Shown: positions 1 through 29,570 of the stretch, in pieces | How the letters are laid out: each line of letters opens with the position of its first letter | Position numbering within the stretch: the first letter of the stretch is position 1 | Source: a virus | Taxonomy: Duplodnaviria > Heunggongvirae > Uroviricota > Caudoviricetes | DNA: 29,570 nucleotides | IMG/VR virus record: IMGVR_UViG_2778261297_000001 | Direction: 5' to 3' (one strand) | The notes under the pieces: generated by a model | The model's database searches: none | Told to the model about the DNA's origin: nothing | The model's input: only the letters and a program-made list of their open reading frames with translations | Program-made: the position numbers and the translations under genes

Positions 1-339
1 GCGCGAGGTTACCGACTGCGGCCTGAGTTTTTTAAGTGACGTAAAATCGTGTTGAGGCCAACGCCCATAATGCGGGCTGTTGCCCGGCATCCAACGCCAT
101 TCATGGCCATATCAATGATTTTCTGGTGCGTACCGGGTTGAGAAGCGGTGTAAGTGAACTGCAGTTGCCATGTTTTACGGCAGTGAGAGCAGAGATAGCG
201 CTGATGTCCGGCGGTGCTTTTGCCGTTACGCACCACCCCGTCAGTAGCTGAACAGGAGGGACAGCTGATAGAAACAGAAGCCACTGGAGCACCTCAAAAA
301 CACCATCATACACTAAATCAGTAAGTTGGCAGCATCACC
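1..339 (-). mobile_element. IS1: IS1 insertion sequence, partial (IRL-proximal 339 bp; truncated by window edge)
   Basis: IS1 terminal sequence GGTGATGCTGCCAACTTACTGAT read on minus strand ending at 339; contains insA; exact reverse complement of 29232-29570. Confidence 0.95.
9..284 (-). CDS. insA: IS1 InsA protein (91 aa)
   Basis: ORF translation [43 protein letters not shown]... matches IS1 InsA from memory; zinc-finger CxxC motifs. Confidence 0.95.
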
Positions 340-460
340 CAATTCTTGGGGCCAGGTTATTACGATCATAAACAGGGAGTGTCGCTTTTGCTGATAACAA
401 ATTATTTCCCATAACAATTCCTTAAATATAAATATGGCAAGCTATATGTTTTGTTATATG

Positions 461-493
461 AATAAAAATCCCCTCTCCGGTAAGAGAAGGGAT
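461..493 (-). terminator. Candidate rho-independent terminator downstream of ydfJ'
   Basis: Near-perfect inverted repeat (one mismatch) ATCCCTTCTC..GAGAGGGGAT on minus strand followed by T-run, just 3' of the ydfJ' stop at 501. Confidence 0.45.
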
Positions 494-500
494 TAAGGGT

Positions 501-1784
501 TTACAGACTTCTGGAAGGTTGCGCAGCTCTTACAACACGCGGTTGATCTTCCGCAGCGTCTTCCAGCGCACTTAAATCACGGTCTTTCACCTCTGGCATT
601 TTCAGCGCAGAGATTAAACCAATCACTGAATATGCCATGATCATAATGGCGATCGGATACCAGGATTCCGTCATGGTGCAGAAAATACCCGCCAGGATAG
701 GACCAAAACCGGAAGCGATAAGACCACCAATTTCTTTAGAAATAGCCATCCGGGTAAAGCGGTTTTTACAGCCGAACATTTCTGCCATGGTAATGTTTTC
801 CAGAGCAAATAATCCCAGCACCGCACAGTTATGAATCACAATCAGTGCAACCATAATGGTGCTCGGGGCATAGCTTTTATCTACAATGATAGAAAGCATT
901 GGCCATGCCAGCACAATCGCGGAGGTATTCATAATAATATACGGGATCCGGCGACCAATTTTATCGGATAACCAACCAAGGAACGGAATGGTCATAAAGC
1001 CGAGAATCGAACTGATCATCAATGCATCTGTTGGAATTGCTTTGTTAAACAATAACGTCTGCACTAAATAGCCTGCAAGGAAAGTCTGAATTAACCCGGA
1101 GTTACCCGCCTGACCAAAACGCAGCCCTGTTGCCAGCCAGAAGGATTTGCTCTGGAACATGCTACCAGCAGGTGCAGGTTTTGCTGTCGGTTGGTTACTG
1201 TCGTTAACCTTCTCAAAGACCGGGCTTTCTTTCAGATTCATACGCAACCAGATAGCAAAGACCATCACGACAACGCTCGCCAGGAACGGTATACGCCATC
1301 CCCACGCCAGCAGTTCCTCTTTACTGAGAATGAAGAACATAAAGGCCCAGATTGCCGTTGCGCTCAAGGTTCCGCAGTTAGTTCCCATAGCCACAAATGA
1401 GGAGATAATTCCGCGCTTACCTTTTGGCGCATATTCCGCCAGCATCGTACCGGCACCGGAAATTTCCGCACCTGCACCCAACCCCTGAATAATACGCAAC
1501 GTCACCAGCAAGATGGGTGCAAAAACACCAATCTGTGCATAGGTCGGTAACACACCAATTAAGGTGGTACAGATCCCCATCATGGTGATGGTAATAAAGA
1601 GCACTTTTTTACGCCCCATTCTGTCGCCCATTTTGCCGAAAATAAATGCTCCGACAATACGCGCCACATAACCTGCACCGTAGGTTCCCATTGCCAGAAT
1701 TAACGCCATTGCCGTTGATGATTCAGGAAAAAATATTTCATGAAACACTAACGCTGCGCCGAGCGAATATAACTGGAAATCCAT
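501..1784 (-). CDS. ydfJ: MFS transporter YdfJ, 3' portion (427 aa) separated from its first ~28 codons by the prophage insertion
   Basis: 427-aa ORF with multiple hydrophobic helices and MFS-like motifs (GRKKVL..); the N-terminal 31 codons of the same reading frame are found at 25215-25325 on the far side of the prophage. Confidence 0.85.
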   Translation of the reverse strand: MDFQLYSLGAALVFHEIFFPESSTAMALILAMGTYGAGYVARIVGAFIFGKMGDRMGRKKVLFITITMMGICTTLIGVLPTYAQIGVFAPILLVTLRIIQGLGAGAEISGAGTMLAEYAPKGKRGIISSFVAMGTNCGTLSATAIWAFMFFILSKEELLAWGWRIPFLASVVVMVFAIWLRMNLKESPVFEKVNDSNQPTAKPAPAGSMFQSKSFWLATGLRFGQAGNSGLIQTFLAGYLVQTLLFNKAIPTDALMISSILGFMTIPFLGWLSDKIGRRIPYIIMNTSAIVLAWPMLSIIVDKSYAPSTIMVALIVIHNCAVLGLFALENITMAEMFGCKNRFTRMAISKEIGGLIASGFGPILAGIFCTMTESWYPIAIMIMAYSVIGLISALKMPEVKDRDLSALEDAAEDQPRVVRAAQPSRSL

Positions 1785-1786
1785 AA
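1776..1786. repeat. Prophage attachment core (att, tail-fiber end), GAAATCCATAA
   Basis: Same 11-bp sequence at 25233-25243; the two copies sit at the two halves of the split ydfJ reading frame (codons ..EFMDF..). Confidence 0.5.
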
Positions 1787-2190
1787 TTCACAGGTGTTTT
1801 TTCCCATCCTGTGGTTTCCTTGGCGTTTTCTAGGTTTTTTCAGATAGTTGCATTTTTTAAAAAGCATCCTAAGTTCGATCTCAGTGTCTATCTGGGGCCT
1901 ATTTCTGTCCCATATATGCCCCAAAAAAAACTCCCCAACAGATAAGTAGTTTTTTCATGGATTTATGCGTAAAATCAAGAACGGCTGGAAATCATTCAAT
2001 ACTCACACTATCGAAAAATTTACCAGCCAACCGCAGCACGTTCTTGCATAAGGCGTGTCTGCGGTTTTTCAACTATTCAGATACATCACTCCCATCACAT
2101 TCATTCCTCCGCATCAAAGGCATATAGGCTATATCACCTTGATATTTTTATTTTTCAGATAAAAACTGTTATCTATGTATACTTTTAAAC

Positions 2191-2209
2191 CCAATCCGTG
2201 TAGAGTCTC
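2191..2209 (+). repeat. Direct near-repeat copy 1 (CCAATCCGTGTAGAGTCTC), similar to sequence abutting pinQ start
   Basis: 17 of 20 positions identical to 3098-3117; function unknown. Confidence 0.4.
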
Positions 2210-2570
2210 TGCATAAGATAGTTTGCAGTTGCCGCTTCAGCTTGCGCCATAAACCGCCTGATTTTTGCTGCCACCTGTTAGCATTCCTGTATACCTGAAA
2301 CGACAATGTTTATCTACGAACTTTAAGAACACCCAAGATAAAAATTGTCAACTATATCATATATAACACATTACTAATTCGAGGCTATATGAACAGCATA
2401 CTGATAATCACATCTCTCCTTATCATATTCAGCATTTTTAGTCATGCCCTAATAAAATTAGGGATTGGCATATCCAATAACCCAGACAAAACCGATGTAT
2501 AAGTCAACATATCCTGAATCAGACATACAATATCGCAATGAAAATCAATAATATTTTAAGGAATATCTTC

Positions 2571-2804
2571 ATGAAATCAAAAGACACCCTAAAGTGGTTC
2601 CCTGCGCAGCTTCCTGAAGTAAGAATTATCCTAGGGGATGCTGTAGTGGAAGTAGCAAAACAGGGAAGACCTATCAATACCAGAACATTGCTTGATTACA
2701 TTGAAGGAAACATAAAGAAAAAATCATGGCTGGATAACAAAGAATTATTACAAACAGCGATATCAGTTCTTAAAGACAACCAAAATTTAAATGGTAAAAT
2801 GTAA
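2571..2804 (+). CDS. ydfK: Cold-shock-induced small protein YdfK (77 aa)
   Basis: Translation MKSKDTLKWFPAQLPEVRIILGDAVVEVAKQGRPINT... recalled as YdfK/YnaE family; AAGGA RBS 9 nt upstream of the internal ATG at 2571. Confidence 0.8.
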   Translation: MKSKDTLKWFPAQLPEVRIILGDAVVEVAKQGRPINTRTLLDYIEGNIKKKSWLDNKELLQTAISVLKDNQNLNGKM

Positions 2805-3097
2805 TATAATAAACTTACTTTTTTATCATTTTTCCACTTTAACAACATTTTGCTCCACTTTTCCACGACCAAACAACTTGAAATCTGGTTAAAATAACAC
2901 GCAACACTATTCTTCTTCCTTGAGTCCGCCCGGAACTCGAAAAACAAACCGAGTTAAAGCCATTTTTCACAAAATCGATTTTGGGTCTCACCAAAATTAC
3001 GGGGTTGCATACGCATTCGTTTATTTTCGAACGTGTACATACAAATATGCACAAAAATAATCAAAATTATTTTCTGAGATGCATTATGATATGAACA

Positions 3098-3117
3098 CCA
3101 ATTTCGTATAGAGTCTC
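3098..3117 (+). repeat. Direct near-repeat copy 2 (CCAATTTCGTATAGAGTCTC) immediately upstream of pinQ ATG
   Basis: 17 of 20 identical to 2191-2209; ends 3 nt before pinQ start codon. Confidence 0.4.
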
Positions 3118-3120
3118 ACT

Positions 3121-3711
3121 ATGTCTCGAATTTTTGCTTACTGTCGGATATCAACGCTGGATCAGACCACCGAAAATCAACGCCGGGAAATCGAAAGTGC
3201 AGGTTTTAAAATCAAACCTCAGCAAATAATCGAAGAACACATTAGCGGCTCAGCAGCAACCAGTGAGCGTCCTGGTTTTAACCGGTTGCTTGCTCGCCTG
3301 AAATGTGGTGATCAATTGATTGTGACAAAACTGGATCGCCTTGGTTGTAATGCAATGGATATCAGGAAAACAGTGGAACAACTGACCGAAACAGGTATCA
3401 GAGTGCATTGCTTAGCATTGGGGGGCATTGACCTGACCAGTCCAACAGGAAAAATGATGATGCAAGTAATTTCAGCAGTCGCTGAATTTGAACGAGACCT
3501 TTTACTTGAACGCACTCATTCCGGGATAGTAAGAGCCCGGGGCGCAGGGAAACGTTTTGGTCGACCACCTGTGTTAAATGAAGAACAGAAACAGGTGGTA
3601 TTCGAACGAATTAAGTCAGGTGTAAGTATAAGTGCCATTGCCCGGGAATTCAAAACCTCGCGGCAAACCATTTTAAGAGCCAAAGCAAAACTTCAGACAC
3701 CTGACATATAA
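3121..3711 (+). CDS. pinQ: Serine recombinase / DNA invertase PinQ (196 aa)
   Basis: Resolvase-invertase family features: N-terminal catalytic serine context [10 protein letters not shown]-terminal HTH; recalled as Qin/Rac Pin protein. Confidence 0.85.
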
Positions 3712-3808
3712 AAAATAATCTCGGTGTGAGATGCTTTACGTCTTCCAAGCCACCTTCCTTGCCGTAAATGGAAAGATACATCTAATTATAGAATTTATAT
3801 GTTTTACC

Positions 3809-6798
<2,990 letters not shown>

Positions 6799-6824
<26 letters not shown>

Positions 6825-7344
6825 TCAGCAACCCCGGTATCAGTTCATCCAGCGCGGCTGCTTTGTTCATGGCTTTGATGATATCCCGTTTCAGGAAATC
6901 AACATGTCGGTTTTCCAGTTCCGGAAAACGCCGCTGCACCGACAGGGGGATCCCGTCGAGAATACTGGCAATTTCACCTGCGATCCGCGACAGCACGAAA
7001 GTACAGAATGCGGTTTCCACCACTTCAGCGGAGTCTCTGGCATTTTTCAGCTCCTGTGCGTCGGCCTGCGCACGCGTAAGTCGATGGCGTTCGTACTCAA
7101 TAGTCCCTGGCTGGAGATCTGTCTCGCTGGCCTGCCGCAGTTCTTCAACTTCCCGGCGCAGCTTTTCGTTCTCAATTTCAGCATCCCTTTCGGCATACCA
7201 TCTTATAACGGCGGCAGAGTCATAAAGCACCTCATTACCCTTGCCACCGCCTCGCAGAACGGGCATTCCCTGTTCCTGCCAGTTCTGAATGGTACGGATA
7301 CTCGCACCGAAAATGTCAGCCAGCTGCTTTTTGTTGACTTCCAT
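6799..7344 (-). CDS. nu1: Terminase small subunit Nu1 (181 aa)
   Basis: Translation MEVNKKQLADIFGASIRTIQNWQEQGMPVLRGGGKGNEVLYDSAAV.. matches lambda Nu1; winged-HTH N-terminus. Confidence 0.9.
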
Positions 7345-7439
7345 TGTTCATTCCACGGCCAAAAACAGAGAAAGGAAACGACAGAGGCCCAAAAGCTCGT
7401 TTTCAGCACCTGTCGTTTCCTTTCTTTTCAGGGGGTATT

Positions 7440-7610
7440 TTAAATAAAAACATTAAGTTACGACGAAGAAGAACGGAAATGCCTTAAACCGGAAAATTTT
7501 CATAAATAGCGAAAACCCGCGAGGTCGCCGCCCCGTAACCTGTCGGATCGCCGGAAAGGACCCGCAAAATGATAATAATTATCATCTGCATGTCACAACG
7601 TGCATCTACG
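7440..7610 (-). other. cos: Lambda-type cos site (cosQ-cosN-cosB); cosN 12-nt cohesive end at 7522-7533
   Basis: Minus-strand sequence GGGCGGCGACCTCGCGGGTTTTCGCTATTTATGAAAATTTTCCGGTTTAAGGC.. recalled as lambda left end; flanking ..GATCCGACAGGTTACG recalled as lambda right end (cosQ side). Confidence 0.85.
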
Positions 7611-7732
7611 CAATCAAACCACGTCAAATAATCAATTATGACGCAGATATCGTATTAATTGATCTGCATCAACTTAACGTAAAAACAACTTCAGACAATA
7701 CAAATCAGCGACACTGAATACGGGACAACCTC

Positions 7733-7966
7733 ATGTCAACGAAAAACAGAACCCGCAGAACAACAACCCGCAACATCCGCTTTCCTAACCAAATGATTGA
7801 ACAAATTAACATCGCTCTTGAGCAAAAAGGGTCCGGGAATTTCTCAGCCTGGGTCATTGAAGCCTGCCGCCGGAGACTGTGCTCAGAAAAAAGAGTTTCT
7901 TCTGAAGCAAACAAAGAAAAGAGTGACATTACTGAATTGCTCAGAAAACAGGTCAGACCAGATTGA
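7733..7966 (+). CDS. ynfO: Small prophage protein YnfO-like (77 aa), function unknown
   Basis: 77-aa ORF MSTKNRTRRTTTRNIRFPNQMIEQINIALEQKGSGNFSAW..; position and length match Qin ynfO from memory. Confidence 0.6.
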   Translation: MSTKNRTRRTTTRNIRFPNQMIEQINIALEQKGSGNFSAWVIEACRRRLCSEKRVSSEANKEKSDITELLRKQVRPD

Positions 7967-8023
7967 AGCAATTTAGATAATCGTGCAGACTACGCCCCCT
8001 CATATCACATGGAAGGTTTATCT

Positions 8024-8434
8024 ATGGATCAGGTAGTCATTTTTAAACAAATATTTGATAAAGTTCGAAACGATTTAAACTATCAATGGTTTTATTCTGA
8101 GCTAAAACGTCACAATGTCTCACATTACATTTACTATTTAGCCACAGAGAATGTTCATATTGTATTAAAAAATGATAATACAGTGTTATTAAAGGGCCTA
8201 AAAAACATTGTGTCTGTCAAATTTTCAAAGGATAGGCATCTTATAGAAACGACCTCTAATAAGCTGAAATCCAGAGAGATCACATTTCAGGAATACAGAA
8301 GAAACCTTGCTAAAGCAGGAGTTTTTCGGTGGGTTACAAATATCCACGAACAAAAAAGATATTACTATACCTTTGATAATTCATTACTATTTACTGAAAG
8401 CATCCAGAAAACTACACAGATCTTACCACGCTAA
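8024..8434 (+). CDS. ydfO: YdfO (DUF1398 family, 136 aa), function unknown
   Basis: [34 protein letters not shown].. recalled as YdfO; AT-rich moron-like composition. Confidence 0.7.
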
Positions 8435-8585
8435 ACCATAACGTCCGGCTTCTCTCACTCCTGAGCCGGACTGCATTGGTTTAATAAAAACCATCAACAA
8501 TTGTGATTTAGATATTCGGAACCATTCAAATATAACAAAACCCCGTAAAAACGAGGTTTATGGATAAATTTTATTATTGAATACA

Positions 8586-8759
8586 TCAGATTAAATTAAT
8601 CTTGACATCATAGCTTTCAAGACCCGTCATTTTTTCCCGTGCGGTAAACTGAATACTGGTAACTTCTTTCCCGGTCTTTTTCTTAAGTTCAATAATTTTT
8701 TTTGTTATATATTCAGAAATATCTGCTTCTGCTTTTGTTTTTAAGTTTTCAATATTCAT
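8586..8759 (-). CDS. gnsB: GnsB-like small protein (57 aa)
   Basis: Manual minus-strand translation MNIENLKTKAEADISEYITKKIIELKKKTGKEVTSIQFTAREKMTGLESYDVKINLI; below the 60-aa ORF track threshold; Gns family. Confidence 0.7.
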   Translation of the reverse strand: MNIENLKTKAEADISEYITKKIIELKKKTGKEVTSIQFTAREKMTGLESYDVKINLI

Positions 8760-8930
8760 CATTTCCTCTTTTAGTCTGTTATGACTTTCCAGTTACACAG
8801 TAAGTCGATTATATGGTGCAAACGTGTAAAAGATAAGATGAAACATCGCAATAATCAACATACGATAGTCTAAATTTTACACAAACAGACAAAGAGAATT
8901 TTCCTGAATTATCAATGCAATAGCATCAAA

Positions 8931-9086
8931 TCAACTCAAGAGCCTTATTGCTGCTTCCAGAATTTCTTCTGAAGTAACATGTCGATCCGCGGCTACATAA
9001 ATGACTTTATGATCTCCGGTCAGAGATGGAAACCCTGCGGCCATTACAGTAAGGTGTGTTTTTTCGCCATTTGGATATTCACGCAT
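8931..9086 (-). CDS. ynfN: Small cold-shock-associated protein YnfN-like (51 aa)
   Basis: ORF ..MREYPNGEKTHLTVMAAGFPSLTGDHKVIYVAADRHVTSEEILEAAIRLLS; start choice among three in-frame Met is uncertain. Confidence 0.55.
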   Translation of the reverse strand: MREYPNGEKTHLTVMAAGFPSLTGDHKVIYVAADRHVTSEEILEAAIRLLS

Positions 9087-9431
9087 GATGGTGTTAACTC
9101 CAGTCATCGCTGGCACTACCACTGCTGGTTCAGAGTTAAAAAAACTATGATTTTTTTCATGATGTTACCGTAGTATGTGAGTATCCATCGAATAGACACC
9201 AAGCAAAAAAGCTCCCGAAGGAGCCTTCATTTTCACTTTTTTAAATCCAACGACAGACGGCTGGCATTTAAGTATTGTGAAATATTATCAAATGTAATCA
9301 TCATTGATTTACAAAAGATACATTTTGCCCCGAAAGGATTCATGTCAGAAACATCAAAAGATGATGTTCTATACTGGGAACCATGACAACACGGGCATCT
9401 AAAGTGAATATGGTTTGTAATATTGTCTACC

Positions 9432-9644
9432 TCAAAGCGCCACTACATGAACAGCGGCAGGACCTTTAGGTCCGTTCTCAATACCAAATTCAACTTCCTG
9501 ATTCTCAGTTAATGTTTTGAAATCGTTGCTCTGAATTGCTGAGAAATGGACAAACACATCTTTGCTGCCATCTTTCGGCGTGATGAAACCAAAACCTTTT
9601 TCAGGGTTAAACCATTTCACTAAACCAGTCATTTTGTTAGACAT
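9432..9644 (-). CDS. cspI: Cold shock protein CspI (70 aa)
   Basis: CspA-family cold shock domain with RNP motifs KGFGFI and VFVHF; sequence recalled as CspI. Confidence 0.9.
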
Positions 9645-10005
9645 AATTATTACCTTTTGAAGAAATTAGCCCTTGGGCAGAATGGTCCGAAAAAAATATC
9701 AGAGAGAAAAACCAACAAGGAAATCTCAAGAGGTACAAATAATAAAATTATAACAATGACTGCTTCAGATAAATTTGTAACAAACCAGAACACCATTAAC
9801 GCATGATTAACCACCCATAGCAAGGATTACTTTTGTAAAGAAAAACACAGCAATGAAAGAATAGCTTTATTTATTAATAAAACGTGTCATTCTGATTAAG
9901 ACCTTTTATCTTACCCTTAAGATTTCAGGAATTTTGGCTCATGGAAGAGTCCTTTTTATTTAAATTTTACATTCCGCGATGTAAATGTTCCGATTTAATA
10001 TTACC

Positions 10006-11033
<1,028 letters not shown>

Positions 11034-11088
11034 GGATATTTATCAGGATGCTACCAATGAAAGATACTGGAAAGCCAACTGCAAAAAG

Positions 11089-11403
11089 CTAACAACCCGT
11101 AATCGAGTTATCTGAACTGTTAATTTTTATGGTATACCGAGCCTCTGAACAGGGTCGCGTTTCTGGCAACAGCTCGTCCCCTTCACATAACCCGGCAGCA
11201 ACATCCAGGAAGACCTGTCTGATGCTCCTTCTGGCTGCTGCCTCATAAAACTCCAGCGCGGCACCTTCAACACGGTCCAGCGAGATGTCCAGGTCAAAAA
11301 TTTCACCGTCAAAGCGTTCTTTGTCCCGTAACGCTAAAGTTACCGTAACTTTATTCTCAAAATTGCGGATCCCTTTCACAATCAGTTCATATTTTTGAGT
11401 CAT
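11089..11403 (-). CDS. ydfR: YdfR-like protein (104 aa), function unknown, between holin and endolysin
   Basis: ORF MTQKYELIVKGIRNFENKVTVTLALRDKERFDGEIFDLD..; position inside lysis cassette. Confidence 0.65.
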   Translation of the reverse strand: MTQKYELIVKGIRNFENKVTVTLALRDKERFDGEIFDLDISLDRVEGAALEFYEAAARRSIRQVFLDVAAGLCEGDELLPETRPCSEARYTIKINSSDNSITGC

Positions 11404-11407
11404 TGAA

Positions 11408-11623
11408 TTACTCTCCCCGTGCAGCCTTACGCTTGTCTTCTTTAATCTTGAAATAAAGGTTTGTCAGATACGTCAGCATGCCAAATACCAGACTACCCAA
11501 TACACCTATTGCCGCCCACTGTGAGGGCGTGACTTTATCGAGCAACTGTAAAAACCAGTAGCCAGCACTGCCTGCAGAGGTGCTGTAGGCGATGCCCGTT
11601 GTTAACTTATCCATGGATTTCAT
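11408..11623 (-). CDS. essQ: Class II holin (phage 21 S-like pinholin, 71 aa) with dual-start motif MKSM
   Basis: Translation [71 protein letters not shown]; two TM helices; matches S21 family from memory. Confidence 0.85.
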
Positions 11624-11813
11624 AGCCTCACCTCCGCAGATAACGGATGGTGTACACGGTTTGGTTCGAAGAAGGAAAGAAGTTACATTAGCGTAAGGCC
11701 CGAACATCTATTCAAAAAGAAAAACGCCAGCAATTATTCTGGCGTAGCTAAAAATATCGTATAATCTTACACTTCAAAAAATAACTTTATAAAATGCCAT
11801 CACATCATATCTT

Positions 11814-12536
11814 CTAAGAAAATCTTGATAAATATTGGTGCGGAGGCACACCAAAATATCCTCTAAAAACACTTACAAAATATGATGCATTGTCATACCC
11901 GCATATTCCCGCCACCTTGCCGACAGTATGGTTACTGTAGATCAATAATCTTTGCGCCATCATCATTCGTTCTTCAAGAATTAATTTACTAAACGATAAT
12001 CCTTCGTCTTTTAATTTTCTTTTTAACAAACTCTCGCTCATATATAATCTTGAAGATATATCACAAAGTCTCCATGACGCTGAGATATCCGAGTGAATAA
12101 TAGCCTTAACTTTACAACCTAAGCTATTAAGACTTCCGAACAAAAAACTTTGCACTATTTTCTCTGAAGATAAGACAGCAAGACATGCAAGTGATATTTG
12201 ATTTCTAACTACATCCACGGTTTTGCTATCACAATTCAAGCATGCAACCAAGTTCTTTAACAATGAAAAATCTTCACATTCTACTATCAAGTATGACGGA
12301 TAAAACCTTCTTACAGAAAAAGGTGAGAGTGTGTAGTTTTTAAAGAAATCATTAACTGTTTTCTCCTCAACATCTACGATCATTAGATGATCTGTATTTG
12401 ACGAAAAAAGATCTTTTAAATTGTATTCAATGAGAACAGCATTTCCTTTTTTAAACAAAATATCTTCTTTACCAATTCGGACACCAAACGAGTTCAACAC
12501 CAAAATGATAGAACATATGTATGGCATATTATCCAC
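11814..12536 (-). CDS. AraC/XylS-family transcriptional regulator (240 aa), prophage moron
   Basis: C-terminal AraC-type HTH signature (..GKVAGICGYDNASYFVSVFRGYFGVPPHQYL); AT-rich gene between late promoter and holin. Confidence 0.8.
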   Translation of the reverse strand: MDNMPYICSIILVLNSFGVRIGKEDILFKKGNAVLIEYNLKDLFSSNTDHLMIVDVEEKTVNDFFKNYTLSPFSVRRFYPSYLIVECEDFSLLKNLVACLNCDSKTVDVVRNQISLACLAVLSSEKIVQSFLFGSLNSLGCKVKAIIHSDISASWRLCDISSRLYMSESLLKRKLKDEGLSFSKLILEERMMMAQRLLIYSNHTVGKVAGICGYDNASYFVSVFRGYFGVPPHQYLSRFS

Positions 12537-12933
12537 CTGATATCATTGGGGTTACACCAGGTAAGTATAGGTGGAAAATCAATATTCGCCAGTTCAACAA
12601 TAAGGAAAATCTCATTGCATCACAACTATAAAACCATGTGTTTAACTCACAAAAAACAAATCATTAAACTAATCTGTTATATTATAATAGCTGCGTGCAA
12701 TAATAATATTATATGCTCTTAATATTCACTTGAAATATCTTCATATAAAAACAGATTGAATAAAATCTTTTGGGGCTGGTATGTTTACCAACATTAAATT
12801 GCATCTCAATGTTTTCTTTAGCGTGAACAGGATTTTTATAAAAACTGACACTATGAGCATCATAGCGTAGTTTTTACGATTGTAAATATCCTGCATACAG
12901 GAACTCATCACTTTCAGATGATATCGCATACAG

Positions 12934-13893
12934 TTAATTCACCATCAGTCTTAGAGCCAGTTCTTCCGGATAGGGATCGAAGTAATTCTGTGTAAGCAAG
13001 TAATCATTAGGATACTCACCCAGATAATGCTTCAGCAGAGTCAACGGCGCAAGAAGAGGCAATGTGCCAAAGCGATAGTTAAGTATAACCTCGCTCAACT
13101 CTTTACGCTGGCGTGTACTTAAGTAATTACTAAAATACCCCTGTATATGCATCAGCACATTCGTGTGATTTTTACGTGATGCTGGTTTTCTGAGAATCGC
13201 CATCAGATTATCACGATACACCTCAAAGTATGATTCAAGGTCCGCCCACTCGTGTATTGCAGCCACAAATGGTCCCATATCTTTATAGCCTGCCTGGCTA
13301 TGCGCCAACAACTGAAGCTTATAACGACTATGAAAAGCTAATAACTCTCTTCTTGATAATTTCTCCTTGTAAAGGTGATTGAGCTCATGCAAAGCAAAAA
13401 CTCTTTCAATAAAATTCTCACGAAGCACTGGATCATGTAATCGCCCATCCTCTTCAACCGGTAGCCAGGAAAACTTTTCCATCAAAGTGCTCGTAAATAG
13501 TCCCACTCCATCTTTACGACCTCGATTACCATTTTCATCATAGACACGCACGCGCTCCATGCCACAGCTGGGAGATTTAGCACAAACCACAAACCCCGAT
13601 ACATCCTTTAATTTGTCCATATAAGAACGACTAAACTCTGTCATTCTCTCTGTCACATCCTCATTCTGGTCGTGGCTGAAACACATCCGTATATTTCCTT
13701 GCTTCGAGCGCACAAGTCGTAGAGCAGGACGCGGAACTGGCAGCCCTATAGCCATTTCCGGACATACTGGTCTGAATGTTACCCATTCCACTAATTTGTC
13801 CATTAAAAAGTCATCTCTTTTGTGACCACCATCAAAACGAACAGCAGAACCGCCCAAACAACCGCTGATCCCAATCACAGGTTTTTTTATCAT
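12934..13893 (-). CDS. DUF523 (TudS-like thiouracil desulfidase fold) fused to DUF1722 (YbgA-like) protein, 319 aa
   Basis: N-terminal motifs GISGCLGG..VRFDGG, PVCPE and KSPSCG resemble DUF523/TudS Fe-S ligand motifs; C-terminal half resembles YbgA/DUF1722; domain assignment from memory. Confidence 0.7.
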   Translation of the reverse strand: MIKKPVIGISGCLGGSAVRFDGGHKRDDFLMDKLVEWVTFRPVCPEMAIGLPVPRPALRLVRSKQGNIRMCFSHDQNEDVTERMTEFSRSYMDKLKDVSGFVVCAKSPSCGMERVRVYDENGNRGRKDGVGLFTSTLMEKFSWLPVEEDGRLHDPVLRENFIERVFALHELNHLYKEKLSRRELLAFHSRYKLQLLAHSQAGYKDMGPFVAAIHEWADLESYFEVYRDNLMAILRKPASRKNHTNVLMHIQGYFSNYLSTRQRKELSEVILNYRFGTLPLLAPLTLLKHYLGEYPNDYLLTQNYFDPYPEELALRLMVN

Positions 13894-14085
13894 TTCCTCC
13901 CCCTTGACTAATTCATTAACACATAAACTTTGTAGTGCACGGACTAAATTGCCTTTCTGGCTTCATCACTGACAATTTTTCTGTTATTGACTATTCCTAA
14001 TATAGTAGGAAAGTTCTTTAAGTGATCGGTCGTACTCATCTATCTTTCATACTTACTCTCAACTATCAAAAGTACAGGATTTATT

Positions 14086-14610
14086 ATGAAGTTATGGCCT
14101 GTGTTGACTGGCATTGCACTCTCTTTCACTCTTATAGCATGTAAGGCCCCGACACCACCTAAAGGTGTGCAGCCGATTACAAATTTTGACGCCAACCGCT
14201 ACCTCGGAAAATGGTATGAAATAGCTCGCCTCGAGAACTGGTTCGAACGTGGTCTGGAACAGGTCAGCGCTACTTATGAAAAACGGAACGACGGAGGGAT
14301 TCGCGTACTTAACCGTGGATACGATCCAACGAAAAACAAATGGAGCGAGAGCGAAGGTAAAGCATACTTTACTGGAGATACTAAAACTGCAGCGTTGAAA
14401 GTTTCGTTTTTTGGCCCCTTCTATGGTGGCTATAATGTAATCAAACTGGATGATGAGTATAAGTATGCTCTTGTCAGTGGTCCGAACAGAGAATACCTAT
14501 GGATTCTGGCAAGGACCCAAACTATTCCAGATAATGTAAAAGCAGACTATGTGCGTACCGCTCAAAAGTTGGGATTCAATGTCAATGAACTATTATGGGT
14601 TAAACAATAA
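14086..14610 (+). CDS. Bacterial lipocalin (Blc-like) outer-membrane lipoprotein, 174 aa
   Basis: Signal peptide with lipobox LIAC; lipocalin motifs GKWYEIAR and FFGPFYGGYNVI; about 60 percent identical by eye to E. coli Blc. Confidence 0.85.
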   Translation: MKLWPVLTGIALSFTLIACKAPTPPKGVQPITNFDANRYLGKWYEIARLENWFERGLEQVSATYEKRNDGGIRVLNRGYDPTKNKWSESEGKAYFTGDTKTAALKVSFFGPFYGGYNVIKLDDEYKYALVSGPNREYLWILARTQTIPDNVKADYVRTAQKLGFNVNELLWVKQ

Positions 14611-14636
14611 AATCCCCACCCGAAATGATACTTATT

Positions 14637-14665
14637 AGAAAAAAACCAGCCTTTGGGGAGGCTGG
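14637..14665 (-). terminator. Rho-independent terminator on minus strand about 100 nt downstream of Q (candidate tR')
   Basis: Hairpin CCAGCCT-loop-AGGCTGG followed on minus strand by run of 8 T. Confidence 0.55.
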
Positions 14666-14765
14666 CTAAATCAGGAAACAAGCTGTTATATGATAATAAC
14701 TACGTTGCGATTCCAACATTTAAAATGTTAGACTAATGAAAATCAGACAGCAACTTTTCCTTTAA

Positions 14766-15158
14766 TTATTTCGAACAATCAGCATCCATCTCCAATCGGA
14801 GATCCAACACCATCAGCATGCCCTCCACTACGCCCTCAGCTTTCTGGAGCATCCTGCCAACCCAACAATCAGATCGCCCATGCTTACGTGCAAGCGCCAT
14901 AAAAGTCATGCCGCCGACATAATAGTCCACCAATAAATCATGTAAATCGCTGTTGTTTTTTTTCAGGCGAGCCATACATTCACAAATGATCATCGCGTCA
15001 TCGTCACAGCATTGCGGACGAGATCTTACTTTTGAAGGAATTAATCCCTTAAAACCGGCGGCAATGGACGACCAGGTCACATCTTCATGATTATTAGCCG
15101 CCCATGCCCCCCAACGCTCAAGAACCATCTGAATATCACGCATCAACTTACTCCACAA
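14766..15158 (-). CDS. Late antiterminator Q, small 21/82/933W-type family (about 125-130 aa)
   Basis: Cys-rich Zn-binding region ([17 protein letters not shown]) and overall similarity to small Q proteins of lambdoid Stx-type phages; located immediately upstream of terminator and late genes. Confidence 0.7.
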
Positions 15159-15160
15159 AA

Positions 15161-16210
15161 TTAGGCCAGCACACCAATTGCCAGCGCGCGATCGATAAAT
15201 CGAAAAATCAGCTCCAGTTGGGAGCCATACTTCTCTTCAAATGCCACGGTATCCGTATGCAACTCGTCGTGATGCTTTCTGCACAAAGGCAACACAAAGA
15301 GATCATGTGCTTTGGTTCCCATTCCGCCCTGCCCGTGACCAATCAGATGATGCGGATCGTCGGCTGGCATACCGCAGCAAGCACACGGCTGTGTCTTAAC
15401 CCAGCGTGTGTATTTCTCCTTAACCCAACGGTGACGTTTAGGCAGCTTCATGAAAGATTCCGGAGACTCTGGATCAACGGTGATGCTTACCACCGTCTTT
15501 TCTTGTGATGGGTTTTGTTGCTGGTGGGCGTGAGGCAACGGTGCAAGATTTTTTGTGCGCTGTTTCAGTATGCTGGTGGCGGTCTGCTCTCCCGGTACGA
15601 TGTCGCTTTCACGGTACATTGAGCGGATTTTTTCCGCACGCAACCCCAGCGAACGACGTAATACCGCTTCCGGTAGCGCGTCCGCCACCTGATTGCGGAC
15701 CGCCCACCAGGATAATTCAGCCAGAGATAATTCACGCTCCTGCGTACCGCTTATTGCGTGACCGATGACGTCAATCATCCATGCTGACAGGTTTTGATGA
15801 GCTAGTTGCTCGAGTGATTCGGATGTCTGGTCACGCAGCTGGTTGTCGCAGTGCCAGCACAACACCATTGCGCCGGTACCATAACGGTGAATGACGGTTT
15901 CGCTGTGATGATAATCGCCGTGTGGCCACTGGCAGGATTTAATATGGCGCAACAGCCAGTCAGACAATGCACCAGCACCACCAGCAGCACGAATCACCCG
16001 TGCGTTACTGAAAAACGGCAGCAATGTTTTGTCTTCCACCAGCGGCTGGCGAGCGGCAGGAACGACCCCGGACGGCAGATTACGCATGCTTTTCGGTTCC
16101 GGCTCCACCAGTAACCGGGTATTGTGGAATACCGGCATGGGTTCACGGCCCGGCTTAACGATCACCAGCCCGAGTTCCGGTACCAGAACAGGTCGAAGTA
16201 ATACCCGCAC
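15161..16210 (-). CDS. DUF968 protein (YdfU-like, 349 aa) with C-terminal HNH/Zn-ribbon-like motif
   Basis: C-terminal [43 protein letters not shown] cysteine/histidine cluster; nin-region position upstream of Q. Confidence 0.7.
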
Positions 16211-16211
16211 G

Positions 16212-16490
16212 TTACCTCCAGATGCGTTGCTGGAATGTGCGGGACGGACGCGGTGGGCGTTCGGAGTAAGGAAGCCTGACGGAGATTATCCAGTGACGGT
16301 AGTCGAGGCTAAGGGCTTTTTTAACCTCGCATCCGCGCCTGCGGTAACACTGAATGAGCCATTCGGCCTGTTCTTCAGTGCATGGGGGATGCTGGTACCA
16401 GTCTGACTTAAATGCGTGAGAATACCGCTCGTGCGTGTGGGCAAGAACGGTCGAATTATCATGATTGTAATATTTTGCGTTGCGTGCCAT
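16212..16490 (-). CDS. DUF1364 (YbcO-like) putative nuclease, 92 aa
   Basis: Small Cys/His-rich ORF (..HPPCTEEQAEWLIQCYRRRGCE..) resembling YbcO family; tightly packed between rem-like and DUF968 genes. Confidence 0.6.
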   Translation of the reverse strand: MARNAKYYNHDNSTVLAHTHERYSHAFKSDWYQHPPCTEEQAEWLIQCYRRRGCEVKKALSLDYRHWIISVRLPYSERPPRPSRTFQQRIWR

Positions 16491-16556
16491 CGGTTTTCTC
16501 CGGTGGCACGGTGTTACTCAGCGGGAGTTCAGCCCCGCGCAAGATTGTAGATGAGT

Positions 16557-16808
16557 TTATTCTTCTGAAAAAGCAGAAAAGCCAGCTTTTATTCCGATCT
16601 CTTTCAATGCCTGTAATGAAGTGACAAACTCACCGTCGCGCAAGATAAATCCGTCCGTCACTCGGGCATCCACATAATTAATTAACGCAGCCCCATTTTT
16701 TTGCAAACACACAATGCGGTAATGACTAGCAATATTTCCATTTTCAACGCACACAGCATAGAGGCCATCTTCACAAAAAATTTTACGCAGTTCTTCGATG
16801 TTCATCAT
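16557..16808 (-). CDS. rem: Rem-like small protein (83 aa), function unknown
   Basis: 83-aa ORF MMNIEELRKIFCEDGLYAVCVENGNIASHYRIV..; position downstream of hokD as in Qin. Confidence 0.55.
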   Translation of the reverse strand: MMNIEELRKIFCEDGLYAVCVENGNIASHYRIVCLQKNGAALINYVDARVTDGFILRDGEFVTSLQALKEIGIKAGFSAFSEE

Positions 16809-16924
16809 CAGAATCCTTCCGGATAATTAGCTCTCCCCTTTAAGGGACCATCCCTCTTATCCCTGCGCGCTACTTAAGTATTTTTGATTCTATTCCGGCA
16901 CCATCCAGAACTTCAAATGCGTTG

Positions 16925-16954
16925 AAAATAAAAACAAAAACCCGCCGAAGCGGG
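16925..16954 (-). terminator. Rho-independent terminator downstream of hokD (end of relB-relE-hokD operon)
   Basis: Minus-strand hairpin CCCGCTTCGGCGGG followed by TTTTTGTTTT. Confidence 0.6.
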
Positions 16955-17024
16955 TTAAGTGCGGGTGCGTTGAGGATGCCTGCCACATCAGAGGTGGCGA
17001 GGGATTTCTCACTCGCCGAGTCTC

Positions 17025-17180
17025 TTACTCCTCAGGTTCGTAAGCTGTGAAGACAGCGACCTCCGTCTGGCCGGTTCGGATTCGTACCTCGCAGAGGTCT
17101 TTCCTCGTTACCAGTGCCGTCACTATGACGGTTAAACAGATGACGATCAGGGCGATTAACATCGCCTTTTGCTGCTTCAT
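17025..17180 (-). CDS. hokD: Hok-family membrane toxin HokD/RelF (51 aa)
   Basis: Manual translation MKQQKAMLIALIVICLTVIVTALVTRKDLCEVRIRTGQTEVAVFTAYEPEE; below ORF track threshold. Confidence 0.85.
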   Translation of the reverse strand: MKQQKAMLIALIVICLTVIVTALVTRKDLCEVRIRTGQTEVAVFTAYEPEE

Positions 17181-17251
17181 AGCCTGCTTCTCCTGTCAAC
17201 GCAAAGCAGAAGTGTCACCTTCGGTGCGAAACAGAGATGTCATGCTTTGGT

Positions 17252-17539
17252 TCAGAGAATGCGTTTGACCGCCTCGCTATATACTTCCGAGCGTTCTCTT
17301 TTCCCAACAGAAATCACGAAAACGACAACTTTCTCGTCTATAACCTGGTATACAAGGCGATAGCCTGAAGACCGGAGCTTAATCTTGTAACAATCAGGCA
17401 TACCACGGAGCTTGTTTGCTTCAATCCGGGGTGACTCAAGTACTTCAACCAGCTTCTTTTTCAACTGTTCACGTACCGTCGAGCCCAGCTTTCGCCATTC
17501 CTTTAGTGCCCGCTCGTCAAAATCCAGAAAATACGCCAT
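17252..17539 (-). CDS. relE: RelE mRNA interferase toxin (95 aa)
   Basis: Full-length match from memory to RelE (MAYFLDFDERALKEWRKLGSTVREQLKKKLVEVL..). Confidence 0.92.
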   Translation of the reverse strand: MAYFLDFDERALKEWRKLGSTVREQLKKKLVEVLESPRIEANKLRGMPDCYKIKLRSSGYRLVYQVIDEKVVVFVISVGKRERSEVYSEAVKRIL

Positions 17540-17778
17540 CAGAGTTCATCCAGCGTCACACGTACTGGCTTAGGATTACGAAGCCGTTCTTTCACTATCT
17601 CCACAAGTTCAGCATCTTCATCACTCAGGAGTGTCTGTTTGAACGGCAAGCGTTCATTGTCAGCGATATACTCGAGCATGAGACGAAGCGCTTCAGAAGG
17701 AGTTACACCCATTTTTTCAAGCGCGGCGTAAGAACGCGCTTTAAGTTCATCGTCAATACGCAGGTTAATGCTACCCAT
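17539..17778 (-). CDS. relB: RelB antitoxin (79 aa)
   Basis: Full-length match from memory to RelB; stop overlaps relE start. Confidence 0.92.
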   Translation of the reverse strand: MGSINLRIDDELKARSYAALEKMGVTPSEALRLMLEYIADNERLPFKQTLLSDEDAELVEIVKERLRNPKPVRVTLDEL

Positions 17779-17784
17779 GTCTTA

Positions 17785-17820
17785 CACCTCTTGTAATTAC
17801 AAATGTCATTACAAGTATCG
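17785..17820 (-). promoter_or_regulatory. relBE promoter/operator region (relO) with TTGTAATTACAA-type inverted repeats
   Basis: Palindrome TTGTAATTACAA at 17791-17802 and related ATGTCATTACAAG at 17803-17815 directly upstream of relB start. Confidence 0.6.
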
Positions 17821-18108
17821 CACTACAACATGCTTAGGGCAAGTCACGAAGGAAGTCAGAAAGTAGTCGTAAGAACGGTGATCACTGTCCGCTTTCTGCC
17901 AGGAGCAGCCATTGCTAAGTCCATCCTGTATTGTGCAGGTCAGCTCGTTTTTAAAGAGTCCGGCCATCATCTTACTGGTACAGACACCATATACTTTGTG
18001 ACGGTCAGGCTACATATGCACAACTCAACTTATTCATCTATTTTTTGCTTTAGCATGTCAGTGTTGCTTTCTCGTCGGCGGGTGAGCGGTGACCTGACCT
18101 GTCGATAA
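17803..18108 (+). CDS. YdfV-like hypothetical protein (101 aa); may not be a real gene
   Basis: ORF of the expected length at the expected position between relB and flxA; no recognizable domain; overlaps relBE operator. Confidence 0.3.
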   Translation: MSLQVSHYNMLRASHEGSQKVVVRTVITVRFLPGAAIAKSILYCAGQLVFKESGHHLTGTDTIYFVTVRLHMHNSTYSSIFCFSMSVLLSRRRVSGDLTCR

Positions 18109-18260
18109 AGGAACGTAACACGTTTTATGCAACACCCGCATGCGGCAGAAAATTATTGCCGAACGTTTACCCCTGTCAACAAGCTTTACTTTCTGAGGCG
18201 CGCCAGCCCGCGAGGAAAACAATCTGAACATCAAACAATTAATGACACAAGAAATACGAT

Positions 18261-18287
18261 TAAAGATTTTTTTGTTCATGCCGATAG
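18261..18287 (+). promoter_or_regulatory. Sigma-28 (FliA) class III flagellar promoter of flxA
   Basis: TAAAGATT - 11 nt - GCCGATAG matches FliA consensus TAAAGTTT-N11-GCCGATAA; 24 nt upstream of flxA ATG with AGGAGA RBS. Confidence 0.7.
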
Positions 18288-18310
18288 TGCTTTTTTAAAA
18301 GGAGAAATCT

Positions 18311-18643
18311 ATGTCTGTCACAATTCAGGGAAATACCTCAACCGTTATTTCAAACAACTCCGCCCCGGAAGGAACATCAGAAATAGCCAAAATCACAAGA
18401 CAAATTCAGGTGCTGACTGAAAAGCTTGGGAAAATCTCATCGGAAGAGGGGATGACGACACAGCAGAAAAAAGAAATGGCTGCATTGGTACAGAAGCAAA
18501 TTGAAAGCCTCTGGGCTCAACTGGAGCAGTTGTTAAGGCAGCAGGCAGAGAAAAAGAATGAAGACGCGACAGTTCAGCCTGATAAAAAAGAAGAGAAAAA
18601 AGACGATACAAATACCGCTGGCACCATTGATATTTACGTCTAA
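18311..18643 (+). CDS. flxA: FlxA (FliA-regulated protein, 110 aa)
   Basis: Translation MSVTIQGNTSTVISNNSAPEGTSEIAKITRQIQVLTEKL.. recalled as FlxA. Confidence 0.85.
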   Translation: MSVTIQGNTSTVISNNSAPEGTSEIAKITRQIQVLTEKLGKISSEEGMTTQQKKEMAALVQKQIESLWAQLEQLLRQQAEKKNEDATVQPDKKEEKKDDTNTAGTIDIYV

Positions 18644-18657
18644 GTGACAGCCGTATT

Positions 18658-18682
18658 GTGGCCCTCATCGGGCCACTTTTCG
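18658..18682 (+). terminator. Rho-independent terminator of flxA
   Basis: Hairpin GTGGCCC-TCATC-GGGCCAC followed by TTTTCG, 15 nt after flxA stop. Confidence 0.6.
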
Positions 18683-19079
18683 CCATCAGCCTTTTCTTTA
18701 AAGACATATTATCTTTGTATCATTTCTGATAGTTAACATTACAAGATATAAGTAATGGACGCACTCCCAATTAGTCTATTTAAATCGCCACGAGTTTAAC
18801 TGACAACCCATGATCAATTATGAATTGCAACTATTTCTGTAGTCACTTTTGTGGGGACAGTCCACAAAACTGCCAACTTCCGCTTCTTGCTCTTAGCGGA
18901 CATTAGCATAGGCTATTTACCATAACGCCTCATTACGCGCACCGCCCAGACTGACTCAGCGCGTTTCTGGCATATCCCCGGTAAAACAAGTAACAAACCA
19001 CCCGAAAATGAACACCAGAAACGCGACTTAAGAATCTACCCTATGAATGGATATGCACTCAACCGAATCGATCTTGGTT

Positions 19080-20009
19080 TCAATCTTTTTTATCGGGATC
19101 AGGCTTCTTTTTAGGTAACTTCGGGGGCTTAACTTGCTGATGACTTTGCGTTCGGCGCGTAAGCCAGGGATGGTCAGCTTTAGGTTTAACATAGTATTTT
19201 GAGCGTAAATCAATACGGGCATTATCCACTCGTTCATGGACACTCTTTTCATCATCCAGTGGTATAGGCTCCGGGCCATCAACATACTTTTCCCAGCCCA
19301 GCGCTTTCCCGTCATACAGAACGTTAATTTCACCGTCAAAGTTCTCGCATACAGTAACAACCGAATGCCTAAGTCGATATCCCCGGCTCTCACTGCGTAC
19401 CTGAAACGCACTGCTTTTGTACTGGAAAGTGAGATTTTTAGACAGAACGCGCTTCGCCTGTAGGCTGAAGATATAACCCAGTTCCTCTTCAGAATGGTGC
19501 ACATCAAGATGAGCATTATCAGTAGTACGAGGCGACGTAGCGAACCGGTTGTTATAGGCTTCAATAAAAGTCGGCAACCATGCATTTGCTGTTTCAATAT
19601 CACTGATATTCTGAAGCCGCATTTCTTTGACCAGCCTGTCCTGTAGTGTCTGATTGGCGCGCTCTACCCGCCCTTTTGCCTGCGGGCTGTTGGCATGGAT
19701 TGGCTCGATGCCCAGTGTCTTTATCGCACGAGTGAACTGGGTCAGCTCACCTTCCCGCTCTGGGTTATTTACCCTGAATATACTGTGTCTATCAGAGTAG
19801 AGAGCGAGCGGTACGCCATGATCATTAAGGTAACCCCGGAGGGTTTCCATGTAAGCCCGGGTTGTTTCAGCAGGCACAAAACGCAACGCCATCAACGCAC
19901 TGGTGGCATCATCAATGAAAACGATCAGTGTACATCTGGGGCCTCGATTTTCAAACCAGTCATGAGGTGAGCCATCAATCTGGATCAGTTCACCGTAAGA
20001 TGGTTGATC
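19080..20009 (-). pseudogene. rve (DDE integrase-core) family transposase/integrase fragment, N-terminally truncated
   Basis: DDE signature ..IQIDGSPHDWF.., ..LALYSDRHSIF.., ..SPQAKGRVERANQTLQDRL..; reading frame extends upstream of annotated Met to a stop at 20010-20012 with no HTH domain; GC-richer than flanking prophage DNA. Confidence 0.7.
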
Positions 20010-20386
20010 TTACCCAGCAATAGTGGACACGCGGCTACCCGCGTTAGTAGCTAATCAACAAAGCTAAGGTTAGTAATTAAGGAGTTCTCCACGGGTGAGG
20101 TGGAGTGCGTGCGCCGGACACGGGTGAGCATCCGGCACTGACAGTTTACTGAAAGGATATTTCCCTGAAAAGTCAGACCATAACGCGAAAGCGCACGGCG
20201 AGGTAGCTGGTTCATAGATAGCCTGTCGTTAAATTTTCGTCGACCGTGCGCTTCCGGTTGTGGCAACCCGCGAAATGGCGCGGCGGTAAGTATGGCGGGG
20301 TTATTCCTTCCCCGTTGAGGACACCGGGTTGTCAGGTTGACCATACGCTTAAGTGACAACCCCGCTGCAACGCCCTCTGTTATCAA

Positions 20387-20444
20387 TTTTCTGGTGACGT
20401 TTGGCGGTATCAGTTTTACTCCGTGACTGCTCTGCCGCCCTTTT
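20387..20444 (+). ncRNA. dicF: DicF small regulatory RNA (about 53 nt plus terminator U-tail)
   Basis: Sequence TTTCTGGTGACGTTTGGCGGTATCAGTTTTACTCCGTGACTGCTCTGCCGCCCTTTTT matches DicF from memory, including the UUUCUGGUGACG seed and intrinsic terminator. Confidence 0.75.
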
Positions 20445-20614
20445 TAAAGTGAATTTTGTGATGTGGTGAATGCGGCTGAGCGCACGCGGAACAGTTAAAA
20501 CCAAAAACAGTGTTATGGGTGGATTCTCTGTATCCGGCGTTAATTGTTAACTGGTTAACGTCACCTGGAGGCACCAGGCACTGCATCACAAAATTCATTG
20601 TTGAGGACGCGATA

Positions 20615-20803
20615 ATGAAAACGTTATTACCAAACGTTAATACGTCTGAAGGTTGTTTTGAAATTGGTGTCACTATCAGTAACCCAGTATTTACTGAAGA
20701 TGCCATTAACAAGAGAAAACAAGAACGGGAGCTATTAAATAAAATATGCATTGTTTCAATGCTGGCTCGTTTACGTCTGATGCCAAAAGGATGTGCACAA
20801 TGA
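20615..20803 (+). CDS. dicB: Cell division inhibitor DicB (62 aa)
   Basis: Internal Met of ORF gives MKTLLPNVNTSEGCFEIGVTISNPVFTEDAINKRKQERELLNKICIVSMLARLRLMPKGCAQ; GAGGA RBS upstream. Confidence 0.75.
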   Translation: MKTLLPNVNTSEGCFEIGVTISNPVFTEDAINKRKQERELLNKICIVSMLARLRLMPKGCAQ

Positions 20804-20991
20804 ATTCAGCATTTGTGCTTGTTCTGACAGTTTTTCTTGTTTCCGGAGAGCCAGTTGATATTGCAGTCAGTGTGCACAGGACAATGCAGGAGTGTATGAC
20901 TGCAGCAACCGAACAGAAAATTCCCGGTAACTGTTACCCGGTCGATAAAGTTATTCACCAGGATAATATCGAAATCCCGGCAGGTCTTTAA
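20800..20991 (+). CDS. ydfD: YdfD small membrane lysis protein (63 aa)
   Basis: MNSAFVLVLTVFLVSGEPVDIAVSVHRTMQECMTAATEQK..; start overlaps dicB stop (ATGA), N-terminal TM helix. Confidence 0.7.
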   Translation: MNSAFVLVLTVFLVSGEPVDIAVSVHRTMQECMTAATEQKIPGNCYPVDKVIHQDNIEIPAGL

Positions 20992-21084
20992 AACAGTTCC
21001 GTAATAAATATCCGGTTTCATTCTTATATGCCAGCAATGGCAGGGATTTGTTCATCCTTAAATCTGTCATGAGGTTAAAACAAA

Positions 21085-23556
21085 ATGAGTAAAGTCTTTA
21101 TTTGCGCCGCTATTCCTGACGAACTGGCAACAAGGGAAGAAGGCGCTGTGGCTGTAGCCACAGCCATTGAAGCTGGCGACGAACGCCGTGCTCGAGCAAA
21201 ATTTCACTGGCAGTTCCTGGAACATTATCCGGCTGCTCAGGACTGCGCTTATAAATTTATTGTCTGCGAGGATAAACCTGGCATACCCCGCCCTGCCCTC
21301 GATTCATGGGATGCTGAATATATGCAGGAAAACCGCTGGGATGAGGAGTCTGCTTCTTTTGTCCCGGTTGAGACTGAATCCGATCCGATGAACGTCACTT
21401 TTGACAAGCTGGCCCCTGAAGTACAGAACGCTGTCATGGTTAAGTTCGACACATGTGAAAACATCACCGTTGATATGGTTATTAGCGCACAGGAATTGTT
21501 GCAGGAAGACATGGCAACATTCGACGGACATATCGTTGAAGCGTTGATGAAAATGCCAGAAGTTAACGCCATGTATCCGGAGCTTAAGTTGCACGCCATT
21601 GGGTGGGTTAAGCATAAATGTATTCCTGGTGCTAAATGGCCCGAAATTCAGGCAGAGATGCGCATCTGGAAAAAACGTCGCGAAGGTGAACGCAAGGAAA
21701 CCGGAAAATACACGTCTGTTGTTGATCTCGCCCGCGCCAGAACCAATCAACAGTACACTGAAAATTCAACAGGAAAAATCAGCCCGGTCATTGCTGCCAT
21801 TCATCGCGAATACAAGCAGACATGGAAAACACTGGATGACGAACTGGCCTACGCTCTCTGGCCTGGTGATGTGGATGCCGGAAACATTGACGGCAGCATC
21901 CATCGCTGGGCAAAAAAAGAAGTTATCGACAACGACCGCGAAGACTGGAAGCGTATCTCGGCATCAATGCGCAAACAGCCTGATGCCCTTCGCTACGACC
22001 GCCAGACTATTTTTGGCCTTGTCCGTGAGCGTCCGATCGACATTCACAAAGATCCCATAGCACTGAACAAATATATCTGCGAATACCTGACGACAAAGGG
22101 CGTGTTTGAGAATGAAGAAACAGACCTGGGCACTGTTGATGTTCTCCAGTCATCAGAAACACAAACTGATGCAGTGGAAACTGAGGTATCTGATATCCCA
22201 AAAAATGAAACCGCGCCGGAAGCTGAACCATCTGTAGAGCGTGAGGGGCCGTTCTATTTCCTCTTCGCAGATAAGGACGGAGAAAAATACGGTCGCGCAA
22301 ACAAACTTTCTGGTCTGGATAAGGCACTGGCTGCTGGCGCCACTGAAATCACAAAAGAAGAATATTTTGCCCGAAAAAATGGCACATACACGGGCTTACC
22401 GCAAAATGTAGATACCGCTGAAGATTCAGAACAACCAGAGCCGATAAAAGTTACCGCTGACGAAGTAAACAAAATTATGCAGGCAGCCAATATCAGCCAG
22501 CCTGACGCCGATAAGTTGCTTGCTGCATCACGTGGTGAATTTGTTGAAGGGATTAGTGACCCGAATGATCCGAAATGGGTTAAGGGGATCCAGACCCGCG
22601 ATTCTGTGAACCAGAACCAGCATGAATCGGAACGGAACTACCAAAAAGCGGAACAAAACAGCACAAATGCGTTACAAAACGAGCCAGAAACGAAACAGCC
22701 TGAACCAGTGGCGCAACTGGAAGTGGAAAAAGTCTGCACCGCCTGCGGTCAGACCGGCGGCGGCAACTGCCCTGATTGTGGCGCGGTGATGGGCGACGCA
22801 ACATACCAGGAAACATTCGATGAAGAGTATCAGGTTGAAGTTCAGGAAGATGATCTGGAGGAAATGGAAGGCGCTGAACATCCACACAAGGAGAACACTG
22901 GCGGCAATCAGCATCACAATAGCGATAATGAAACTGGCGAGACGGCAGATCACTCAATTAAGGTGAACGGTCATCACGAAATCACATCCACCAGCAGGAC
23001 GTGTGACCATCTAATGATCGACCTTGAAACCATGGGAAAAAATCCTGATGCCCCGATCATCTCAATAGGTGCAATATTTTTCGATCCGCAAACCGGAGAT
23101 ATGGGACCGGAATTTAGTAAGACTATCGATCTGGAAACTGCTGGCGGAGTCATTGATCGGGACACCATTAAATGGTGGCTTAAGCAATCACGCGAAGCGC
23201 AATCTGCCATTATGACCGATGAAATCCCGTTAGATGATGCACTGTTACAATTGCGGGAATTTATCGACGAAAACTCCGGTGAATTTTTTGTTCAGGTTTG
23301 GGGAAATGGAGCCAACTTCGACAACACGATTTTGCGCCGTTCATACGAACGGCAGGGGATCCCCTGCCCGTGGCGTTACTACAACGATCGCGATGTACGC
23401 ACAATCGTTGAGCTGGGGAAAGCCATAGACTTCGATGCCAGAACGGCTATTCCATTCGAAGGTGAGCGCCATAATGCACTTGATGACGCCCGTTACCAGG
23501 CAAAATACGTTTCAGTTATCTGGCAAAAACTGATCCCGAGTCAGGCTGATTCTTAA
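21085..23556 (+). CDS. RecE-like (exodeoxyribonuclease VIII-like N-terminal/middle region) protein with Zn ribbon and C-terminal DEDDh 3'-5' exonuclease domain, 823 aa
   Basis: Middle segment DADKLLAASRGEFVEGISDPNDPKWVKGIQTRD recalled from Rac RecE; CTACGQTGGGNCPDCG zinc ribbon; C-terminal motifs IDLETMG (Exo I), WGNGANFDNTIL (Exo II), HNALDDARYQ (Exo III). Confidence 0.8.
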   Translation: MSKVFICAAIPDELATREEGAVAVATAIEAGDERRARAKFHWQFLEHYPAAQDCAYKFIVCEDKPGIPRPALDSWDAEYMQENRWDEESASFVPVETESDPMNVTFDKLAPEVQNAVMVKFDTCENITVDMVISAQELLQEDMATFDGHIVEALMKMPEVNAMYPELKLHAIGWVKHKCIPGAKWPEIQAEMRIWKKRREGERKETGKYTSVVDLARARTNQQYTENSTGKISPVIAAIHREYKQTWKTLDDELAYALWPGDVDAGNIDGSIHRWAKKEVIDNDREDWKRISASMRKQPDALRYDRQTIFGLVRERPIDIHKDPIALNKYICEYLTTKGVFENEETDLGTVDVLQSSETQTDAVETEVSDIPKNETAPEAEPSVEREGPFYFLFADKDGEKYGRANKLSGLDKALAAGATEITKEEYFARKNGTYTGLPQNVDTAEDSEQPEPIKVTADEVNKIMQAANISQPDADKLLAASRGEFVEGISDPNDPKWVKGIQTRDSVNQNQHESERNYQKAEQNSTNALQNEPETKQPEPVAQLEVEKVCTACGQTGGGNCPDCGAVMGDATYQETFDEEYQVEVQEDDLEEMEGAEHPHKENTGGNQHHNSDNETGETADHSIKVNGHHEITSTSRTCDHLMIDLETMGKNPDAPIISIGAIFFDPQTGDMGPEFSKTIDLETAGGVIDRDTIKWWLKQSREAQSAIMTDEIPLDDALLQLREFIDENSGEFFVQVWGNGANFDNTILRRSYERQGIPCPWRYYNDRDVRTIVELGKAIDFDARTAIPFEGERHNALDDARYQAKYVSVIWQKLIPSQADS

Positions 23557-23628
23557 TGTTCAACTGTCGCCGGTTGTGACTGGTATTCTGCAACCGGCGC
23601 TCGTCTAATGTAAGAGATAAAGAAATCG

Positions 23629-23880
23629 ATGAGCGAAGTAATCATGATTGTCTCTCCCGGCAAATGGGTATCCGAAGAGCAGTTAATTGCGCTGAAAGGA
23701 ATAAAAAAAGGTACGTTAAAAAAGGCCCGGGAAAAATCGTTTATGGAAGGAAGGGAATATAAGCATGTCGCTCATGACGGTATGCCATGGGATAACAGCC
23801 CATGCTTTTACAACCTGGAAGAAATTGATCGCTGGATTGAGCGCCAGGCATCAGCGAGACCAAGACGTCATCTTACTTGA
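23629..23880 (+). CDS. Putative excisionase / Xis-like DNA-binding protein (83 aa)
   Basis: Small basic protein immediately upstream of integrase; contains GREY motif as in lambda Xis family; exact start uncertain. Confidence 0.55.
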   Translation: MSEVIMIVSPGKWVSEEQLIALKGIKKGTLKKAREKSFMEGREYKHVAHDGMPWDNSPCFYNLEEIDRWIERQASARPRRHLT

Positions 23881-23899
23881 CTAAAAGCCACACTAACTA

Positions 23900-25195
23900 A
23901 TGAGAGAAGTTGAAATGAAATATCCGACAGGCGTGGAAAACCATGGAGGGAAATTACGTATCTGGTTTGTTTATAAAGGCGTAAGAGTCAGGGAAAATCT
24001 GGGGGTTCCTGACACAGCAAAAAACAGGCGCGTTGCAGGTGAACTACGCGCCTCTGTTTGTTACGCAATAAAAACTGGTGTTTTCGACTATGCAAAACAG
24101 TTTCCCTCCTCACGCAATCTGGAAAAATTTGGTGAGGCCCGACAAGATTTAACCATAAAAGAACTGGCTGAAAAATTTCTGGCACTGAAAGAAACTGAAG
24201 TCGCAAAAACATCACTCAACACATACCGTGCCGTCATCAAAAATATCCTGAGCATAATCGGTGAAAAAAATCTTGCCTCATCGATTAATAAAGAAAAATT
24301 ACTGGAGGTTCGTAAAGAGCTACTGACTGGATACCAGATCCCCAAAAGTAACTATATTGTTACACAACCAGGGAGATCGGCTGTAACTGTAAATAATTAC
24401 ATGACAAATCTTAACGCCGTGTTCCAGTTTGGTGTTGATAACGGTTACTTGGCAGATAACCCGTTTAAGGGGATCTCGCCATTAAAGGAATCAAGAACCA
24501 TTCCGGATCCTCTTTCGCGGGAGGAATTCATCCGTCTTATCGATGCGTGCAGAAATCAGCAAGCCAAAAATTTATGGTGTGTTTCTGTTTATACTGGCGT
24601 TCGCCCTGGTGAGCTGTGTGCACTTGGATGGGAGGACATAGATCTGAAAAATGGAACAATGATGATCAGGAGAAATTTAGCAAAAGACCGTTTCACGGTA
24701 CCAAAAACACAGGCGGGAACCAATCGGGTCATTCATCTTATTAAGCCAGCAATCGACGCTCTCCGGAGTCAGATGACATTAACGAGACTGAGCAAAGAGC
24801 ATATCATTGATGTTCACCTCAGAGAGTATGGCAGAACAGAAAAACAAAAATGCACCTTTGTTTTTCAACCTGAAGTGTCAGCGAGAGTAAAAAATTATGG
24901 TGACCATTTTACCGTTGACTCAATAAGGCAGATGTGGGACGCAGCGATAAAACGTGCCGGACTCCGCCATCGAAAATCATATCAGTCGAGACATACTTAT
25001 GCCTGCTGGTCGCTGACAGCTGGTGCTAACCCGGCATTTATAGCAAACCAGATGGGCCATGCAGATGCGCAAATGGTATTTCAGGTATACGGAAAATGGA
25101 TGTCTGAAAACAATAATGCACAGGTAGCTTTGTTAAATACACAGTTAAGCGAGTTTGCCCCAACCATGCCCCATAACGAAGCAATGAAAAATTAA
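23900..25195 (+). CDS. intQ: Tyrosine site-specific integrase (lambda Int family), apparently intact, 426-431 aa
   Basis: Phage-integrase C-terminal catalytic region (..VYTGVRPGELCALGWEDIDL.., ..RHTYACWSL.., ..QVYGKWM..); 3' end faces att core at 25233; start may be internal Met at 23915. Confidence 0.9.
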   Translation: MREVEMKYPTGVENHGGKLRIWFVYKGVRVRENLGVPDTAKNRRVAGELRASVCYAIKTGVFDYAKQFPSSRNLEKFGEARQDLTIKELAEKFLALKETEVAKTSLNTYRAVIKNILSIIGEKNLASSINKEKLLEVRKELLTGYQIPKSNYIVTQPGRSAVTVNNYMTNLNAVFQFGVDNGYLADNPFKGISPLKESRTIPDPLSREEFIRLIDACRNQQAKNLWCVSVYTGVRPGELCALGWEDIDLKNGTMMIRRNLAKDRFTVPKTQAGTNRVIHLIKPAIDALRSQMTLTRLSKEHIIDVHLREYGRTEKQKCTFVFQPEVSARVKNYGDHFTVDSIRQMWDAAIKRAGLRHRKSYQSRHTYACWSLTAGANPAFIANQMGHADAQMVFQVYGKWMSENNNAQVALLNTQLSEFAPTMPHNEAMKN

Positions 25196-25214
25196 TTTAA
25201 TATTTATCAAATAG

Positions 25215-25325
25215 TTAACACGTATGGCTCTTGAAATCCATAAATTCAAGCGCAGTGCCCAGCCATCCCGATACTGCTGCTTTCACCAAATCCTTAGTGC
25301 TTCTTTCGTGTTTTTCTATTGTCAT
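25215..25325 (-). pseudogene. ydfJ: ydfJ 5' fragment (first 31 codons) running into prophage sequence
   Basis: Minus-strand translation MTIEKHERSTKDLVKAAVSGWLGTALEFMDF-KSHTC; the EFMDF codons coincide with the att core and continue as MDFQLYS.. at 1784. Confidence 0.6.
25233..25243. repeat. Prophage attachment core (att, integrase end), GAAATCCATAA
   Basis: Identical 11-mer to 1776-1786; 38 nt downstream of integrase stop. Confidence 0.5.
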
Positions 25326-25382
25326 AATGGTTATCTCTAAAAAAGAGGTAAGATGCGTACTACTTACTCGCCGTTATTGGTA

Positions 25383-26402
25383 TTATTCAGAAAAAGTGAG
25401 TAAGACTTTGCAGCAATGTTTTTGATCCTGTTCAAATAAACTAATGGCATCAGCAACATGCTGGAAATCAAACGTATGGGTAATTAATTTTTCTGGTTTA
25501 ATTAACCCTTTACTTAACCAGTCGATAACGATCGGGAATTTATTTGCATTTAAGCGTGAAGAGAAAATAGAGAGTTCTTTTCCGGTAATTCCTTGCTGAA
25601 TCACTTCAGACGGTTCACTGGAGAACCCCATCAATACAATACGTGCCGCTGGAGAAGCCAGCGTTACGGCCTCTTTCAGGATAGAAGGATGACAAGCCGC
25701 ATCGATAATTAATGTCGGCTTGATGCCTTTTTCAGTGAAAATCTCGCCAAGCGGTGTCTGGCTGTTATTAATCGCCCAGTCAGCCCCGCTCTCTTTCGCT
25801 TTTTCCAGTCGTTCATCAATGCGATCGGCAACAATCACATTTTTAACGTTATAGACGCCTTTTAATACCTGAACGATCGTCAGGCCGATTGGACCGGCAC
25901 CATAAACCAGAACGGTATCATTTTCAGTCGGTTGACCATGTCCGGTTACGTTAGCCGCAATGGTAAAAGGTTCGATCATTACCGCATATTGATCGGCCAC
26001 TGCTTCAGGAATTTTCCACGCATTTTTTGCCGGAACCACGGCATATTCACTGAAACCACCGTCAGCGTGCACACCTAATACAGCCAGTGTCGTACAAACG
26101 TTCGGTTTACCTATAGAGCACGGATAGCAATGCCCACAGCTGACCACCGGATCGACAGCAACACGTTCACCGACTCTGGCGCTTTCCACGCCTTCACCCA
26201 CTGCATCAATGACGCCAAAGAATTCATGACCAATGACGCGCGGATATTTCGCAAAAGGATTATGCCCACGATAAATATGGCTATCTGAACCACAAATTCC
26301 GGCAAGTTTCACTTTTACTCGTACTTCACCCGCTGACGGGGTGGGTATTTCACGTTCGACAATCGCCAGTTGATTCGGTTTTTCAATTAATATGCTTTTC
26401 AT
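25383..26402 (-). CDS. rspB: Zn-dependent alcohol/polyol dehydrogenase RspB (339 aa)
   Basis: MDR-family motifs (GHEFFG, GxGxxG NAD-binding); sequence recalled as RspB; start taken at MKSILIEKPN. Confidence 0.9.
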   Translation of the reverse strand: MKSILIEKPNQLAIVEREIPTPSAGEVRVKVKLAGICGSDSHIYRGHNPFAKYPRVIGHEFFGVIDAVGEGVESARVGERVAVDPVVSCGHCYPCSIGKPNVCTTLAVLGVHADGGFSEYAVVPAKNAWKIPEAVADQYAVMIEPFTIAANVTGHGQPTENDTVLVYGAGPIGLTIVQVLKGVYNVKNVIVADRIDERLEKAKESGADWAINNSQTPLGEIFTEKGIKPTLIIDAACHPSILKEAVTLASPAARIVLMGFSSEPSEVIQQGITGKELSIFSSRLNANKFPIVIDWLSKGLIKPEKLITHTFDFQHVADAISLFEQDQKHCCKVLLTFSE

Positions 26403-26413
26403 TATCTTACTCC

Positions 26414-27628
26414 TTACCAGTTCCACAGCGTGCCATCTTCCAGACGTGCGACTGGTAGATAAGCAGGTTCATAGGGATATTTCGCCGCCAGCTTTTCATC
26501 GAATTCGATACCAAGACCCGGTTTGTCTCCCGGATGCATATAGCCGTTATCGAAAGTCCAGTTGTGCGGGAAGACTTCGAGCATTTGTTCGGAATAACCC
26601 ATGTATTCCTGGACACCGAAATTGGGGACCCACAGATCAAAGTGCAGCGCCGCAGCCATGCAGACTGGTGACAAATCGGAAGGACCGTGTGAGCCAGTAC
26701 GTACCTGATACAGCGAAGCAAAATCGGCAATCCGGCGCATACCGGTAATTCCGCCTGCATGGGTCAGCGTGGTGCGGATATAATCGATGAGTTGCTCTTC
26801 AATCAGTTGTTTGCAGTCCCAGATGCTGTTGAAGACTTCACCCACTGCGATGGGTGTGACGGTATGTTGGCGAATGAGACGGAAGCATTCCTGGTTTTCC
26901 GCAGGCGTCGGGTCTTCCATCCAGAACATGCGATAATCTTCAATGCTTTTACCAAAGCGCGCCGCTTCAATAGGCGTTAAGCGATGGTGCATGTCATGCA
27001 GCAAATGTTCATTAAAACCAAACTTGTTACGTACCGCGTCAAACAATTTCGGCATGAAATCGAGGTATTTCTCCGTCGACCACAGCTGCTCTTCCGGCCA
27101 CTGTCCTTTGGTTGCGGGTTCATAAGCCAGACCTTTACCTTTCGACATGCCGTAGGTGGTTTTCATACCAGGGATTCCGCACTGCACGCGGATGGCTTTG
27201 AATCCAAGCTCTTGATGACGGGCATAATCATCCAGAGCTTCATCAATACTGTGACCGGTGGTATGGCAATAAACCATCACCCCTTCACGAGACGCGCCGC
27301 CGAGTAACTGGTAAAGCGGCATGTTGGCAGCTTTGGCTTTAATATCCCACAGCGCCATATCAACCGCTGAAATGGCCGACATCGTAACCGGACCGCGACG
27401 CCAGTAAGCACCTTTATAGAAAAACTGCCAGATATCTTCGATACGGTGCGCATCGCGACCAATAAGCTGCGGACAAAGGTGATCCTGCAAATAAGAGGCC
27501 ACGGAAAGCTCACGTCCATTGAGGGTGGCATCCCCAAGGCCCGTAATACCGTCCTCAGTGGTGATTTTTAATGTGACGAAATTACGCCCCGGACAGGTAA
27601 CAAAAACTTCAGCCTTTACGATCTTCAT
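26414..27628 (-). CDS. rspA: Starvation-sensing protein RspA, enolase-superfamily mannonate/galactonate dehydratase-like (404 aa)
   Basis: Sequence from [38 protein letters not shown].. recalled as RspA. Confidence 0.9.
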
Positions 27629-27833
27629 GTTCGATTCCTTACATCGCTTGTCGTGATGCATGAAATCTACGCAACTGAGCTACTACCATACAAGTATAAA
27701 GATCGAAAAAAGCCGGAGTGATCACAAAAAAAGGCGTATATTTGCGCTGTGAATGGTTGACAAAAGATGAAATAGAATACCTTTTGTCAGCTGACACTTC
27801 CTCTTATCTTATTGATAAAATGGATTTATGTTC

Positions 27834-28160
27834 CTACGTGCGCCCCCAGCCCGCAACAATGATCAACATGCCGCAAAGCGCAATCAACGCACCCGTCCAG
27901 TCATAAAGAGTCAGTTTCACGCCATCCACAACGCGCAGCCACATCAACGCCGTGCAGACATAAACGCCACCATAAGCCGCGTAAACACGCCCACTCGCCG
28001 CTGGATGCAACGTTAACAACCAGACAAACAGCGCCAGTGAAATCCCCGCCGGAAGCAACAGCCAGATACTGGCGTTTCGTTTTAACCACAACCAGGGCAG
28101 AAAGCATCCAATAATTTCACACAGCGCAGTAGCAAAAAATAGTAACGTTGTTTTAATCAT
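27834..28160 (-). CDS. ynfA: UPF0060 inner membrane protein YnfA (108 aa)
   Basis: Four predicted TM helices; sequence recalled as YnfA. Confidence 0.85.
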
Positions 28161-28294
28161 CTTTGTCTCTTATTGACATCATGTATAGTTATAGGGCGAC
28201 ATAATATCATCAATATAAACACCCTCCTGGTACGTTTTGCGTCCGCAGTGGATGGTGTAGAATCACCTTTAATCATTCATACAGGGAATGAATT

Positions 28295-28636
28295 ATGAAA
28301 ATCACTCTCAGCAAACGAATCGGCCTGCTCGCTATTCTGCTGCCTTGCGCACTGGCATTGAGCACAACTGTTCATGCCGAAACTAACAAACTGGTGATTG
28401 AGTCTGGCGACAGTGCACAAAGCCGCCAGCACGCCGCTATGGAAAAAGAGCAATGGAATGACACGCGCAATCTGCGCCAGAAAGTGAATAAACGCACTGA
28501 AAAAGAGTGGGATAAAGCCGACGCCGCTTTTGATAACCGCGATAAATGTGAGCAAAGCGCCAACATCAATGCCTACTGGGAGCCCAATACTTTGCGCTGC
28601 CTGGACCGTCGAACTGGCCGCGTTATTACCCCCTAA
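28295..28636 (+). CDS. ynfB: Secreted UPF0482 protein YnfB (113 aa)
   Basis: N-terminal signal peptide; sequence recalled as YnfB. Confidence 0.85.
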
Positions 28637-28670
28637 CCTGTTATTGATTTAAGGAATGTAAGGACACGTT

Positions 28671-29231
28671 ATGCCAAGCGCCCACAGTGTTAAGCTACGC
28701 CCGCTGGAGCGTGAAGATTTACGCTATGTACATCAACTCGACAATAACGCCAGTGTGATGCGTTACTGGTTTGAGGAACCCTACGAAGCCTTTGTTGAAC
28801 TCTCTGATCTGTATGATAAGCATATTCACGATCAGAGCGAACGGCGCTTTGTGGTGGAATGTGACGGCGAAAAAGCCGGTCTGGTGGAGCTGGTGGAAAT
28901 TAACCATGTTCATCGCCGCGCAGAATTTCAGATAATTATCTCCCCGGAGTATCAGGGGAAAGGTCTGGCAACCCGTGCCGCCAAATTAGCAATGGACTAT
29001 GGCTTTACCGTTCTCAATCTCTATAAGCTGTATCTGATCGTTGATAAAGAGAATGAAAAAGCGATTCACATTTACCGCAAGCTTGGCTTTTCGGTTGAAG
29101 GTGAATTGATGCACGAGTTCTTTATTAATGGTCAATATCGTAATGCCATTCGCATGTGTATATTCCAGCATCAGTATCTGGCAGAGCACAAAACACCGGG
29201 TCAGACTCTCCTGAAGCCGACCGCACAATAG
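28671..29231 (+). CDS. speG: Spermidine N1-acetyltransferase SpeG (186 aa)
   Basis: GNAT acetyltransferase motifs; sequence recalled as SpeG; stop codon TAG directly abuts IS1 terminus. Confidence 0.9.
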
Positions 29232-29570
29232 GGTGATGCTGCCAACTTACTGATTTAGTGTATGATGGTGTTTTTGAGGTGCTCCAGTGGCTTCTGTTTC
29301 TATCAGCTGTCCCTCCTGTTCAGCTACTGACGGGGTGGTGCGTAACGGCAAAAGCACCGCCGGACATCAGCGCTATCTCTGCTCTCACTGCCGTAAAACA
29401 TGGCAACTGCAGTTCACTTACACCGCTTCTCAACCCGGTACGCACCAGAAAATCATTGATATGGCCATGAATGGCGTTGGATGCCGGGCAACAGCCCGCA
29501 TTATGGGCGTTGGCCTCAACACGATTTTACGTCACTTAAAAAACTCAGGCCGCAGTCGGTAACCTCGCGC
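29232..29570 (+). mobile_element. IS1: IS1 insertion sequence, partial (IRL-proximal 339 bp; truncated by window edge)
   Basis: Begins GGTGATGCTGCCAACTTACTGAT; exact reverse complement of 1-339. Confidence 0.95.
29287..29562 (+). CDS. insA: IS1 InsA protein (91 aa)
   Basis: Identical translation to 9-284. Confidence 0.95.

Follow-up and report, generated by a model that had tools for sequence, protein, structure and literature searches.

Near-repeats flanking ynfT-ydfK in a Qin-type prophage are probably a coincidental pair, one of which overlaps a predicted res-like array upstream of pinQ

The window analysed here, a stretch of 29,570 nucleotides of Caudoviricetes DNA (IMG/VR record IMGVR_UViG_2778261297_000001), is one end, on the attR side, of a lambdoid E. 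coli prophage of the Qin type (ydfJ / ynfT-ydfK-pinQ). It starts with an IS1 insA fragment and ydfJ, on the minus strand, after which comes the Qin-type prophage; window position x is NC_000913.3 position x + 1,630,501. Three plus-strand genes make up the region of interest: ynfT, encoding a small protein of the YnaM/YnfT type (2389–2502; PF23676, K-12 annotation), ydfK, encoding the 77-aa cold shock protein YdfK (2571–2804), and pinQ, encoding a small serine recombinase of 196 aa (3121–3711, with its ATG at 3121; PF00239 and PF02796). Both ydfK and ynaE are annotated as cold-shock genes.

These genes belong to a module that is shared among prophages and free phages. A terminator-like hairpin followed by U5 (2029–2069, plus strand; −20.7 kcal/mol, z −4.45) is the left boundary of the segment common to Qin, Rac and free phages, and the first ~40 nt of this shared segment also occur in lambda, HK97 and HK106. 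Rac carries the module as ynaM-ynaE/ydfK-pinR at 99% identity, with homology from ~2027 onward. HannyBb and 2H10 are among the free phages with a ynfT-ydfK-pin module, which in such phages has the integrase/attP region on one side and tail-fibre genes on the other, a site equivalent to the lambda b region. An Rfam scan gave a sub-threshold CssrB match at 2032–2169 on the minus strand.

Two short sequences on the same strand, copy 1 at 2191–2209 (CCAATCCGTGTAGAGTCTC) and copy 2 at 3098–3117 (CCAATTTCGTATAGAGTCTC), flank ynfT and ydfK. Allowing one gap, the two share 17 of 20 positions; when paired without a gap, as 2189–2209 (ACCCAATCCGTGTAGAGTCTC) and 3097–3117 (ACCAATTTCGTATAGAGTCTC), they agree at 17 of 21. 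A preliminary description of this DNA had reported the pair, and its coordinates, the 17/20 agreement, the common orientation and the position on either side of ydfK are all confirmed. Copy 1 is non-coding, lies upstream of ynfT-ydfK and, in its ungapped form, begins 6 nt past a −10-like TATACT. Copy 2 stops 3 nt short of the pinQ start codon and comprises the right part of a res-like subsite (subsite III, below) together with 7 nt of the variable pinQ leader/Shine-Dalgarno region. Both copies stand 6–7 nt from a −10-like hexamer on their own strand (TATACT, 2178–2183; TATGAT, 3085–3090). The best-matching part of the repeat is the 9-mer TAGAGTCTC, which falls mostly within the unconserved pinQ leader.

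We compared the resemblance with what shuffled sequence produces. Smith-Waterman alignment of hand-picked 290-nt flanks scored 24; shuffled flanks averaged 18.7 ± 2.5, and 24 was reached in 13 of 300. When the two complete intergenic regions were aligned, the observed score was reached by 43, 114 and 224 of 400 dinucleotide shuffles under three scoring schemes, that is, 11–56% of shuffles equalled the alignment of the whole regions, and the likeness does not go beyond chance. Shuffle statistics of this kind were what the preliminary description itself had set against its reading, and they come out at chance level. Direct pairs of equal quality within 1.5 kb number six in the window, compared with 1.5 ± 1.4 in first-order Markov simulations. 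The finding was picked out of all six pairs. The repeat is real as sequence, but on statistics alone it is indistinguishable from coincidence.

The preliminary description had also seen the sequence downstream of copy 1 loosely echo the 5′ end of pinQ. This echo consists of one exact 9-mer, ATTTTTGCT; the downstream flanks score 9 against 8.7 ± 1.6, and with 246 of 500 shuffles reaching 9 the echo dissolves into chance. Evidence of a segmental duplication is missing both from the whole intergenic regions and from the downstream flanks, where the alignment does not rise above composition-matched shuffles. We also rejected a reading of copy 1 and the DNA downstream of it as a decayed pin 5′ end: stop codons interrupt the ‘LIFAATC’ frame, and the flanks align no better than chance.

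The region around copy 1 offers some indication of its setting. A consensus scan predicts a single sigma-70 promoter upstream of ynfT on this strand, TTCAGA-18-TATACT (2154–2183, plus strand; 9/12), and copy 1 probably corresponds to about +1 to +20 of a putative ynfT-ydfK transcript beginning downstream of it. In the transcript-map literature searched, we found no experimental transcription starts for ydfK or pinQ. RNA polymerase binding has been reported in the ydfK-pinQ spacer (Shimada et al., 2014; PMC3946193), where the promoter, TGTACA-16-AATAAT, was picked by consensus, as are all promoters listed in the genomic-SELEX papers. A Fur site at the copies was considered and rejected, as the published cluster of predicted Fur boxes (Chen et al., 2007; PMC2189734) lies at ~2545 in the window, at neither copy. 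An origin of copy 1 from attP or a prophage junction was likewise rejected: the junction is at ~1776, and in HannyBb copy 1 lies ~450 bp past the end of the integrase gene.

In every ynfT-ydfK upstream region compared, identity is 89% or more, which makes conservation uninformative about copy 1 itself. Among 68 IMG/VR loci, copy 1 sits invariably at −382 from the ydfK ATG, and every IMG/VR locus with enough flank carries both copies in essentially invariant form; this invariance reflects the recent spread of one module and has no footprinting power. When divergent relatives of the ydfK module were sought, IMG/VR yielded YdfK loci that were all 100% identical, and the one divergent locus, in a Salmonella phage (below), has neither copy. 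The exact copy-1 15-mer is found in IMG/VR at 67 loci in the ynfT-upstream context and elsewhere at only 13, whose flanks are unrelated; it is not a portable element.

Copy 2 has a different setting, one that involves the neighboring recombinase. PinQ is a small serine recombinase (resolvase/invertase), with an N-terminal catalytic domain (PF00239, 2.5e-36) and a C-terminal HTH (PF02796, 3.8e-11), and its YCRISTLDQ aligns with the active-site region of Gin. In structure matches Gin invertase is best (E 3e-29) and the gamma-delta/Tn3 resolvases follow at E ~1e-22, and PinQ is about equally distant from the two; identity to the Din invertases is only ~36–38%. Relatives at 57–85% aa identity are abundant on plasmids and also occur in distant proteobacteria.

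The ~115 bp upstream of pinQ-family genes hold a conserved, three-subsite res-like array, built from the half-site TGTMCGAAA/TTTCGKACA and interleaved with a TATAAT box. A 26-bp palindrome, a 32-bp palindrome and a third subsite are present in seven relatives from alpha-, beta- and gammaproteobacteria (Shewanella, Photorhabdus, Erwinia, Mycoavidus, an Oxalobacteraceae MAG, Parasedimentitalea and the E. coli plasmid pVTB929v), and they are degenerate but recognisable in Qin. The relatives’ upstream regions align in one layout, I / II / −10 / III / ATG, with near-perfect palindromes. Upstream of the pVTB929v homologue, for instance, come in order the perfect 26-bp palindrome TGTCCGAAAtcgaccggTTTCGGACA, a 32-bp palindrome, and TATAAT followed by ACCCATTTCGTACAGAAGATCTCACTATG.

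In Qin, the subsite I-like sequence (3008–3033, plus strand) reads CATACGCATTCGTTTATTTTCGAACG, where the 26-bp palindrome of the relatives is TGTCCGAAAnCGnnCGnTTTCGGACA. The subsite II-like sequence of 32 bp (3048–3079, plus strand; family consensus TGTMCGAAAGTAAGYGAAATTnATTTCGKAYA) is degenerate (TGCACAAAA...TTTCTGAGA). Next comes the −10-like TATGAT (3085–3090, plus strand) of the predicted pinQ promoter, and TATAAT or TATGAT is conserved between subsites II and III. The subsite III-like sequence (3091–3110, plus strand) is ATGAACACCAATTTCGTATA, against a family consensus of ayGTACAYCCATTTCGTAYA; in most relatives subsite III appears to consist of two head-to-tail half-sites, 13 bp apart. 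Its gene-proximal half-site, TTTCGTATA (3102–3110, plus strand), is the conserved core of copy 2. Across an alignment of 10 sequences, columns T122, T123, C125, G126 and A128 are invariant. The array is thus placed directly upstream of pinQ, overlapping the predicted promoter and ending 10 nt before the ATG at 3121; the stretch between subsite III and the ATG is 10–12 nt long in the family and variable in both sequence and length, and the weak ribosome-binding site sits within this unconserved leader. We found no description of a PinQ-adjacent site in the literature searched, and searches with half-site strings gave nothing relevant.

To score these sequences we used a position weight matrix (PWM) made from 35 half-sites of the relatives, all Qin-type sequences being left out. 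When both strands of the window are scanned, TTTCGTATA at 3102–3110 is the best match, ranking 1 of 59,124 9-mers (12.7 bits). Only this right half of subsite III and the right half of subsite I (8.1 bits) exceed 8 bits among the Qin half-sites, those of subsite II scoring 4.7 and 3.6 bits. The recognition helix S/T-RQTI(L/M)R is common to PinQ and every relative with TGTMCGAAA sites, and where the helix differs, in two relatives (from Sphingobium and a gammaproteobacterial MAG), the upstream motifs differ as well. Since the helix is conserved wherever the half-site occurs, the relatives’ matrix should apply to PinQ as well. Copy 2, then, overlaps a predicted serine-recombinase binding site and the pinQ promoter-leader. 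By analogy with res of Tn3/gamma-delta, it would belong to a gene-proximal subsite of accessory type, and the palindromic subsite I would be the candidate crossover site.

Copy 1 has no comparable surroundings. Opposite the half-site in the alignment, copy 1 has the 9-mer ATCCGTGTA, which ranks 2247 of 59,124 at −3.5 bits and does not keep T122 and A128, both invariant in the family. Copy 1 lacks a dyad partner or local inverted repeat, and is part of no array. Between 1800 and 3200 there is no second array, the other PWM matches in this interval being isolated and at chance frequency; the two PWM matches at 1838 and 2153 (TTTCAGATA, 8.5 bits) were rejected as a second array, having no partner half-sites, and about one such match being expected by chance.

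These observations bear on the proposal, made in the preliminary description, that the repeats are remnants of the recombinase’s crossover sites. Copies serving as direct-repeat PinQ crossover sites, or deriving from them, might mark the insertion of a ynfT-ydfK cassette or permit its excision, and their direct orientation, the serine recombinase gene adjoining one of them and the genuine family half-site inside copy 2 all suit this proposal. That half-site is the part of the proposal that stands. However, it is the only strong half-site in copy 2, the palindromic candidate exchange subsite is at 3008–3033 rather than at copy 2, and with neither half-site nor dyad in copy 1, nor a second array nearby, there is no pair of sites. 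The substrate reported for PinQ, the e14 repeat TTGGTTTGGGAGAAGG (Kirigo et al., 2025; PMC12529663), is unlike either copy, and the window contains no such site.

Recombination between the copies has also left no product that we could detect. We built a synthetic junction, with the sequence to the left of copy 1 running directly into that to the right of copy 2, and searched 5,426 complete E. coli genomes with it; the module is present in 2,808 of these, at 6,436 matching places. No contiguous match to this deletion junction was found in the set; the sole match over most of the query consists of two pieces 937 bp apart, with ydfK in between. A natural experiment points the same way. Salmonella phage 118970_sal3 has ynaM and ydfK homologues (88% aa) beside tail-fibre genes and without pin, and its locus contains neither copy, homology being confined to ~2335–2810 of the window. 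The limits of this homology indicate that the conserved ynfT-ydfK unit ends well inside both copies. Together with the missing junction, this leaves unsupported the earlier suggestion that the repeats could indicate how ydfK was acquired. We consider recombination sites at the copies largely refuted and very improbable.

A second proposal is that a small duplication, or short-patch gene conversion, copied ~30–60 nt of the pinQ promoter-leader (−10 box through GAGTCTC) into the region upstream of ynfT-ydfK, so that both genes begin with a related leader. The same strand and the same 6–7-nt spacing from a −10-like hexamer favor it, as does the alignment of narrow flanks (150–160 nt), which yields ~58 nt with four gaps, running from the −10-like hexamers through GAGTCTC, and is reached by 1, 5 or 22 of 400 shuffles. 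Against this stand the whole-region counts given above and the absence from copy 1 of T122 and A128, invariant in the family. The age of the match is a further difficulty. The nearest pin alleles (an 85% allele in locus L006, and that of pVTB929v) read AGAAGATCTC in the leader, and Photorhabdus nearly so; most parsimoniously, the exact 9-mer TAGAGTCTC at copy 2 would be a derived, 2-nt-shorter and lineage-specific state of Qin, Rac and 2H10. A match this young needs a recent event. A duplication younger than the leader change should have left similarity beyond the 21 nt, yet identity collapses outside them, in regions that are 89–99% conserved among lineages; an older duplication fails to explain the exact 9-mer. 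Moreover, locus L006 has an identical copy 1 upstream and yet AGAAGATCTC in its pin leader, and nothing therefore keeps the copies matched. The preliminary description, which had offered a duplicated promoter-leader element as its other explanation, was right in that copy 2 overlaps the pinQ promoter-leader; the duplication itself lacks statistical support and runs up against the derived state of the 9-mer, and we think it unlikely.

It is also conceivable that one factor, a protein or a small RNA, binds the 12-mer GTRTAGAGTCTC and co-regulates ydfK and pinQ, for example during cold shock or phage infection. This 12-mer occurs at only these two places in 29.6 kb, where 0.04 occurrences are expected, although the pattern was defined post hoc, from the data. 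The cold-shock annotation of ydfK and ynaE and the induction of pinQ/pinR transcripts by T2 infection (PMC12529663) would fit such a factor. But neither the alternative pin allele nor any other PinQ relative keeps the motif intact, the Salmonella ynaM-ydfK locus lacks it, no Rfam family falls at either copy, and outside the module the copy-1 15-mer turns up only in the unrelated contexts noted above. The cold box of the cspA family (UGACGUACAGA, near the 5′ end of cold-shock mRNAs) offers a point of comparison, in that copy 1 would lie at about +8 to +17 of the predicted leader of a gene annotated as cold-shock, and shares CGU..AGA; however, copy 1 matches at only 6 of 11 positions, and a cspA-type cold box was rejected for both copies, neither being within 2 mismatches. 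The cold-box likeness of the plasmid pin leader (CGTACAGA) is due to the recombinase half-site. A shared regulatory motif seems to us less credible still than a transferred leader.

We therefore regard the two 20-mers as probably a coincidental likeness and no functional or evolutionary pair. Read in this way, the repeat arose by chance in AT-rich prophage DNA, and the route by which ydfK reached its place beside pinQ cannot be read from it.

The array upstream of pinQ can be set beside known serine recombinase sites. Like res of Tn3 and gamma-delta, it lies immediately upstream of a small serine recombinase gene and overlaps the predicted promoter, and this overlap leads us to expect autoregulation by analogy. 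As in res, three subsites of one 9-bp half-site differ in spacing: the gamma-delta res subsites are 28 and 34 bp in length, and the pinQ palindromes 26 and 32 bp. Unlike res, where the half-site is TGTCYNNTA, the pinQ array uses TGTMCGAAA; its third subsite reads as head-to-tail rather than inverted half-sites; it is found in the lambdoid phage b region and on plasmids, not in a transposon; and its subsites in Qin and Rac are partly degenerate. The res sites of Sin and beta recombinase, from Gram-positive plasmids, have an accessory subsite with direct-repeat half-sites beside an inverted-repeat crossover site, and that accessory subsite resembles subsite III of pinQ. The Sin/beta sites, however, have two subsites and need an architectural protein (Hbsu/IHF), where three subsites lie upstream of pinQ, and the similarity of PinQ to Sin is weaker (E ~1e-7 to 1e-15).

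With the Din invertases PinQ shares a name taken from Pin and its best structural match, which is Gin. The Din sites (hix, gix, cix and pix, with a Fis-bound enhancer) nevertheless differ from what the window contains: the repeats here are direct and without TTCTCCCAAACCAA-type sequence, the DNA they flank is no tail-fibre segment, and Din systems have no counterpart of the conserved array upstream of pinQ. A Din-type site (TTCTCCCAAACC-AA-GGTTT, a 26-bp imperfect dyad in two inverted copies) is not what copies 1 and 2 form, both being direct. In the window as a whole, pix-like sites number two at 3 mismatches, against 3.5 expected, and neither is near the copies.

On balance we favor, with a modest degree of confidence, a reading in which PinQ, PinR and their plasmid and phage relatives are resolvase-type enzymes with a tripartite cognate site of their own, built on the half-site TGTMCGAAA and laid over the promoter, copy 2 containing its last half-site. 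The co-variation of recognition helix and half-site lends this indirect support. Under this reading, PinQ dimers would bind the three-subsite array. Subsites II and III lie on either side of the −10 box and the likely start region, so that PinQ bound there may repress transcription of its own gene, much as resolvases do at their res sites. Strand exchange would take place at subsite I if the same molecule carried two complete arrays, for instance in phage or plasmid dimers.

A recent study reports that PinQ, like PinR (99% identical to it), brings about inversion of the P segment (1,797 bp) of prophage e14, at the 16-bp inverted repeats TTGGTTTGGGAGAAGG / CCTTCTCCCAAACCAA (Kirigo et al., 2025; PMC12529663). 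In that study the e14 inverted repeats are the only substrate named, no site beside pinQ is described, Qin and Rac showed no inversions, and a pinE mutant keeps a single orientation. Neither copy resembles the e14 inverted repeats, and the half-site of the pinQ array is unrelated to pix. The array is thus in mild tension with direct action of PinQ on e14. If the array is indeed the cognate site, PinQ would act primarily in autoregulation and in resolution or co-integration at the array, and since inversion is lost in the pinE mutant and the e14 sites are unlike the array motif, inversion of the e14 P segment would be a relaxed-specificity side reaction or an indirect effect.

What is new here is a res-like candidate cognate site for the PinQ/PinR family; the repeat pair itself matters little. 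The array gives PinQ and PinR, two recombinases of K-12 cryptic prophages whose characterisation is recent and so far limited to a trans effect on e14, a concrete proposed DNA target, and it suggests that the name ‘Pin’, with its implication of an invertase, may mislead as to the native reaction of these enzymes.

Two loci whose recombinases differ bear on the assignment of TGTMCGAAA-type half-sites to PinQ and its relatives. In Sphingobium (L101) and in a gammaproteobacterial metagenome-assembled genome (L104), the pin homologue carries a recognition helix other than S/T-RQTI(L/M)R, and the repeats upstream differ too (for example, TAGATACA / TGTATCTA in Sphingobium). Because helix and upstream repeats co-vary, these two loci support the half-site assignment. 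At an Erwinia oleae locus (L100, ~1840-2070), two pin homologues lie head to head, and mirrored sets of TGTACGAAA-type half-sites occupy the space between them.

Within the res-like array upstream of pinQ, subsites I and II (window 3008-3079) are more degenerate in Qin, Rac and HannyBb than in phage 2H10 (L005 4043-4114), as exemplified by the left half of subsite I, which reads CATACGCAT in the former and CATCCGAAT in the latter. The array may be decaying in the Qin/Rac/HannyBb lineage, or weak sites may be tolerated by PinQ. The e14 repeats and the half-site of the PinQ family are unrelated. The pinE mutant that is reported to be locked in one orientation of the e14 P segment (Kirigo et al., 2025; PMC12529663) would agree with PinQ acting indirectly.

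Around copy 1 of the repeat pair, AGATAAAAAYTGT occurs three times. The first occurrence (2157-2169, +) is itself palindromic (AGATAA..TTATCT) and overlaps the -35/spacer predicted for the ynfT-ydfK promoter. The second (2303-2315, -), which is not kept in phage 2H10, and the third (2336-2349, +), which sits at the left edge of the Salmonella-phage homology, together make an inverted repeat of 14 nt shortly before ynfT. The three could be an operator set, or they could be there by chance.

Further left, a plus-strand hairpin followed by U5 (window 2029-2069; -20.7 kcal/mol, z -4.45) has its first ~40 nt in common with lambda (24162-24199), HK97, HK106 and others. As the homology among Qin, Rac and free phages begins at this hairpin, the structure resembles a terminator placed at a mosaic boundary of the lambdoid b region. 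An IS1 insA reading frame (9-284, -), which adjoins ydfJ, opens the window.

Downstream of pinQ, two genes are fused in a single minus-strand open reading frame (3809-4699): a lambda-type portal gene contributes the N-terminal half of its product (PF05136, profile positions 2-186 of 354), and a tail-fibre assembly gene contributes the C-terminal part of its own (PF02413, positions 37-130 of 131). The large terminase gene follows (4899-6824, -). One in-frame deletion has therefore removed from the prophage every head and tail gene that lay between portal and tfa. A full-length match to Rfam IS009 (3843-4041, -; 221 bits against a gathering score of 117) falls inside the tfa-derived coding part, immediately downstream of pinQ.

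In an IMG/VR locus (L038), unrelated sequence (1-125) replaces everything left of window ~2279, so that copy 1 is gone and ynfT-ydfK-pinQ is retained; the replacement resembles the end of an insertion sequence or a rearrangement of another kind. The record of Salmonella phage 118970_sal3 (L113) contains a second YdfK-like place. At 2813-3234 of that phage, homologues of ynaM and ydfK (YdfK 88% identical) lie directly beside tail-fibre assembly genes with no accompanying pin gene, an arrangement from which we infer that ynaM-ydfK is a two-gene unit that moves independently of pinQ.

Follow-up and report, generated by a model that had tools for sequence, protein, structure and literature searches.

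RudS is a [4Fe-4S] tRNA 4-thiouridine (s4U) desulfidase (Jamontas et al., NAR 2024, PMC11417400). Overexpression of RudS_vir and of five other orthologues lowered tRNA s4U, and the UVA growth delay was reduced upon RudS overexpression; for the amount of protein present, RudS_vir was the less active enzyme. Cys12, Cys44 and Cys110 are the Table 1 positions for RudS_vir and RudS_ST (PMC11417400). The main text of that paper makes no mention of a lipocalin, and E. coli is said there to be without RudS (PMC11417400). Of 19 gut lambda-like phages, more than half were listed as carrying the lipocalin gene blc as a moron (Nat Commun 2020). Two AraC-family regulators, PatE and PsrB, are reported to activate gadE and hdeA/hdeAB and to raise acid resistance (review, PMC10877973).

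The window analysed here, a stretch of 29,570 nucleotides (IMG/VR record IMGVR_UViG_2778261297_000001), carries these three kinds of gene side by side. The cargo of this E. coli prophage is three intact host-derived genes, araC, rudS and a lipocalin gene, placed between the late-gene switch and the lysis genes. They are probably moron (lysogenic-conversion) cargo in the QuuD-type Q/EssD-type holin segment of a Qin-like lambdoid prophage, made up of two parts of different origin. An earlier note on this DNA had not recognised the trio as a described module. That claim has to be given up, as the fusion protein is RudS, already published and with a 92% identical allele assayed, blc is a catalogued lambda moron, the AraC protein probably sits by its sequence in a PatE/YdeO-like group, and the trio is found in 12 deposited phage genomes. 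The note had also named what would undo its proposal, namely a common, already characterised core-genome cluster; the genes are indeed common and largely characterised, but the cluster is accessory and not part of the core genome.

The Q-to-holin slot and its contents

The features of the segment are as follows, in the order of their coordinates.

11408-11623, minus strand: EssD-type class II holin, 71 aa (PF04971)
11724-11745, minus strand: intrinsic-terminator-like hairpin between araC and the holin, directly after araC (terminator scan)
11814-12536, minus strand: AraC-family regulator (ORF)
12528-12933, minus strand: AT-rich spacer, 31% GC, 5' of araC, with a promoter-like site and a 62-aa ORF
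12934-13893, minus strand: rudS, TudS(DUF523)-DUF1722 fusion, 319 aa (ORF)
13894-14085, no strand: divergent intergenic region between rudS and the lipocalin gene, 192 bp, 34% GC (sequence read)
14086-14610, plus strand: Blc-type lipocalin, predicted lipoprotein, 174 aa (ORF)
14644-14765, minus strand: putative pR' region and tR'-like intrinsic terminator (hairpin 14667-14644, then a T-run)
14766-15143, minus strand, or to 15158 with an upstream TTG start: late antiterminator Q, QuuD type (PF06530, E 8e-51)

The ORF list and Pfam bear out the coordinates and domain assignments of the three genes in the earlier note, as well as its view that none has a morphogenetic or lysis role. Their position between Q, with its terminator, and the holin is likewise as described there: the Q is of the QuuD type, the tR'-like hairpin agrees with the terminator placed at 14637-14665, and the holin is of the EssD type. 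The extent of Q is probably 14766-15143 (125 aa); RefSeq has a 378-bp version. The holin is 96% identical to K-12 EssD. Homology to the phages 1H12 and IdasGreatGrand covers 11407-15185, so that the holin forms the left edge of the segment common with free phages. A longer, 99-aa reading of the holin ORF from 11707 is not conserved, as a 23-bp deletion in phage 1H12 takes out its ATG.

Relative to K-12 Qin, positions 11653-15160 of the window are swapped, with ydfU and essQ/ydfR conserved on either side. In K-12 this place holds cspB and cspF, with ynfU and ynfS. The note's comparison with Qin therefore stands, with the qualification that cspB and cspF lie behind another Q gene, ydfT (250 aa), and so does its description of the slot as a site for accessory cargo, K-12 Qin having this other Q and cspF/cspB between ydfU and essQ. 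The prophage DLP12 is closer, sharing the QuuD-type Q (86% identity with QuuD) and the holin type, and its cargo gene nmpC is also convergent with Q. Thus the slot is exchangeable (ydfT-cspF-cspB in K-12 Qin, nmpC in DLP12), and Stx phages carry stx at the same place. The insert is missing from collinear relatives, as seen in the K-12 Qin swap and in the loss of rudS and araC from the BL21 lineage. Possible further moron signals in the window are the conserved terminator after araC, the deviant GC content of araC and the lipocalin gene on the opposite strand; the promoter calls are of low confidence.

Part of the spacer upstream of araC, 12623-12718, is absent from phage 1H12. The 62-aa ORF in this spacer (12741-12929) had no family match in Pfam or PHROG and was treated as non-coding, and an Rfam search of the cassette matched no RNA family.

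Sequence relationships of the three genes

The 319-aa protein joins two domains, TudS/DUF523 at the N-terminus (PF04463, 2-thiouracil desulfurase, residues 7-149, E 5.8e-40) and DUF1722 at the C-terminus (PF08349, residues 192-309, E 9.4e-40). By its sequence this fusion is RudS, a predicted [4Fe-4S] tRNA 4-thiouridine desulfidase. Across 117 aligned sequences Cys12, Cys44, Cys110, Glu46 and Ser107 are invariant and Ser109 is kept in 115; all six residues are found in the window allele, and its CPE and SPSCG motifs align to TudS 6Z92. The protein is 92% identical to RudS_vir (H3V29_gp66, gp66 of Escherichia phage 1H12), with which it shares the length of 319 aa, the TudS and DUF1722 architecture and Cys12/44/110. 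The slot and neighbours are shared as well, gp64 being Q, gp65 the lipocalin and gp67 an AraC-like protein in 1H12. The two differ in that the window allele lies in a Qin-like chromosomal prophage whereas RudS_vir belongs to a free Jouyvirus, and in that 26 residues are not the same in the two. Given this similarity, the window allele would be expected to remove s4U.

The 174-aa protein matches Lipocalin_2 (PF08212, E 7.5e-43) and scores 312.6 against the NCBIfam Blc subfamily model NF007786, above the cutoff of 267. Read directly off the translation, its N-terminus, MKLWPVLTGIALSFTLIAC-KAPTPP, contains a lipobox with Cys19 and Lys at +2. With Lys and not the inner-membrane retention Asp at this position, the protein has the features of a lipoprotein and is a predicted outer-membrane lipoprotein of the Blc type. 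It shares with E. coli Blc (b4149) the Lipocalin_2 fold, the lipoprotein signal and a comparable length, and its sequence matches in the PDB are 3MBT, 1QWD and 2ACO. Of these, 2ACO and 3MBT are E. coli Blc structures, and Blc is known to bind lysophospholipid or fatty acid; by analogy, lysophospholipids or fatty acids may also be the ligands of the phage lipocalin. In contrast to core blc, which adjoins ampC, the phage gene is an additional paralog carried by a phage, and its product shares 96% identity with 1H12 gp65. It is not an orthologue of the ampC-blc gene, as it has 59% identity with K-12 Blc and 73-79% with copies beside merR-rudS, and it falls in a rudS-linked clade. Buttiauxella izardii has both kinds of lipocalin, with 78% and 61% identity to the phage protein.

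For the AraC-family protein the ATG at 12527 is the more likely start (237 aa; the GTG at 12536 would give 240 aa), since RefSeq uses the ATG and homologues open with MP(Y/C)ICS. A C-terminal double-HTH DNA-binding domain marks it as an AraC regulator, with HTH_18 (E 3.1e-16) and HTH_AraC (E 6.1e-11) matching the C-terminal part only, residues 161-237. The best NCBIfam model is YdeO, over residues 4-234, at 112 bits against a cutoff of 348, while the GadX equivalog model gives 90 against a cutoff of 500. The protein belongs to phrog_1450 (E 3.7e-97), and its sequence matches in the PDB are GadX, CsvR, Rns and ToxT, with the GadX DNA-binding domain 3MKL at E 4e-21. Among prophage regulators the comparison covered the CP-933H AraC protein, encoded at about 309 kb in the O157 strain ATCC 43894, with which it shares 48% identity across 237 aa, its full length. 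This comparator is probably PatE (Z0321, OI-8), the name being given by its O157 position and the review rather than by a named record. A tblastn search over 1.62-1.69 Mb of the same genome, the positions expected for OI-50, gave no AraC homologue for PsrA/PsrB.

These matches probably place the AraC protein, by sequence, in a prophage PatE/YdeO/GadX-like group. It has in common with PatE, PsrA and PsrB of O157:H7 and with YdeO and GadX a length of about 240 aa, low GC and the C-terminal AraC HTH, and with PatE, PsrA and PsrB also the location in a prophage. It differs from the PatE-like copies in lying in the Q-to-holin slot, whereas those lie near the integrase or the tail-fibre ends.

Distribution and ancestry of the cassette

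Among 5426 complete E. coli genomes, 1136 have rudS and 1135 the lipocalin gene, and about 1040-1060 retain at least 80% of each. The published statement that E. coli lacks RudS is thereby corrected: a prophage copy is present in about 20% of the complete genomes of this species, so that tRNA 4-thiouridine level and near-UV response may vary from strain to strain. Within the phage collection neither full-length RudS nor this lipocalin is found without the other, and the phages that have both are the 12 with the trio. These phages are close relatives, 11 of them bearing the Lambda_/ev names of a single gut-phage collection, and cannot be counted as independent witnesses.

Purifying selection acts on each of the three genes. 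Three alleles were compared, two of which come from deposited phage genomes; every gene is intact in all of them at dS values of about 0.05 to 0.57, with dN/dS of 0.07-0.23 for the lipocalin gene, 0.11-0.24 for rudS and 0.20-0.25 for araC. Both composition and divergence set araC apart from the other two genes, suggesting separate histories: araC has a GC content of 33%, rudS and the lipocalin gene have 43-44% and the window has 46%, and dS between the window and 1H12 is highest in araC (0.57), followed by rudS (0.29) and the lipocalin gene (0.18). IS3 and IS1 insertions and deletions are frequent in the cassette, and where the BL21 lineage lost rudS and araC a 147-bp rudS stub is left. The frequency of these events suggests that under many conditions the cargo is not needed.

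The ancestry of the lipocalin-rudS pair lies in Enterobacter-group chromosomes. In 10 species a lipocalin gene (73-79% identity) and rudS (70-72%) are separated by 0.9-1.5 kb and diverge as they do in the phage pair. The chromosomal lipocalin gene is divergent from an operon in which rudS comes last, and in 9 of the 10 species an MlrA-type MerR gene stands between. The order, lipocalin <-> merR(MlrA-type)-[transthyretin-like]-rudS, is found in Enterobacter, Leclercia, Buttiauxella and Raoultella, and the MerR protein has the Pfam domains MerR_1, MlrA_helical and MlrA_C. Huaxiibacter provides a natural chromosomal variant that is also without merR. With the Enterobacter MerR as tblastn query, neither the window nor phage 1H12 gave a match, and hence no MerR gene adjoins the phage pair, which in this respect is unlike the light-responsive rudS loci controlled by MerR/LitR, where such a regulator or a photolyase/LitR operon is the neighbour.

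The phage locus thus shares with the chromosomal divergon the two genes and their divergent orientation and differs from it in having neither the MerR gene nor the transthyretin-like gene between them and in the araC added downstream. From its sequence the phage pair looks like the chromosomal unit minus MerR, which is a new point. The pair would then have come from the Enterobacter-group unit, with the MerR regulator lost in the phage, and may serve as an example of a chromosomal stress unit losing its regulator on capture by a phage. The phage intergenic region is unalignable with that between lipocalin and merR in Enterobacter beyond about 10 bp at the start codon, so that regulation may not have been carried over. 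The link of RudS to a specific lipocalin paralog in at least five genera provides a lead to the function of this lipocalin. In Citrobacter and Klebsiella a 174/175-aa gene 5' of a DUF3833-RudS was considered as a lipocalin and rejected, having no BLASTP similarity and a weak chalcone-isomerase-like match. Literature searches on LitR with lipocalin returned irrelevant matches only.

Expression and possible role

In the putative pR' region, the terminator scan found the hairpin AGCCAGCC-TCCCCAAA-GGCTGGTT followed by TTTTTTC, which is kept in phage 1H12. A second hairpin after araC, ACGCCAG-AATAATTG-CTGGCGT followed by TTTTCTTTTT, is kept in the 1H12 and IdasGreatGrand alleles, and thus in all three alleles, between diverged flanks. 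The lipocalin gene is convergent with Q and so antisense to late transcription, and only rudS and araC are readable from pR'. Together with the conserved terminator after araC, this goes against the suggestion that the late promoter drives the cassette as a whole. The promoter scan found no consensus sigma-70 site in the 192-bp intergenic region, within which both candidate lysogen-state promoters of rudS and the lipocalin gene presumably lie (13894-14085); upstream of araC, a promoter-like site at 12886-12859 matches at 10 of 12 positions. A 26-nt direct repeat occurs at 12671-12696 upstream of araC and 14680-14705 in the pR' leader (22 of 26 positions). As the araC-side copy is missing in 1H12 and IdasGreatGrand, the repeat is taken to be due to chance or specific to this allele.

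Lysogenic conversion, already raised in the earlier note, is the most plausible reading of the locus. Every gene would be expressed from its own promoter in the lysogen. RudS, by means of its [4Fe-4S] cluster, would strip sulfur from s4U8/9, so that the cell has less of this near-UV-sensitive mark on its tRNA and a shorter UVA growth delay. The lipocalin would be exported as an outer-membrane lipoprotein and, on the analogy with Blc, bind its lipid ligands in the envelope. The low-GC regulator related to PatE and YdeO would switch on host acid-stress genes, its most likely targets, and possibly its neighbours. Upon induction, Q-modified polymerase would pass tR', run antisense over the lipocalin gene and transcribe rudS and araC together with those for lysis.

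Lambdoid prophages are induced via SOS by light that contains UV, the near-UV part of which also forms s4U8-C13 cross-links in tRNA and makes translation stall. It is therefore conceivable, though we think it unlikely, that the cassette helps the lytic cycle, with rudS and araC made mainly after induction and erasure of s4U keeping translation going during virion production. Both genes are read in the same direction as Q and the lysis genes, with no strong terminator from tR' to rudS, RudS overexpression does reduce the UVA growth delay, and the cassette is retained in the deposited genomes of the isolated phages 1H12 and IdasGreatGrand. However, the lipocalin gene is antisense to late transcription, the terminator conserved after araC is typical of self-contained morons, and the chromosomal ancestor is a stress operon with no phage function. 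Late expression would also give little time for altering the tRNA pool, and RudS may not act on tRNA once it is cross-linked. That the genes have no function and were kept through linkage to the Q-holin segment alone is, of the readings considered, the least probable: the IS3/IS1 insertions, the common partial deletions and the BL21 stub would fit, but dN/dS is 0.07-0.25 over the three genes, their frames are intact in alleles separated by dS of up to about 0.57, the six checked RudS residues are all kept and, for each gene, at least 80% is retained in about 1040-1060 genomes.

A role against other phages, also proposed in the earlier note, would have the lipoprotein mask a receptor in the manner of Cor and Llp, or the altered tRNA block incoming phages. 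We judge such superinfection exclusion very improbable, even with a surface-compartment lipoprotein in a slot that, like prophage morons in general, frequently carries exclusion genes, and with morons in a gut-phage survey being mostly membrane proteins, sie included (Nat Commun 2020). A search of PADLOC-DB with the three proteins returned no family at E <= 0.1, the lipocalin fits a housekeeping Blc subfamily model, RudS has a defined tRNA-demodification activity, and the pair derives from a chromosomal merR-rudS stress locus without phage context. Accordingly, the cassette is no longer a candidate for a new defence system. Our verdict is that it is ordinary stress-related lysogenic-conversion cargo, common and with parts largely already described, and with no sign of an anti-phage system.

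Within the favoured reading of lysogenic conversion, a more specific and rather doubtful proposal is that the lipocalin and RudS form a conserved two-gene unit against near-UV/photo-oxidative stress, in which an eraser of the tRNA photosensor is coupled with a lipid-binding protein of the envelope, under an MlrA/LitR-like MerR in Enterobacter-group chromosomes, and that lambdoid phages brought the pair without MerR into roughly a fifth of all E. coli strains, beside a PatE/YdeO-like AraC protein and under Q antitermination. If this were true, the prophage would set differences between strains in tRNA s4U, in UVA growth delay and possibly in acid tolerance, and the lipocalin would act in the same pathway as RudS.

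Layout of the cassette and its slot

The three genes between the late antiterminator Q and the holin are common, largely described moron cargo of a stress type. The earlier note was right about a three-gene cargo, and Pfam bears out all of its domain assignments (E-values 1e-16 to 1e-43); its proposal of an undescribed or anti-phage module does not stand, as the cargo is common and largely described and none of the three proteins matches a PADLOC defence model. Each has a dedicated PHROG family labelled "unknown function".

The Qin region annotated in E. coli 13P484A is ~99% identical to window positions 4066-23045, one internal deletion excepted, and the window is a lambdoid prophage of the Qin-like kind. 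Relative to the fuller 13P484A prophage (L001), homology ends upstream of 4066, within the portal gene region, and a 5.7-kb block (L001 22306-28062) with an ISEsa1 remnant, pseudogenes, replication genes and a Cro/CI-type repressor pair is missing (window 20004-20036). Therefore, the window prophage is defective.

Cassette region in minus-strand reading order, 15158 down to 11408, from Q to holin
up to 15158, minus: antiterminator Q, 125/130 aa, PF06530
14667-14644, minus: intrinsic-terminator-like hairpin between Q and the lipocalin gene
14086-14610, plus (opposite to its neighbours): lipocalin gene, 174 aa
192 bp: intergenic region between lipocalin gene and rudS
13893-12934, minus: DUF523+DUF1722 protein (RudS), 319 aa
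400 bp, 31% GC: spacer between rudS and araC
12527/12536-11814, minus: AraC-family protein
11745-11724, minus: second terminator-like hairpin, between araC and holin
leftward end 11408, minus: holin, last in order

The holin is 71 aa, matching the RefSeq annotation, with a conserved GGAGG-ATG at 11623; a 99-aa reading (start 11707; window 11624-11707) was rejected, its ATG being removed by a 23-bp deletion in Escherichia phage 1H12.

The Q-to-holin slot is a classic lambdoid cargo position. Homology to K-12 Qin ends at the end of ydfU (15161) and restarts in essQ/ydfR (11652), between which K-12 Qin carries a different Q (ydfT, 250 aa) along with ynfS, cspF, cspB and ynfU; Q and cargo are therefore exchanged together. 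The block common to the window and phages 1H12 and IdasGreatGrand spans 11407-15185, from holin to Q, while the backbones otherwise differ. In DLP12, whose QuuD and EssD are 86% and 96% identical to the window Q and holin, nmpC occupies the same slot and is convergent with Q, as the window lipocalin gene is.

A 26-nt direct repeat (22/26 identical) links the spacer upstream of araC (12671-12696) and the Q-tR' leader (14680-14705). Phages 1H12 and IdasGreatGrand and strain BL21 conserve the pR'-side copy, but neither phage has the one upstream of araC, and the repeat is therefore probably chance or allele-specific. At gathering level, Rfam matches IS009 (minus), the cspA thermoregulator upstream of cspI (minus) and DicF (plus) at 3843-4041, 9405-9789 and 20389-20440, with no match within the cassette.

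RudS, the lipocalin and their chromosomal origin

TudS-DUF1722 fusions strip sulfur from tRNA 4-thiouridine (s4U), and overexpression of RudS lowers tRNA s4U 4.7- to 26-fold and lessens the UVA-induced growth delay (Jamontas et al., NAR 2024, PMC11417400). One of the six enzymes tested, RudS_vir, is gp66 of phage 1H12. The E. coli core genome encodes only the stand-alone DUF1722 protein YbgA and no s4U eraser (PMC11417400). The window fusion is 92% identical to RudS_vir across all 319 residues and retains Cys12, Cys44 and Cys110, the positions listed for RudS_vir in that paper, as well as Glu46, Ser107 and Ser109. Among 117 aligned sequences these residues are invariant, save for Ser109 (115/117). 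By sequence, the fusion is thus a RudS.

With a score of 312.6, the lipocalin passes the curated cutoff of the NCBIfam Blc subfamily (267). It shares 59% identity with K-12 Blc and carries a lipoprotein signal ending in L-I-A-C. Previously, blc was listed as a moron in more than half of 19 gut lambda-like phages (Mathieu et al., Nat Commun 2020, PMC6969025).

A scan of one genome per species placed the nearest relatives of the lipocalin, with 73-79% identity and far nearer than the Blc of E. coli itself, in six Enterobacter species, Leclercia, Buttiauxella, Huaxiibacter and Raoultella. Each of the ten species has a RudS orthologue (70-72%) encoded on the other strand at a distance of 0.9-1.5 kb, with an MlrA-type MerR regulator gene in between in nine and often a transthyretin-like gene as well; the Huaxiibacter locus is without the MerR gene, like the phage version. 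Lipocalins of at most 64% identity, including the lower-identity Salmonella, Citrobacter freundii and Buttiauxella copies, were not beside RudS in the loci checked, save in one distant MAG where a RudS fragment (42%) lies ~3 kb off; Buttiauxella izardii has both kinds. Given the divergent arrangement in 10/10 species, the phage pair appears to be a conserved chromosomal divergon in trimmed form and not a chance juxtaposition. The phage intergenic region is not alignable to the chromosomal one. The RudS paper reports MerR neighbours and light-responsive operons, and its main text never mentions a lipocalin (PMC11417400). The ancestral lipocalin-rudS linkage and the loss of MerR from the phage version are modestly new.

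RudS orthologues of 70-76% identity are found widely on Enterobacterales chromosomes. The rudS genes of Citrobacter and Klebsiella close a nine-gene operon without a Blc-type lipocalin: SnoaL_2, SDR, (FAD) amine oxidase, DUF1365, CFA-synthase-like, DUF2878, chalcone-isomerase-like, DUF3833 (177 aa, directly before rudS) and RudS. This operon (positions 110-6960 in the Citrobacter braakii and Klebsiella grimontii contigs, L008-L011) resembles light-inducible UfaM clusters described in Pseudomonas. In a Salmonella Derby contig (L098; JAEKZB010000008.1, 4285-7814), a 73%-identical RudS adjoins a PF01171 (ATP_bind_3) gene that is probably ttcA (tRNA 2-thiocytidine synthase) and a phage-type DUF1367 gene, with neither MerR gene nor lipocalin nearby and a 780-bp stretch upstream holding no called gene; the locus may represent what is left of a prophage at the ttcA site.

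The AraC-family regulator

The Pfam match of the AraC protein is confined to its C-terminal HTH. Its alignments to YdeO and, among PDB sequences, to ToxT extend over the whole protein; YdeO gives the highest NCBIfam score, 112 bits, but the equivalog cutoff is far higher (348). Prophage CP-933H of an O157:H7 strain encodes an AraC protein with 48% identity to it over 237 residues. Judged from position, the CP-933H protein should be PatE (Z0321, OI-8). PatE and PsrB are reported as activators of gadE and hdeAB that raise acid resistance (review PMC10877973).

The araC gene is 33% GC against 43-44% for rudS and the lipocalin gene, and window-to-1H12 dS is 0.57, 0.29 and 0.18 for araC, rudS and lipocalin. 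Both measures suggest that araC has a history separate from that of the other two. Related AraC genes also stand alone: one in another prophage directly follows a PF03589-type Q, one in phage ev099 is flanked by tail fibre and integrase, and one is that of CP-933H. The first of these, a 38%-identical family member in E. coli CP028741.1 (L014 8001-8714), is followed by a SASA esterase gene and the holin and occupies the Q-proximal slot that is the usual carriage site of stx. A member is placed likewise in phage phiSTEC1575-Stx2k, so that this regulator family seems to have settled repeatedly next to Q.

Distribution, selection and possible roles

In 5426 complete E. coli genomes, the 3.07-kb cassette segment is matched in 1154 and at least 80% covered in 883. 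The rudS gene alone is found in 1136 and the lipocalin gene in 1135, so both travel together. That about one-fifth of sequenced E. coli encode RudS is also modestly new, set against a published claim that E. coli has no RudS. Within the phage collection, 12 E. coli lambdoid phages have both full-length RudS and window-type lipocalin, no other phage has either, and all 12 encode an AraC homologue; 1H12 and IdasGreatGrand share the window order of holin, AraC-like protein, RudS, lipocalin and Q. A 2113-bp contig labelled Candidatus Nanosynbacter MAG (L018; JARKOR010000135.1) carries Q-lipocalin-rudS at 97-98% protein identity to the window; it almost certainly comes from an E. coli prophage and was mis-binned into a Saccharibacteria MAG.

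Insertions of IS3 or IS1 are frequent in the cassette of E. coli genomes, recurring within otherwise 99-100% identical copies (e.g. NZ_CP073976.1, NZ_CP147125.1), a pattern that points to an insertion hot spot or to selection being relaxed in some lineages. Of the cassette region, the BL21/C41(DE3) lineage has kept the same Q and an intact lipocalin gene, with rudS a 147-bp 5' stub adjoining IS3 and araC and the lysis genes gone (C41(DE3), NZ_CP010585.1 1588189-1589585, corresponding to window 13747-15143); its lipocalin is WP_000780584.1, the same RefSeq protein as in 13P484A. The host of the published RudS assays is therefore without RudS but encodes, and may express, the phage lipocalin.

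Across the window, 1H12 and IdasGreatGrand alleles, the frames of all three genes are intact and pairwise dN/dS is 0.20-0.25 for araC, 0.11-0.24 for rudS and 0.07-0.23 for lipocalin (Q, 0.04-0.11). The genes are therefore maintained by selection, and these values contradict pure hitch-hiking. A defence or exclusion role has nothing positive in its favour. Were RudS to act in the lytic cycle, sustaining translation after UV induction, the orientation of its gene would fit, but the lipocalin and the terminators would be left unexplained.

What is observed concerns the identity, conservation, distribution and ancestry of the cassette genes; we infer their expression pattern, the lipocalin ligand and the AraC targets. 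In the lysogen, pR' transcripts would end at tR', so that each cargo gene would depend on signals of its own; self-contained morons fit both the reversed lipocalin gene and the conserved hairpin that follows araC. Upon induction, Q-modified polymerase would pass tR', cross the lipocalin gene antisense and go on to transcribe rudS and araC together with the lysis genes. As self-contained morons, the three genes would provide the lysogen with an additional envelope lipocalin, a tRNA s4U eraser otherwise missing from E. coli and a PatE/YdeO-like activator.

Follow-up and report, generated by a model that had tools for sequence, protein, structure and literature searches.

A probable RudS-type tRNA 4-thiouridine desulfidase encoded between Q and the holin gene of a decayed Qin-type prophage of Escherichia coli

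The locus and its prophage

The stretch of DNA that was analysed (the window; 29,570 nucleotides) is identical to positions 4160923-4190492 of the chromosome of Escherichia coli EC09 and corresponds to the locus of the Qin prophage, with ydfJ' on one side and rspB on the other. Its minus strand holds an ORF of 319 aa, here called rudS, which starts with ATG and is uninterrupted (Table 1). The identical ORF in EC09 is named “YbgA family protein” by RefSeq (WP_000592549.1). A first-pass annotation, made from the letters of the DNA, had placed the gene in a prophage late region, which holds, and the interruption of the gene that it had named as a ground for rejection is absent. The gene for the antiterminator Q lies upstream, and the genes for the holin, lysozyme and Rz-like protein lie downstream on the same strand.

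Table 1. Features of the rudS locus, in window coordinates
Feature	Position	Strand	Basis
ydfU	15161-16210	-	
Antiterminator Q, directly upstream in the late direction	14766..15143	-	PF06530, E 8e-51; annotation
Terminator-like hairpin, 9-bp stem + 7 T, ~100 nt past the Q stop codon	14644..14667	-	terminator scan
Lipocalin (Blc-like), first cassette gene, opposite to the late operon	14086..14610	+	PF08212, E 7.5e-43; phrog_2809
blc-rudS intergenic region, 192 bp, between divergent genes	13894..14085		
rudS CDS including stop codon	12934..13893	-	ORF call and Pfam; RefSeq WP_000592549.1
TudS/DUF523 catalytic domain, residues 7-149	13447..13875	-	PF04463, E 5.8e-40
DUF1722 domain, residues 192-309	12967..13320	-	PF08349, E 9.4e-40
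Cys12 codon	13858-13860	-	
Cys44 codon	13762-13764	-	
Cys110 codon	13564-13566	-	
AraC-family HTH regulator, third cassette gene	11814..12536 (RefSeq start 12527)	-	PF12833, PF00165; phrog_1450
Terminator-like hairpin between the AraC-like gene and the holin gene	11724..11745	-	terminator scan
Lysis cassette, downstream	10006..11623	-	Pfam and annotation
Holin EssD	11408-11623	-	
YdfR	11089-11403	-	
Lysozyme RrrQ	10500-11033	-	
Rz-like RzpQ	10006-10503	-	

Between Q and the holin gene, rudS is accompanied by a divergent gene for a lipocalin (blc) and by a gene for an AraC-like regulator. The GC content is 30–34% in the AraC-like gene, 40–45% in rudS and blc, and 47–57% in the flanks. This low-GC cargo cassette, inserted between Q and the holin gene, has the hallmarks of a moron. 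The order of Q, blc, rudS, AraC-like gene and holin gene is also found in phages 1H12 and IdasGreatGrand, and the linkage of the three cassette genes was constant in the phages examined. The lipocalin, RudS and AraC-like proteins all belong to PHROG families of “unknown function”, which is PHROG 3275 in the case of rudS. A literature search on this prophage cassette found nothing relevant, and the single preprint rich in mentions of lipocalin deals with mouse lipocalin-2. The junction of Q and the holin gene is the slot that holds the stx genes in Stx phages. The Qin prophage of K-12 presumably carries cspB-cspF in the same place, which would make the slot a variable one.

The window prophage is a decayed, cryptic remnant of the Qin type that has no immunity and replication genes. 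The repressor gene cI, cro, O, P and the capsid and tail genes are all missing, and the portal gene is truncated. A scar of ISEsa1 occupies the expected place of cI, cro, O and P, and copies of IS1 are present at both ends of the window. A fuller version of this prophage is found in strain 13P484A. Because the window prophage is cryptic, any activity of rudS in this genome must come from autonomous or leaky transcription, and the gene can play no part in phage development in this setting.

The presence of rudS in the species was scored with a threshold of at least 80% coverage of the 960-bp gene and at least 90% identity. Of 5426 complete E. coli genomes, 1064 (~20%) carry the gene by this measure, in up to three places per genome, on Qin-like or lambdoid prophages. 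This contradicts the published statement that E. coli lacks homologues of TudS and RudS (PMC11417400). The 3.5-kb cassette was found in 848 E. coli genomes. For rudS itself, the best match reached at least 99% identity in 407 records. Some other strains have rudS copies that are interrupted by IS elements, or small remnants of the gene. C41(DE3), a derivative of BL21(DE3), keeps only a 147-bp fragment of rudS; BL21(DE3) itself was the expression host in the RudS paper.

Domains, residues and predicted fold

At first pass, the protein had been read as a TudS-like DUF523 domain fused to DUF1722. The profile search recovered both domains at full length and without overlap, with E-values of the order of 1e-40. 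The N-terminal domain matches PF04463 (“2-thiouracil desulfurase”) over profile positions 1-141 of 141 and scores 137 bits against a Pfam cutoff of 34.7, and the C-terminal domain matches PF08349 (DUF1722) over positions 1-117 of 117 and scores 136 bits against a cutoff of 22.5. The NCBIfam model of YbgA, PRK10167 (NF007549), covers residues 161-315 only. Its score of 189.1 bits does not reach the equivalog cutoff of 237 bits, so a YbgA-like domain is present and the protein is not a YbgA equivalog. The RefSeq name “YbgA family protein” is explained by this match of the C-terminal half, and it understates the protein.

Fusions of TudS and DUF1722 have been named RudS and described as [4Fe-4S] tRNA 4-thiouridine (s4U) desulfidases (Jamontas et al. 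2024, Nucleic Acids Res 52:10543; PMC11417400). Members of the family are recognised by a TudS/DUF523 domain followed by DUF1722, each with an E-value below 0.001 over more than 80 residues (PMC11417400). In the window protein, 143 aa of PF04463 are followed by 118 aa of PF08349, at the E-values given in Table 1.

The iron-sulfur cluster of TudS and RudS is held by three cysteines, and its fourth iron is left free for the sulfur of the substrate (PMC11417400). The window protein has C12, C44 and C110, and the ligands of RudS_vir and RudS_ST bear the same numbers in the RudS paper's own Table 1 (PMC11417400). In the alignment with TudS (6z92), C12 pairs with C10 and C110 pairs with C104. The motifs quoted by the first-pass annotation were all found in the translation, as VIGISGCLGGSAVRFDGG, RPVCPEMA and CAKSPSCGME. 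A further remark made there, that one expected cysteine appears to be replaced in VRFDGG, proved to be mistaken, since the cluster needs three cysteines only and all three are present. The valine at the disputed position is no defect, because crystallised TudS has the same Val-Arg-Tyr-Asp-Gly context, “CLLGQPVRYDGQ” (6z92).

Residues of the catalytic type are also present, namely Glu46 in PVCPE, Arg55 in PVPRP, and Ser107 and Ser109 in KSPSCG. The glutamate, the two serines and the arginine were equated with E51, S111, S113 and R60 of RudS_KT by a constant offset from the ligand cysteines. Mutation of any of these RudS_KT residues, or of the cysteines, abolished activity, and the Y25F mutant had wild-type activity (PMC11417400). 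The equivalent of Y25 in the window protein is F20. Ser239 and Arg240 are invariant among 32 homologues and are a candidate tRNA-contact pair, since they stand, by numbering offset, where S243 and R244 would be expected, the residues with which the DUF1722 domain of RudS_KT contacts tRNA.

A search of a protein collection returned thousands of homologues, and the best 120 are almost all 319 aa long with both Pfam domains. Those among the best 120 that come from outside E. coli share 69-76% identity with the window protein and belong to Citrobacter, Serratia, Klebsiella, Enterobacter, Pectobacterium, Salmonella and others. Conservation of the ligand cysteines, which had been proposed as a check, was borne out in an alignment of 32 homologues with 69-97% identity. 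C12, C44 and C110 are invariant in it, together with R19, F20, D21, E46, R55, S107 and S109, and the allele of phage 1H12 discussed below has no difference at any of these positions.

The same alignment was used to build an AlphaFold2 model, which has a mean pLDDT of 73.6 and a pTM of 0.74 and is of low confidence at residues 13-25 and 284-319. When the model was compared with the PDB by Foldseek, the top five matches were all TudS (E 3.1e-5 to 1.7e-4; probability 1.00). Their TM-scores were 0.64-0.68 normalised to TudS, with approximately 26% identity, and the next match had an E-value of 0.61. The comparison with TudS that had been suggested at first pass thus came out as expected, with TudS entries as the only significant matches in the PDB. 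As modelled, the N-terminal half has the TudS fold. The Foldseek search of the model against the PDB found no solved structure like the DUF1722 half.

Phage and chromosomal relatives

RudS_vir is gp66 (H3V29_gp66, YP_009909557.1) of Escherichia phage 1H12 (Jouyvirus, NC_049947) (PMC11417400). In a tblastn search of a phage collection with the window protein, RudS_vir showed 91.8% amino acid identity over the full length and without gaps, and a “hypothetical protein” of Escherichia phage IdasGreatGrand showed 97.5%. The 26 amino acid differences from the 1H12 allele are mostly conservative, and the nucleotide identity is 91.6%. Both proteins have 319 aa, Cys12, Cys44 and Cys110, and the catalytic Glu, Arg, Ser and Ser; RudS_vir differs by an extra cysteine, Cys257, where the window protein has a tyrosine. 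Between the two alleles, dN/dS is 0.14 for the whole gene, 0.20 for the TudS domain and 0.11 for the DUF1722 domain, and the value for the whole gene indicates that rudS is under purifying selection. The gene order around rudS is likewise the same, with blc on the opposite strand. The two loci differ in the type of the downstream lysis genes, the window having a P21-type holin, YdfR and a lysozyme. They also differ in their setting, since RudS_vir is encoded in the genome of a viable phage, whereas the window copy belongs to a cryptic Qin-type prophage in a chromosome.

The activity of the family has been studied with RudS_vir included. Six RudS orthologues, RudS_vir among them, were overexpressed in E. 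coli BL21(DE3) and lowered the s4U of tRNA 4.7- to 26-fold, whereas neither TudS nor DUF1722 (YbgA) had this effect as a stand-alone protein (PMC11417400). With RudS_ST, the decrease was 18.3-fold (PMC11417400). Thiolated tRNA, which had been named at first pass as one possible substrate, is the experimentally established substrate of the RudS family (PMC11417400). Although the protein levels were comparable, RudS_vir desulfidated tRNA less than RudS_ST did, and in a uracil auxotroph on 4-thiouracil it had the shortest lag of all RudS proteins (PMC11417400). Because RudS_vir combines weaker action on tRNA with this short lag, its substrate preference may be less tRNA-specific. No RudS, RudS_vir included, supported growth on 4-thiouracil in the way that stand-alone TudS did (PMC11417400). 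The DUF1722 domain was modelled as a binder of the anticodon arm of tRNA (PMC11417400). The in vivo data on RudS all come from overexpression (PMC11417400).

RudS_ST (ORF319, STM1389 of Salmonella enterica LT2) and the chromosomal RudS proteins of Enterobacterales have 319 aa, the same domain order and 69-76% identity to the window protein. RudS_ST and the chromosomal proteins of Citrobacter, Klebsiella, Serratia and Pectobacterium share all catalytic residues with it. Their genomic context is different. The phage copy is flanked by the lipocalin and AraC-type regulator genes, whereas a 75%-identical Citrobacter gene is the last of an operon with genes for an SDR, an amine oxidase, DUF1365, a cyclopropane-fatty-acid synthase, DUF2878 and DUF3833. 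A 73%-identical gene of Salmonella Derby adjoins ttcA and a DUF1367 gene. According to the RudS authors, the genes of this family often belong to operons that respond to light and include photolyase or carotenoid genes, and a MerR-family regulator reportedly controls Salmonella rudS (PMC11417400). Joint capture of the phage lipocalin and rudS genes from the Citrobacter operon was considered and rejected; the 175-aa unannotated ORF of this operon is unlike the Blc of the window (BLASTP E 1.8).

The two halves of the protein also have stand-alone counterparts. TudS (DUF523Vcz; PDB 6z92, 6z93, 6z96 and 6zw9) has in common with the window protein the predicted fold of the N-terminal 150 residues, the same three cysteine ligands and the SPSCG and CPE motifs. 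However, TudS has no DUF1722. It works on s4UMP and on 2- and 4-thiouracil as free bases, and in vivo the s4U of tRNA is not reduced by it. The E. coli K-12 protein YbgA (b0707) is a stand-alone DUF1722 that resembles the C-terminal half of the window protein, but it has no catalytic domain and no effect on s4U.

Expression, function and rival readings

The first-pass annotation had also placed rudS under phage late control. The position in the late region stands, whereas the control itself is read from this position, and the window prophage is a cryptic remnant. The hairpin past the stop codon of Q is conserved in phage 1H12 and, going by the organisation of lambdoid genomes, is a candidate for the tR' of the late promoter region. 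For pR', the promoter scan gave weak candidates only. A candidate element after Q, TTGCTG-17-TAACAT, is common to the window and 1H12, with TAATGT as the second hexamer in 1H12. Because the position of rudS is that of stx in Stx phages, Q-dependent read-through from pR' would be plausible in intact phages.

Other features of the locus bear on expression in the lysogen. In the blc-rudS intergenic region, 172 of the 192 alignment columns are identical to phage 1H12, and both the blc and the rudS promoters presumably lie within it. A sigma-70 consensus scan of 13894-14085 gave no site with at least 9 of 12 matches. In the wider region, 13 promoter-like sites were counted against 11.3 ± 3.2 in shuffled sequences, which is no excess. 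The sequence of the hairpin before the holin gene is also present in phage 1H12 (about 8072-8100 of the 1H12 locus sequence), and this hairpin is a possible 3' boundary of the cargo cassette. The low GC content, the 192-bp upstream region and this hairpin together suggest autonomous expression of rudS.

Taken together, the protein is very probably a RudS with a [4Fe-4S] cluster, which turns the s4U8 of tRNA into U and is carried as phage cargo. The activity of the window allele would be that of RudS_vir, by analogy with this 91.8%-identical protein. Transcription would come from its own promoter in the lysogen and/or from Q-dependent read-through late in infection. In the proposed mechanism, the [4Fe-4S] cluster would sit in the N-terminal TudS domain on Cys12, Cys44 and Cys110, and its fourth, ligand-free iron would take the sulfur from the thiocarbonyl group of 4-thiouridine. 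With Arg55, Ser107 and Ser109 orienting it, Glu46 would activate a water molecule, and oxygen would replace sulfur to give uridine. The DUF1722 domain would dock the anticodon arm of the tRNA and thereby bring the s4U at position 8 (or 9) to the cluster. The outcome would be that the near-UV-sensitive s4U8 mark is erased from host tRNA. The gene would be a moron of Qin-like and lambda-like phages, placed between Q and the holin gene together with the divergent lipocalin gene and the AraC-type regulator.

The substrate is the point at which other readings of the protein diverge. It might mainly be a TudS-like salvage desulfidase that acts on free 4-thiouracil, 4-thiouridine or s4UMP, for example when thiolated nucleotides from RNA turnover are recycled, and tRNA demodification would then be a side activity of overexpression. 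The behaviour of RudS_vir, with its shortest lag on 4-thiouracil and its lesser removal of tRNA s4U compared with RudS_ST, agrees with such a role, as does the genuine TudS fold of the modelled catalytic domain. Nevertheless, this reading is improbable. Growth on 4-thiouracil was not supported by any RudS as it was by stand-alone TudS, and every tested RudS lowered tRNA s4U, which stand-alone TudS did not do (PMC11417400). Dispensable docking of tRNA also fits poorly with the DUF1722 domain being more constrained than the TudS domain, as judged by dN/dS. Action on modified DNA, another proposal of the first pass, found nothing in its support. A target other than the thiones of RNA uracil, such as sulfur-modified DNA, or a part in defence or counter-defence together with the lipocalin and AraC-like genes, is very improbable indeed. 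All that speaks for it is that rudS lies among phage accessory genes and that the three genes stay linked in every phage examined. The active site has the residues of TudS, whose chemistry is specific for thiouracil, and chromosomal homologues with 70-76% identity are found with neither blc nor the AraC-like gene. DNA phosphorothioates, moreover, are chemically unrelated to the C4 thiocarbonyl. None of the three cassette proteins matched a PADLOC defence model, and within this library the cassette was rejected as a known anti-phage defence system.

We see a minor yet serious chance that rudS of the window is a silent passenger of the decaying cryptic prophage, unexpressed and of no consequence to the cell. 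This would be in keeping with the absence of cI, cro, O, P and the genes for capsid and tail, the IS scars, the result of the consensus promoter scan upstream of the gene, and the IS-interrupted copies and small remnants in other strains. It would also suit the low GC content of the cassette, and low-GC DNA is commonly silenced by H-NS. However, the ORF is intact and recurs unchanged in many genomes, with 407 records at 99% identity or higher, and a dN/dS of 0.14 between alleles points to selection on the protein. Decay of a prophage need not silence its genes, since relBE and dicB at the Qin locus are functional despite it.

The RudS family, its chemistry and a near-identical phage allele were already published in 2024, and in this sense the gene of the window is already known. 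What RudS does for phage or host as a tRNA s4U8 desulfidase can be put forward tentatively. It is a doubtful, though not far-fetched, proposition that rudS is a lysogenic-conversion factor that sets the s4U8 level of tRNA in about one-fifth of E. coli strains, or that s4U8 is stripped in lytic growth once Q fires the gene. If this is true, the lysogenic-conversion form would blunt the near-UV/UVA growth delay and the stringent response, and RudS would be the first phage-encoded eraser of a tRNA modification with a defined physiological role. With rudS in 1064 of the 5426 genomes, s4U-dependent photobiology may differ among strains of the species. The question is raised of why temperate coliphages keep a tRNA-demodifying enzyme, with a lipocalin and an AraC-type regulator, at the junction of Q and the holin gene. 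At the level of databases, the labels “YbgA family protein”, “hypothetical” and “unknown function” (PHROG 3275) can be upgraded to RudS.

A decayed Qin locus

The entire window (1-29570) consists of the E. coli locus of the cryptic prophage Qin, flanked by ydfJ' on one side and by rspB/ynfA/speG on the other. The Qin prophage found here is heavily decayed. The portal remnant directly abuts the remnant of the tail-fibre-assembly gene, and therefore the complete head and tail module has been deleted. In the fuller version of the same prophage, found in strain 13P484A, the position taken up in the window by a transposase remnant holds the genes for immunity and replication (cI, cro, O, and P). 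Other parts of the locus follow the arrangement known from K-12 Qin, in which the small RNA DicF likewise lies just upstream of dicB/ydfD and hokD and relBE are placed in the same way relative to Q and on its strand. After cspI come ymcF, ynfR, and ynfN, small cold-shock genes of which the last contains a frameshift.

Features of the Qin locus, with window coordinates
Feature	Position	Strand	Remarks
IS1A copies	1-284 and 29287-29570		One at each window end, bracketing the Qin locus
Truncated portal gene abutting truncated tail-fibre-assembly gene	3809-4699		
"IS009" RNA, RF02111	3843-4041	-	Rfam match, 221 bits; within tail-fibre-assembly remnant
cspA-type thermoregulator 5' UTR, RF01766	9405-9789	-	114 bits; upstream of cspI
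AraC-family regulator gene	11814-12536	-	Very low GC (30-34%); phrog_1450 (unknown function)
Promoter-like site TTTACA-16-TATGAT	12886-12859		In gap after rudS
Phage-borne Blc-like outer-membrane lipocalin gene	14086-14610	+	Antisense to late operon
Toxin-antitoxin genes hokD, relBE	17025-17778	Q's strand	Upstream of Q
ISEsa1 (IS1202-like) transposase remnant	19350-19988		
DicF antisense sRNA, RF00039	20389-20440	+	76.7 bits; just upstream of dicB and ydfD

Neighbours of rudS

In the phages examined (1H12 and IdasGreatGrand), the AraC-family regulator gene was linked to rudS every time. The AT-rich gap after rudS spans 397 bp and contains a weak hairpin in addition to the promoter-like site. 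The lipocalin gene forms a convergent pair with Q and a divergent pair with rudS, and its product begins with a signal and lipobox-like sequence, MKLWPVLTGIALSFTLIAC.

RudS in other genomes

In E. coli C41(DE3), the sole rudS remnant is a 147-bp fragment of the 5' end (NZ_CP010585.1, 1588189-1588335), which is 100% identical and is annotated as "2-thiouracil desulfurase family protein". Its parent, BL21(DE3), was the expression host in the RudS study (Jamontas et al. 2024, PMC11417400). Since the derivative holds only this fragment, BL21(DE3) represents a natural near-null background.

In two single-contig homologues, RudS is extended by other domains, namely GGDEF (PF00990) in P0002 (403 aa) and DUF3833 in P0006 (500 aa); these fusions are more likely to be artefacts of gene calling or assembly than genuine domain architectures. 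A 73%-identical rudS adjoins a second tRNA-thiolation gene, the tRNA 2-thiocytidine synthase gene ttcA, together with a DUF1367 gene, both in Salmonella Derby (locus L005, 3285-5960) and on a metagenome contig (L006, 1885-4663). This adjacency is probably incidental, because ttcA is presumably the attachment site of Rac-type prophages and DUF1367 is phage-associated.

Follow-up and report, generated by a model that had tools for sequence, protein, structure and literature searches.

A stretch of Caudoviricetes DNA of 29,570 nucleotides (IMG/VR record IMGVR_UViG_2778261297_000001; hereafter, the window) carries at 14,086–14,610 on the plus strand a gene that probably encodes a functional lipocalin lipoprotein of the Blc family and travels as moron cargo in the Q–holin slot of Qin/lambda-type prophages of E. 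coli. That blc is a prophage moron has been known since a report of 2020, and the gene is not novel. New here is its apparent descent: blc and its RudS-type neighbor seem to have originated in a module of stress genes belonging to other gut bacteria.

The Lipocalin Gene and Its Product

The span 14,086–14,610 (+) coincides exactly with an ATG-to-stop open reading frame for a product of 174 amino acids. It is a real gene, whose product is assigned to the Blc-family lipocalins with a predicted lipoprotein signal. Pfam Lipocalin_2 (PF08212) matches residues 35–174 (E 7.5e-43, profile positions 2–146 of 146), and the NCBIfam model for the outer membrane lipoprotein Blc (NF007786) scores 312.6 bits against a curated cut-off of 267, in a full-length alignment spanning 1–174 of 176 profile positions. 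Among solved structures it comes closest to those of E. coli Blc (3mbt, 1qwd and 2aco; E 1e-65 to 1e-67), with which it aligns without gaps at 62% identity (E 8e-67). Together with the open reading frame and dN/dS, these matches identify the coding sequence as a lipocalin lipoprotein of the outer-membrane type, belonging to the group termed below clade A (“Blc2”).

A type II (lipoprotein) signal peptide with the lipobox LIA/C19 and Lys at +2 is predicted at 14,086–14,142 (+) from a regular expression and hydrophobicity. The N-terminus, MKLWPVLTGIALSFTLIAC, has a basic start and a hydrophobic core (mean Kyte-Doolittle value 1.86) before L-I-A-C. Cys19 is invariant across 15 relatives, and a sequence check found Lys, not Asp, at +2, as outer-membrane sorting requires. 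The lipocalin motifs GKWYEIAR, GKAYF and LWILAR are likewise invariant across relatives; a first-pass annotation of the window had already recognized the lipobox and such motifs. An AlphaFold2 model was built from a shallow alignment of 15 sequences, all homologues at hand being at least 69% identical. In this model seven strands, as compared with the eight of the lipocalin fold, make up the barrel region and a helix comes after them; it was set aside for pocket comparison and fold search since its quality is too poor (pLDDT 57.5, pTM 0.46).

Relation to the Blc of E. coli

A blastn search of complete E. coli genomes with the phage gene never reached the chromosomal blc, so the two were compared as proteins. 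The K-12 Blc reference was checked against two E. coli loci (L027 and L033; 174–176 of 177 residues identical) and against the PDB alignments. Phage Blc is 59% identical to K-12 Blc over 174 amino acids and 62–62.5% identical over the mature part; the earlier estimate by eye, about 60 percent, was accurate, and the protein is indeed a second, divergent Blc homologue. Over the mature protein, identity is 77–82% to clade A as against 58–65% to the E. coli-type clade (clade B). The alignment and phylogeny that had been proposed as a check set phage Blc in a separate paralog clade. In a neighbor-joining tree it groups with clade A in 158 of 200 bootstraps (79%), or 184 of 200 (92%) with Symbiopectobacterium included, and not with the clade B proteins of E. 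coli, Salmonella and Citrobacter. Its nearest relatives come from Enterobacter, Leclercia, Cedecea and Klebsiella, and several genera possess both paralogs, A and B. Phage Blc is, on this phylogeny, a member of the second enterobacterial paralog clade and not an ortholog of E. coli blc, in keeping with its earlier description as a xenolog, as opposed to a recent duplicate.

E. coli Blc (b4149; PDB 1QWD, 2ACO, 3MBT) has in common with the phage protein its family, length, lipoprotein signal and the motifs GxWYEIAR, GKAYF and LWIL.R, and the two are probably alike in their periplasm-facing site at the outer membrane and in binding hydrophobic ligands. They differ in sequence (only 59–62% identical), paralog clade, 5′ region and genomic context. 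In K-12, the chromosomal gene lies in gdx(sugE)-blc-ampC; these neighbors are absent around 14,086–14,610, where the context is Q, RudS, AraC and holin. The 38% of residues that differ from E. coli Blc could alter the ligand specificity of clade A. The clade A proteins of Enterobacter, Leclercia, Cedecea, Klebsiella, Buttiauxella and Scandinavium, which are 77–82% identical to phage Blc, are annotated as lipocalin family protein or Blc. Another mobile second Blc gene in E. coli is the Citrobacter-derived plasmid blc of ISEcp1-blaCMY-2-blc-sugE; unlike the phage gene, with which it has ~67% DNA identity, it belongs to the E. coli/Citrobacter-type clade and moves with ampC.

The Prophage Slot and Its Cargo

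The prophage is lambdoid and of the Qin type, and its blc occupies the slot between the antiterminator Q and the holin. In the window it is cryptic and structurally deleted, with no head or tail genes. Q (14,766–15,158, −) is identified by Pfam Phage_antitermQ (E 8e-51) and by the RefSeq name “antiterminator Q family protein” in an identical locus, and is flanked by DUF968/ydfU (15,161–16,210, −). At the other end, an essD-type holin gene (11,408–11,707, −), recognized from its open reading frame and from the RefSeq annotation of the identical region in another locus (L001), closes the accessory slot and starts the lysis cassette of holin, lysozyme and Rz (10,006–11,707, −). All of these genes are on the minus strand, and blc on the plus strand opposes the late operon, as the first-pass annotation had stated.

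Divergent from blc is a RudS-type gene (12,934–13,893, −) for a protein of 319 amino acids, in which Pfam finds a DUF523/TudS desulfidase domain (2-thiour_desulf, E 5.8e-40) fused to DUF1722 (E 9.4e-40); we take the function of RudS from PMC11417400. The third cassette gene (11,814–12,536, −; Pfam HTH_18 and HTH_AraC) encodes an AraC-family regulator, has 33% GC and is bracketed by a promoter-like site at 12,886–12,859 and a terminator at 11,745–11,724. The AraC-family protein is 47% identical over 160 amino acids to PsrA/ECs1087 of O157 Sakai. An identification of the cassette as the O157 PsrA locus was rejected on account of this 47% and of the lack of blc and RudS beside psrA in Sakai Sp4, whose Q–holin slot is filled by other cargo. 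In the Qin prophage of K-12, the slot is occupied by cspB/cspF.

The blc cassette is found on several lambdoid backbones. Its GC content is 0.30–0.46, as compared with 0.51–0.57 for ydfU, lysozyme and terminase. Such an AT-rich cassette (blc GC3 0.41, AraC gene 33% GC) could be silenced by H-NS, which would speak against expression in the lysogen. As an accessory insertion of deviant composition between conserved phage modules, blc looks like a moron, and its earlier placement as such in the Q-to-lysis slot of a lambdoid prophage stands. Lambda Bor/Iss are likewise lambdoid lipoprotein morons adjoining the lysis cassette, on the opposite side of the lysis genes in related phages, and are unrelated to lipocalins in sequence and fold. 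They are outer-membrane lipoproteins, oriented against late transcription and expressed in lysogens. Bor provides serum resistance, whereas no such role is known for lipocalins.

Chromosomal Relatives and the Origin of the Pair

Chromosomal clade A blc genes are divergent from a gene for an MlrA/CarH-like MerR regulator and adjoin either RudS or an operon whose last gene is CFA-synthase-like. All 14 MerR-bearing clade A loci examined combine MerR with RudS or with a SnoaL-SDR-FAD oxidase-DUF1365-CMAS operon, and the regulator accompanies the blc-RudS pair in nearly all chromosomes examined. The phage locus has RudS, blc and the ancestral blc 5′ region, and the MerR gene is absent. A Huaxiibacter locus (L011) also has RudS and blc and no MerR; phage genes were sought around it and none were found. 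Rather than a prophage, it is a chromosomal locus that lost the regulator independently.

As in the Enterobacter/Leclercia-type clade A loci, blc of the phage is divergently paired with the RudS-type gene, whose product is 70–73% identical to those encoded next to chromosomal clade A blc. Amino-acid identity to chromosomal homologues is 80% for Blc and 72% for RudS, and the phage genes have a GC3 of 0.41 (blc) and 0.40 (RudS); the clade A chromosomal blc copies differ, with 0.53–0.76. These comparisons indicate that blc and the RudS-type gene are co-inherited as a divergent pair. The first-pass annotation did not mention that blc is one arm of such a co-captured pair.

It is possible, if on balance doubtful, that the two genes form a regulator-less module against near-UV and photo-oxidative stress, giving E. 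coli lysogens a protection otherwise lacking. RudS would strip photosensitive 4-thiouridine from tRNA, and the lipocalin would handle photo-oxidised lipids or photosensitising porphyrins in the envelope. A companion proposal, to be held just as tentatively, is that lambdoid phages took the pair from an enterobacterial locus controlled by an MlrA/CarH-like MerR, the regulator being lost. Such a module agrees with the co-inheritance of the divergent pair in phages and chromosomes, with the similar divergence of both genes from their chromosomal homologues and their similar composition shift, and with the MlrA/CarH-like regulators as chromosomal partners. The adjoining SDR/FAD oxidase/DUF1365/CFA-synthase-like operon resembles LitR-controlled light-inducible clusters of Pseudomonas (PMC9758184), and RudS genes typically lie in light-responsive operons (PMC11417400); the LitR comparison is based on these two papers. 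In addition, heme/porphyrin is bound by E. coli Blc (PMC8177097). However, a light response of the enterobacterial MerR regulators is conjectural, their similarity to CarH is weak (60 bits), and linkage by itself is no proof of shared function. The two genes are on opposite strands and rudS would also be covered by the late transcript, so the timing of their expression may differ, and little light reaches E. coli in the gut.

Candidate Promoters and Terminators

The RudS-like gene and blc are separated by a divergent intergenic region of 192 bp (13,894–14,085), the blc-proximal half of which aligns as a homologue of the chromosomal clade A MerR-blc intergenic region. Divergent phage alleles have 5–6 differences in the blc-proximal 102 nt vs. 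14–15 in the distal 90 nt, and the promoter-proximal region of blc is more conserved than synonymous sites. An alignment of the DNA 5′ of phage RudS with that 5′ of RudS in one chromosomal locus (L003) yielded no convincing homology; demonstrable ancestry is confined to the blc-proximal half. Within the 5′ regulatory region common to the phage and clade A genes lies a conserved core, AATATAGTAG (13,999–14,008; chromosomal AATATACTAC), at the same distance of 87 nt from the ATG as in the chromosomal loci. Both motif and spacing are conserved in 13 MerR-bearing loci, and the core is probably the −10 element of a leftward promoter. On either side of it are GAATA/GAAT repeats, which may form a MerR operator. 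Only the loci of the phage and Huaxiibacter, the two that lack MerR, have degenerate versions of them; the clade A chromosomal copies have an adjacent MerR gene and intact repeats, whereas the phage copy has neither.

Candidate −10 elements for blc itself, CTATCTT and CATACTT (14,040–14,054, +), align with the conserved CTACACTT of chromosomal homologues (CTATACTT in Symbiopectobacterium). They resemble sigma-S-type −10 elements and may serve as the blc promoter; the phage element has C or A for T at −12, and the chromosomal C at −13 is missing. A simple sigma-70 scan of the plus strand of 13,894–14,085 found no 9-of-12 site and no strong promoter. A Shine-Dalgarno-like ACAGGA (14,074–14,079, +), 6 nt 5′ of the ATG, aligns with AAAGGAG in homologues.

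On the far side of the gene, a terminator scan and RNA folding point to a tR′-like intrinsic terminator for leftward transcripts, GCCAGCCUCCCCAAAGGCUGG followed by U7 (14,644–14,667, −), between Q/pR′ and the blc 3′ end. On the plus strand the same hairpin has no U tract, and no canonical terminator for blc was found. A putative pR′-like promoter, TGGAGA-18-AATAAT (14,765–14,794, −), lies at the end of Q, where a lambdoid pR′ is expected; the match (9 of 12) comes solely from a consensus scan.

We propose that blc is transcribed in the lysogen from its own sigma-S-like promoter at about 14,040–14,054, independently of late transcription. The latter would be antisense to blc and, in the repressed prophage, would halt at the tR′-like terminator (14,667–14,644). 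With its cognate regulator missing, the gene has probably escaped the control in force at the donor locus. The conserved 5′ region with its sigma-S-like −10 element and purifying selection suggest that the lysogen expresses it.

Distribution and Selection

With thresholds of at least 95% nucleotide identity and at least 80% coverage, blc is present in 1045 of 5426 complete E. coli genomes (~19%). The gene itself is ordinary, yet few cargo genes are as common in the lambdoid prophages of E. coli. The entire 3.5-kb cassette occurs in 848 complete E. coli genomes, and blc also in 12 isolated lambdoid phages; some copies of the gene or cassette are IS3-disrupted or truncated.

Mathieu et al. reported in 2020 that blc is a moron in >50% of 19 infant-gut Lambda phages, and noted many membrane-protein morons (PMC6969025), a publication that the first-pass annotation had omitted. 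Their gene is the one described here: the copies of Lambda_2E9, 1H12, 4B5 and the ev series have 96% amino-acid identity and occupy the equivalent slot. The authors list blc and suggest membrane biogenesis, with no phylogeny, link to RudS or MerR, or experiment. A search of the literature on expression or function of the prophage copy returned nothing beyond this listing.

Between phage alleles, dN/dS is 0.07–0.10 for blc (dS 0.17–0.19) and 0.11–0.14 for the RudS-type gene. With dN/dS near 0.1, purifying selection acts on both. Selection clearly maintains blc, and lysogens presumably draw some benefit from it. These values are hard to reconcile with the gene being a silent passenger, carried along with the Q and lysis modules but neither expressed nor useful in E. 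coli, a reading we regard as unlikely. An AT-rich composition typical of H-NS-silenced DNA, the failure of the sigma-70 scan to find a strong consensus promoter and the existence of disrupted or truncated copies would all fit it. Yet the open reading frame is intact in more than 1000 genomes and on different lambdoid backbones, the promoter-proximal region is better conserved than synonymous sites, and blc has been kept even in the structurally decayed prophage of the window.

Proposed Role in the Lysogen

Under the preferred reading of blc as a functional lipocalin, the precursor would be exported by Sec and lipidated at Cys19 via Lgt, LspA and Lnt. Lys rather than Asp at +2 would let Lol deliver it to the inner leaflet of the outer membrane. 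Its beta-barrel cup may bind hydrophobic molecules of the envelope, candidate ligands being lysophospholipids and fatty acids, both of which E. coli Blc has been shown to bind, and perhaps a tetrapyrrole. In this way the protein would aid envelope lipid homeostasis under stationary-phase or photo-oxidative stress. E. coli Blc binds lysophospholipids and fatty acids and is induced by stress and in stationary phase (RpoS) (PMC8177097); stress-induced expression, nanomolar binding of lysophosphatidylethanolamine and binding of heme are on record (PMC8177097, PMC7026729).

Far less probable is a role in superinfection exclusion, with the lipoprotein, like Cor or T5 Llp, masking or inactivating a phage receptor of the outer membrane. 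Known exclusion lipoproteins are outer-membrane lipoproteins from prophage accessory slots. Phage Blc is predicted to be the same, and membrane-protein morons are many (PMC6969025). Nevertheless, its sequence shows no relationship to known exclusion proteins and scores above the Blc subfamily threshold, and the genes nearest to it are chromosomal, of the housekeeping type and outside phage contexts. Lipoproteins of the Blc type are oriented toward the periplasm, with small lipids as their ligands, and no result points toward exclusion. A last reading, in which 14,086–14,610 is just the blc of the chromosome or a recent copy of that gene, has family membership and nothing else in its favor; it is refuted by the flanking Q and lysis genes in place of gdx-blc-ampC, by the 59–62% identity, by the blastn result and by its clade.

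As a distinct paralog coupled to a RudS-type tRNA de-modifying partner and lacking the regulator, prophage Blc gives rise to hypotheses in which the envelope and tRNA are protected against stress from light or stationary phase. RudS has been described in print as absent from E. coli, a claim that needs qualifying given the RudS-type gene in prophages of the species. Levels of lysophosphatidylethanolamine in the gut, and inflammation, have been tied to E. coli Blc (PMC7026729), and a prophage-borne second Blc in many strains could therefore confound such studies. If the pair does act against photo-oxidative stress, about 1 in 5 E. coli strains would express from a prophage a protection against light stress with which E. 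coli is not credited; this could aid survival of lysogens in sunlight outside the gut, or translation after UV induction of the prophage.

Identity and Setting of the Prophage Lipocalin

The phage blc gene (14086–14610, + strand, an open reading frame from ATG to stop) encodes a protein of 174 aa. Its residues 35–174 match Pfam Lipocalin_2 (E 7.5e-43), and over its whole length it scores 312.6 bits with the NCBIfam model "outer membrane lipoprotein Blc", above the curated subfamily cut-off of 267 bits. The top solved-structure matches are those of E. coli Blc (3MBT, 1QWD and 2ACO; E 1e-65 to 1e-67, no gaps). In the N-terminus, MKLWPVLTGIALSFTLIA followed by C, a basic start precedes a hydrophobic core and the lipobox L-I-A-C; Cys19 is invariant among relatives. 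The first-pass annotation had reported a lipocalin with a lipoprotein signal peptide (lipobox LIAC) and about 60% identity to chromosomal Blc, and all of this was borne out: the protein shares 59% identity with K-12 Blc over 174 aa and 62–62.5% over the mature part. Of its 177 residues, the K-12 Blc sequence used in this comparison has 174 and 176 in common with those of two E. coli chromosomal loci.

The window corresponds to the Qin prophage locus on an E. coli chromosome. It carries a ydfJ-like MFS gene (501–1784), a pin-type invertase (3121–3711), terminase and nohA (4899–7344), the lysis genes Rz, lysozyme, ydfR and holin (10006–11707, −), antiterminator Q (14766–15158, −), ydfU/DUF968 (15161–16210, −), an exonuclease (21085–23556) and an integrase (23900–25195), past which lie genes like rspB, rspA, ynfA and speG. 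Rfam places the DicF sRNA at 20389–20440 (+) and a cspA 5′-UTR thermoregulator at 9405–9789 (−), upstream of a cspI-like cold-shock gene; both are typical Qin-prophage features. The ORF at 3809–4699 (−) is a hybrid of a lambda-type portal, represented by its N-terminal half, and a tail-fibre assembly (gpK/Tfa) domain; the head and tail genes have therefore been deleted and this prophage copy is cryptic. The full structural module is present in a related strain (L001). An Rfam IS009 match (3843–4041) falls inside the fusion ORF. The accessory cassette is intact despite the structural deletion.

Three accessory genes occupy the Q-to-holin interval: an AraC-family regulator (11814–12536, −), a 319-aa DUF523+DUF1722 protein (12934–13893, −) and the lipocalin. 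As noted at first pass, blc runs opposite to the late operon; since the late genes of the phage all lie on the − strand, it is antisense to late transcription. The chromosomal blc locus is ruled out as the identity of 14086–14610: K-12 blc lies in the order gdx-blc-ampC, and here Q and the lysis genes flank. The AraC gene (33% GC) has its own promoter-like and terminator-like sites, and its product shares 47% identity with PsrA (ECs1087) of O157 Sakai across 160 aa and has weak matches of the YdeO/GadX type. It may add to the prophage regulators that act on acid-resistance genes; at least one strain (JS316) has a frameshifted copy.

A Second Enterobacterial Blc Paralog

Beyond the prophage lineage, database relatives from Cedecea, Scandinavium, Pantoea, Klebsiella, Lelliottia and others reach 76–80% identity, far more than the 59% to the host's own Blc. 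When one genome per species was scanned, Blc identities to the window protein were bimodal. Clade A (69–79%) includes Enterobacter mori, E. sichuanensis, E. intestinihominis, Leclercia, Huaxiibacter, Buttiauxella brennerae and Symbiopectobacterium, and clade B (55–61%) includes the b4149 orthologues of E. coli, E. ruysiae, Salmonella and Citrobacter. The two are paralogs, because Huaxiibacter, Buttiauxella, Cedecea and Scandinavium carry both. A neighbour-joining tree of mature proteins groups phage Blc with clade A in 158/200 bootstraps (184/200 when Symbiopectobacterium is included), which assigns it to the second Blc paralog clade and upholds the proposal of a xenolog rather than a recent duplicate. 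The initial observation was correct in all details; the finding is real and its interpretation right.

GC3 is about 0.40 in phage blc and in its divergent neighbour, vs. 0.53–0.76 in chromosomal clade-A homologues. These genes were not recently acquired from a sequenced Enterobacter-like genome, and the low GC3 points to either a long stay in AT-rich phage accessory DNA or an unsampled low-GC donor.

Capture from a MerR-Controlled Module

Chromosomal clade-A blc (as at loci L002–L005, L007–L010, L018 and L092–L097) has an MlrA-like regulator of the MerR family as its divergent partner in 14 of 15 Enterobacteriaceae loci examined; the best NCBIfam matches of the regulator are MlrA (193 bits, below cut-off) and CarH (60 bits). 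Beyond it lies one of two gene sets. The first, whose side is cut off on one short contig type (L094, L095), consists of a periplasmic transthyretin-like protein, which E. sichuanensis lacks, together with a DUF523+DUF1722 protein of 319 aa; the second is a SnoaL-SDR-FAD amine oxidase-DUF1365-CFA-synthase-like operon. The sole exception, Huaxiibacter locus L011, has blc with the transthyretin-like and DUF523-DUF1722 genes in a non-phage context without MerR. At the two Symbiopectobacterium loci, the most divergent in clade A, none of the above neighbours was seen.

The fusion of DUF523 (TudS) with DUF1722 is of the RudS type, a tRNA 4-thiouridine desulfidase. Its genes are described as usually lying in light-responsive operons controlled by MerR/LitR regulators, and Salmonella is said to have RudS (ORF319) but E. 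coli not (PMC11417400). Against that statement, at least 848 complete E. coli genomes out of 5426 carry prophage rudS. The phage RudS-type protein is 70–73% identical to those encoded beside chromosomal clade-A blc. The phage cassette therefore represents part of the chromosomal module, keeping the two genes in their original divergent order: blc was captured together with the RudS-type gene, and the regulator was lost, the transthyretin-like gene also being missing.

Putative Transcription Signals

Upstream of phage blc, 100 nt can be aligned with the chromosomal MerR-blc intergenic region. The core AATATA(C/G)TA(C/G) lies 87 nt from the ATG in the phage and 82–90 nt in chromosomal loci (exactly 87 in four). 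The phage CATACTT (14048–14054) aligns with a −10-like element, CTACACTT in chromosomes and CTATACTT in Symbiopectobacterium; CTATCTT (14040–14046) overlaps it. The sigma-S −10 consensus is CTAYRCTT, which both phage and chromosomal elements resemble, and this fits what is known of E. coli blc, namely its induction by stress and in stationary phase.

The full chromosomal intergenic motif reads GAATAnnCTC-AATATACTAC-GAAT. Its flanks, GAATA...CTC and GAAT, are conserved in 13/13 MerR-bearing loci compared and degenerate in just the two MerR-less ones, the phage and L011. The flanks may be the MerR operator and the core a putative −10 of the leftward promoter, a reading that is suggestive only, because there are only two independent MerR losses. 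Divergent phage alleles differ at 5–6 positions in the blc-proximal 102 nt vs. 14–15 in the distal 90 nt, so the proximal half is more conserved than synonymous sites of the flanking genes (dS 0.17–0.29).

On the 3′ side, an intrinsic terminator for leftward transcripts (14667–14644, −; a 9-bp GC-rich stem, then U7) lies just downstream of a pR′-like promoter match at the Q end, the position expected of tR′. By lambdoid biology, pR′ transcription in the repressed prophage would end there before antisense entry into blc, and Q-modified polymerase would pass through. As the + strand hairpin at this site is without a U tract, blc has no canonical terminator of its own.

Distribution

The window gene occurs in 1045 of 5426 complete E. 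coli genomes (≥95% nucleotide identity, ≥80% coverage), and the 3.5-kb AraC-to-Q segment in 848. The cassette occupies the same slot on Qin-like, DLP12-like and lambda-like (with P/ren/nin) backbones, and is carried by plaque-forming free phages: one, IdasGreatGrand, came from swamp mud, and 11 are Lambda-like records of infant-gut E. coli. Phage blc is an already annotated accessory gene of a known family, published as a moron by Mathieu et al. (PMC6969025); the literature yielded no functional study of it.

Tblastn of 50,697 phage records found no further convincing phage-borne relative except in Morganella phage IME1369_01 (KY653118.1, 26242–26745), whose lipocalin lipoprotein is 50% identical to the window protein. 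This temperate phage apparently acquired its Blc-like gene independently. The other matches were contigs of bacteria, an unannotated fragment of 1.5 kb and two large contigs labelled Acinetobacter (35% identity). A 2.1-kb contig binned as "Candidatus Nanosynbacter sp." (L006, JARKOR010000135.1) carries the E. coli prophage lipocalin at 97% identity and is almost certainly a mis-binned prophage fragment. Some large E. coli plasmids (NZ_CP081685.1 and NZ_JBTLGS010000001.1; matches H58 and H59) carry a lipocalin gene that shows ~74% identity to the window gene over its first 329 nt; the CMY-2-linked blc of Citrobacter is more distant (67%), and the plasmid gene may be a copy of clade A.

Possible Function

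The clade-A neighbourhood has either RudS or the SDR, FAD oxidase, DUF1365 and CFA-synthase-like operon, and seems to be the enterobacterial equivalent of the LitR-controlled, light-inducible clusters of Pseudomonas, which encode photolyase, SDR, FAD oxidoreductase and the furan fatty-acid synthase UfaM (PMC9758184). Because of this likeness, RudS and Blc could be thought a near-UV/photo-oxidative stress pair, a reading that we consider rather improbable. Lytic-growth expression of rudS, which is on the late-operon strand, could also occur. Exclusion of superinfecting phage by the lipocalin, raised at first pass, finds no support. The selection data are at odds with a silent-passenger model for blc: dN/dS between the two major groups of phage alleles is 0.07–0.10 at dS 0.17–0.19 for blc and 0.11–0.14 at dS 0.29 for rudS, which is evidence of purifying selection on both, and both are intact in 5/5 copies compared.

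By the established +2 rule of lipoprotein sorting, the Lys at residue +2 would make phage Blc a substrate for Lol-dependent outer-membrane sorting. E. coli Blc is reported to bind lysophosphatidylethanolamines (nanomolar), fatty acids and heme/tetrapyrrole (micromolar) (PMC8177097), and a Blc point variant alters LPE levels in the bacteria and in the gut (PMC7026729). Since the cognate MerR gene is missing, blc has probably escaped its ancestral control; it is likely expressed in the lysogen from the retained putative sigma-S-like promoter. From lipoprotein biogenesis and Blc biochemistry, we infer that the protein would be exported by Sec, lipidated at Cys19 and placed by Lol on the periplasmic face of the outer membrane, where its beta-barrel cup would bind hydrophobic envelope molecules.

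Follow-up and report, generated by a model that had tools for sequence, protein, structure and literature searches.

The question raised by this locus is what is encoded by the two genes standing directly before the antiterminator gene Q in a prophage of Escherichia coli, and whether both products are nucleases, as a first-pass annotation had proposed from Cys/His clusters seen in the two sequences. The stretch of DNA analysed here, referred to as the window, has 29,570 nucleotides and comes from the E. coli chromosome, where it belongs to the cryptic prophage Qin. According to the list of open reading frames (ORFs), positions 15161-16490 are filled exactly by two adjacent minus-strand ORFs, ydfU and a 92-codon ORF referred to as orf92, with the following neighbors:

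16557..16808, minus strand: rem, the upstream gene, transcribed in the same direction (RefSeq 'protein Rem'; phrog_340)
16212..16490, minus strand: orf92, 92 aa, ATG start; conserved small protein of PHROG 1212, not DUF1364
15161..16210, minus strand: ydfU, 349 aa, GTG start, stop codon included; DUF968 protein
14766..15143, minus strand: antiterminator Q (PF06530, E 8e-51; RefSeq 'antiterminator Q family protein'; 125 aa by the RefSeq start)

Position of the two genes in the Qin prophage

The early-right (nin-type) operon of Qin has orf92 and ydfU as its last genes ahead of Q, and 17 nt separate the ydfU stop from the start of Q. In the annotated genome of strain S1, the genes relB, relE, hokD, rem, a 'hypothetical protein', ydfU, and an 'antiterminator Q family protein' follow each other on the same strand, and Q is followed by cargo genes and a lysis cassette. 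The gene order of K-12 MG1655 is that of the Qin region of S1, and the RefSeq label ydfU ('DUF968 domain-containing protein') is used in genomes that are 100% identical over the region.

This locus is very common. Many complete E. coli genomes carry the 2.2 kb around it with 100% identity. Used as a query, the same 2.2 kb (Q, ydfU, orf92, and rem) find matches in 5214 of the 5426 complete genomes of this species, mostly with several copies per genome. The exact YdfU protein is found on about 960 contigs, and relatives of its gene are present in most E. coli genomes and in many enterobacterial prophages, including Stx phages. Across 80 Enterobacterales species loci, Q lies directly downstream of the YdfU gene in 55, and rusA is located within 4 kb of it in most of the loci examined.

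The orthologue in K-12 is YdfU (b1560), which is 90% identical over all 349 aa and shares the neighbors rem, hokD, and relBE upstream and Q downstream. The two loci differ in the downstream Q, a 125-aa PF06530 protein here and the 250-aa YdfT/QuuQ in K-12, and in the cargo after Q, which consists of lipocalin and YbgA-like genes here and of cspB/cspF in K-12. One of the strongest Rho-dependent terminators of K-12 has been located upstream of ydfU and grouped by its authors with those that suppress toxic prophage genes. In the cryptic prophage, ydfU is silenced.

The gene ydfU, its family, and its classification as a nuclease are already known. DUF968 and DUF1364 together make up group 7 of the His-Me finger classification of Jablonska et al. 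2017, where YdfU and YbcO are named, RusA and Q are noted as neighbors, and a recombination or repair role like that of NinG and Ref is proposed (PMC5714182). Curtis et al. 2014 described Gram-positive DUF968 proteins as fusions in which an Orf-like domain is followed up by an HNH domain (PMC4118853). For YdfU and its close homologues, no biochemical or genetic data were found in the literature, and a 2024 survey of the 'y-ome' of K-12 still lists YdfU as uncharacterised. The first-pass annotation called the functions of both proteins uncharacterised, which holds for YdfU itself but not for the families, classed in 2017 (PMC5714182), nor for Gp16, a protein that passes the DUF968 threshold and was characterised in 2026 (PMC12817073). 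What is added here is the corrected identity of orf92 and its absence from the K-12 annotation, the placement of its family before three different nin-region nucleases with a probable translational coupling, the connection drawn explicitly between the catalytic domain of YdfU and both Ref and the newly characterised Gp16, and the description of a family-specific N-terminal domain and of mosaicism at the level of domains.

Family, start codon, and selection of YdfU

YdfU matches the Pfam family DUF968 (PF06147) with an E-value of 4.5e-77; the score is 258.3 bits (cut-off 27.8), and residues 160-346 cover profile positions 1-171. It also matches phrog_96, labeled 'HNH endonuclease', over its full length (E 6.4e-173). 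Two further families lie below their thresholds: HNHc_6 (PF16784; 24.4 bits, cut-off 26.6) and RecA_dep_nuc, the family of P1 Ref (PF16786; 15.2 bits, cut-off 26.9, E 0.024), so that YdfU is a member of neither. A search of NCBIfam returned no match.

Shorter versions of YdfU are annotated in several phage records. The GTG codon right after the upstream stop is kept in all eight loci compared, and the N-termini of 33 full-length relatives coincide with this GTG start when aligned with the YdfU of the window. These relatives belong to a large family: a HMMER search with full-length YdfU against 1.84 billion cluster representatives gave 2783 matches at E<=0.001 and 97 at E<=1e-30, many of the best matches being fragments or matches to a single domain. 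The two-domain architecture typical of YdfU, with 326-388 aa, is found in 75 of the 80 loci.

The dN/dS ratio of ydfU is 0.14-0.25 overall, which indicates purifying selection, and 0.04-0.08 in the C-terminal domain. Compared with the PPompW phages, the N-terminal domain is close (dN 0.03) and the C-terminal domain distant (dN 0.35), while the reverse is seen against SfIV (dN 0.55 and 0.04, respectively). Recombination in the linker therefore shuffles the two domains of YdfU as modules. Long 'fusion' proteins with a YdfU N-terminus (P0148, P0191, P0192, P0249, and P0126) were considered as further architectures and discarded; they are joined to tail-tip, tail-fibre, or portal fragments and are deletion chimeras of decayed prophages, uninformative for the architecture of the family.

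Domain anatomy of YdfU

The AlphaFold (AF2) model of YdfU has a pLDDT of 87.7 and predicts two confident domains joined by a disordered linker at residues 228-241. Its parts, all on the minus strand, are:

15536..16210, minus strand: N-terminal domain, residues 1-225; family-specific, AF2 pLDDT mostly 80-96
15842..15934, minus strand: putative structural zinc site of the N-terminal domain, residues 93-123 (C93, H101, C118, C121), a beta-beta-alpha element
15479..15535, minus strand: interdomain linker and apparent recombination joint, residues 226-244; pLDDT <50 at 228-241
15164..15478, minus strand: C-terminal His-Me finger (HNH) nuclease domain, residues 245-349
15257..15385, minus strand: catalytic and zinc core, residues 276-318 (C276-x2-C279, H287-H288, K300, D303, C310-R-K-H313-H314, H318)

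The N-terminal domain has no Pfam match and no structural match covering it in PDB or BFVD, and comparisons with lambda NinB/Orf and with the N-terminal domain of Gp16 revealed no similarity. It holds a Cys/His cluster with the family motif CQ..YC/H..LCWHH/CDN. C93 and C118 never vary in this motif, conservation of W119 and D122 is 90% or higher, and either Cys or His occupies positions 101 and 121. In the AF2 model the cluster is formed by strands 105-110 and 113-118 and helix 119-125, and it is probably a structural zinc site. The idea that this CxC/H motif is a degenerate second HNH finger derived from an internal duplication was rejected, as hhalign finds no significant similarity to the C-terminal finger (probability 1.3%). 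The linker is rich in indels in the alignment, has a dN/dS of about 1 in several pairs, and separates domains of discordant divergence.

The second cluster of YdfU (C276/C279/H287/H288/C310/H313/H314/H318) lies in the C-terminal domain, for which the AF2 model predicts a beta-beta-alpha element (285-288, 306-309, and 311-319). The predicted beta-hairpin followed by an alpha-helix, together with its likeness to solved members, places this domain in the His-Me finger fold. The catalytic residues of the fold are present as well, H288 being aligned with the 'LHH' of Ref, the 'LAH' of YbcO, and H157 of Gp16, and H314 and H318 with H185 and H189 of Gp16. Among 70 representative C-terminal domains of the family, each of H287, H288, K300, D303, H314, and H318 is kept in 63-69, and 48 retain the zinc ligands C276, C279, C310, and H/C313. 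The pattern of the YdfU of the window, CCHHDCHHH, is the commonest in this set.

Relatives of the YdfU nuclease domain

The relative ranked highest by profile-profile comparison is Gp16 from the Staphylococcus phage phiNM1, to which the C-terminal domain of YdfU aligns with an hhalign probability of 95% (E 3.4e-8; 36% identity over 64 columns). The finger of Gp16 has a CxxC-9-H ... CRxHHxxxH spacing identical to that of YdfU, and the counterparts of the YdfU core are C145xxC148, H157, C181, H184, H185, and H189. Gp16 matches HNHc_6 with an E-value of 4.9e-117 and lies also above the DUF968 threshold (29.1 bits). To locate its gene in the record of the phiNM1 genome, protein accessions were counted off starting at the presumed first gene; the length and motif positions of the protein agree with those given by Xu et al. 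Like ydfU, it is an early phage gene; genes for recombination and replication lie close by, and the region also contains rusA. The two proteins differ in their N-termini: Gp16 has 223 aa with a NinB/Orf-like N-terminal domain, whereas the 349-aa YdfU has an unrelated one. Gp16 has been characterised by Xu et al. (NAR 2026; PMC12817073) as an early protein that acts as a nickase in vitro, its cleavage being enhanced by RecA, to which it binds. Efficient propagation of the phage requires Gp16, which also inhibits the replication and growth of the host. Mutants in its zinc site abolish toxicity, mutants in the catalytic histidines relieve it only partly, and C181 is required for cleavage (PMC12817073).

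The next relative is Ref from bacteriophage P1 (PDB 3PLW; PF16786), a RecA-dependent HNH endonuclease and, like Gp16, a nickase, whose finger domain is homologous to that of YdfU, also by fold (P7/P1 Ref, profile-profile probability 78%, E 1.9e-5). DNA binding by Ref requires its N-terminal tail, which is disordered and basic, and the finger of Ref has a helical insertion; YdfU instead has a folded N-terminal domain of 225 aa. The likeness to YbcO (DUF1364; DLP12 prophage, PDB 3G27) is weaker than that to Gp16 and Ref, with a profile-profile probability of 40% (E 3e-4); YbcO is a stand-alone finger of 96 aa, and YdfU adds 240 N-terminal residues. Lambda NinG/Rap (PF05766), a branch-specific endonuclease, shares with YdfU the His-Me finger and the place in the nin region just before Q, but not the domain organisation, and its match to the C-terminal domain is marginal and at the level of the motif (hhalign probability 6%).

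A different case is that of PdcB (Upf95.7) from P1 and P7, a full-length homologue with 26% identity over 91% of YdfU and a DUF968 E-value of 5e-50. In this protein the catalytic HH, H314, and H318 are replaced and the four Cys are kept. The pdcB gene of P7 is located directly upstream of the late activator gene lpa, and that of P1 is non-essential and dispensable for plaque formation. Since PdcB lacks the catalytic histidines and keeps the rest, part of the DUF968 family works without catalysis.

These results bear out what the first-pass annotation said of the larger ORF, namely that it is a DUF968 protein, HNH-like, and placed in a nin-type slot upstream of Q: the family match is strong, the catalytic motif is intact, the relatives are recombination nucleases, and Q follows at the short distance given above.

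The 92-codon gene upstream of ydfU

The smaller ORF had been labeled DUF1364, the family of YbcO. However, orf92 has no Pfam match even at E<=10, whereas gp052 (YbcO) of phage mEp237, used as a positive control, matches DUF1364 with an E-value of 2.6e-42. Residues 27-92 of orf92 are instead a full-length match to phrog_1212 (profile positions 1-66 of 66; E 5.1e-36), and no relative was found in PDB. Of the two domain labels, profile searches, the check named by the first-pass annotation, confirmed DUF968 and refuted DUF1364, and structure prediction gave a parallel answer, with a beta-beta-alpha finger in the C-terminal domain of YdfU and a beta-alpha-beta-beta core in orf92.

Over codons 27-92, dN/dS is 0.05-0.15 at a dS of 0.5-0.9, which marks the 92-aa ORF, NEVERTHELESS, as a real gene. 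Homologues of 90-92 aa form about 148 clusters in Escherichia and Shigella, and the ORF of K-12 MG1655 is located at NC_000913.3 1644306-1644584. A shorter type of 66 aa, equivalent to residues 27-92, is carried by N15 and by temperate phages of Klebsiella, Hafnia, Edwardsiella, Erwinia, Cronobacter, Yersinia (PY54), and Salmonella (Gifsy-1 and Gifsy-2). Lambda NinF and the 66-aa Fdc/PdcA of P7, encoded upstream of PdcB, were considered as further homologues, and neither shows homology.

The view that the two ORFs both encode nucleases with Cys/His clusters, and that the small protein belongs to DUF1364/YbcO, draws on the string 'NSTVLAH' in the orf92 of the window, which resembles the 'ETSVLAH' of YbcO, and on the true YbcO genes that fill the neighboring slot in related phages. 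Yet the DUF1364-like 'TVLAH' is peculiar to the copy in the window and is missing in other members. H34 and C37 are the sole invariant Cys/His among the Escherichia copies, and C37 is a Met in the homologues of PY54 and N15, so that orf92 has no conserved Cys/His cluster or metal ligands of the treble-clef/His-Me kind; of the clusters claimed for both ORFs, only the two of YdfU stand. The AF2 model of orf92 predicts, besides its core, a C-terminal helix and 25 disordered N-terminal residues, and a beta-alpha-beta-beta arrangement is not the beta-beta-alpha of the finger. In mEp237, moreover, the orf92 homologue (gene 051) and YbcO (gene 052) are two distinct adjacent genes. A second nuclease in orf92 is thus barely credible; orf92 is a separate small protein, alpha/beta in its predicted fold, that bears no mark of a nuclease.

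The junction of the two genes has the following layout:

16208..16222, minus strand: putative coupling junction ...TGG AGG TAA C GTG; the GGAGG Shine-Dalgarno of ydfU is made up by the final codons of orf92

One base lies between the orf92 stop and the GTG of ydfU, an arrangement suggesting that translation of the two genes is coupled. Before YbcO in mEp237, NinG in Gifsy-2, and gp41 in N15, the genes are joined in the same way (W-[R/G/E]-stop, 1-2 nt, start). In the 80 IMG/VR loci of the 92-aa type the gene order is hokD, (rem), orf92, ydfU, rusA, and Q; in the 80 loci of the 66-aa type, DUF1367 and the 66-aa gene are followed by NinG (about 68) or YbcO (about 7) and then by Q. In lambdoid phages, the PHROG 1212 gene therefore stands directly before one of three His-Me finger nucleases, and the NinG of Gifsy-type phages is preceded by it just as ydfU is here. 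An obligate partnership of orf92 with YdfU was rejected, because no more than about 9 of the 80 species loci have it upstream of YdfU; in the others, a KilA-N gene or other genes take this place. In N15 and PY54, the homologue adjoins RNase_T/Lar and RdgC genes.

Proposed function of YdfU and alternatives

YdfU is proposed to be an active nuclease associated with recombination or replication, a reading given a probability of about 60%, in which activity and substrate are extrapolated from its relatives. In this mechanism C276, C279, C310, and H313 would hold a zinc ion (Cys3His) that stabilises the finger, H288 at the end of strand 1 would serve as the general base, and D303, H314, and H318 would build the metal site. 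The N-terminal domain would most likely supply target recognition, directed to a DNA structure or a partner protein. The protein would then most likely nick recombination or replication intermediates such as D-loops and branched or supercoiled DNA, possibly together with RecA, and would act early in lytic growth to favor phage recombination and replication. Such substrates are probable because of the homology to Gp16 and Ref and the company that the gene keeps, with rusA nearby and a slot shared with NinG and YbcO. The catalytic His and Asp residues are kept in about 90% of the 70 representatives, which together with the low dN/dS of the C-terminal domain and the stable position of the gene speaks for a nuclease, as do the DUF968 match, the matches to HNHc_6 and RecA_dep_nuc below their thresholds, the predicted finger, and the Rho-dependent terminator upstream of ydfU; the 2017 His-Me classification arrived at the same hypothesis. 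The loss of the catalytic histidines in PdcB and the failure of YdfU to reach the Ref and HNHc_6 cut-offs weigh against it. An involvement of RecA is put forward tentatively and seems rather doubtful; YdfU has neither the NinB-like N-terminal domain of Gp16 nor the basic tail of Ref, so the link stays one of analogy. YdfU is not simply the junction resolvase of these phages, as it usually co-occurs with RusA, and for the same reason it was discarded as an alternative to RusA in the slot, rusA accompanying it in most loci.

The main rival, considered unlikely, is that YdfU is mainly a non-catalytic factor that binds DNA or protein, for example a regulator of the switch from early to late genes, with the HNH finger as its binding module. 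Such a role is suggested by the P1-type members (PdcB/Upf95.7; P0209, P0229, and P0260), which keep the architecture and the four Cys without HH, H314, and H318, and by the place of the gene just upstream of a late activator in unrelated phages, Q in the lambdoid loci and Lpa in P7. The behavior of Gp16, where toxicity depends more on the zinc site than on the catalytic histidines, points the same way. The position before Q, however, may merely be that of the last gene of the early operon, and a binding module hardly explains why H287, H288, K300, D303, H314, and H318 are invariant or nearly so in the lambdoid proteins, in a domain with the dN/dS given above.

YdfU could also be a conflict nuclease, either an enzyme of prophage exclusion or defence or one of anti-defence and host takeover. 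This too is given little probability. It would fit the abundance of the locus and of the exact protein in E. coli, the intact state of ydfU under purifying selection although Qin is defective, the inhibition of host replication and growth by Gp16, and the Rho silencing upstream of ydfU that its authors tie to toxic prophage genes being suppressed. That the gene stays intact can, however, be explained by frequent recombination with active phages, and its silencing in the prophage state argues against a role in protecting the lysogen. The gene lies inside the early lytic operon and not in a moron or a defence island, and YdfU has no match among the PADLOC defence models, a library that comprises defence systems and not anti-defence proteins; the anti-defence nuclease suggested by the first-pass annotation found no support. 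Far less probable is a selfish free-standing HNH homing endonuclease, in spite of the HNH domain and the label 'HNH endonuclease' in some phage records. The syntenic position is fixed across Enterobacterales prophages, the two-domain architecture is kept in nearly all loci, ydfU is not inserted within or beside a target gene, and its closest relatives are nucleases of the recombination type, not homing enzymes.

The active nuclease reading can be extended to both genes. In this more speculative form, judged improbable as a whole, the PHROG 1212 protein would be a dedicated coupled partner (a regulator, an inhibitor, or a specificity subunit) of YdfU, YbcO, and NinG/Rap, and YdfU would be a nickase directed to RecA or to DNA structures by its zinc-containing N-terminal domain, so that Gp16 and Ref would have a lambdoid counterpart whose targeting module is new.

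Within the 'y-ome' of E. coli K-12, ydfU still counts among the uncharacterised genes. The link of its catalytic domain to Gp16 and Ref makes YdfU a candidate RecA-stimulated nickase. If this is correct, the phage nucleases known to make use of host recombination would gain a third lineage, one whose targeting domain is new. Like Ref, for which this has been shown, such an enzyme could influence genome instability driven by prophages or synergy with antibiotics. Two by-products of the analysis are the corrected domain label of orf92 and a conserved 92-codon gene missing from the K-12 MG1655 reference annotation, where orf92 is intact, 88% identical, and located in an unannotated gap of 346 bp between ydfU and rem.

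Probable domain exchange in YdfU

The two domains of YdfU have different affinities. When ydfU (window 15164-16210) is compared with its counterparts at loci L012, L013 and L003, the N-domain is near those of the PPompW phages and the C-domain is far from them, while against SfIV it is the C-domain that is near and the N-domain that is far. Discordant divergence of this kind, read from sequence comparison, suggests that recombination has taken place in the disordered linker and that the two domains are shuffled as modules. Five database "proteins" (P0148, P0191, P0192, P0249 and P0126) join the YdfU N-terminus to fragments of tail-tip J, tail-fibre or portal proteins, and these fusions appear to be deletion chimeras of decayed Qin-like prophages.

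A full-length homologue is encoded by pdcB (Upf95.7) of phage P7 (AF503408, 3405-4448). The PdcB proteins of P1 and P7 retain the four zinc cysteines but, unlike YdfU, have lost the catalytic HH, H314 and H318. The pdcB gene stands directly 5' of lpa, which encodes the late-promoter activator, just as ydfU stands before Q.

Gene models and the 92-codon ORF

In the phage records, ydfU occupies 3453-4502 of locus L002 and 2781-3830 of loci L010 and L011. The GenBank records of HannyBb, PhiR42_1 and Tritos begin the gene at an internal ATG, 24-41 codons short; the better model is the conserved GTG start immediately 3' of the upstream stop. The PhiR42_1 record additionally annotates an ORF on the opposite strand in place of the 92-aa gene.

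In K-12 MG1655, the counterpart of window 16212-16490 is intact and 88% identical to the window copy:

NC_000913.3 1644306-1644584 (4307-4585 of the extracted locus L009), minus strand, 92-codon ORF

It lies in the 346-bp gap between ydfU and rem, which is unannotated in the copy of NC_000913.3 consulted, despite strong purifying selection on the core of the ORF. A strong Rho-dependent terminator has been reported "upstream of ydfU" in K-12 (PMC9160355), and this terminator, located somewhere 5' of ydfU, may overlap the 92-codon ORF.

In Gifsy- and mEp237-type phages (L005 1899-2498, L006 1896-2498 and loci L094-L173), a DUF1367 gene is almost always found 5' of the 66-aa homologue, and the conserved order is DUF1367, small ORF, then NinG or YbcO.

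Cargo and candidate regulatory signals of the Qin variant

The Qin variant in the window encodes a 125-aa PF06530 protein as Q, whereas K-12 has the 250-aa YdfT/QuuQ. Between Q and the lysis cassette, where K-12 carries cspB/cspF, it holds two other genes:

12934-13893, minus strand, YbgA-family gene
14086-14610, plus strand, lipocalin (Blc-like) gene

The signals between hokD and the 92-aa ORF include two promoter candidates identified as consensus matches only:

16939-16956, minus strand, strong hairpin resembling a terminator, between hokD and rem, with a T-run after AACCCGCTTCGGCGGGTT
16887-16916, sigma-70-like promoter match upstream of rem
16544-16571, sigma-70-like promoter match upstream of the 92-aa ORF

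Elsewhere in the window, three RNAs passed the Rfam gathering threshold, all of them expected in a Qin prophage; the thermoregulator is presumably the 5' UTR of cspI:

3843-4041, minus strand, IS009 RNA
9405-9789, minus strand, cspA-type thermoregulator 5' UTR
20389-20440, plus strand, DicF antisense RNA

Follow-up and report, generated by a model that had tools for sequence, protein, structure and literature searches.

The segment at 19080-20009 of the DNA analysed here (29,570 nt, hereafter the window) is in all likelihood an inactive relic of a 3274-bp IS1202-family transposon, of whose transposase gene it keeps the 3' 70%; the gene would have been cut by an IS3 insertion and by a later deletion. 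The window spans a cryptic Qin-type prophage of E. coli, bordered by chromosomal DNA (ydfJ ... rspB-speG), and is 100% identical over 18000-21200 to strain EC09 (NZ_CM169492.1), from whose PGAP annotation, over the whole window span, the gene annotation was taken. Around the remnant, the annotated order is hokD, relE and relB (- strand), ydfV and flxA (+ strand), 'ydfW' with an 'IS1202-like ISEsa1 family transposase' pseudogene (- strand), and dicB, ydfD, a gene for an 823-aa exonuclease, xis and int (+ strand); the remnant is thus already marked as a pseudogene by PGAP. The features on which the argument draws are as follows.

11814-12527, - strand: AraC-type HTH protein (HTH_18; PGAP)
16557-16808: rem
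17025-17180, - strand: hokD CDS, whose start region is the transposon target (PGAP; 90% identity to plasmid hok with contiguous leader)
17179-17193, no strand: 15-bp target duplication, left copy, ATAGCCTGCTTCTCC; it recurs after the transposon's right end in SW07091 (L003 5469-5483) and in E. coli C
17194-17223, no strand: terminal inverted repeat at the transposase-distal end, beginning 5'-TGT; 22/30 matches with the opposite end (TGTTAACACC...) of the SW07091 copy, taken as reverse complement
17252-17539, - strand: relE, cargo adjoining the transposon end (PGAP)
17539-17778, - strand: relB, cargo (PGAP)
17803-18108, + strand: ydfV, variable cargo of the Qin version (PGAP)
18311-18643, + strand: flxA, variable cargo of the Qin version (PGAP)
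18875-19079, - strand: conserved non-coding 3' part of the transposase module, with the cargo/module boundary; homology to plasmid ISEsa1-family copies begins at 18875-18885, with ragged and differing left flanks
19080-20004, - strand: transposase remnant, residues 131-437 and the stop codon (307 codons; NF033594, alignment of five homologues); its part at 19080-19229 bears the name ydfW in K-12 annotation
20005-20036, + strand: IS3 scar, the first 32 nt of the left end (IRL), and source of the TAA (20010-20012, - strand) that closes the frame; 32/32 nt to IS3 in strain YPE10 (L007 4057)
20037-20047, + strand: final 11 nt of ydfC, or 12 if T20036, which is ambiguous, belongs to it; the deletion ends here on its right side (alignment with K-12 and E. 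coli C)
20389-20440, + strand: DicF sRNA gene (Rfam RF00039, 76.7 bits, full length)
20615-20803, + strand: dicB (protein 100% identical to K-12)
20800-20991, + strand: ydfD (protein 100% identical to K-12)

The transposase remnant and its family

A preliminary description, made from the sequence alone, had placed a truncated transposase between flxA and dicF, and its position, coordinates and frame hold: the annotation and the Rfam match confirm both neighbours, and 19080-20012 reads on the - strand as a stop, 309 sense codons and a terminal stop. The segment had also been called GC-richer, which is true, although the difference is mild (0.481, compared with 0.456 over the window and 0.40-0.44 in adjoining genes). 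The product of the remnant matches the NCBIfam model NF033594 (ISNCY family transposase; cut-off 250 bits) with 317 bits (E 1.8e-94) over model positions 124-365 of 368; the intact 437-aa protein of strain SW07091 scores 456 bits, the next-best model for the transposase, IS481, scores far under its own cut-off, and Pfam yields just a weak rve_3 match on the remnant. Absent from the remnant are the N-terminal third of the family model and the helix-turn-helix region, which in the SW07091 homologue is represented by HTH_32, HTH_29 and HTH_28 at residues 20-107 (Pfam), so that the loss of the 5' part of the gene together with its HTH domain is confirmed. The upstream stop at 20010-20012 is real and sits within the 32-nt IS3 end, hence it is foreign to the transposase gene.

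Homologues of the transposase range from 437 to 446 aa, the 437-aa Qin protein being shorter by 9 residues, in the N-terminal region, than the 446-aa protein of the K. pneumoniae or Enterobacter copy; over the common part the remnant is 99% identical to the SW07091 protein, with 2 residue differences from the intact copies. D140, D161-D162, D201, E244 and Q251 (SW07091 numbering) are invariant in the alignment of five homologues and are kept in the remnant; they were assigned as catalytic residues through motif inspection. For the IS1202 family, a DDE triad with two further conserved D between its first and second D, and with Q replacing K/R at E+7, has been described (bioRxiv 10.1101/2022.12.17.520857), and the remnant shows this pattern. 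Being without its HTH region, the window copy is a relic of a member of the IS1202 family (ISNCY / IS1202 group) and not a functional member.

A cargo transposon at the start of hokD

Comparison of filled and empty sites delimits the element to which the transposase belongs. In plasmids the hok locus runs uninterrupted through a point at which that of Qin is split, its CDS matching 16963-17194 and its leader matching 5469-5651 in SW07091 (L003), where the detached hok leader lies 3.3 kb from the hok CDS match; insert-free plasmid hok loci match the window only as far as 17194. The intervening transposon of 3274 bp, in the order terminal repeat, relE, relB, ydfV, flxA, transposase, terminal repeat, starts with TGTCAACGC... 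at 17194 and finishes with ...GGTGTTAACA at L003 5468, giving TGT...ACA ends. In SW07091 it is flanked on both sides by ATAGCCTGCTTCTCC, and the 15-bp duplication is perfect both there and in E. coli C; at unoccupied sites the 15-mer is single, as in the IMG/VR Qin-type prophage L179 (1039-1053) and in the hok locus of plasmid pBK28009. The - strand of 17179-17193 carries GGAGAA, the Shine-Dalgarno-like sequence of hokD, and the AT with which the hokD ATG begins. The window retains the left duplication, the left end and the cargo, 2811 of the 3274 bp, whereas the right end, which in intact relatives lies 463 bp beyond the window junction, has been deleted together with the right duplication.

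The earlier statement that no terminal inverted repeats are evident is correct for the vicinity of the ORF but not for the element, since one true repeat lies 1.9 kb off, at 17194-17223, with its partner deleted; looking for target duplications as well as repeats, as had been suggested, gives one end and the left duplication copy in the window and complete pairs in the intact relatives. Nor is the transposase fragment a lone one, as it belongs to a 3.27-kb transposon whose other end and one 15-bp duplication copy are found at 17179-17223. An inverted-repeat search around the intact transposase gene gave just short pairs at chance level. Two other delimitations were rejected: an 18-nt imperfect repeat, ACATTAGCATAGGCTATT, has one arm in hok-leader DNA outside the element, and a ~1.66-kb IS defined by plasmid homology borders has ragged left borders without TGT end and without duplication, the ~1.66-kb border apparently being the junction of the cargo with the transposase module. 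Because passenger genes (relE, relB, ydfV, flxA) lie between its ends, the element falls outside the strict definition of an insertion sequence (1.3-2 kb, transposase only) and qualifies as a transposon or 'transporter IS'. The IS1202 family has TGT ends and includes a class with 15-17-bp duplications, the ISTde1 subgroup (bioRxiv 10.1101/2022.12.17.520857), and by its duplication length the element seems to fit an ISTde1-like subgroup.

Other copies show which parts of the element are constant. The relE and relB genes read outward from the element into hokD and are in the same place in the full-length copies examined (L012, L208, L209 and L214), whereas ydfV-flxA are swapped for other genes in the plasmid versions, which carry 4-12 kb of other genes between the ends. 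The 3274-bp Qin unit itself also occurs in the Enterobacter plasmid pEnt261, with the duplication ATGGCCTTCTTCTCC on both sides, and since this copy has its own duplication, homologous exchange with Qin is excluded as the route of transfer. Relatives of 5.7 to 14.4 kb are present in plasmid hok loci, some of them with nickel and chromate resistance genes; copies of 5706 bp in a C. freundii plasmid (with relBE, two hypothetical genes and a gene for a DJ-1/PfpI protein), 6093 bp in an Enterobacter plasmid and 14445 bp in a K. pneumoniae plasmid (relBE, HupE/UreJ, chrBA, a methyltransferase and ncrABCY) each have their own 15-bp duplication. At a coverage of at least 80%, relBE is matched in 680 plasmids, and among the plasmid matches listed the relBE homology begins at 17176-17194, and at exactly 17194 where copies share no flank. 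The left-end 21-mer occurs in 33 species-representative genomes, about half of the time at a hok start, and two chromosomal copies at non-hok sites, one of 2575 bp with relBE and a decayed transposase gene and one of 1938 bp with neither relBE nor transposase, have duplications matching at 13/15; hok is therefore a preferred target but not the sole one.

Together, these data raise a broader proposal, to which we give an even chance: that the elements are undescribed IS1202-type cargo transposons of 3.3-14.4 kb, with relBE by one end and a 15-bp duplication mostly just 5' of the hok RBS/start, that 'relBEF' of K-12 (relB-relE-hokD) is a product of such an insertion, and that they are also the vehicle of the chromate and nickel block of Klebsiella/Enterobacter plasmids. 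If this is true, insertion severs hok from its mok/sok control and sets it behind relBE.

Loss of the immunity region and the IS3 scar

Proteins DicA, DicC, YdfA, YdfB, YdfC and YdfX of K-12 have no significant tblastn match anywhere in the window, and YdfW, DicB and YdfD are 100% identical there. The PGAP annotation of the EC09 record over the window lists no repressor/Cro-like or O-type replication gene, and the sole HTH protein that it gives in the prophage part is AraC-type, not cI/Cro-like. The absence of DicA-like, cI/Cro-like and O/P-like ORFs from the window, noted at the outset, is thus corroborated by tblastn and annotation; the window contains neither an intact transposase gene nor a repressor gene, and the prophage appears to be without repressor, Cro-like protein and replication initiator.

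The account of this loss as a replacement by transposase DNA did not survive comparison with other Qin prophages. Against K-12 Qin (ydfW region), dicC-dicA-ydfABC are indeed missing from the window, but the same transposase gene is already present in K-12: ydfW is its last 49 codons, 100% identical to 19083-19229, and the K-12 alignment to the window extends to 19264, so that the last ~185 nt of the gene are kept there. At least 80% of the transposase gene is found in 790 of 5426 complete E. coli genomes and part of it in 1166, at a median of one place per matching genome, nearly always beside flxA and in nearly all with at least 99% identity; among the matches listed it is always under a ydfW/ISNCY annotation. 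E. coli C has the order flxA, full transposase gene, ISSen4 insertion, hypothetical pseudogene, ydaT', dicC, dicA, ydfABC, dicF, dicB. Prophage L179 has an intact mok/hok with leader, small genes, a methyltransferase fragment and a DUF977/Ren-like gene, followed in the same orientation by a 339-aa O-like initiator (phrog_391, E 1.3e-91), full YdaT, dicC, dicA and ydfABC. Alignment of the window to L179 is limited to 859-1053 and to the part from 6307 on, from which it follows that the prophage has lost ~5.25 kb and the transposon 463 bp; other strains have different deletions of the same Qin region. On this comparative evidence, the transposase appears to be a long-standing resident of Qin-type prophages and not incoming DNA, and the immunity region seems to have been lost through a deletion, with a 32-nt IS3 scar at its left edge, and not through replacement.

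All comparators align to the window until 20004 and resume at 20036. The scar, TGATCTTACCCAGCAATAGTGGACACGCGGCT, matches at 32/32 nt the left end of a PGAP-annotated 1258-bp IS3 in YPE10, which has a 3-bp duplication and in which the matching 32 nt lie 65 nt 5' of the IS3 transposase CDS, that is, at the left end of IS3. Apart from this 32-nt end there is no other IS3 sequence at the junction, and on its right side the scar runs directly into ...ACCCGCGTTAG, where ydfC ends, the two overlapping by 2 nt (TA). The exact joining of an IS3 end to target DNA points to transposition, whereas an IS3-internal point joined to ydfC points to a later ordinary deletion. The junction is present in one of the 5426 complete E. 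coli genomes, that of EC09, and again, with 1 mismatch in 7648 bp, in the IMG/VR contig UViG_2700989285_000004, which makes it independent of any single assembly. Synthetic junction queries found no complete IS3 at either half-junction among the 5426 genomes, so that the two-step history is drawn from the scar alone.

The order of events that we infer would begin with the insertion of the transposon, with its 15-bp duplication, just 5' of the hokD Shine-Dalgarno and start codon in a Qin-type prophage. IS3 would then have entered the transposase gene after the base that is now 20004, its left end facing the 3' part of the gene. A later, transposase-independent deletion would have run from a point 32-33 nt into IS3 to one 11-12 nt short of the ydfC stop, with 2 nt (TA) common to both ends. 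It would have taken the remaining IS3, the 130 N-terminal transposase codons (the HTH DNA-binding part) and the transposase-proximal end of the transposon; with them would have gone the leader already detached from hok, the gene for the O-like replication protein, ydaT, dicC, dicA, dicBp with its operators, ydfA, ydfB and nearly all of ydfC. With one end and no DNA-binding domain, the transposon would now be immobile.

Other readings of the same junction were considered. The insertion of foreign transposase DNA in place of the immunity/replication region, displacing dicC-dicA-ydfABC, has almost no probability: the fragment does occupy the spot of K-12 ydfX-dicC-dicA-ydfABC and is slightly GC-richer than its neighbours, but K-12 has the end of the same gene in the same place, E. 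coli C has the full gene beside the immunity region, the arrangement in L179 also contradicts displacement, and on the side of the missing region the fragment borders on an IS3 end and not on the terminus of the transposase's own element. An assembly artefact, by which a complete IS3 and perhaps more DNA would have collapsed to 32 nt at the joining of contigs, is very unlikely, even though IS copies are classic collapse points, the identical EC09 record is a shotgun-derived chromosome and other IS3 copies exist in the EC09 genome; a collapse would keep both IS3 ends, whereas only the left one is found, abutting ydfC with an overlap too short for an assembler join, and the second assembly has the same junction.

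A different route to the same scar would start from an ancestor like strain S3, which carries a different, intact IS3-family element (IS911-like) 1 bp from the IS3 junction of the window, joined to ydfC 53 nt 5' of the right edge of the window. In such an ancestor this element would already have been fused to ydfC by an IS-mediated deletion, IS3 would have inserted 1 bp from its end, and a small deletion would have taken out the greater part of IS3 together with the IS911-like element and 53 nt of ydfC. Some IS3-family elements favour insertion beside IS ends, and we regard this route as unlikely but credible; window and S3 have no derived SNP in common, a genome with both elements was not found among the 5426 complete E. 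coli genomes, and the route leaves the match of the right edge with SW07091 unaccounted for. As for the truncated ORF itself, it is extremely unlikely to have been kept for a function, for example as an HTH-less catalytic-core inhibitor of related transposases. It offers 309 uninterrupted codons and all catalytic residues, and a promoter scan gives a weak - strand promoter-like hexamer pair at 19954-19927 with in-frame TTG/ATG at 19895/19892, so an HTH-less protein may be expressed from an internal start; yet the 4 promoter-like matches found compare with 3.7 expected by chance, a product from the internal start would be without the first catalytic D, an open frame with so few differences from intact copies is expected after a recent deletion and carries no sign of selection, and the junction is confined to a single one of the 5426 complete genomes. 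We therefore retain insertion of IS3 followed by deletion, with a truncated ORF that would have no function.

Several deletion edges in this region recur. The right edge of the window's deletion is the same base as the deletion edge in SW07091, although the two deletions look unrelated, and another right edge, 495 bp further on, is common to four other strains with four different left edges. Both recurrent right-edge sites carry CC(C/G)GCGTTA just inside the part that was kept, and each of the junctions allows an alignment across TA; the motif search for TAYCCSGCGTTA gave one exact match against 0.25 expected by chance, and in an IMG/VR left-flank survey one recurrent edge site (site ii) was also a mosaic boundary among lambdoid prophages. 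SNP comparison tied the window lineage to none of SW07091, S3, K-12 or E. coli C, the SNPs of the window being private and common only to L159 of IMG/VR, and no mechanism for the recurrent edges or for the 1-bp coincidence with S3 emerged from the motif search, the left-flank survey or the SNPs. The 47-nt and 72-nt 'fillers' (TOE17, SW07091), considered as templated insertions, were rejected as ordinary Qin sequence of fuller prophages.

The deletion also bears on the genes that follow it. The major promoter dicBp lies upstream of ydfA, no other promoter having been found up to dicF, and is induced 22-fold by deletion of dicA; DicB and DicF are toxic, and the rem product is a DicA antirepressor (PMC10448788). 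No + strand sigma-70-like site was found by promoter scan in 18200-20800, and dicF-dicB-ydfD are predicted to be transcriptionally orphaned and silent. Promoter loss is probably the reason why a dicA-less cell tolerates these toxic genes, and read-through from flxA into dicF/dicB is possible past a hairpin at 18658-18680 that was found by eye and is followed by only four T. The rem gene is still in the window, though its target DicA is gone.

Relation to known elements

The remnant as such is routine prophage decay and does not change the understanding of Qin. What it adds is an example of a natural E. coli lineage without dicA, a gene whose absence in K-12 leads to derepression of the toxic dicBF operon; such a loss can occur if dicBp goes too. 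It also gives an account of the identity of K-12 ydfW. The parent transposon would also account for hokD without its mok/sok control region, the detached leader lying beyond the transposon in fuller Qin prophages, and for relBE and hokD as a single operon formed by its insertion, and would provide a mobile vehicle by which relBE and metal-resistance genes travel together among enterobacterial plasmids, with hok loci as the favoured sites of insertion. In the literature on ydfW/ydfX/intK, on hokD/relF/flxA and on IS1202/ISEsa1 with hok/relBE, older subscription-journal papers being outside the scope of the search, no description of the transposon was found, and the parent element is apparently an undescribed variant of a known family, with cargo and with a preference for hok.

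The closest parallel to the remnant is the ydfW/ydfX region of K-12 Qin, called the intK pseudogene in older K-12 annotation; locus and gene are the same, and both are deletion relics of the same transposase. In K-12, however, no more than the final ~60 codons remain, joined to the ydaT fragment ydfX, and dicC-dicA-ydfABC have been kept; in the window 307 codons remain, the break is marked by an IS3 scar and the immunity switch is gone altogether. The loss also resembles IS-associated decay of cryptic lambdoid prophages, such as the IS2 that truncates the exonuclease gene and intQ in K-12 Qin, in that an IS insertion is followed by deletion of neighbouring genes; here, on the other hand, the IS itself is nearly all deleted, with a 32-nt end left, and the repressor was lost together with the promoter that it controls.

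As to the transposon, PGAP names its transposase after ISEsa1 ('IS1202-like element ISEsa1 family transposase'), and transposase size and family signatures fit. ISEsa1 is listed in ISfinder (IS1202 family) as an element of 1609 bp with a 15/22 inverted repeat, a 439-aa transposase and no target duplication detected (PMC10132070), from which listed description the element studied here differs by its size of 3.3-14.4 kb, its cargo, its matched ends and its 15-bp duplications. The left borders of the ~1.6-kb ISEsa1-type unit are ragged and context-dependent, with no TGT end; such a unit looks like the transposase module only, and a definition limited to the module may be a reason why no duplication was found for ISEsa1. 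The ISAjo2/ISAba32 group (dif/pdif sites) and the ISKpn21-like 'transporter IS' share with our element the transposase family, TGT ends, oriented and site-preferring insertion and occasional passengers. Unlike these elements, the one described here has the hok start region and not Xer sites as its preferred target and a duplication of 15 bp, as in the ISTde1 length class, and not 5-6 bp, and its cargo comprises several genes, with relBE beside one end in the full-length copies examined.

The relBE transposon and the hok locus

A single 3274-bp transposon with the ends TGT...ACA comprises relE, relB, ydfV, flxA and the transposase gene; its target duplication, 15 bp long and perfect, lies at the Shine-Dalgarno sequence and start codon of hokD. 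On this reading, the relB-relE-hokD operon of K-12 is itself the product of the transposon's insertion. The hok leader was detached; fuller Qin prophages have it at a distance of 3.3 kb, and it has been deleted in both K-12 and the window.

Extent of the transposon
Window 17179-20004: surviving part, from the left copy of the target duplication
L003 (strain SW07091) 5468 and L010 6388: right end, present in relatives only

Comparison of further copies (L208, Citrobacter freundii plasmid NZ_CP033743; L209, Klebsiella pneumoniae plasmid NZ_CP015501; also L012, L214, L211 and L221) revealed 5.7-kb, 6.1-kb, and 14.4-kb versions that carry different cargo between the same ends, including the metal-resistance genes chrBA and ncrABCY, and each of these three versions sits in a plasmid hok locus with its own 15-bp duplication. 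Two copies occupy non-hok sites: one of 2575 bp, in which relBE is accompanied by a decayed transposase gene, and one of 1938 bp that contains neither relBE nor transposase. Compared with the plasmid versions of the transposase (446 aa), the Qin protein (437 aa) is missing nine residues, QESINRHIT, in its N-terminal region (L003 4081-5394 versus L011 1706-3046), and may already be defective in this short form; the longer form (1341 nt) is found in some Qin copies. PGAP divides the single open frame into "ydfW" (window 19080-19229) and a transposase pseudogene "missing C-terminus" (19350-19988), and does so even where the 437-aa ORF is intact, a division that looks like an artefact of transferring the K-12 ydfW name.

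Deletion edges and IS3-family insertions

Deletion edges recur at two sites.

Recurrent deletion edges
Window 20036/20037: L179 (a fuller Qin-type prophage) 6306/7
Window 20530/20531: L179 6801/2

One right edge is common to the window and SW07091, and a second to TOE17, YPE10, MEI7BO1-21, and 2020CK-00188, the left edges differing in all four. CC(C/G)GCGTTA follows both sites, and every junction there can be drawn across a TA; a motif search and a survey of left flanks in IMG/VR found no mechanism for this recurrence. The transposase gene has also received two distinct IS3-family insertions 1 bp apart, IS3 (window 20004/20005) and an IS911-like element in strain S3 (L005 5006), each associated with a deletion into ydfC, the right edges of which are 53 nt apart.

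The early region and comparison with K-12 Qin

The transposon-free Qin-type prophage L179 (IMGVR_UViG_2565956714_000005) has a full early region and is preferable to K-12 as a reference for the genes lost by Qin.

L179 850-6400: early region, with intact mok/hok, a DUF977/Ren-like gene, a 339-aa O-like initiator, full YdaT, dicC, and dicA

The product of rem is reported to be an antirepressor of DicA (PMC10448788), and rem is kept in the window (16557-16808, minus strand) although DicA and the promoter that rem derepresses are gone. The window starts and finishes within two IS1A copies in inverted orientation, the 344-nt portions of which are 99.7% reverse-complementary; the K-12 gene order is kept.

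Other features of the window
1-344: left IS1A copy, interrupting the ydfI/ydfJ region
3843-4041, minus strand: IS009 (Rfam, 221 bits), unrelated to the truncated transposase segment
9405-9789, minus strand: cspA thermoregulator upstream of cspI (Rfam, 114 bits), likewise unrelated
11000-15200 and 21085-25200: Qin segments unlike K-12
29227-29570: right IS1A copy, between speG and ynfC

Whereas K-12 Qin has ydfT, cspB, and cspF, the window carries a short Q-family antiterminator, an AraC-type regulator, and YbgA-family and lipocalin genes; similarly, in place of the IS2-disrupted remnant of K-12, it has xis, int, and an uninterrupted 823-aa exonuclease with an Rv2179c-like 3'-5' exoribonuclease domain.

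Follow-up and report, generated by a model that had tools for sequence, protein, structure and literature searches.

A putative structured RNA domain upstream of DicF, shared with phage P1 and N-less lambdoid phages, as a candidate leader RNA

DicF is among the oldest known bacterial small RNAs, and gels have shown its 190-nt precursor since 1990. The put RNA of phage HK022 is responsible for factor-independent suppression of terminators, which is blocked by mutations in the beta' zinc-binding domain. In the lambda-type nut site, boxB is a 15-nt hairpin bound by N. These are among the described systems to which the locus studied here comes closest.

The 190-nt RNA, long DicF (Faubladier et al. 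1990, as cited; Ragunathan et al. 2023, PMC10448788), depends on RNase III. Its 3' end lies at the DicF terminator, and DicF is released by RNase E (PMC10448788). It accumulates in stationary phase and upon inactivation of RNase E, and both a terminated dicBF transcript of 1,146 nt and a read-through transcript of 1,608 nt have been published (PMC10448788). In this literature long DicF is a processing intermediate; a conserved fold, an occurrence without DicF, or a presence in P1 was not found described there. The put RNA is about 74 nt long and consists of two stem-loops in a V shape with a triplex (PMC9378689). For N-less lambdoid phages, the means of early antitermination is acknowledged to be unknown (PMC12315714).

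The window is the whole 29,570-nt stretch of phage DNA analysed here (IMG/VR record IMGVR_UViG_2778261297_000001). An earlier note, made from the letters alone, singled out positions 20010–20386 as a non-coding, hairpin-rich segment immediately upstream of dicF. The Rfam match of DicF confirms this placement (Table 1). The DicF model has no match within 20010–20386 even at E up to 10. The match lies just outside, and the segment represents the upstream part of the DicF precursor and not DicF itself.

Table 1. Features of the dicF region (positions in the window; RNA pairings are joined by "with")
Feature	Position	Strand	Basis or remark
Truncated transposase pseudogene, IS1202-like, ISEsa1-family	19350–19988	-	EC09 RefSeq annotation; left flank of deletion
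IS3 left-end remnant (TGATCTTACCCAGCAATAGTGGACACGCGGCTA)	20005–20037	+	Marks deletion junction
ydfC remainder, last three codons and stop (TAC CCG CGT TAG)	20036–20047	+	L001 annotation and match
ydfC-dicF spacer of the dicBF operon, normal, untranslated	20048–20388	+	ydfC 3' UTR and DicF 5' extension
111-aa ORF, judged no gene	20051–20386	-	No Pfam match, frame not conserved
Two hairpins, CUCCAC/GUGGAG and GCCGGA/UCCGGC	20087–20105 and 20113–20136	+	Repeat search and MFE fold
Long stem-loop, CGAAAGCGCACGG paired with CCGUGCGCUUCCG, variable apical part	20186–20256	+	Inverted repeat, fold
Conserved structured RNA domain (putative), about 115 nt, four helices	20257–20371	+	Comparative alignment, covariance model
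Helix P1	20257–64 with 20364–71	+	Compensatory changes
Helix P2	20268–72 with 20279–83	+	Conservation only
Helix P3	20296–300 with 20310–14	+	Compensatory changes
Helix P4	20326–34 with 20354–62	+	Compensatory changes
Possible pseudoknot (GUAUGG with CCAUAC in P4 loop)	20290–95 with 20341–46	+	Thin support
A/U-rich single-stranded linker (GCCCUCUGUUAUCAA-UU...)	20372–20388	+	DicF boundary from Rfam
DicF sRNA	20389–20440	+	Rfam RF00039, 76.7 bits (gathering score 48)
Intrinsic terminator, GGCGGUAUCAG with CUG...UGCCGCC	20403–13 with 20425–39; T-run 20441–45	+	Hairpin-plus-T-run scan
Structured dicB 5' leader, sub-threshold STnc100 resemblance	20452–20592	+	34.1 bits (gathering score 47), E = 1.3e-5

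The first 28 nt of the segment (20010–20037) belong to the end of an IS3 element. In WEM25, the match to this stretch of the window stops at 20037, 33 nt upstream of an annotated IS3 transposase, and positions 20005–20037 are identical to the outer end of that IS3, as expected of its terminal inverted repeat. The same 33 nt are absent from the intact relative L175. At the junction (20036/37), the intact relative CFSAN064036 has about 5.75 kb, including Cro/CI-type and HTH repressor genes and ydfA-C. The transposase fragment on the left flank also adjoins ydfW in relatives. According to the RefSeq annotation, EC09, the strain of this locus, lacks ydfABC, dicA and dicC. The comparison of these genomes shows an IS3-associated deletion in EC09, which removed dicC, dicA, the dicB promoter region, ydfA, ydfB and most of ydfC. 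As the promoter region and the repressor genes are lost, the expression of dicF and dicB in EC09 is doubtful.

What follows the junction is intact. From 20036 onward, the window is 100% identical by megablast to many E. coli strains that retain an intact ydfABC and whose ydfC annotation ends at the equivalent of 20047. The spacer from there to DicF is 341 nt long. Its identity is 99.3% in K-12 derivatives, and 99–100% across K-12 derivatives and thousands of E. coli genomes. A 406-nt query covering the spacer and DicF (20040–20445) is matched in 4431 of 5426 complete E. coli genomes, or about 80%. Based on this identity, 20048–20388 is almost certainly the usual untranslated spacer between ydfC and dicF in a Qin-type dicBF operon, with no decayed coding sequence in it.

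The earlier note placed the segment exactly where ydfABC precedes dicF in K-12. This is wrong, for ydfABC lay farther upstream and is deleted here. In L001, the three ORFs ydfA-ydfC occupy 3479–4012 and ydfC itself 3794–4012; the window matches this genome only from 4001, which leaves the last 12 nt of ydfC as the sole remains of ydfABC in EC09; the remainder is the spacer found behind ydfC in all intact copies. Inside 20048–20388, alignment reveals no frameshifted codons of ydfA, ydfB or ydfC. The non-coding and structured character of the segment is borne out for 20048–20388. Two other descriptions apply mildly: the GC content is 0.536 against 0.456 for the window, at the 88th percentile of 377-nt windows, and plus-strand stops number 5, 9 and 9 per frame against about 5.5 expected, or 23 against about 16.5 over the three frames. 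Among the three origins suggested for the segment, a structured leader that yields DicF by processing is correct and had been documented before. A decayed coding region is contradicted by the complete identity of the spacer to that of strains with intact ydfABC upstream. An unrelated structured RNA holds in part, since the 3' third is a module also found without DicF in P1 and other phages.

There is next to no chance that the segment is frameshifted, decayed ydfABC or that it encodes the minus-strand ORF. The version with ydfABC decay is already refuted by the sequence comparison. The 111-codon open frame is somewhat unexpected, with one stop against about 5.5 expected; PGAP annotates part of it in some genomes as a 54-aa hypothetical protein, and phage annotators also call ORFs there. 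Against a gene, and in agreement with the earlier remark that this ORF has no recognizable features, Pfam gives no match. The spacer homologues contain indels that are not multiples of three, which also argues against decayed coding sequence. Taken modulo 3, the spacing of the invariant anchors is found in every class (35, 29 and 6 of 70 distinct homologues), so that the homologues are shifted into all three frames, and the minus-strand frame of the window is open through the element in only 42 of the 70. Substitutions in the conserved domain track base pairing rather than codons.

The 5' part of the spacer carries two hairpins, each of which bears the 10-nt direct repeat CACGGGUGAG (20090–99 and 20119–28). 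The block 20077–20149 stands alone in phage vB_EcoP_phi367, with 91.8% identity. Farther downstream is a long stem-loop (fold z = -2.34), whose arms, 20186–20198 and 20244–20256, form a 13-nt inverted repeat with 92% complementarity. The short hairpin CGC-GAAA-GCG, named as an example in the earlier note, is present at 20184–20193 and is better regarded as part of the 5' arm of this repeat. The sequence in Fig. S1 of PMC10448788 corresponds to roughly 20203–20440 of the window. A length of 190 nt, measured back from the 3' end of DicF (20440–45), leads to about 20251–20256, in the 3' arm of the stem. Agreement with long DicF is found in the sequence, and the position of the 5' end is approximate. 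[quoted passage not shown] By sequence, it is partly shown that the structured domain together with DicF represents the published RNase III-dependent RNA. The 3' edge of the linker corresponds to the 5' end of the 53-nt DicF, generated by RNase E according to the literature.

Between the long stem-loop and the linker lies a domain with four helices. Homologues of it score 88–165 bits with its covariance model. Four joining segments, CGGUAAG, ACACC, GGUUGA and GCYUNAG, show no or almost no variation, and the unpaired segments are the most conserved parts of the domain; the patterns by which homologues were collected themselves held parts of the conserved segments fixed. The two alignments contain 70 distinct sequences. 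In them, 95.9% of the cells are paired, and 13 of 33 pairs are changed on both sides, against 1–5 in slid controls; none of 500 shuffles reaches the observed covariation. The sequence diversity is low (mean column identity 87%, effective sequence number 1.62), so this covariation rests on few lineages. Both-side changes are seen at 6 of 9 pairs in helix P4, 3 of 8 in helix P1 and 3 of 5 in helix P3. G-U pairs in helix P1 are compatible with the plus strand only. The hairpin CCGCG-AAATGG-CGCGG, which the earlier note had given one base off, does exist at 20268–20283 and is helix P2. Helix P1 is absent from the copies of the P1-phage, pPE4 and Shigella types.

MFE folds of the window copy and of the Izhakiella copies each independently give helices P1–P4. 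The spacer and DicF as a whole have a fold z of -2.07, and the 124 nt of 20253–20376, which hold the core domain, have an unremarkable z of -0.76. The thermodynamic support is modest; the weight of the evidence for the structure is comparative. The possible pseudoknot shows one compensatory lineage, two G-U cases and four uncompensated single variants. Targeted scans for its variants recovered five true elements, four with uncompensated single changes and one with a G-U pair, and these four variants weaken the pseudoknot rather than strengthen it. A scan for rare variants of helix P4 added a single new locus. An alternative pairing given by RNAalifold, GGCGGU with ACCCC, was rejected, as its changes are all one-sided.

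Taken together, these comparisons make it very probable that 20257–20371 is a real, conserved, structured RNA module on the plus strand. Rfam, at gathering and permissive thresholds, matches DicF just outside the segment and has no family over the domain in the window, in P1, cdtI and pPE4, or in 18 diverse loci. For tRNA or tmRNA, ARAGORN finds nothing in 19900–20700, and Rfam has none over the domain. The core sequence was not found printed in the literature searched. Likewise, nothing in this literature links dicF to a pseudoknot, to P1 or to antitermination.

An untranslated stretch of about 340 nt within an operon would otherwise be open to Rho. The spacer might be structured filler, its hairpins keeping Rho off and giving sites for RNase III and RNase E, and its conservation reflecting recent prophage descent. 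Most copies are indeed more than 90% identical and the z-scores are modest, as such filler would have it. We give this explanation a slight chance. A core of about 100 nt is conserved between unalignable flanks in at least five contexts including P1, three helices are maintained by compensatory changes, and the unpaired segments are conserved most, which is not required of filler.

The distribution of the domain is wider than that of DicF. Positions 20268–20364 (about 100 nt) are the only part common to P1, P7, cdtI, Stx2c phages, 2H10, Ayreon, a Salmonella phage and P1-like plasmids, and stand out as conserved amid unalignable flanks. The domain is present in Escherichia, Shigella, Citrobacter, Trabulsiella, Serratia, Erwinia and Izhakiella. 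In N-less lambdoid phages it sits downstream of the early-left promoter, without DicF. Phage cdtI has a strong promoter (TTGACA-16-CATAAT) after the cI terminator and no ORF of more than 39 aa between this promoter and the domain. The domain is followed by a terminator of -21.5 kcal/mol and then by the genes on to xis, and an Stx2c phage has the same layout. A candidate conserved small ORF past the cdtI-type terminator was rejected, as the conservation there tracks a long inverted repeat with compensatory changes. The full 47-kb cdtI genome contains a single copy, on the early-left side, and no second copy on the PR side.

In P1, the domain begins about 25–45 nt past the Pban -10 element and the C1 operator, and is followed by GCCCAUCUUCGGGUGGGC and a T-run. 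No other annotated plus-strand promoter precedes ban. A transcript from the Pban start to the T-run would be an RNA of about 180–195 nt. A literature search for the ban operon yielded nothing relevant. The P1 annotators had already recognised this similarity: a misc_feature of P1 labelled "dicF-like region" (NC_005856, 68791–68892) overlaps the terminator as well as the 3' half of the domain. This label suggests a DicF homologue, whereas the Rfam DicF model has no match there and the common part is the upstream domain.

A terminator is almost always found after the domain. A hairpin with a T-run lies 36–83 nt past it in 129 of 133 loci, corresponding to 65 of 69 distinct downstream sequences. 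The sequence of the terminator is not conserved, and the linker before it varies in sequence and length (10–45 nt). In Qin this terminator is DicF, which passes Rfam at only 2 of 18 diverse domain loci. No convincing further strong terminators were found downstream in the operons by a crude scan, which is weak as a test because it also misses the long-loop terminator of DicF itself. Beyond the terminator, sub-threshold STnc100 matches similar to that of the dicB leader are observed upstream of tciA in P1 and of kil in pPE4.

Just 5' of helix P1, the motif UGCUCU is found in five contexts whose upstream flanks are otherwise unalignable. We regard it as a putative boxA-like motif, judging by the consensus. 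UGCUCU(C/U) occurs in the cdtI-, Citrobacter-, Erwinia-, Izhakiella- and Trabulsiella-type copies and is absent from the P1-phage, pPE4 and Shigella-type copies. Qin-type copies have UGCGCUU at this position, as one arm of the RNase III stem. No N-like gene is seen among the ORFs between promoter and domain in cdtI and an Stx2c phage, and the upstream ORFs include no N-like protein, PHROGs giving only families of unknown function.

These observations are best explained, with a probability of roughly 0.4, by an ordinary spacer that contains the conserved domain as a cis-acting leader RNA controlling passage through the terminator. The domain would govern whether RNA polymerase passes the next terminator, through an antitermination or attenuation mechanism comparable to that of HK022 put or of a nut-like site. 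Termination would yield DicF or an analogue; read-through would yield the early-left genes (dicB/kil, exonuclease and xis/int; in P1, the tRNAs, tci and ban). Antitermination or attenuation as the mechanism is put forward tentatively, as rather less likely than not. Consistent with it are the lack of a recognised N-like protein, the near-universal terminator after the domain, the boxA-like motif in five contexts, and the two published dicBF transcripts, one terminated and one read through (PMC10448788). Against it stand the single early-left copy per phage genome, the lack of anything alike in HK022, and the stable accumulation of the 190-nt RNA, which fits a trans-acting or protective role equally well. 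Since further strong terminators are not seen downstream in the crude scan, the data do not call for processivity. Pairings that would form a mutually exclusive antiterminator were looked for and not found, and the two alternative helices lack covariation.

Like put, this domain is a structured RNA in the early-operon leader of N-less lambdoid phages, ahead of terminators. Action in cis on host RNA polymerase is proposed for put and, here, for the domain. They differ in that the domain is about 115 nt long with four helices and a possible pseudoknot, and in that a phage genome has one copy of it instead of two (putL and putR). Searched with filters off, the whole HK022 genome gives the covariance model a best score of 10.5 bits (E = 0.18) in an unrelated place. 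In this direction of search, from model to HK022, no relation to put is detectable. It is conceivable, if somewhat unlikely, that the domain is a new class of phage cis-acting antiterminator or attenuator RNA, structurally unrelated to put, with which E. coli RNA polymerase, alone or with Nus factors via the boxA-like motif, would pass the terminator. To nut sites and the boxA of rrn operons, the domain is similar in its position early in the leftward operon and, in some lineages, in the boxA-like motif a few nt 5' of the structure. It differs from nut in that no boxB-like hairpin in position and no N-family protein were found.

Terminator hairpins with U-tails are typical Hfq modules. The domain could also be the stable 5' body of a discrete small RNA, namely the 190-nt long DicF in Qin and the Pban transcripts of about 180 nt in P1. 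Such an RNA would act in trans, as a protein decoy or sponge or an Hfq-dependent regulator, or the domain would merely protect or present the 3' terminator module; the terminator would be there to set the 3' end of the RNA and not for regulation. The build-up of the 190-nt RNA in stationary phase and on RNase E inactivation (PMC10448788), the length of the RNA predicted from Pban, the binding of DicF to Hfq known from the literature, and the strong sequence conservation of the unpaired segments all agree with this. It is nevertheless unlikely, while carrying real weight. The domain lies about 280 nt from the promoter in cdtI-type phages and about 1 kb from it in Qin, so a defined 5' end needs processing, which is shown for Qin only. 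The 3' modules vary freely, so they have no shared seed, and neither a target nor a binding partner is known.

The arrangement also resembles riboswitches and attenuators: several conserved helices joined by invariant junction nucleotides, with an intrinsic terminator between them and the genes of the operon. The domain would then be a sensor, either a riboswitch aptamer or a site for a phage or host protein, and the terminator its expression platform, making early-left read-through conditional on a ligand or factor. A 10-bp alternative pairing of 20261–70 with 20325–34 is possible in most copies, with 92% of the cells paired, as a switch would have it. Its covariation is not above that of shuffles, and the same is true for GCGGGG with CCCCGC; one pair is broken in 21 of the 70 sequences. 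The terminator lies outside the domain, behind a linker of variable length and sequence. Rfam gives no riboswitch match, not even at E up to 10, and the gene content suggests no plausible ligand. We see a small chance for the sensor.

The stretch of about 115 nt upstream of DicF, so far treated as a passive processing intermediate, is very probably a conserved folded module, and one more widespread than DicF; it is carried as well by P1-type phages and plasmids and by cdt- and Stx2c-converting phages. Its place is the start of early operons under repressor control, where an intrinsic terminator nearly always comes next. The module is a testable candidate for how N-less lambdoid phages pass their early terminators. 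If true, it would explain early gene expression in these phages (cdtI, Stx2c and Qin-type) and in the ban operon of P1. DicF would then be the terminator module of an older cassette, and the suggestion is that it evolved from the terminator of this domain cassette.

The segment at window 20010–20386 (plus strand), directly upstream of dicF, belongs to the left arm of a Qin-type prophage. E. coli EC09 (NZ_CM169492.1) is 100% identical to window 19900–20500 over its full length, and the gene order 3′ of DicF is dicB, ydfD, exonuclease, excisionase, integrase, and then the chromosomal rspB and rspA. The matches in other E. coli all start at 20036 and are 100% identical through DicF. Their annotated ydfC stops at the equivalent of 20047, so 20036–20047 corresponds to the last three codons of ydfC and its stop. 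A 406-nt query (20040–20445; spacer and DicF) is found in 4431 of 5426 complete genomes, including the K-12 derivatives NEB Turbo and JM83 (99.3%). The segment therefore does not lie in place of ydfABC, as the earlier note had it; aligned with ydfABC, only 20036–20047 is ydfC, and the rest is the ordinary spacer after it. The 100% identity of this spacer to strains with annotated ydfC upstream also refutes a decayed coding region. Taken whole, the segment is the known precursor region of DicF.

EC09 lacks dicC, dicA, ydfA, ydfB and an intact ydfC, and a truncated ISEsa1-family transposase pseudogene lies left of its spacer. In the close relative CFSAN064036, ~5.75 kb containing Cro/CI-type and HTH repressor genes and ydfA–C separates the same ISEsa1 fragment from the end of ydfC, and the 33-nt IS3 end is missing from this intact relative. 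The IS3 end at the junction and the 5.75 kb in the relative indicate an IS3-associated deletion in which the repressor genes and the region with the dicB promoter were removed. What EC09 has lost is dicC and dicA, this promoter region, ydfA and ydfB, and the greater part of ydfC. No sigma-70-like plus-strand promoter was found in 19300–20700, so DicF and DicB in EC09 may be silent or expressed by read-through. Elsewhere in the window, Rfam detects IS009 (3843–4041, minus strand; 221 bits) and the cspA thermoregulator (9405–9789, minus strand; 114 bits) at full length; both are taken to be ordinary prophage features.

Features of the locus and of compared loci. L numbers are record handles of compared loci (L004, phage cdtI); other positions are in the window.
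Feature	Position	Strand	Remark
Truncated ISEsa1-family transposase pseudogene	within 19350–20047		left of spacer; EC09 annotation
IS3 outer end, 33 nt	20005–20037		identical sequence 33 nt upstream of IS3 transposase gene in WEM25
ydfC–dicF spacer, normal	20048–20388		341 nt
Helix P1	20257–64 with 20364–71	+	
Helix P2	20268–72 with 20279–83	+	
Helix P3	20296–300 with 20310–14	+	variable hairpin
Helix P4	20326–34 with 20354–62	+	
Possible pseudoknot	20290–95 with 20341–46	+	in P4 loop
DicF	20389–20440	+	Rfam, 76.7 bits; gathering score 48
IsrK + C4 pair	L004 540–728	−	
IsrK + C4 pair	L082 1171–1359	+	
IsrK + C4 pair	L052 4732–4920	−	
IsrK + C4 pair	L135 963–1151	−	
IsrK + C4 pair	L177 2039–2227	−	

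The description of the segment as GC-rich and stop-dense is true but only mildly so. Its GC content is 0.536 against 0.456 for the window (88th percentile among same-size windows), and its plus-strand frames contain 5, 9 and 9 stops against ~5.5 expected in each. The two hairpins pointed out earlier are both present; one is at 20268–20283, one base off the earlier coordinates, and the other is a portion of a longer inverted repeat. The stem-loop of the 13-nt inverted repeat 20186–98/20244–56 folds better than shuffles (z = −2.34), and the whole spacer with DicF modestly so (z = −2.07). Two adjoining hairpins at 20087–20136 each contain the exact 10-nt repeat CACGGGUGAG. The 70-nt block with these hairpins also occurs alone in the podovirus-type phage vB_EcoP_phi367 (L179 2501–2573), whose annotation places a 37-aa ORF on it.

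A 190-nt form of DicF was confirmed by Ragunathan et al. (PMC10448788). Its 5′ end is RNase III-dependent, it accumulates in stationary phase and upon RNase E inactivation, and it precedes the RNase E-made 53-nt DicF (PMC10448788). The sequence in Fig. S1 of that paper corresponds to window ~20203 to 20440. Counting 190 nt upstream of the DicF 3′ end leads to ~20251–20256, in the 3′ arm of the 13-nt repeat, so long DicF comprises a few nucleotides, a ~115-nt domain (20257–20371), a linker, and DicF. RNase III would then cleave in the 3′ arm of this stem. The idea of a structured leader from which DicF is processed is thus borne out. The domain could also be the stable part of a discrete, possibly trans-acting RNA; this is the main rival to the cis-acting reading proposed below, and is rather unlikely.

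Only ~100 nt of the spacer (~20268–20364) is widely shared in distant searches. Phages P1 and P7 carry it at 77–82% identity, in an area labelled "dicF-like region" by the P1 annotators. Further matches are in cdtI, 12 Stx2c-converting phages, 2H10, Ayreon, a Salmonella phage, an "Actinobacillus" phage, and P1-like plasmids. Rfam DicF has no match in P1, cdtI or pPE4, and exceeds its threshold at only 2 of 18 diverse element-bearing loci; an Rfam 15 scan, as the earlier note proposed, detects DicF just downstream of the segment and no family for the domain. "Unrelated structured RNA" is partly right: the ~100 nt also occurs without DicF, in P1, cdtI and pPE4. Pattern scans detected the element in at least 120 viral contigs and gave 19 matches in GTDB species representatives. 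Three of the 19, in unrelated phyla, are due to chance. The 16 genuine ones come from E. coli, E. albertii, E. ruysiae, another Escherichia species, Shigella, two Citrobacter, Trabulsiella, Serratia symbiotica, Erwinia tracheiphila and Izhakiella, and from three contigs of gut MAGs under the labels Bacillota, Veillonella and Collinsella. The copies on these contigs are almost the same as the E. coli or P1 type, and the contigs are taken to be mis-binned enterobacterial DNA. Aeromonas phage AP1 (MT713136.1, 254 kb) contains at 249906–249973 a 68-nt match (98.5%) to window 20378–20445, the spacer end and DicF, which may be either horizontal transfer or contamination. In vB_Apl-pPE4 (L005 3104–3290), the 3′ strand of helix P1 and the terminator are tandemly duplicated. 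Its early region (dicA, ydaT, kil, exoVIII) resembles an E. coli prophage, so its stated Actinobacillus host is doubtful.

The structural model, built from 70 distinct copies, has four helices, and a pseudoknot may form as well (helix P1 is distinct from phage P1). Standard pairs occupy 95.9% of cells in the model-guided alignment, whose sequences vary little (mean column identity 87%; effective sequence number 1.62) and in which the homologue-collecting patterns predetermined parts of the conserved segments. Both sides change in 13 of 33 pairs, compared with 1–5 when partners are slid, a level reached by 0 of 500 shuffles (a MAFFT version was also made). In P4, six of nine pairs change in this way, for example GGGUUGUCA/UGACAACCC to GGGUAACCA/UGGUUACCC in Izhakiella and GUUGCCA/UGGCAAC in phage P1; helix P1 and P3 have three such pairs each, and P2 shows conservation without covariation. 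Minimum free energy folding independently recovers P1–P4 in both the window copy and the Izhakiella copy. The 124-nt stretch 20253–20376, which holds the domain, folds no better than shuffles (z = −0.76). The frequent U-G/G-U pairs in helix P1, which would be A-C mismatches on the opposite strand, indicate an RNA read from the plus strand. Helix P1 is lost from the P1-phage, pPE4 and Shigella-type copies. The pseudoknot appears less secure than the helices: U-A is replaced by C-G in one lineage (P1-like) and by U-G in two sequences, but in four copies from targeted scans a single change stands uncompensated. Two alternative helices hinting at a switch show no covariation. The P3 stem varies freely, and its pyrimidine-rich loop (20301–20309) has a UCC core in 38 of 41 distinct versions (UUCCUU, UCCUCC, CUCCUU among them); it looks anti-Shine-Dalgarno-like, though the C-rich 3′ strand of the stem confounds this in part.

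A coding reading of the element was ruled out. The 111-aa ORF on the minus strand of the segment, in a frame with a single stop, has no Pfam match, and just 42 of the 70 distinct copies keep this frame open across the element. The spacing of the invariant anchors flanking P3 falls in all three classes modulo 3 (35, 29 and 6 of 70).

In phage P1 (L003), the domain starts ~25–45 nt past the −10 element of the C1-controlled P1ban promoter and is followed by GCCCAUCUUCGGGUGGGC with T6–8. The P1 annotation contains no other plus-strand promoter ahead of the tRNA genes, tciABC and ban. In cdtI, cI with its own terminator is followed by a near-consensus promoter (TTGACA-16-CATAAT) and, ~280 nt past it, by the domain; all intervening ORFs are ≤39 aa. 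A terminator (−21.5 kcal/mol) and the early-left genes, the last being xis, come next. One Stx2c phage has the same layout, and phage Evi and pPE4 have kil and exonuclease downstream. A hairpin with a T-run begins 36–83 nt past the domain at 129 of 133 loci (65 of 69 distinct downstream sequences), so the conserved unit is "domain plus intrinsic terminator". The hairpins themselves are mutually unrelated in sequence, and DicF is the Qin-type version of this terminator.

Several neighbouring structures were also observed. In Erwinia, Izhakiella, Serratia, Trabulsiella and one viral contig, the terminator loop carries a Shine-Dalgarno sequence and ATG/GTG, such as AGGAGAGCGAAGAUAAUGUUCUACCG (L144 4665–4735; equivalents in L145, L133, L141 and L046), so the terminator may also sequester a translation start. 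After the cdtI-type terminator (L004 3170–3265; equivalents in L032, L046, L138 and L144), a first impression of a conserved small ORF, LFTKQRRASPDDGLITQS..., gave way to an extended inverted repeat, ACAAAACAGAGAAGAGCA...UGUUCUUCUCUGUUUUGU, in which the differences among lineages are compensatory; this repeat may form a further structured leader domain or serve as a site for RNase III. Several phages also carry an IsrK–C4 antisense RNA pair close to the element, both members being significant in Rfam. In L082, L052 and L135 the pair follows the element on its own strand; in cdtI and Stx2c it sits on the opposite, rightward side. The dicB 5′ leader (20452–20592, plus strand) scores 34 bits with Rfam STnc100, short of the gathering score of 47, and similar hits below threshold occur upstream of P1 tciA (L003 4342–4461) and pPE4 kil (L005 3258–3442). 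The genes that follow are annotated or suspected cell-division inhibitors, and these leaders may be a diverged branch of a leader RNA family.

It can be proposed, with a probability of about 0.3–0.35, that the domain would be a cis-acting leader RNA controlling polymerase passage through the downstream terminator in a put- or nut-like manner. This is suggested by its orientation, its position at the head of early operons under repressor control, the constant terminator, the absence of an N-like gene (none was found among upstream ORFs or, in cdtI and an Stx2c phage, between promoter and domain), and the publication of both terminated and read-through dicBF transcripts. Directly 5′ of helix P1, UGCUCU(C/U), which we take to be boxA-like from its consensus, occurs in five contexts with unalignable farther flanks and hints at involvement of Nus factors. 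Against the leader reading, the domain is unrelated to HK022 put, it is present in a single copy per genome, and further strong terminators downstream are not evident in a crude scan. A ligand- or protein-responsive attenuator formed by domain and terminator is improbable, and a structured filler without function slightly more so. By the criteria for each class, the domain is not DicF, put, nut, a known riboswitch or a tRNA-like element. As for the cis-acting leader, a 2025 survey states that N-less lambdoid phages with such an early-left operon "may" use a put-like mechanism (PMC12315714).

Neither Rfam 15 nor the searchable literature appears to describe the conserved fold, its independence of DicF, the copies in P1 and N-less lambdoid phages, or the fixed pairing with a terminator. 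With a putative function, the domain is grouped with the structured leader RNAs ahead of terminators in phage early operons.

Follow-up and report, generated by a model that had tools for sequence, protein, structure and literature searches.

Organization of the dicF-dicB-ydfD locus

The stretch of DNA analysed here, hereafter referred to as the window, comprises 29,570 nucleotides and corresponds to the Qin cryptic prophage of Escherichia coli strain EC09 (NZ_CM169492.1), which is located between ydfJ and rspB. A 7 kb query covering positions 17000-24000 aligned to the EC09 chromosome as a single alignment with 100% identity. Strain EC09 originates from the human gut in Spain, and its chromosome sequence was assembled from whole-genome shotgun data. 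The features of the locus are listed in Table 1.

Table 1 Features of the EC09 Qin prophage around dicF-dicB-ydfD. Positions refer to the window unless the K-12 locus (L004) is named.
Feature	Position	Strand	Remarks
rem, DicA antirepressor	16557-16808	-	Annotation of the identical EC09 record
flxA	18261-18680	+	Nearest + strand transcription unit upstream of dicF
ISEsa1 (IS1202-like, ISNCY family) transposase gene remnant, 740 bp	19265-20004	-	Points away from dicF
IS3 scar, first 33 nt of the left inverted repeat	20005-20037	+	Reads inward; deletion junction
Leader: last 12 bp of ydfC (20036-20047) and complete ydfC-dicF spacer	20036-20387	+	
dicF, small RNA gene, 53 nt	20388-20440	+	53/53 nt same as K-12 dicF
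dicB, cell-division inhibitor, 62 aa	20615-20803	+	Protein 100% identical to K-12 DicB
ydfD, lysis protein, 63 aa	20800-20991	+	Protein 100% identical to K-12 YdfD
3'-5' exonuclease, 823 aa	21085-23556	+	Intact; Rv2179c-like domain at C-terminus (Pfam, annotation)
Excisionase	23629-23880	+	Intact; Pfam DUF1233
Integrase	23915-25195	+	Intact; Pfam Phage_integrase
First motif copy	K-12 locus 4478	+	30 bp upstream of ydfA
Second motif copy	K-12 locus 5031; window 20036-20046	+	End of ydfC, EC09 junction
Third motif copy	K-12 locus 5526; window 20531-20542	+	84 bp upstream of dicB

The Rfam model of DicF (RF00039) matched positions 20389-20440 on the + strand over its whole length (1-52 of 52) at 76.7 bits, the gathering score being 48. 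The gene includes its own terminator, which is a hairpin GGCGG...CCGCC followed by CTTTTT. DicB matched the Pfam family PF05358 over its full length (positions 1-62 of 62, 136.8 bits, cut-off 27) and YdfD matched DUF1482 (PF07358, 91.1 bits, cut-off 25). The stop codon of dicB overlaps the start codon of ydfD in the sequence ATGA. These Rfam and Pfam matches, and the identity of all three genes or proteins with those of K-12, bear out the original prediction that a dicF-dicB-ydfD module is retained; the location given for it was also right, except that a start at 20387 lies one nucleotide too early. DicF is an antisense small RNA that acts on ftsZ and on other mRNAs, DicB is a MinC-dependent inhibitor of cell division that also blocks ManYZ, and YdfD is a lysis protein. 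The leader upstream of dicF has a predicted folding energy of -150 kcal/mol (z = -2.9), and in K-12 a 190-nt DicF precursor is cut from a structured leader (PMC10448788). The block 20036-21200 (1,165 bp) is 99.6% identical to K-12, with five differences, three of which are in the leader.

One further place on the EC09 chromosome matches part of segment 20200-20991, which implies a putative second dicF/dicB/ydfD-like copy elsewhere in this strain, presumably in another prophage. Other segments of the window were also noted. The segment 11814-14610, between the gene of the Q antiterminator and the lysis genes, carries an AraC-family regulator, a YbgA-family protein and a lipocalin gene, a cargo that we take not to be expected from the layout of K-12 Qin. 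An Rfam match to IS009 (221 bits, 3843-4041, - strand) lies within the tail-fibre-assembly/portal pseudogene region 3809-4699, and a match to the cspA thermoregulator (114 bits, 9405-9789, - strand) lies upstream of cspI.

Deletion of the immunity region

Searches of the whole 29.6-kb window by tblastn gave nothing significant for the K-12 proteins DicA, DicC, YdfX, YdfA, YdfB and YdfC, and PGAP lists none of the six corresponding genes in the EC09 record, the sequence of which is identical. Homology with K-12 breaks at 19264, just after ydfW, and restarts at 20036, 12 bp before the stop codon of ydfC; the K-12 stretch that is missing is NC_000913.3 1,647,359-1,649,029. The absence of dicA and dicC, as claimed originally, is confirmed by both the search and the annotation, but a loss restricted to these two genes is too narrow a description, since the deletion also comprises ydfX, the promoter dicBp with the DicA operators, ydfA, ydfB, and ydfC except for its last 12 bp.

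In place of the missing stretch, the window has a remnant of the ISEsa1 transposase gene followed by a short IS3 sequence. The ISEsa1 remnant, annotated by PGAP as a pseudogene at 19350-19988 and having a weak Pfam rve_3 match, is common to many relatives up to position 20004. The IS3 sequence agrees at 36/36 nt with one terminus of the full-length IS3 carried by another strain (locus L005), and its last two bases, TA, are common with the end of ydfC, forming a 2-nt microhomology. A complete IS3 has two terminal inverted repeats that flank orfA/orfB, over about 1,258 bp; neither a transposase nor a right end of IS3 was found at the junction, and the 33 nt are a scar rather than an element. In strain S3, a different, complete IS3-family element is inserted 1 bp from the start of the EC09 scar (window 20004/20005; 4305-4307 of the S3 locus, L008), and this strain is also deleted into ydfC, of which 66 bp are left. 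The ISEsa1 remnant has been the site of two independent IS3-family insertions, in EC09 and S3, at nearly the same nucleotide.

The EC09 junction (19940-20110) was found in only one of 5,426 complete E. coli genomes. Because the three genes are intact, the 1,165-bp block has a single difference from that of strain GF31, and the junction is unique, the deletion is regarded as recent. The intactness of dicF, dicB and ydfD, which is expected after a recent deletion and which also fits continued selection, is therefore no evidence of selection.

A junction that is seen in one genome, in a chromosome record based on shotgun data and at a repeated element such as IS3, could also be an artefact of the EC09 assembly, the real genome having kept either its immunity region or a complete IS3. 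We give this explanation hardly any credence. A collapsed IS3 would leave both ends of the element, or the same flank on both sides, whereas in the window nucleotide 33 of IS3 abuts the end of ydfC via the 2-nt microhomology, the arrangement expected of a genuine illegitimate deletion. Moreover, independent deletions of a comparable kind are present here in many other complete genomes.

Promoter and operator sequences

In the K-12 locus, dicBp (TTGACC-17-TAATCT, positions 4403-4431 of L004) scored 10.8 bits in a position-weight scan, and it lies inside the stretch that is deleted in EC09. In the K-12 dicA-ydfA interval, dicBp is flanked by operator-like repeats, all of which have been deleted as well. 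The DicA operator Oc, TTGTTAGTCATAACTAACAA, which has been defined by experiment (PMC3441716), had no match in the whole window with up to 3 mismatches. The same was found, over the same range and at the same tolerance, for the generalised operator TTGTTAG-N6-CTAACAA, a form broad enough to include those of the different-immunity allele found in relatives. As a control, the operator search was run on K-12, where both Oc and the dicBp operator were found. A K-12-type dicBF operon controlled by dicA can be described by dicBp upstream of ydfA, by its operators and by the adjacent dicA and dicC; none of the three is found in the window.

A promoter scan of segment 18200-21200 detected no sigma-70 site on the + strand. 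In the position-weight scan of segment 19265-20620, the best + strand candidate was GTGACT-16-TAAAGT at 20423-20450, which sits between the dicF terminator and dicB; its score of 8.4 bits compares with a median shuffle maximum of 9.3 bits. No + strand candidate in this segment scored above the chance level given by shuffled sequences, in consensus scans of a kind that miss weak or non-sigma-70 promoters.

In K-12, DicF and the dicB mRNA both derive from the transcript that starts at dicBp, and primer extension, Northern blots and RT-PCR revealed no promoter within the operon (PMC10448788, Ragunathan et al. 2023). DicA represses dicBp, the activity of which goes up 22-fold on deletion of dicA, and Rem is the antirepressor of DicA (PMC10448788). 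The dicA gene is essential in K-12, which has been linked to the control of DicB and DicF (PMC11481867), and the operon has high toxicity in that strain when it is induced or strongly expressed (PMC5069750).

We consider it likely that dicF-dicB-ydfD is a promoterless remnant that was left after the joint loss of repressor and promoter, in the ordinary decay of a defective prophage. The segment is the distal part of the Qin early-left (dicBF) operon, carrying the same dicF, DicB and YdfD as in K-12. One strain-specific deletion, with the IS3 end as its scar at the junction, took the whole immunity region: the two repressor genes, one cro-like and the other cI-like, then dicBp, a promoter of the PL type, along with the operators, and finally ydfABC. 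As repressor and promoter went together, the module is best read as promoterless, and it is expected to be transcriptionally silent or, at most, to have low DicA-independent expression from internal promoters listed in RegulonDB. EC09 can tolerate the loss of a repressor that is essential in K-12 because dicBp was lost too, which needs no special explanation; with dicBp gone, there is no longer anything paradoxical about a toxic module that has lost its repressor.

The original prediction had left two options, a module that is transcriptionally orphaned or one that is expressed from a different promoter and may be toxic or protective. The first is supported by the deletion of dicBp and its operators, by the lack of a + strand candidate above chance and by the K-12 work that found no internal promoter. 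The second, with new or toxic expression, is without support.

The genes of the exonuclease, the excisionase and the integrase (21085-25195) form the rest of the early-left operon and have lost the same upstream promoter as dicF-dicB-ydfD. The rem gene is intact, yet the target of its product, DicA, and the promoter that rem derepresses are both lost, leaving an orphan regulator.

Other sources of expression and control

Low expression that does not depend on the repressor could come from internal promoters upstream of dicF and dicB and could have been kept as useful, for example through DicB-mediated protection from ManYZ-dependent phages. One promoter ahead of dicF and another ahead of dicB are entered in RegulonDB v12 (cited in PMC11430063), and Cam et al. 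1988, as cited in PMC10448788, suggested a promoter upstream of dicB. Both stretches listed in RegulonDB are kept in the window, in which the leader differs from that of K-12 at three bases only. Since these stretches are kept almost unchanged, any activity would be at about the level of K-12, where it is evidently harmless. The candidate at 20423-20450, between the dicF terminator and dicB, scores below the chance level of shuffled sequences, and the K-12 experiments cited above argue against internal promoters. As for usefulness, induced DicB protects against lambda-type phages (PMC6832061) and all three genes are intact in EC09; however, the intactness is accounted for by a recent deletion, and retention is uneven among close relatives, of which 20AR0354, MEI7BO1-21 and KL53 are without dicF and Res13 has its dicB split by IS3. 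We therefore regard useful low-level expression as improbable.

A considerably weaker case can be made for a new promoter, made or exposed by the deletion in the hybrid of IS3 scar and ISEsa1 or acting by read-through from flxA, which would give constitutive and possibly harmful expression; we find this very unlikely. The junction is a new sequence, unique to EC09, and the ends of IS3-family elements can supply promoter elements. However, only 33 nt of IS3 are left, no -35/-10 pair spanning 19990-20060 is among the top candidates, the promoter scan gave none, and the transposase remnant is antisense to dicF. The promoter of flxA, read from the sequence with the sigma-28 consensus, is of the sigma-28 type, TAAA-N15-GCCGATAG (18261-18287). 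Read-through from flxA into dicF is disfavoured because the flxA stop codon is directly followed by a hairpin and a T-run (18658-18680). Furthermore, constitutive expression is difficult to reconcile with a viable gut isolate, given the toxicity of strong operon expression in K-12 (PMC5069750).

A DicA-like repressor encoded elsewhere in the genome and acting in trans on operator sites of this locus had been named originally as a finding that would refute the proposal. With no operator in the window, a repressor acting in trans would have no binding place here. The sole other HTH protein that was checked, a 240-aa ORF at 11814-12536 on the - strand, is an AraC-family regulator according to Pfam. 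In a search of EC09, the query was K-12 dicC-dicA fused to a bait specific to EC09, which served to raise the rank of this strain; the number of matching places on EC09 fell from 2 to 1 when short matches were excluded, and no K-12-type dicC-dicA DNA was detected elsewhere on the EC09 chromosome at the sensitivity of megablast.

Recurrent deletions at the locus

Loss of dicA with the module kept is not unusual. A previous study of 63 E. coli strains reported 24 without dicA (PMC5992433). The block 20036-20991 (956 bp) is covered to at least 80% in 3,780 of 5,426 complete E. coli genomes, whereas only 764 genomes have a contiguous K-12-type stretch from dicA to dicB. At least 11 other independent variants of the locus are without the repressor or dicBp. 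They include GF31, SCU-118/CPE35, Res13, 20AR0354, S3, YPE10, MEI7BO1-21, 2020CK-00188, KL53 and LR-58-1, in each of which dicBp is lost through a different deletion. In 20AR0354, MEI7BO1-21, 2020CK-00188 and KL53, dicF is also lost, and Res13 has an IS3 inside dicB, so that the variants can be described as a decay series. The GF31-type and SCU-118-type junctions were considered as common ancestral forms and rejected: the former is found in 1 genome and the latter in 2, and because of these counts each deletion is regarded as sporadic.

In 9 of the 12 independent variants, the right-hand endpoint lies no more than a few bases from one of three copies of a motif. The 10-kb K-12 locus contains exactly three copies of this motif, TA[CT]CC-N0-2-GCGTTA, each of them in the operon and on the + strand. 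Endpoints at the first copy (4476-4478 of the K-12 locus) belong to GF31 and SCU-118, those at the second copy belong to EC09 and Res13, and those at the third copy (5520-5526, window 20531) belong to 20AR0354, YPE10, MEI7BO1-21, 2020CK-00188 and KL53. The left-hand endpoints are all different, and mostly only 2-5 nt of microhomology are present; two of the events are recombination over short homology, the partner being a sequence similar to the motif, CTGCTACCCCACTGGCGTT, in the replication-like gene. A shuffle test of the motif is circular, because the motif was derived from the same sites.

That deletions of the Qin early region are non-random, through a sequence-specific break, a one-ended recombination hot spot or a selection filter, is a tentative suggestion to which we assign a low probability. 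One idea is that cryptic recognition of IS3 ends might lie behind the endpoints, the motif resembling the inner IS3 inverted repeat CTACCCACGT. Alternatively, a strong selection filter could act for the joint loss of repressor and promoter while dicB-ydfD is spared; the sampling of variants favoured those that retain dicB-ydfD, and therefore selection cannot be judged from them.

The third motif site (site C) was also considered as a general boundary of lambdoid mosaics and rejected, since 91 of 120 IMG/VR loci had the standard sequence upstream of it and only 2 had truly new left flanks. An 11-nt direct repeat, AAACAGTTCCG, flanks the segment from ydfA to ydfD; chance alone would give about 0.4 repeats of this kind in 1.8 kb. 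A systematic survey of the recurrent deletion endpoints may be worthwhile.

Comparison with K-12 Qin, related prophages and lambda

There is little new biology in this locus, the genes being those known from K-12 and the loss of an immunity region being ordinary prophage decay. It provides a clean natural example of the known rule that an essential prophage repressor can be lost if the promoter that it guards is lost too. It also calls for caution, as the presence of a toxin and the absence of its repressor are no sign of danger or of new regulation before the promoter has been checked.

The window and the Qin prophage of K-12 occupy the same locus, from ydfJ to rspB, and their dicF, DicB and YdfD are identical. 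However, K-12 has ydfX, dicC, dicA, dicBp with its operators, ydfA, ydfB and ydfC, while the window has the ISEsa1 remnant and the IS3 scar. Furthermore, K-12 has the pseudogenes ydfE, insD7 and intQ where the exonuclease, excisionase and integrase of the window are intact.

The closest relatives in structure are the Qin variants of GF31 and BKQWHE. The flanks of GF31 are 99.9% identical to those of EC09. The same integrase protein is found in GF31, BKQWHE and EC09, and the YdfA, YdfB and YdfC proteins shared by GF31 and BKQWHE are lost in EC09. GF31 keeps 3,803 bp that EC09 is without, and it has its own unique deletion, which ends 30 bp upstream of ydfA. BKQWHE has a full early region, composed of DUF977, a replication-like gene, YdaT, a Cro/CI-family gene and a DicA-family repressor. 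In the intact relatives BKQWHE, TUM1887 and MB06021, this DicA-family repressor has 135 aa, is 57% identical to K-12 DicA and is accompanied by its own operators. The 135-aa repressor is seen at positions 6055-6462 and 5876-6283 of two of the loci compared (L009 and L015, respectively), and the operator half-sites TTGTTAG...CTAACAA are conserved. In these relatives, the locus seems to carry a different-immunity allele. Because intact relatives of its lineage carry this repressor, the one lost by EC09 was probably the different-immunity allele.

DicA and DicC have been likened to CI and Cro (PMC10448788). The dicBF operon resembles the PL operon of lambda, in which kil is under the control of CI: in both, a division inhibitor is part of an early-left operon that is silenced by a repressor through operators at the promoter. 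Unlike the lambda PL operon, the window has had both the promoter and the repressor deleted, and no switch is left.

Follow-up and report, generated by a model that had tools for sequence, protein, structure and literature searches.

IS1 duplicates 8 or 9 bp of its target on insertion and prefers AT-rich targets (PMC5009759, PMC10359306). For the IS1A and IS1E copies of K-12, both insAB′ transcription and transposition increase with read-through from upstream and decrease with a terminator just ahead of the element (PMC12428005); the title of a study cited in that work, by Machida et al. (1983), has read-through repressing IS1 cointegration, so that read-through may act on IS1 mobility in either direction. 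The ynfB-speG operon and its promoter have been described, together with the case of EIEC HN280, in which the promoter is lost to an IS2 and the level of speG mRNA is down 5-fold (PMC4156367). RNA-seq has further placed speG-ynfC among 165 convergent MG1655 gene pairs with overlapping transcripts (PMC12288877).

Here, we analyze an IS1 copy that lies where speG and ynfC meet. It was found at the end of the window, by which we mean the whole stretch of 29,570 nucleotides of DNA under study, and was compared with IS1-bearing and IS1-free Escherichia coli genomes.

RESULTS

speG and the left end of IS1

E. coli EC09 (NZ_CM169492.1; human gut, Spain) was used to read past the window end: the two differ at 1 of 29,570 bases (position 11273), and over 24.9 kb the window aligns to EC09 in one piece at 100.0% identity. 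A second genome with the window's junction, 1368KP (Czech Republic), showed 1 mismatch in the 4,471 bases compared. The IS1-free references were ER1709 (K-12-type) and EA7, the nearest IS1-free relative (99.9% over 24.9 kb).

The first gene of the ynfB-speG operon, ynfB, is an open reading frame at 28295..28636 (+), annotated as ynfB (DUF1283) at the matching coordinates of EC09. It is followed by speG, encoding spermidine N1-acetyltransferase, an intact open reading frame of 186 amino acids at 28671..29231 (+) with a native TAG stop at 29229-29231. In a profile search, the product matched the NCBIfam equivalog NF011709 over residues 1-186 of 186 (406.4 bits; cut-off, 218), and the translation has no amino-acid difference from K-12-type SpeG; in annotation, speG of the window is to be called intact. 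TAG was the stop codon in all 12 of the speG 3′ ends examined, IS1-bearing and IS1-free alike.

The IS1 left end, GGTGATGCTGCC, begins at 29232, directly after the speG TAG (gap, 0 bp), and the junction reads ...CCGACCGCACAATAG|GGTGATGCTGCCAACTTACTGATTTAGTG... An earlier note on this DNA had placed the stop at 29229-29231, the IS1 end from 29232 and a GGG run at 29231-29233, and these coordinates are exact to the base. From here to the window end (29232..29570, +), the sequence is an IS1A-type insertion sequence co-oriented with speG, entered from its IRL end: it equals bases 1-339 of the 768-bp IS1 that is complete in EC09, the window end at 29570 falling inside the element. The left inverted repeat, GGTGATGCTGCCAACTTACTGAT, starts at 29232 and matches the right one of EC09 and 1368KP, GGTAATGACTCCAACTTATTGAT, at 18 of the first 23 positions, the terminal inverted repeats (GGTGATGCTGCC... 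and GGTAATGACTCC...) being imperfect and ∼23 bp long. The open reading frame of insA, which encodes the IS1 repressor and the N-terminal part of the transposase, lies at 29287..29562 (+; 91 amino acids, GTG start) and begins 55 nt past the speG stop. Near its end we located the A6C −1 frameshift motif TTAAAAAAC (29536..29544, +), which joins insA to insB′ (PMC12428005). InsA scored 41 bits against the NCBIfam IS1/IS1595 zinc-binding domain (cut-off, 28) and 91.3 bits against the IS1 transposase model NF033558, a value under the cut-off of 100 because only 81 of the 199 profile positions (1-81) are covered. The EC09 annotation at this site is an IS1-like element IS1A family transposase with programmed frameshift.

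A promoter consensus scan of EC09 3500-5700 returned a sole + strand promoter-like site, which lies within the IRL and is directed inward (CTGCCA, 16-nt spacer, TATGAT; 29239..29266, +; EC09 L002 4140-4167). This is where IS1's own inward promoter is expected, and the site is a candidate for that promoter. The same scan found no outward hybrid promoter across either IS1 junction. An outward promoter made of IS1 end and flank was therefore rejected as a candidate, and antisense transcription of speG or ynfC from a new hybrid promoter of this kind appears, by sequence, unlikely.

The filled and the empty site

In ER1709 and EA7, the empty site reads ...CCGACCGCACAATAG CA TTA ATAATAATCGATCG... 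The TTA found 2 bases past the speG TAG is the ynfC stop (TAA) on the opposite strand, so that speG and ynfC stand tail to tail with a 2-bp gap. All eight IS1-free speG 3′ ends examined read CAATAG and then CATTAATAA, and CATTAATAATAA follows the TAG in the 8 of 12 loci without IS1 at the site.

The right IS1 end, its flank and ynfC lie outside the window and are inferred from EC09 and 1368KP. In both of these genomes the IS1 is exactly 768 bp long (L001/L002 4133..4900), running from GGTGATG... to ...CATTACC, and is followed by CACAATAG CA TTA... and then by full-length ynfC. The same 8 bp, CACAATAG, precede the element at 29224..29231 in the window, their last three bases being the speG stop; these are the left copy of an 8-bp target-site duplication whose right copy lies beyond the window end. 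CACAATAG stands on both IS1 flanks in EC09, in 1368KP and in a further strain, GF60. Removing IS1 and one copy of CACAATAG in silico yielded the K-12-type site with 0 mismatches in 164 bases. YnfC of the filled site differs from the K-12-type protein by one residue, V192I, distant from the junction. The insertion shifts the native sequence downstream of speG by 776 bp and widens the speG-ynfC spacing from 2 bp to 778 bp. The comparison with IS1-free speG that the earlier note had called for thus gave a divided answer: the native TAG is unchanged, but the native bases downstream of it are not kept.

The 3′ region of speG

At the empty site, speG has no intergenic 3′ region, the sequence downstream of it being ynfC coding sequence in reverse, and a consensus scan found no + strand terminator after speG. 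Folding of the empty site gave a 9-pair hairpin, AAACCCGUU-CGAC-GGCGGGUUU, 41-62 nt past the speG stop and inside the ynfC coding sequence; the 80-nt stretch that contains it has a z score of −2.0, and the U run of the hairpin is mostly taken up by the stem. This weak to modest hairpin inside ynfC is the sole candidate for a speG terminator, and we propose it as a candidate only. A dedicated intergenic terminator was rejected, given that there is no intergenic region, that the scan was negative and that the weak hairpin lies within ynfC. In a full-text literature search for published data on the 3′ ends or terminators of speG, nothing came up beyond the excludon list that reports the MG1655 overlap; that overlap accords with transcription continuing into the partner gene, not with tight termination. 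Accordingly, the earlier suggestion that the native terminator and 3′ untranslated region of speG had been displaced stands in part: the 3′ sequence has been moved by 776 bp, but a terminator is not established and there was no intergenic 3′ region to displace.

Recurrence, rarity and target choice

The most AT-rich 30-mer of the 1,274-bp speG-ynfC span (80% AT) overlaps the IS1 target, and an 8-bp duplication can spare both stop codons from 11 start positions only, the observed one being the leftmost. In GF60 (L005 3125-3908), the identical 8 bp, CACAATAG, are occupied by an oppositely oriented IS1 that differs from the EC09 copy at 2 bases and represents a separate, independent event at that base pair. 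In PT62 (L006 824-1609) and LP5-1, a divergent IS1 with 41 differences lies 23 bp downstream, flanked by a 9-bp duplication, GTATTTTTG, and replaces the YnfC C terminus (...KNTIDYY becomes ...KNTVMTPTY). Other IS1 copies within the same 2 kb were found at two positions in ynfC, once more in ynfC together with a deletion to ynfE/F, at two positions inside speG, and upstream of speG. The AT-rich speG/ynfC spot is a local IS1 target.

The two positions inside the speG coding sequence are those of K71-77 (L010) and of P30_L1_05.20 (L015; also ET734). These insertions have knocked out speG naturally in clinical and environmental E. coli, which recalls the loss of speG in Shigella.

Of 5,426 complete E. 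coli genomes, two, EC09 and 1368KP, have the window's exact junction, and a pattern covering both IS1 orientations found no such junction in other species among 185,579 species-representative genomes. A metagenome scan returned one contig with the junction, OBVX01001744.1 (L013), which is 99.7% identical to window positions 22745-29322. It differs there by 11 mismatches and one gap, which points either to a slightly different genetic background for the allele or to a contig that represents a multistrain consensus. The carrier strains have ∼35 to 40 or more IS1 places per chromosome.

Neighboring features of the window

The window begins as it ends: positions 1-339 and 29232-29570 hold the same 339 IS1 bases in inverted orientation, with their IRL/insA ends facing inward. 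Both copies stop at IS1 base 339, in the manner of a short-read contig that breaks off within a repeat. Inverted IS1A copies thus lie on either side of the 28.9-kb segment, an arrangement that lends itself to inversion and has the look of a composite transposon. The left IS1 (boundary at 339/340; EC09 L014 1995-2762) is identical in sequence to the right one and has no target duplication, its flanks being ...CACACATCG and CAATTCTTG...; its neighbors are a truncated gene of the mannitol dehydrogenase family on one side and a truncated hypothetical gene and ydfJ on the other. Since it lacks a duplication and lies between truncated genes, the left copy marks an IS1-associated deletion or rearrangement.

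Between ydfJ and rspB, at ∼2389-25195, the window carries a Qin-like defective prophage with pinQ, nohA, a terminase, cspI, rrrQ, essD, relBE, hokD, dicB and an integrase (23915-25195). The same region contains an ISEsa1 transposase fragment (19350-19988), a truncated portal gene and a truncated tail fibre assembly gene. The single base that distinguishes the window from EC09, a C in the window and a T in EC09 at 11273, lies inside the YdfR-family gene of this prophage. Beyond the other end, 1368KP (L001 6233-8261) has a second IS1A, in opposite orientation, that splits ynfE ∼2.2 kb past the copy between speG and ynfC; no such element is present in EC09.

DISCUSSION

In this study, we used the comparison of filled and empty sites to explain how an IS1 end came to lie against the stop codon of speG. 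Very probably, the junction arose by one simple transposition of a 768-bp IS1A into the AT-rich speG/ynfC junction, with duplication of the 8 bp CACAATAG and with both genes left intact. This is an ordinary strain-specific IS1 insertion polymorphism, already present in the RefSeq genomes EC09 and 1368KP, where the transposase is annotated. The IS end abuts the stop because the 8-bp duplication and the stop codon end on the same base; the adjacency is a consequence of the landing site and no statistical feature. Both coding sequences are unchanged because the 8 duplicated bases are the last 8 of speG, native TAG included: the stop of speG is supplied by the left copy of CACAATAG, and that of ynfC is kept 2 bp past the right copy. 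The AT content of this stretch, the highest in the locus, probably made it a target, and the insertion probably persists because no gene is broken.

Transcripts of ynfB-speG would run straight into the IRL and insA, as the genes and the element are co-oriented and nothing lies between the stop and the IRL, and a joint ynfB-speG-insA transcript is expected from the position of the insA start, 55 nt past the stop. IS1 is classically polar, and on this basis speG transcripts would probably end within IS1, in its largely untranslated insB region, short of ynfC. The 3′ end of speG mRNA would then be lengthened and the hairpin candidate lost from it, and the natural antisense overlap between speG and ynfC would be reduced or lost in both directions. 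Read-through from the speG promoter may, in turn, add to the insA/insAB′ transcription of this IS1 copy. Changed speG expression is possible, and since the SpeG protein is unchanged, we expect no more than a quantitative effect on the level of speG mRNA.

The earlier note had read the junction differently, proposing that the final G of the stop codon may be contributed by the insertion and that the junction is ambiguous by one base. Under such an explanation, the last base of the native stop would have been lost and the G of TAG would be the first base of IS1; what speaks for it is only the GGG run at 29231-29233, in which the terminal G of IS1 could complete a TA to TAG. This possibility is negligible, and a hybrid stop codon was rejected by the empty-site comparison and the in silico excision. 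TAG is native in every locus examined, all 12 of them, so that the G belongs to target DNA, within CACAATAG; the IS1 measures exactly 768 bp from 29232, the 8-bp duplication holds the whole TAG, and excision restores the reference; and GF60, in which the IS1 is inverted, has CACAATAG on both flanks too. Nor does the ambiguity survive: with the junction read one base over, the flanks no longer carry a matching duplication, and excision would fail to recreate the empty site. An IS end at a stop codon thus need not mean a hybrid stop, given that a target duplication can carry the native one. Equally negligible is an assembly artefact in which a contig end was misjoined to a repeat: both window ends do lie inside a multicopy repeat, yet two chromosome-level assemblies, each from another country, and, independently of them, a metagenome contig all contain the identical junction in continuous alignment. 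Somewhat more weight, although it is still very unlikely, can be given to the idea that this IS1 marks the boundary of a deletion, an inversion or a composite transposon in the source genome, with ynfC not following it. The identical, inverted 339-bp IS1 stubs at the window ends, the lack of a target duplication at the left IS1 of EC09 and the IS1-associated deletions of this region in other strains would all accord with such a boundary. Against it stand the single difference in 29,570 bases between the window and EC09 and the fact that the right IS1 of EC09 and 1368KP has an intact duplication with ynfC next to it; because the duplication is intact, recombination through the right copy is disfavored.

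The remaining alternatives accept the transposition and ask whether selection has acted on it. We consider it unlikely that the insertion was selected for uncoupling the speG-ynfC overlap or for altering the level of speG, by analogy with the pathoadaptive silencing of speG in Shigella and EIEC HN280. The same 8 bp have been struck twice independently, in both orientations, with a third insertion 23 bp off; a transcriptional overlap of the two genes is reported for MG1655; and IS-mediated down-regulation of speG has a documented phenotype (PMC4156367). However, few genomes have the junction (2 of 5,426 complete ones and one inverted case), many neutral insertions are to be expected in carriers with ∼35 to 40 or more IS1 places per chromosome, and the AT-richness and harmlessness of the site suffice to account for its recurrence. 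Quite unlikely, too, is the broader proposal that the speG/ynfC junction is a true IS1 hot spot at which insertions are kept by selection, each splitting the interference pair, so that speG and/or ynfC levels change, and putting insA/insAB′ under the polyamine-responsive ynfB-speG promoter. If this were true, the transposition activity of this IS1 copy would be tied to polyamine physiology. For studies of speG-ynfC interference or of how context governs IS1 activity, EC09 and GF60 may be useful: between them, these strains naturally carry IS1 in both orientations at one base pair within a reported convergent-overlap pair.

Set beside the systems described to date, a simple IS1A transposition at the end of speG is most readily placed among the chromosomal IS1 copies of E. 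coli (IS1A/IS1E type), with which it shares the 768-bp length, the imperfect inverted repeats, insA with its A6C motif, the 8-bp duplication and the AT-rich target. There is no difference in kind; only the position stands out, in that the duplication ends on a stop codon. Neither gene is damaged because the duplication ends exactly at the stop, in the 2-bp gap of two convergent genes. With the silencing of speG in Shigella and EIEC HN280, the locus has in common that the same operon was struck by an insertion sequence. There, however, destruction of the promoter or of the gene is accompanied by a fall in N-acetylspermidine, whereas the window allele retains an intact promoter and coding sequence and has only its 3′ flank exchanged. 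The IS1 knock-outs K71-77 and P30_L1_05.20 likewise differ from the window allele, in which speG is intact. Finally, the empty site has the makeup of a convergent excludon (PMC12288877), with convergent genes whose stops lie 2 bp apart and whose transcripts are reported to overlap in MG1655; in the window allele, by contrast, the insertion has placed 776 bp between speG and ynfC.
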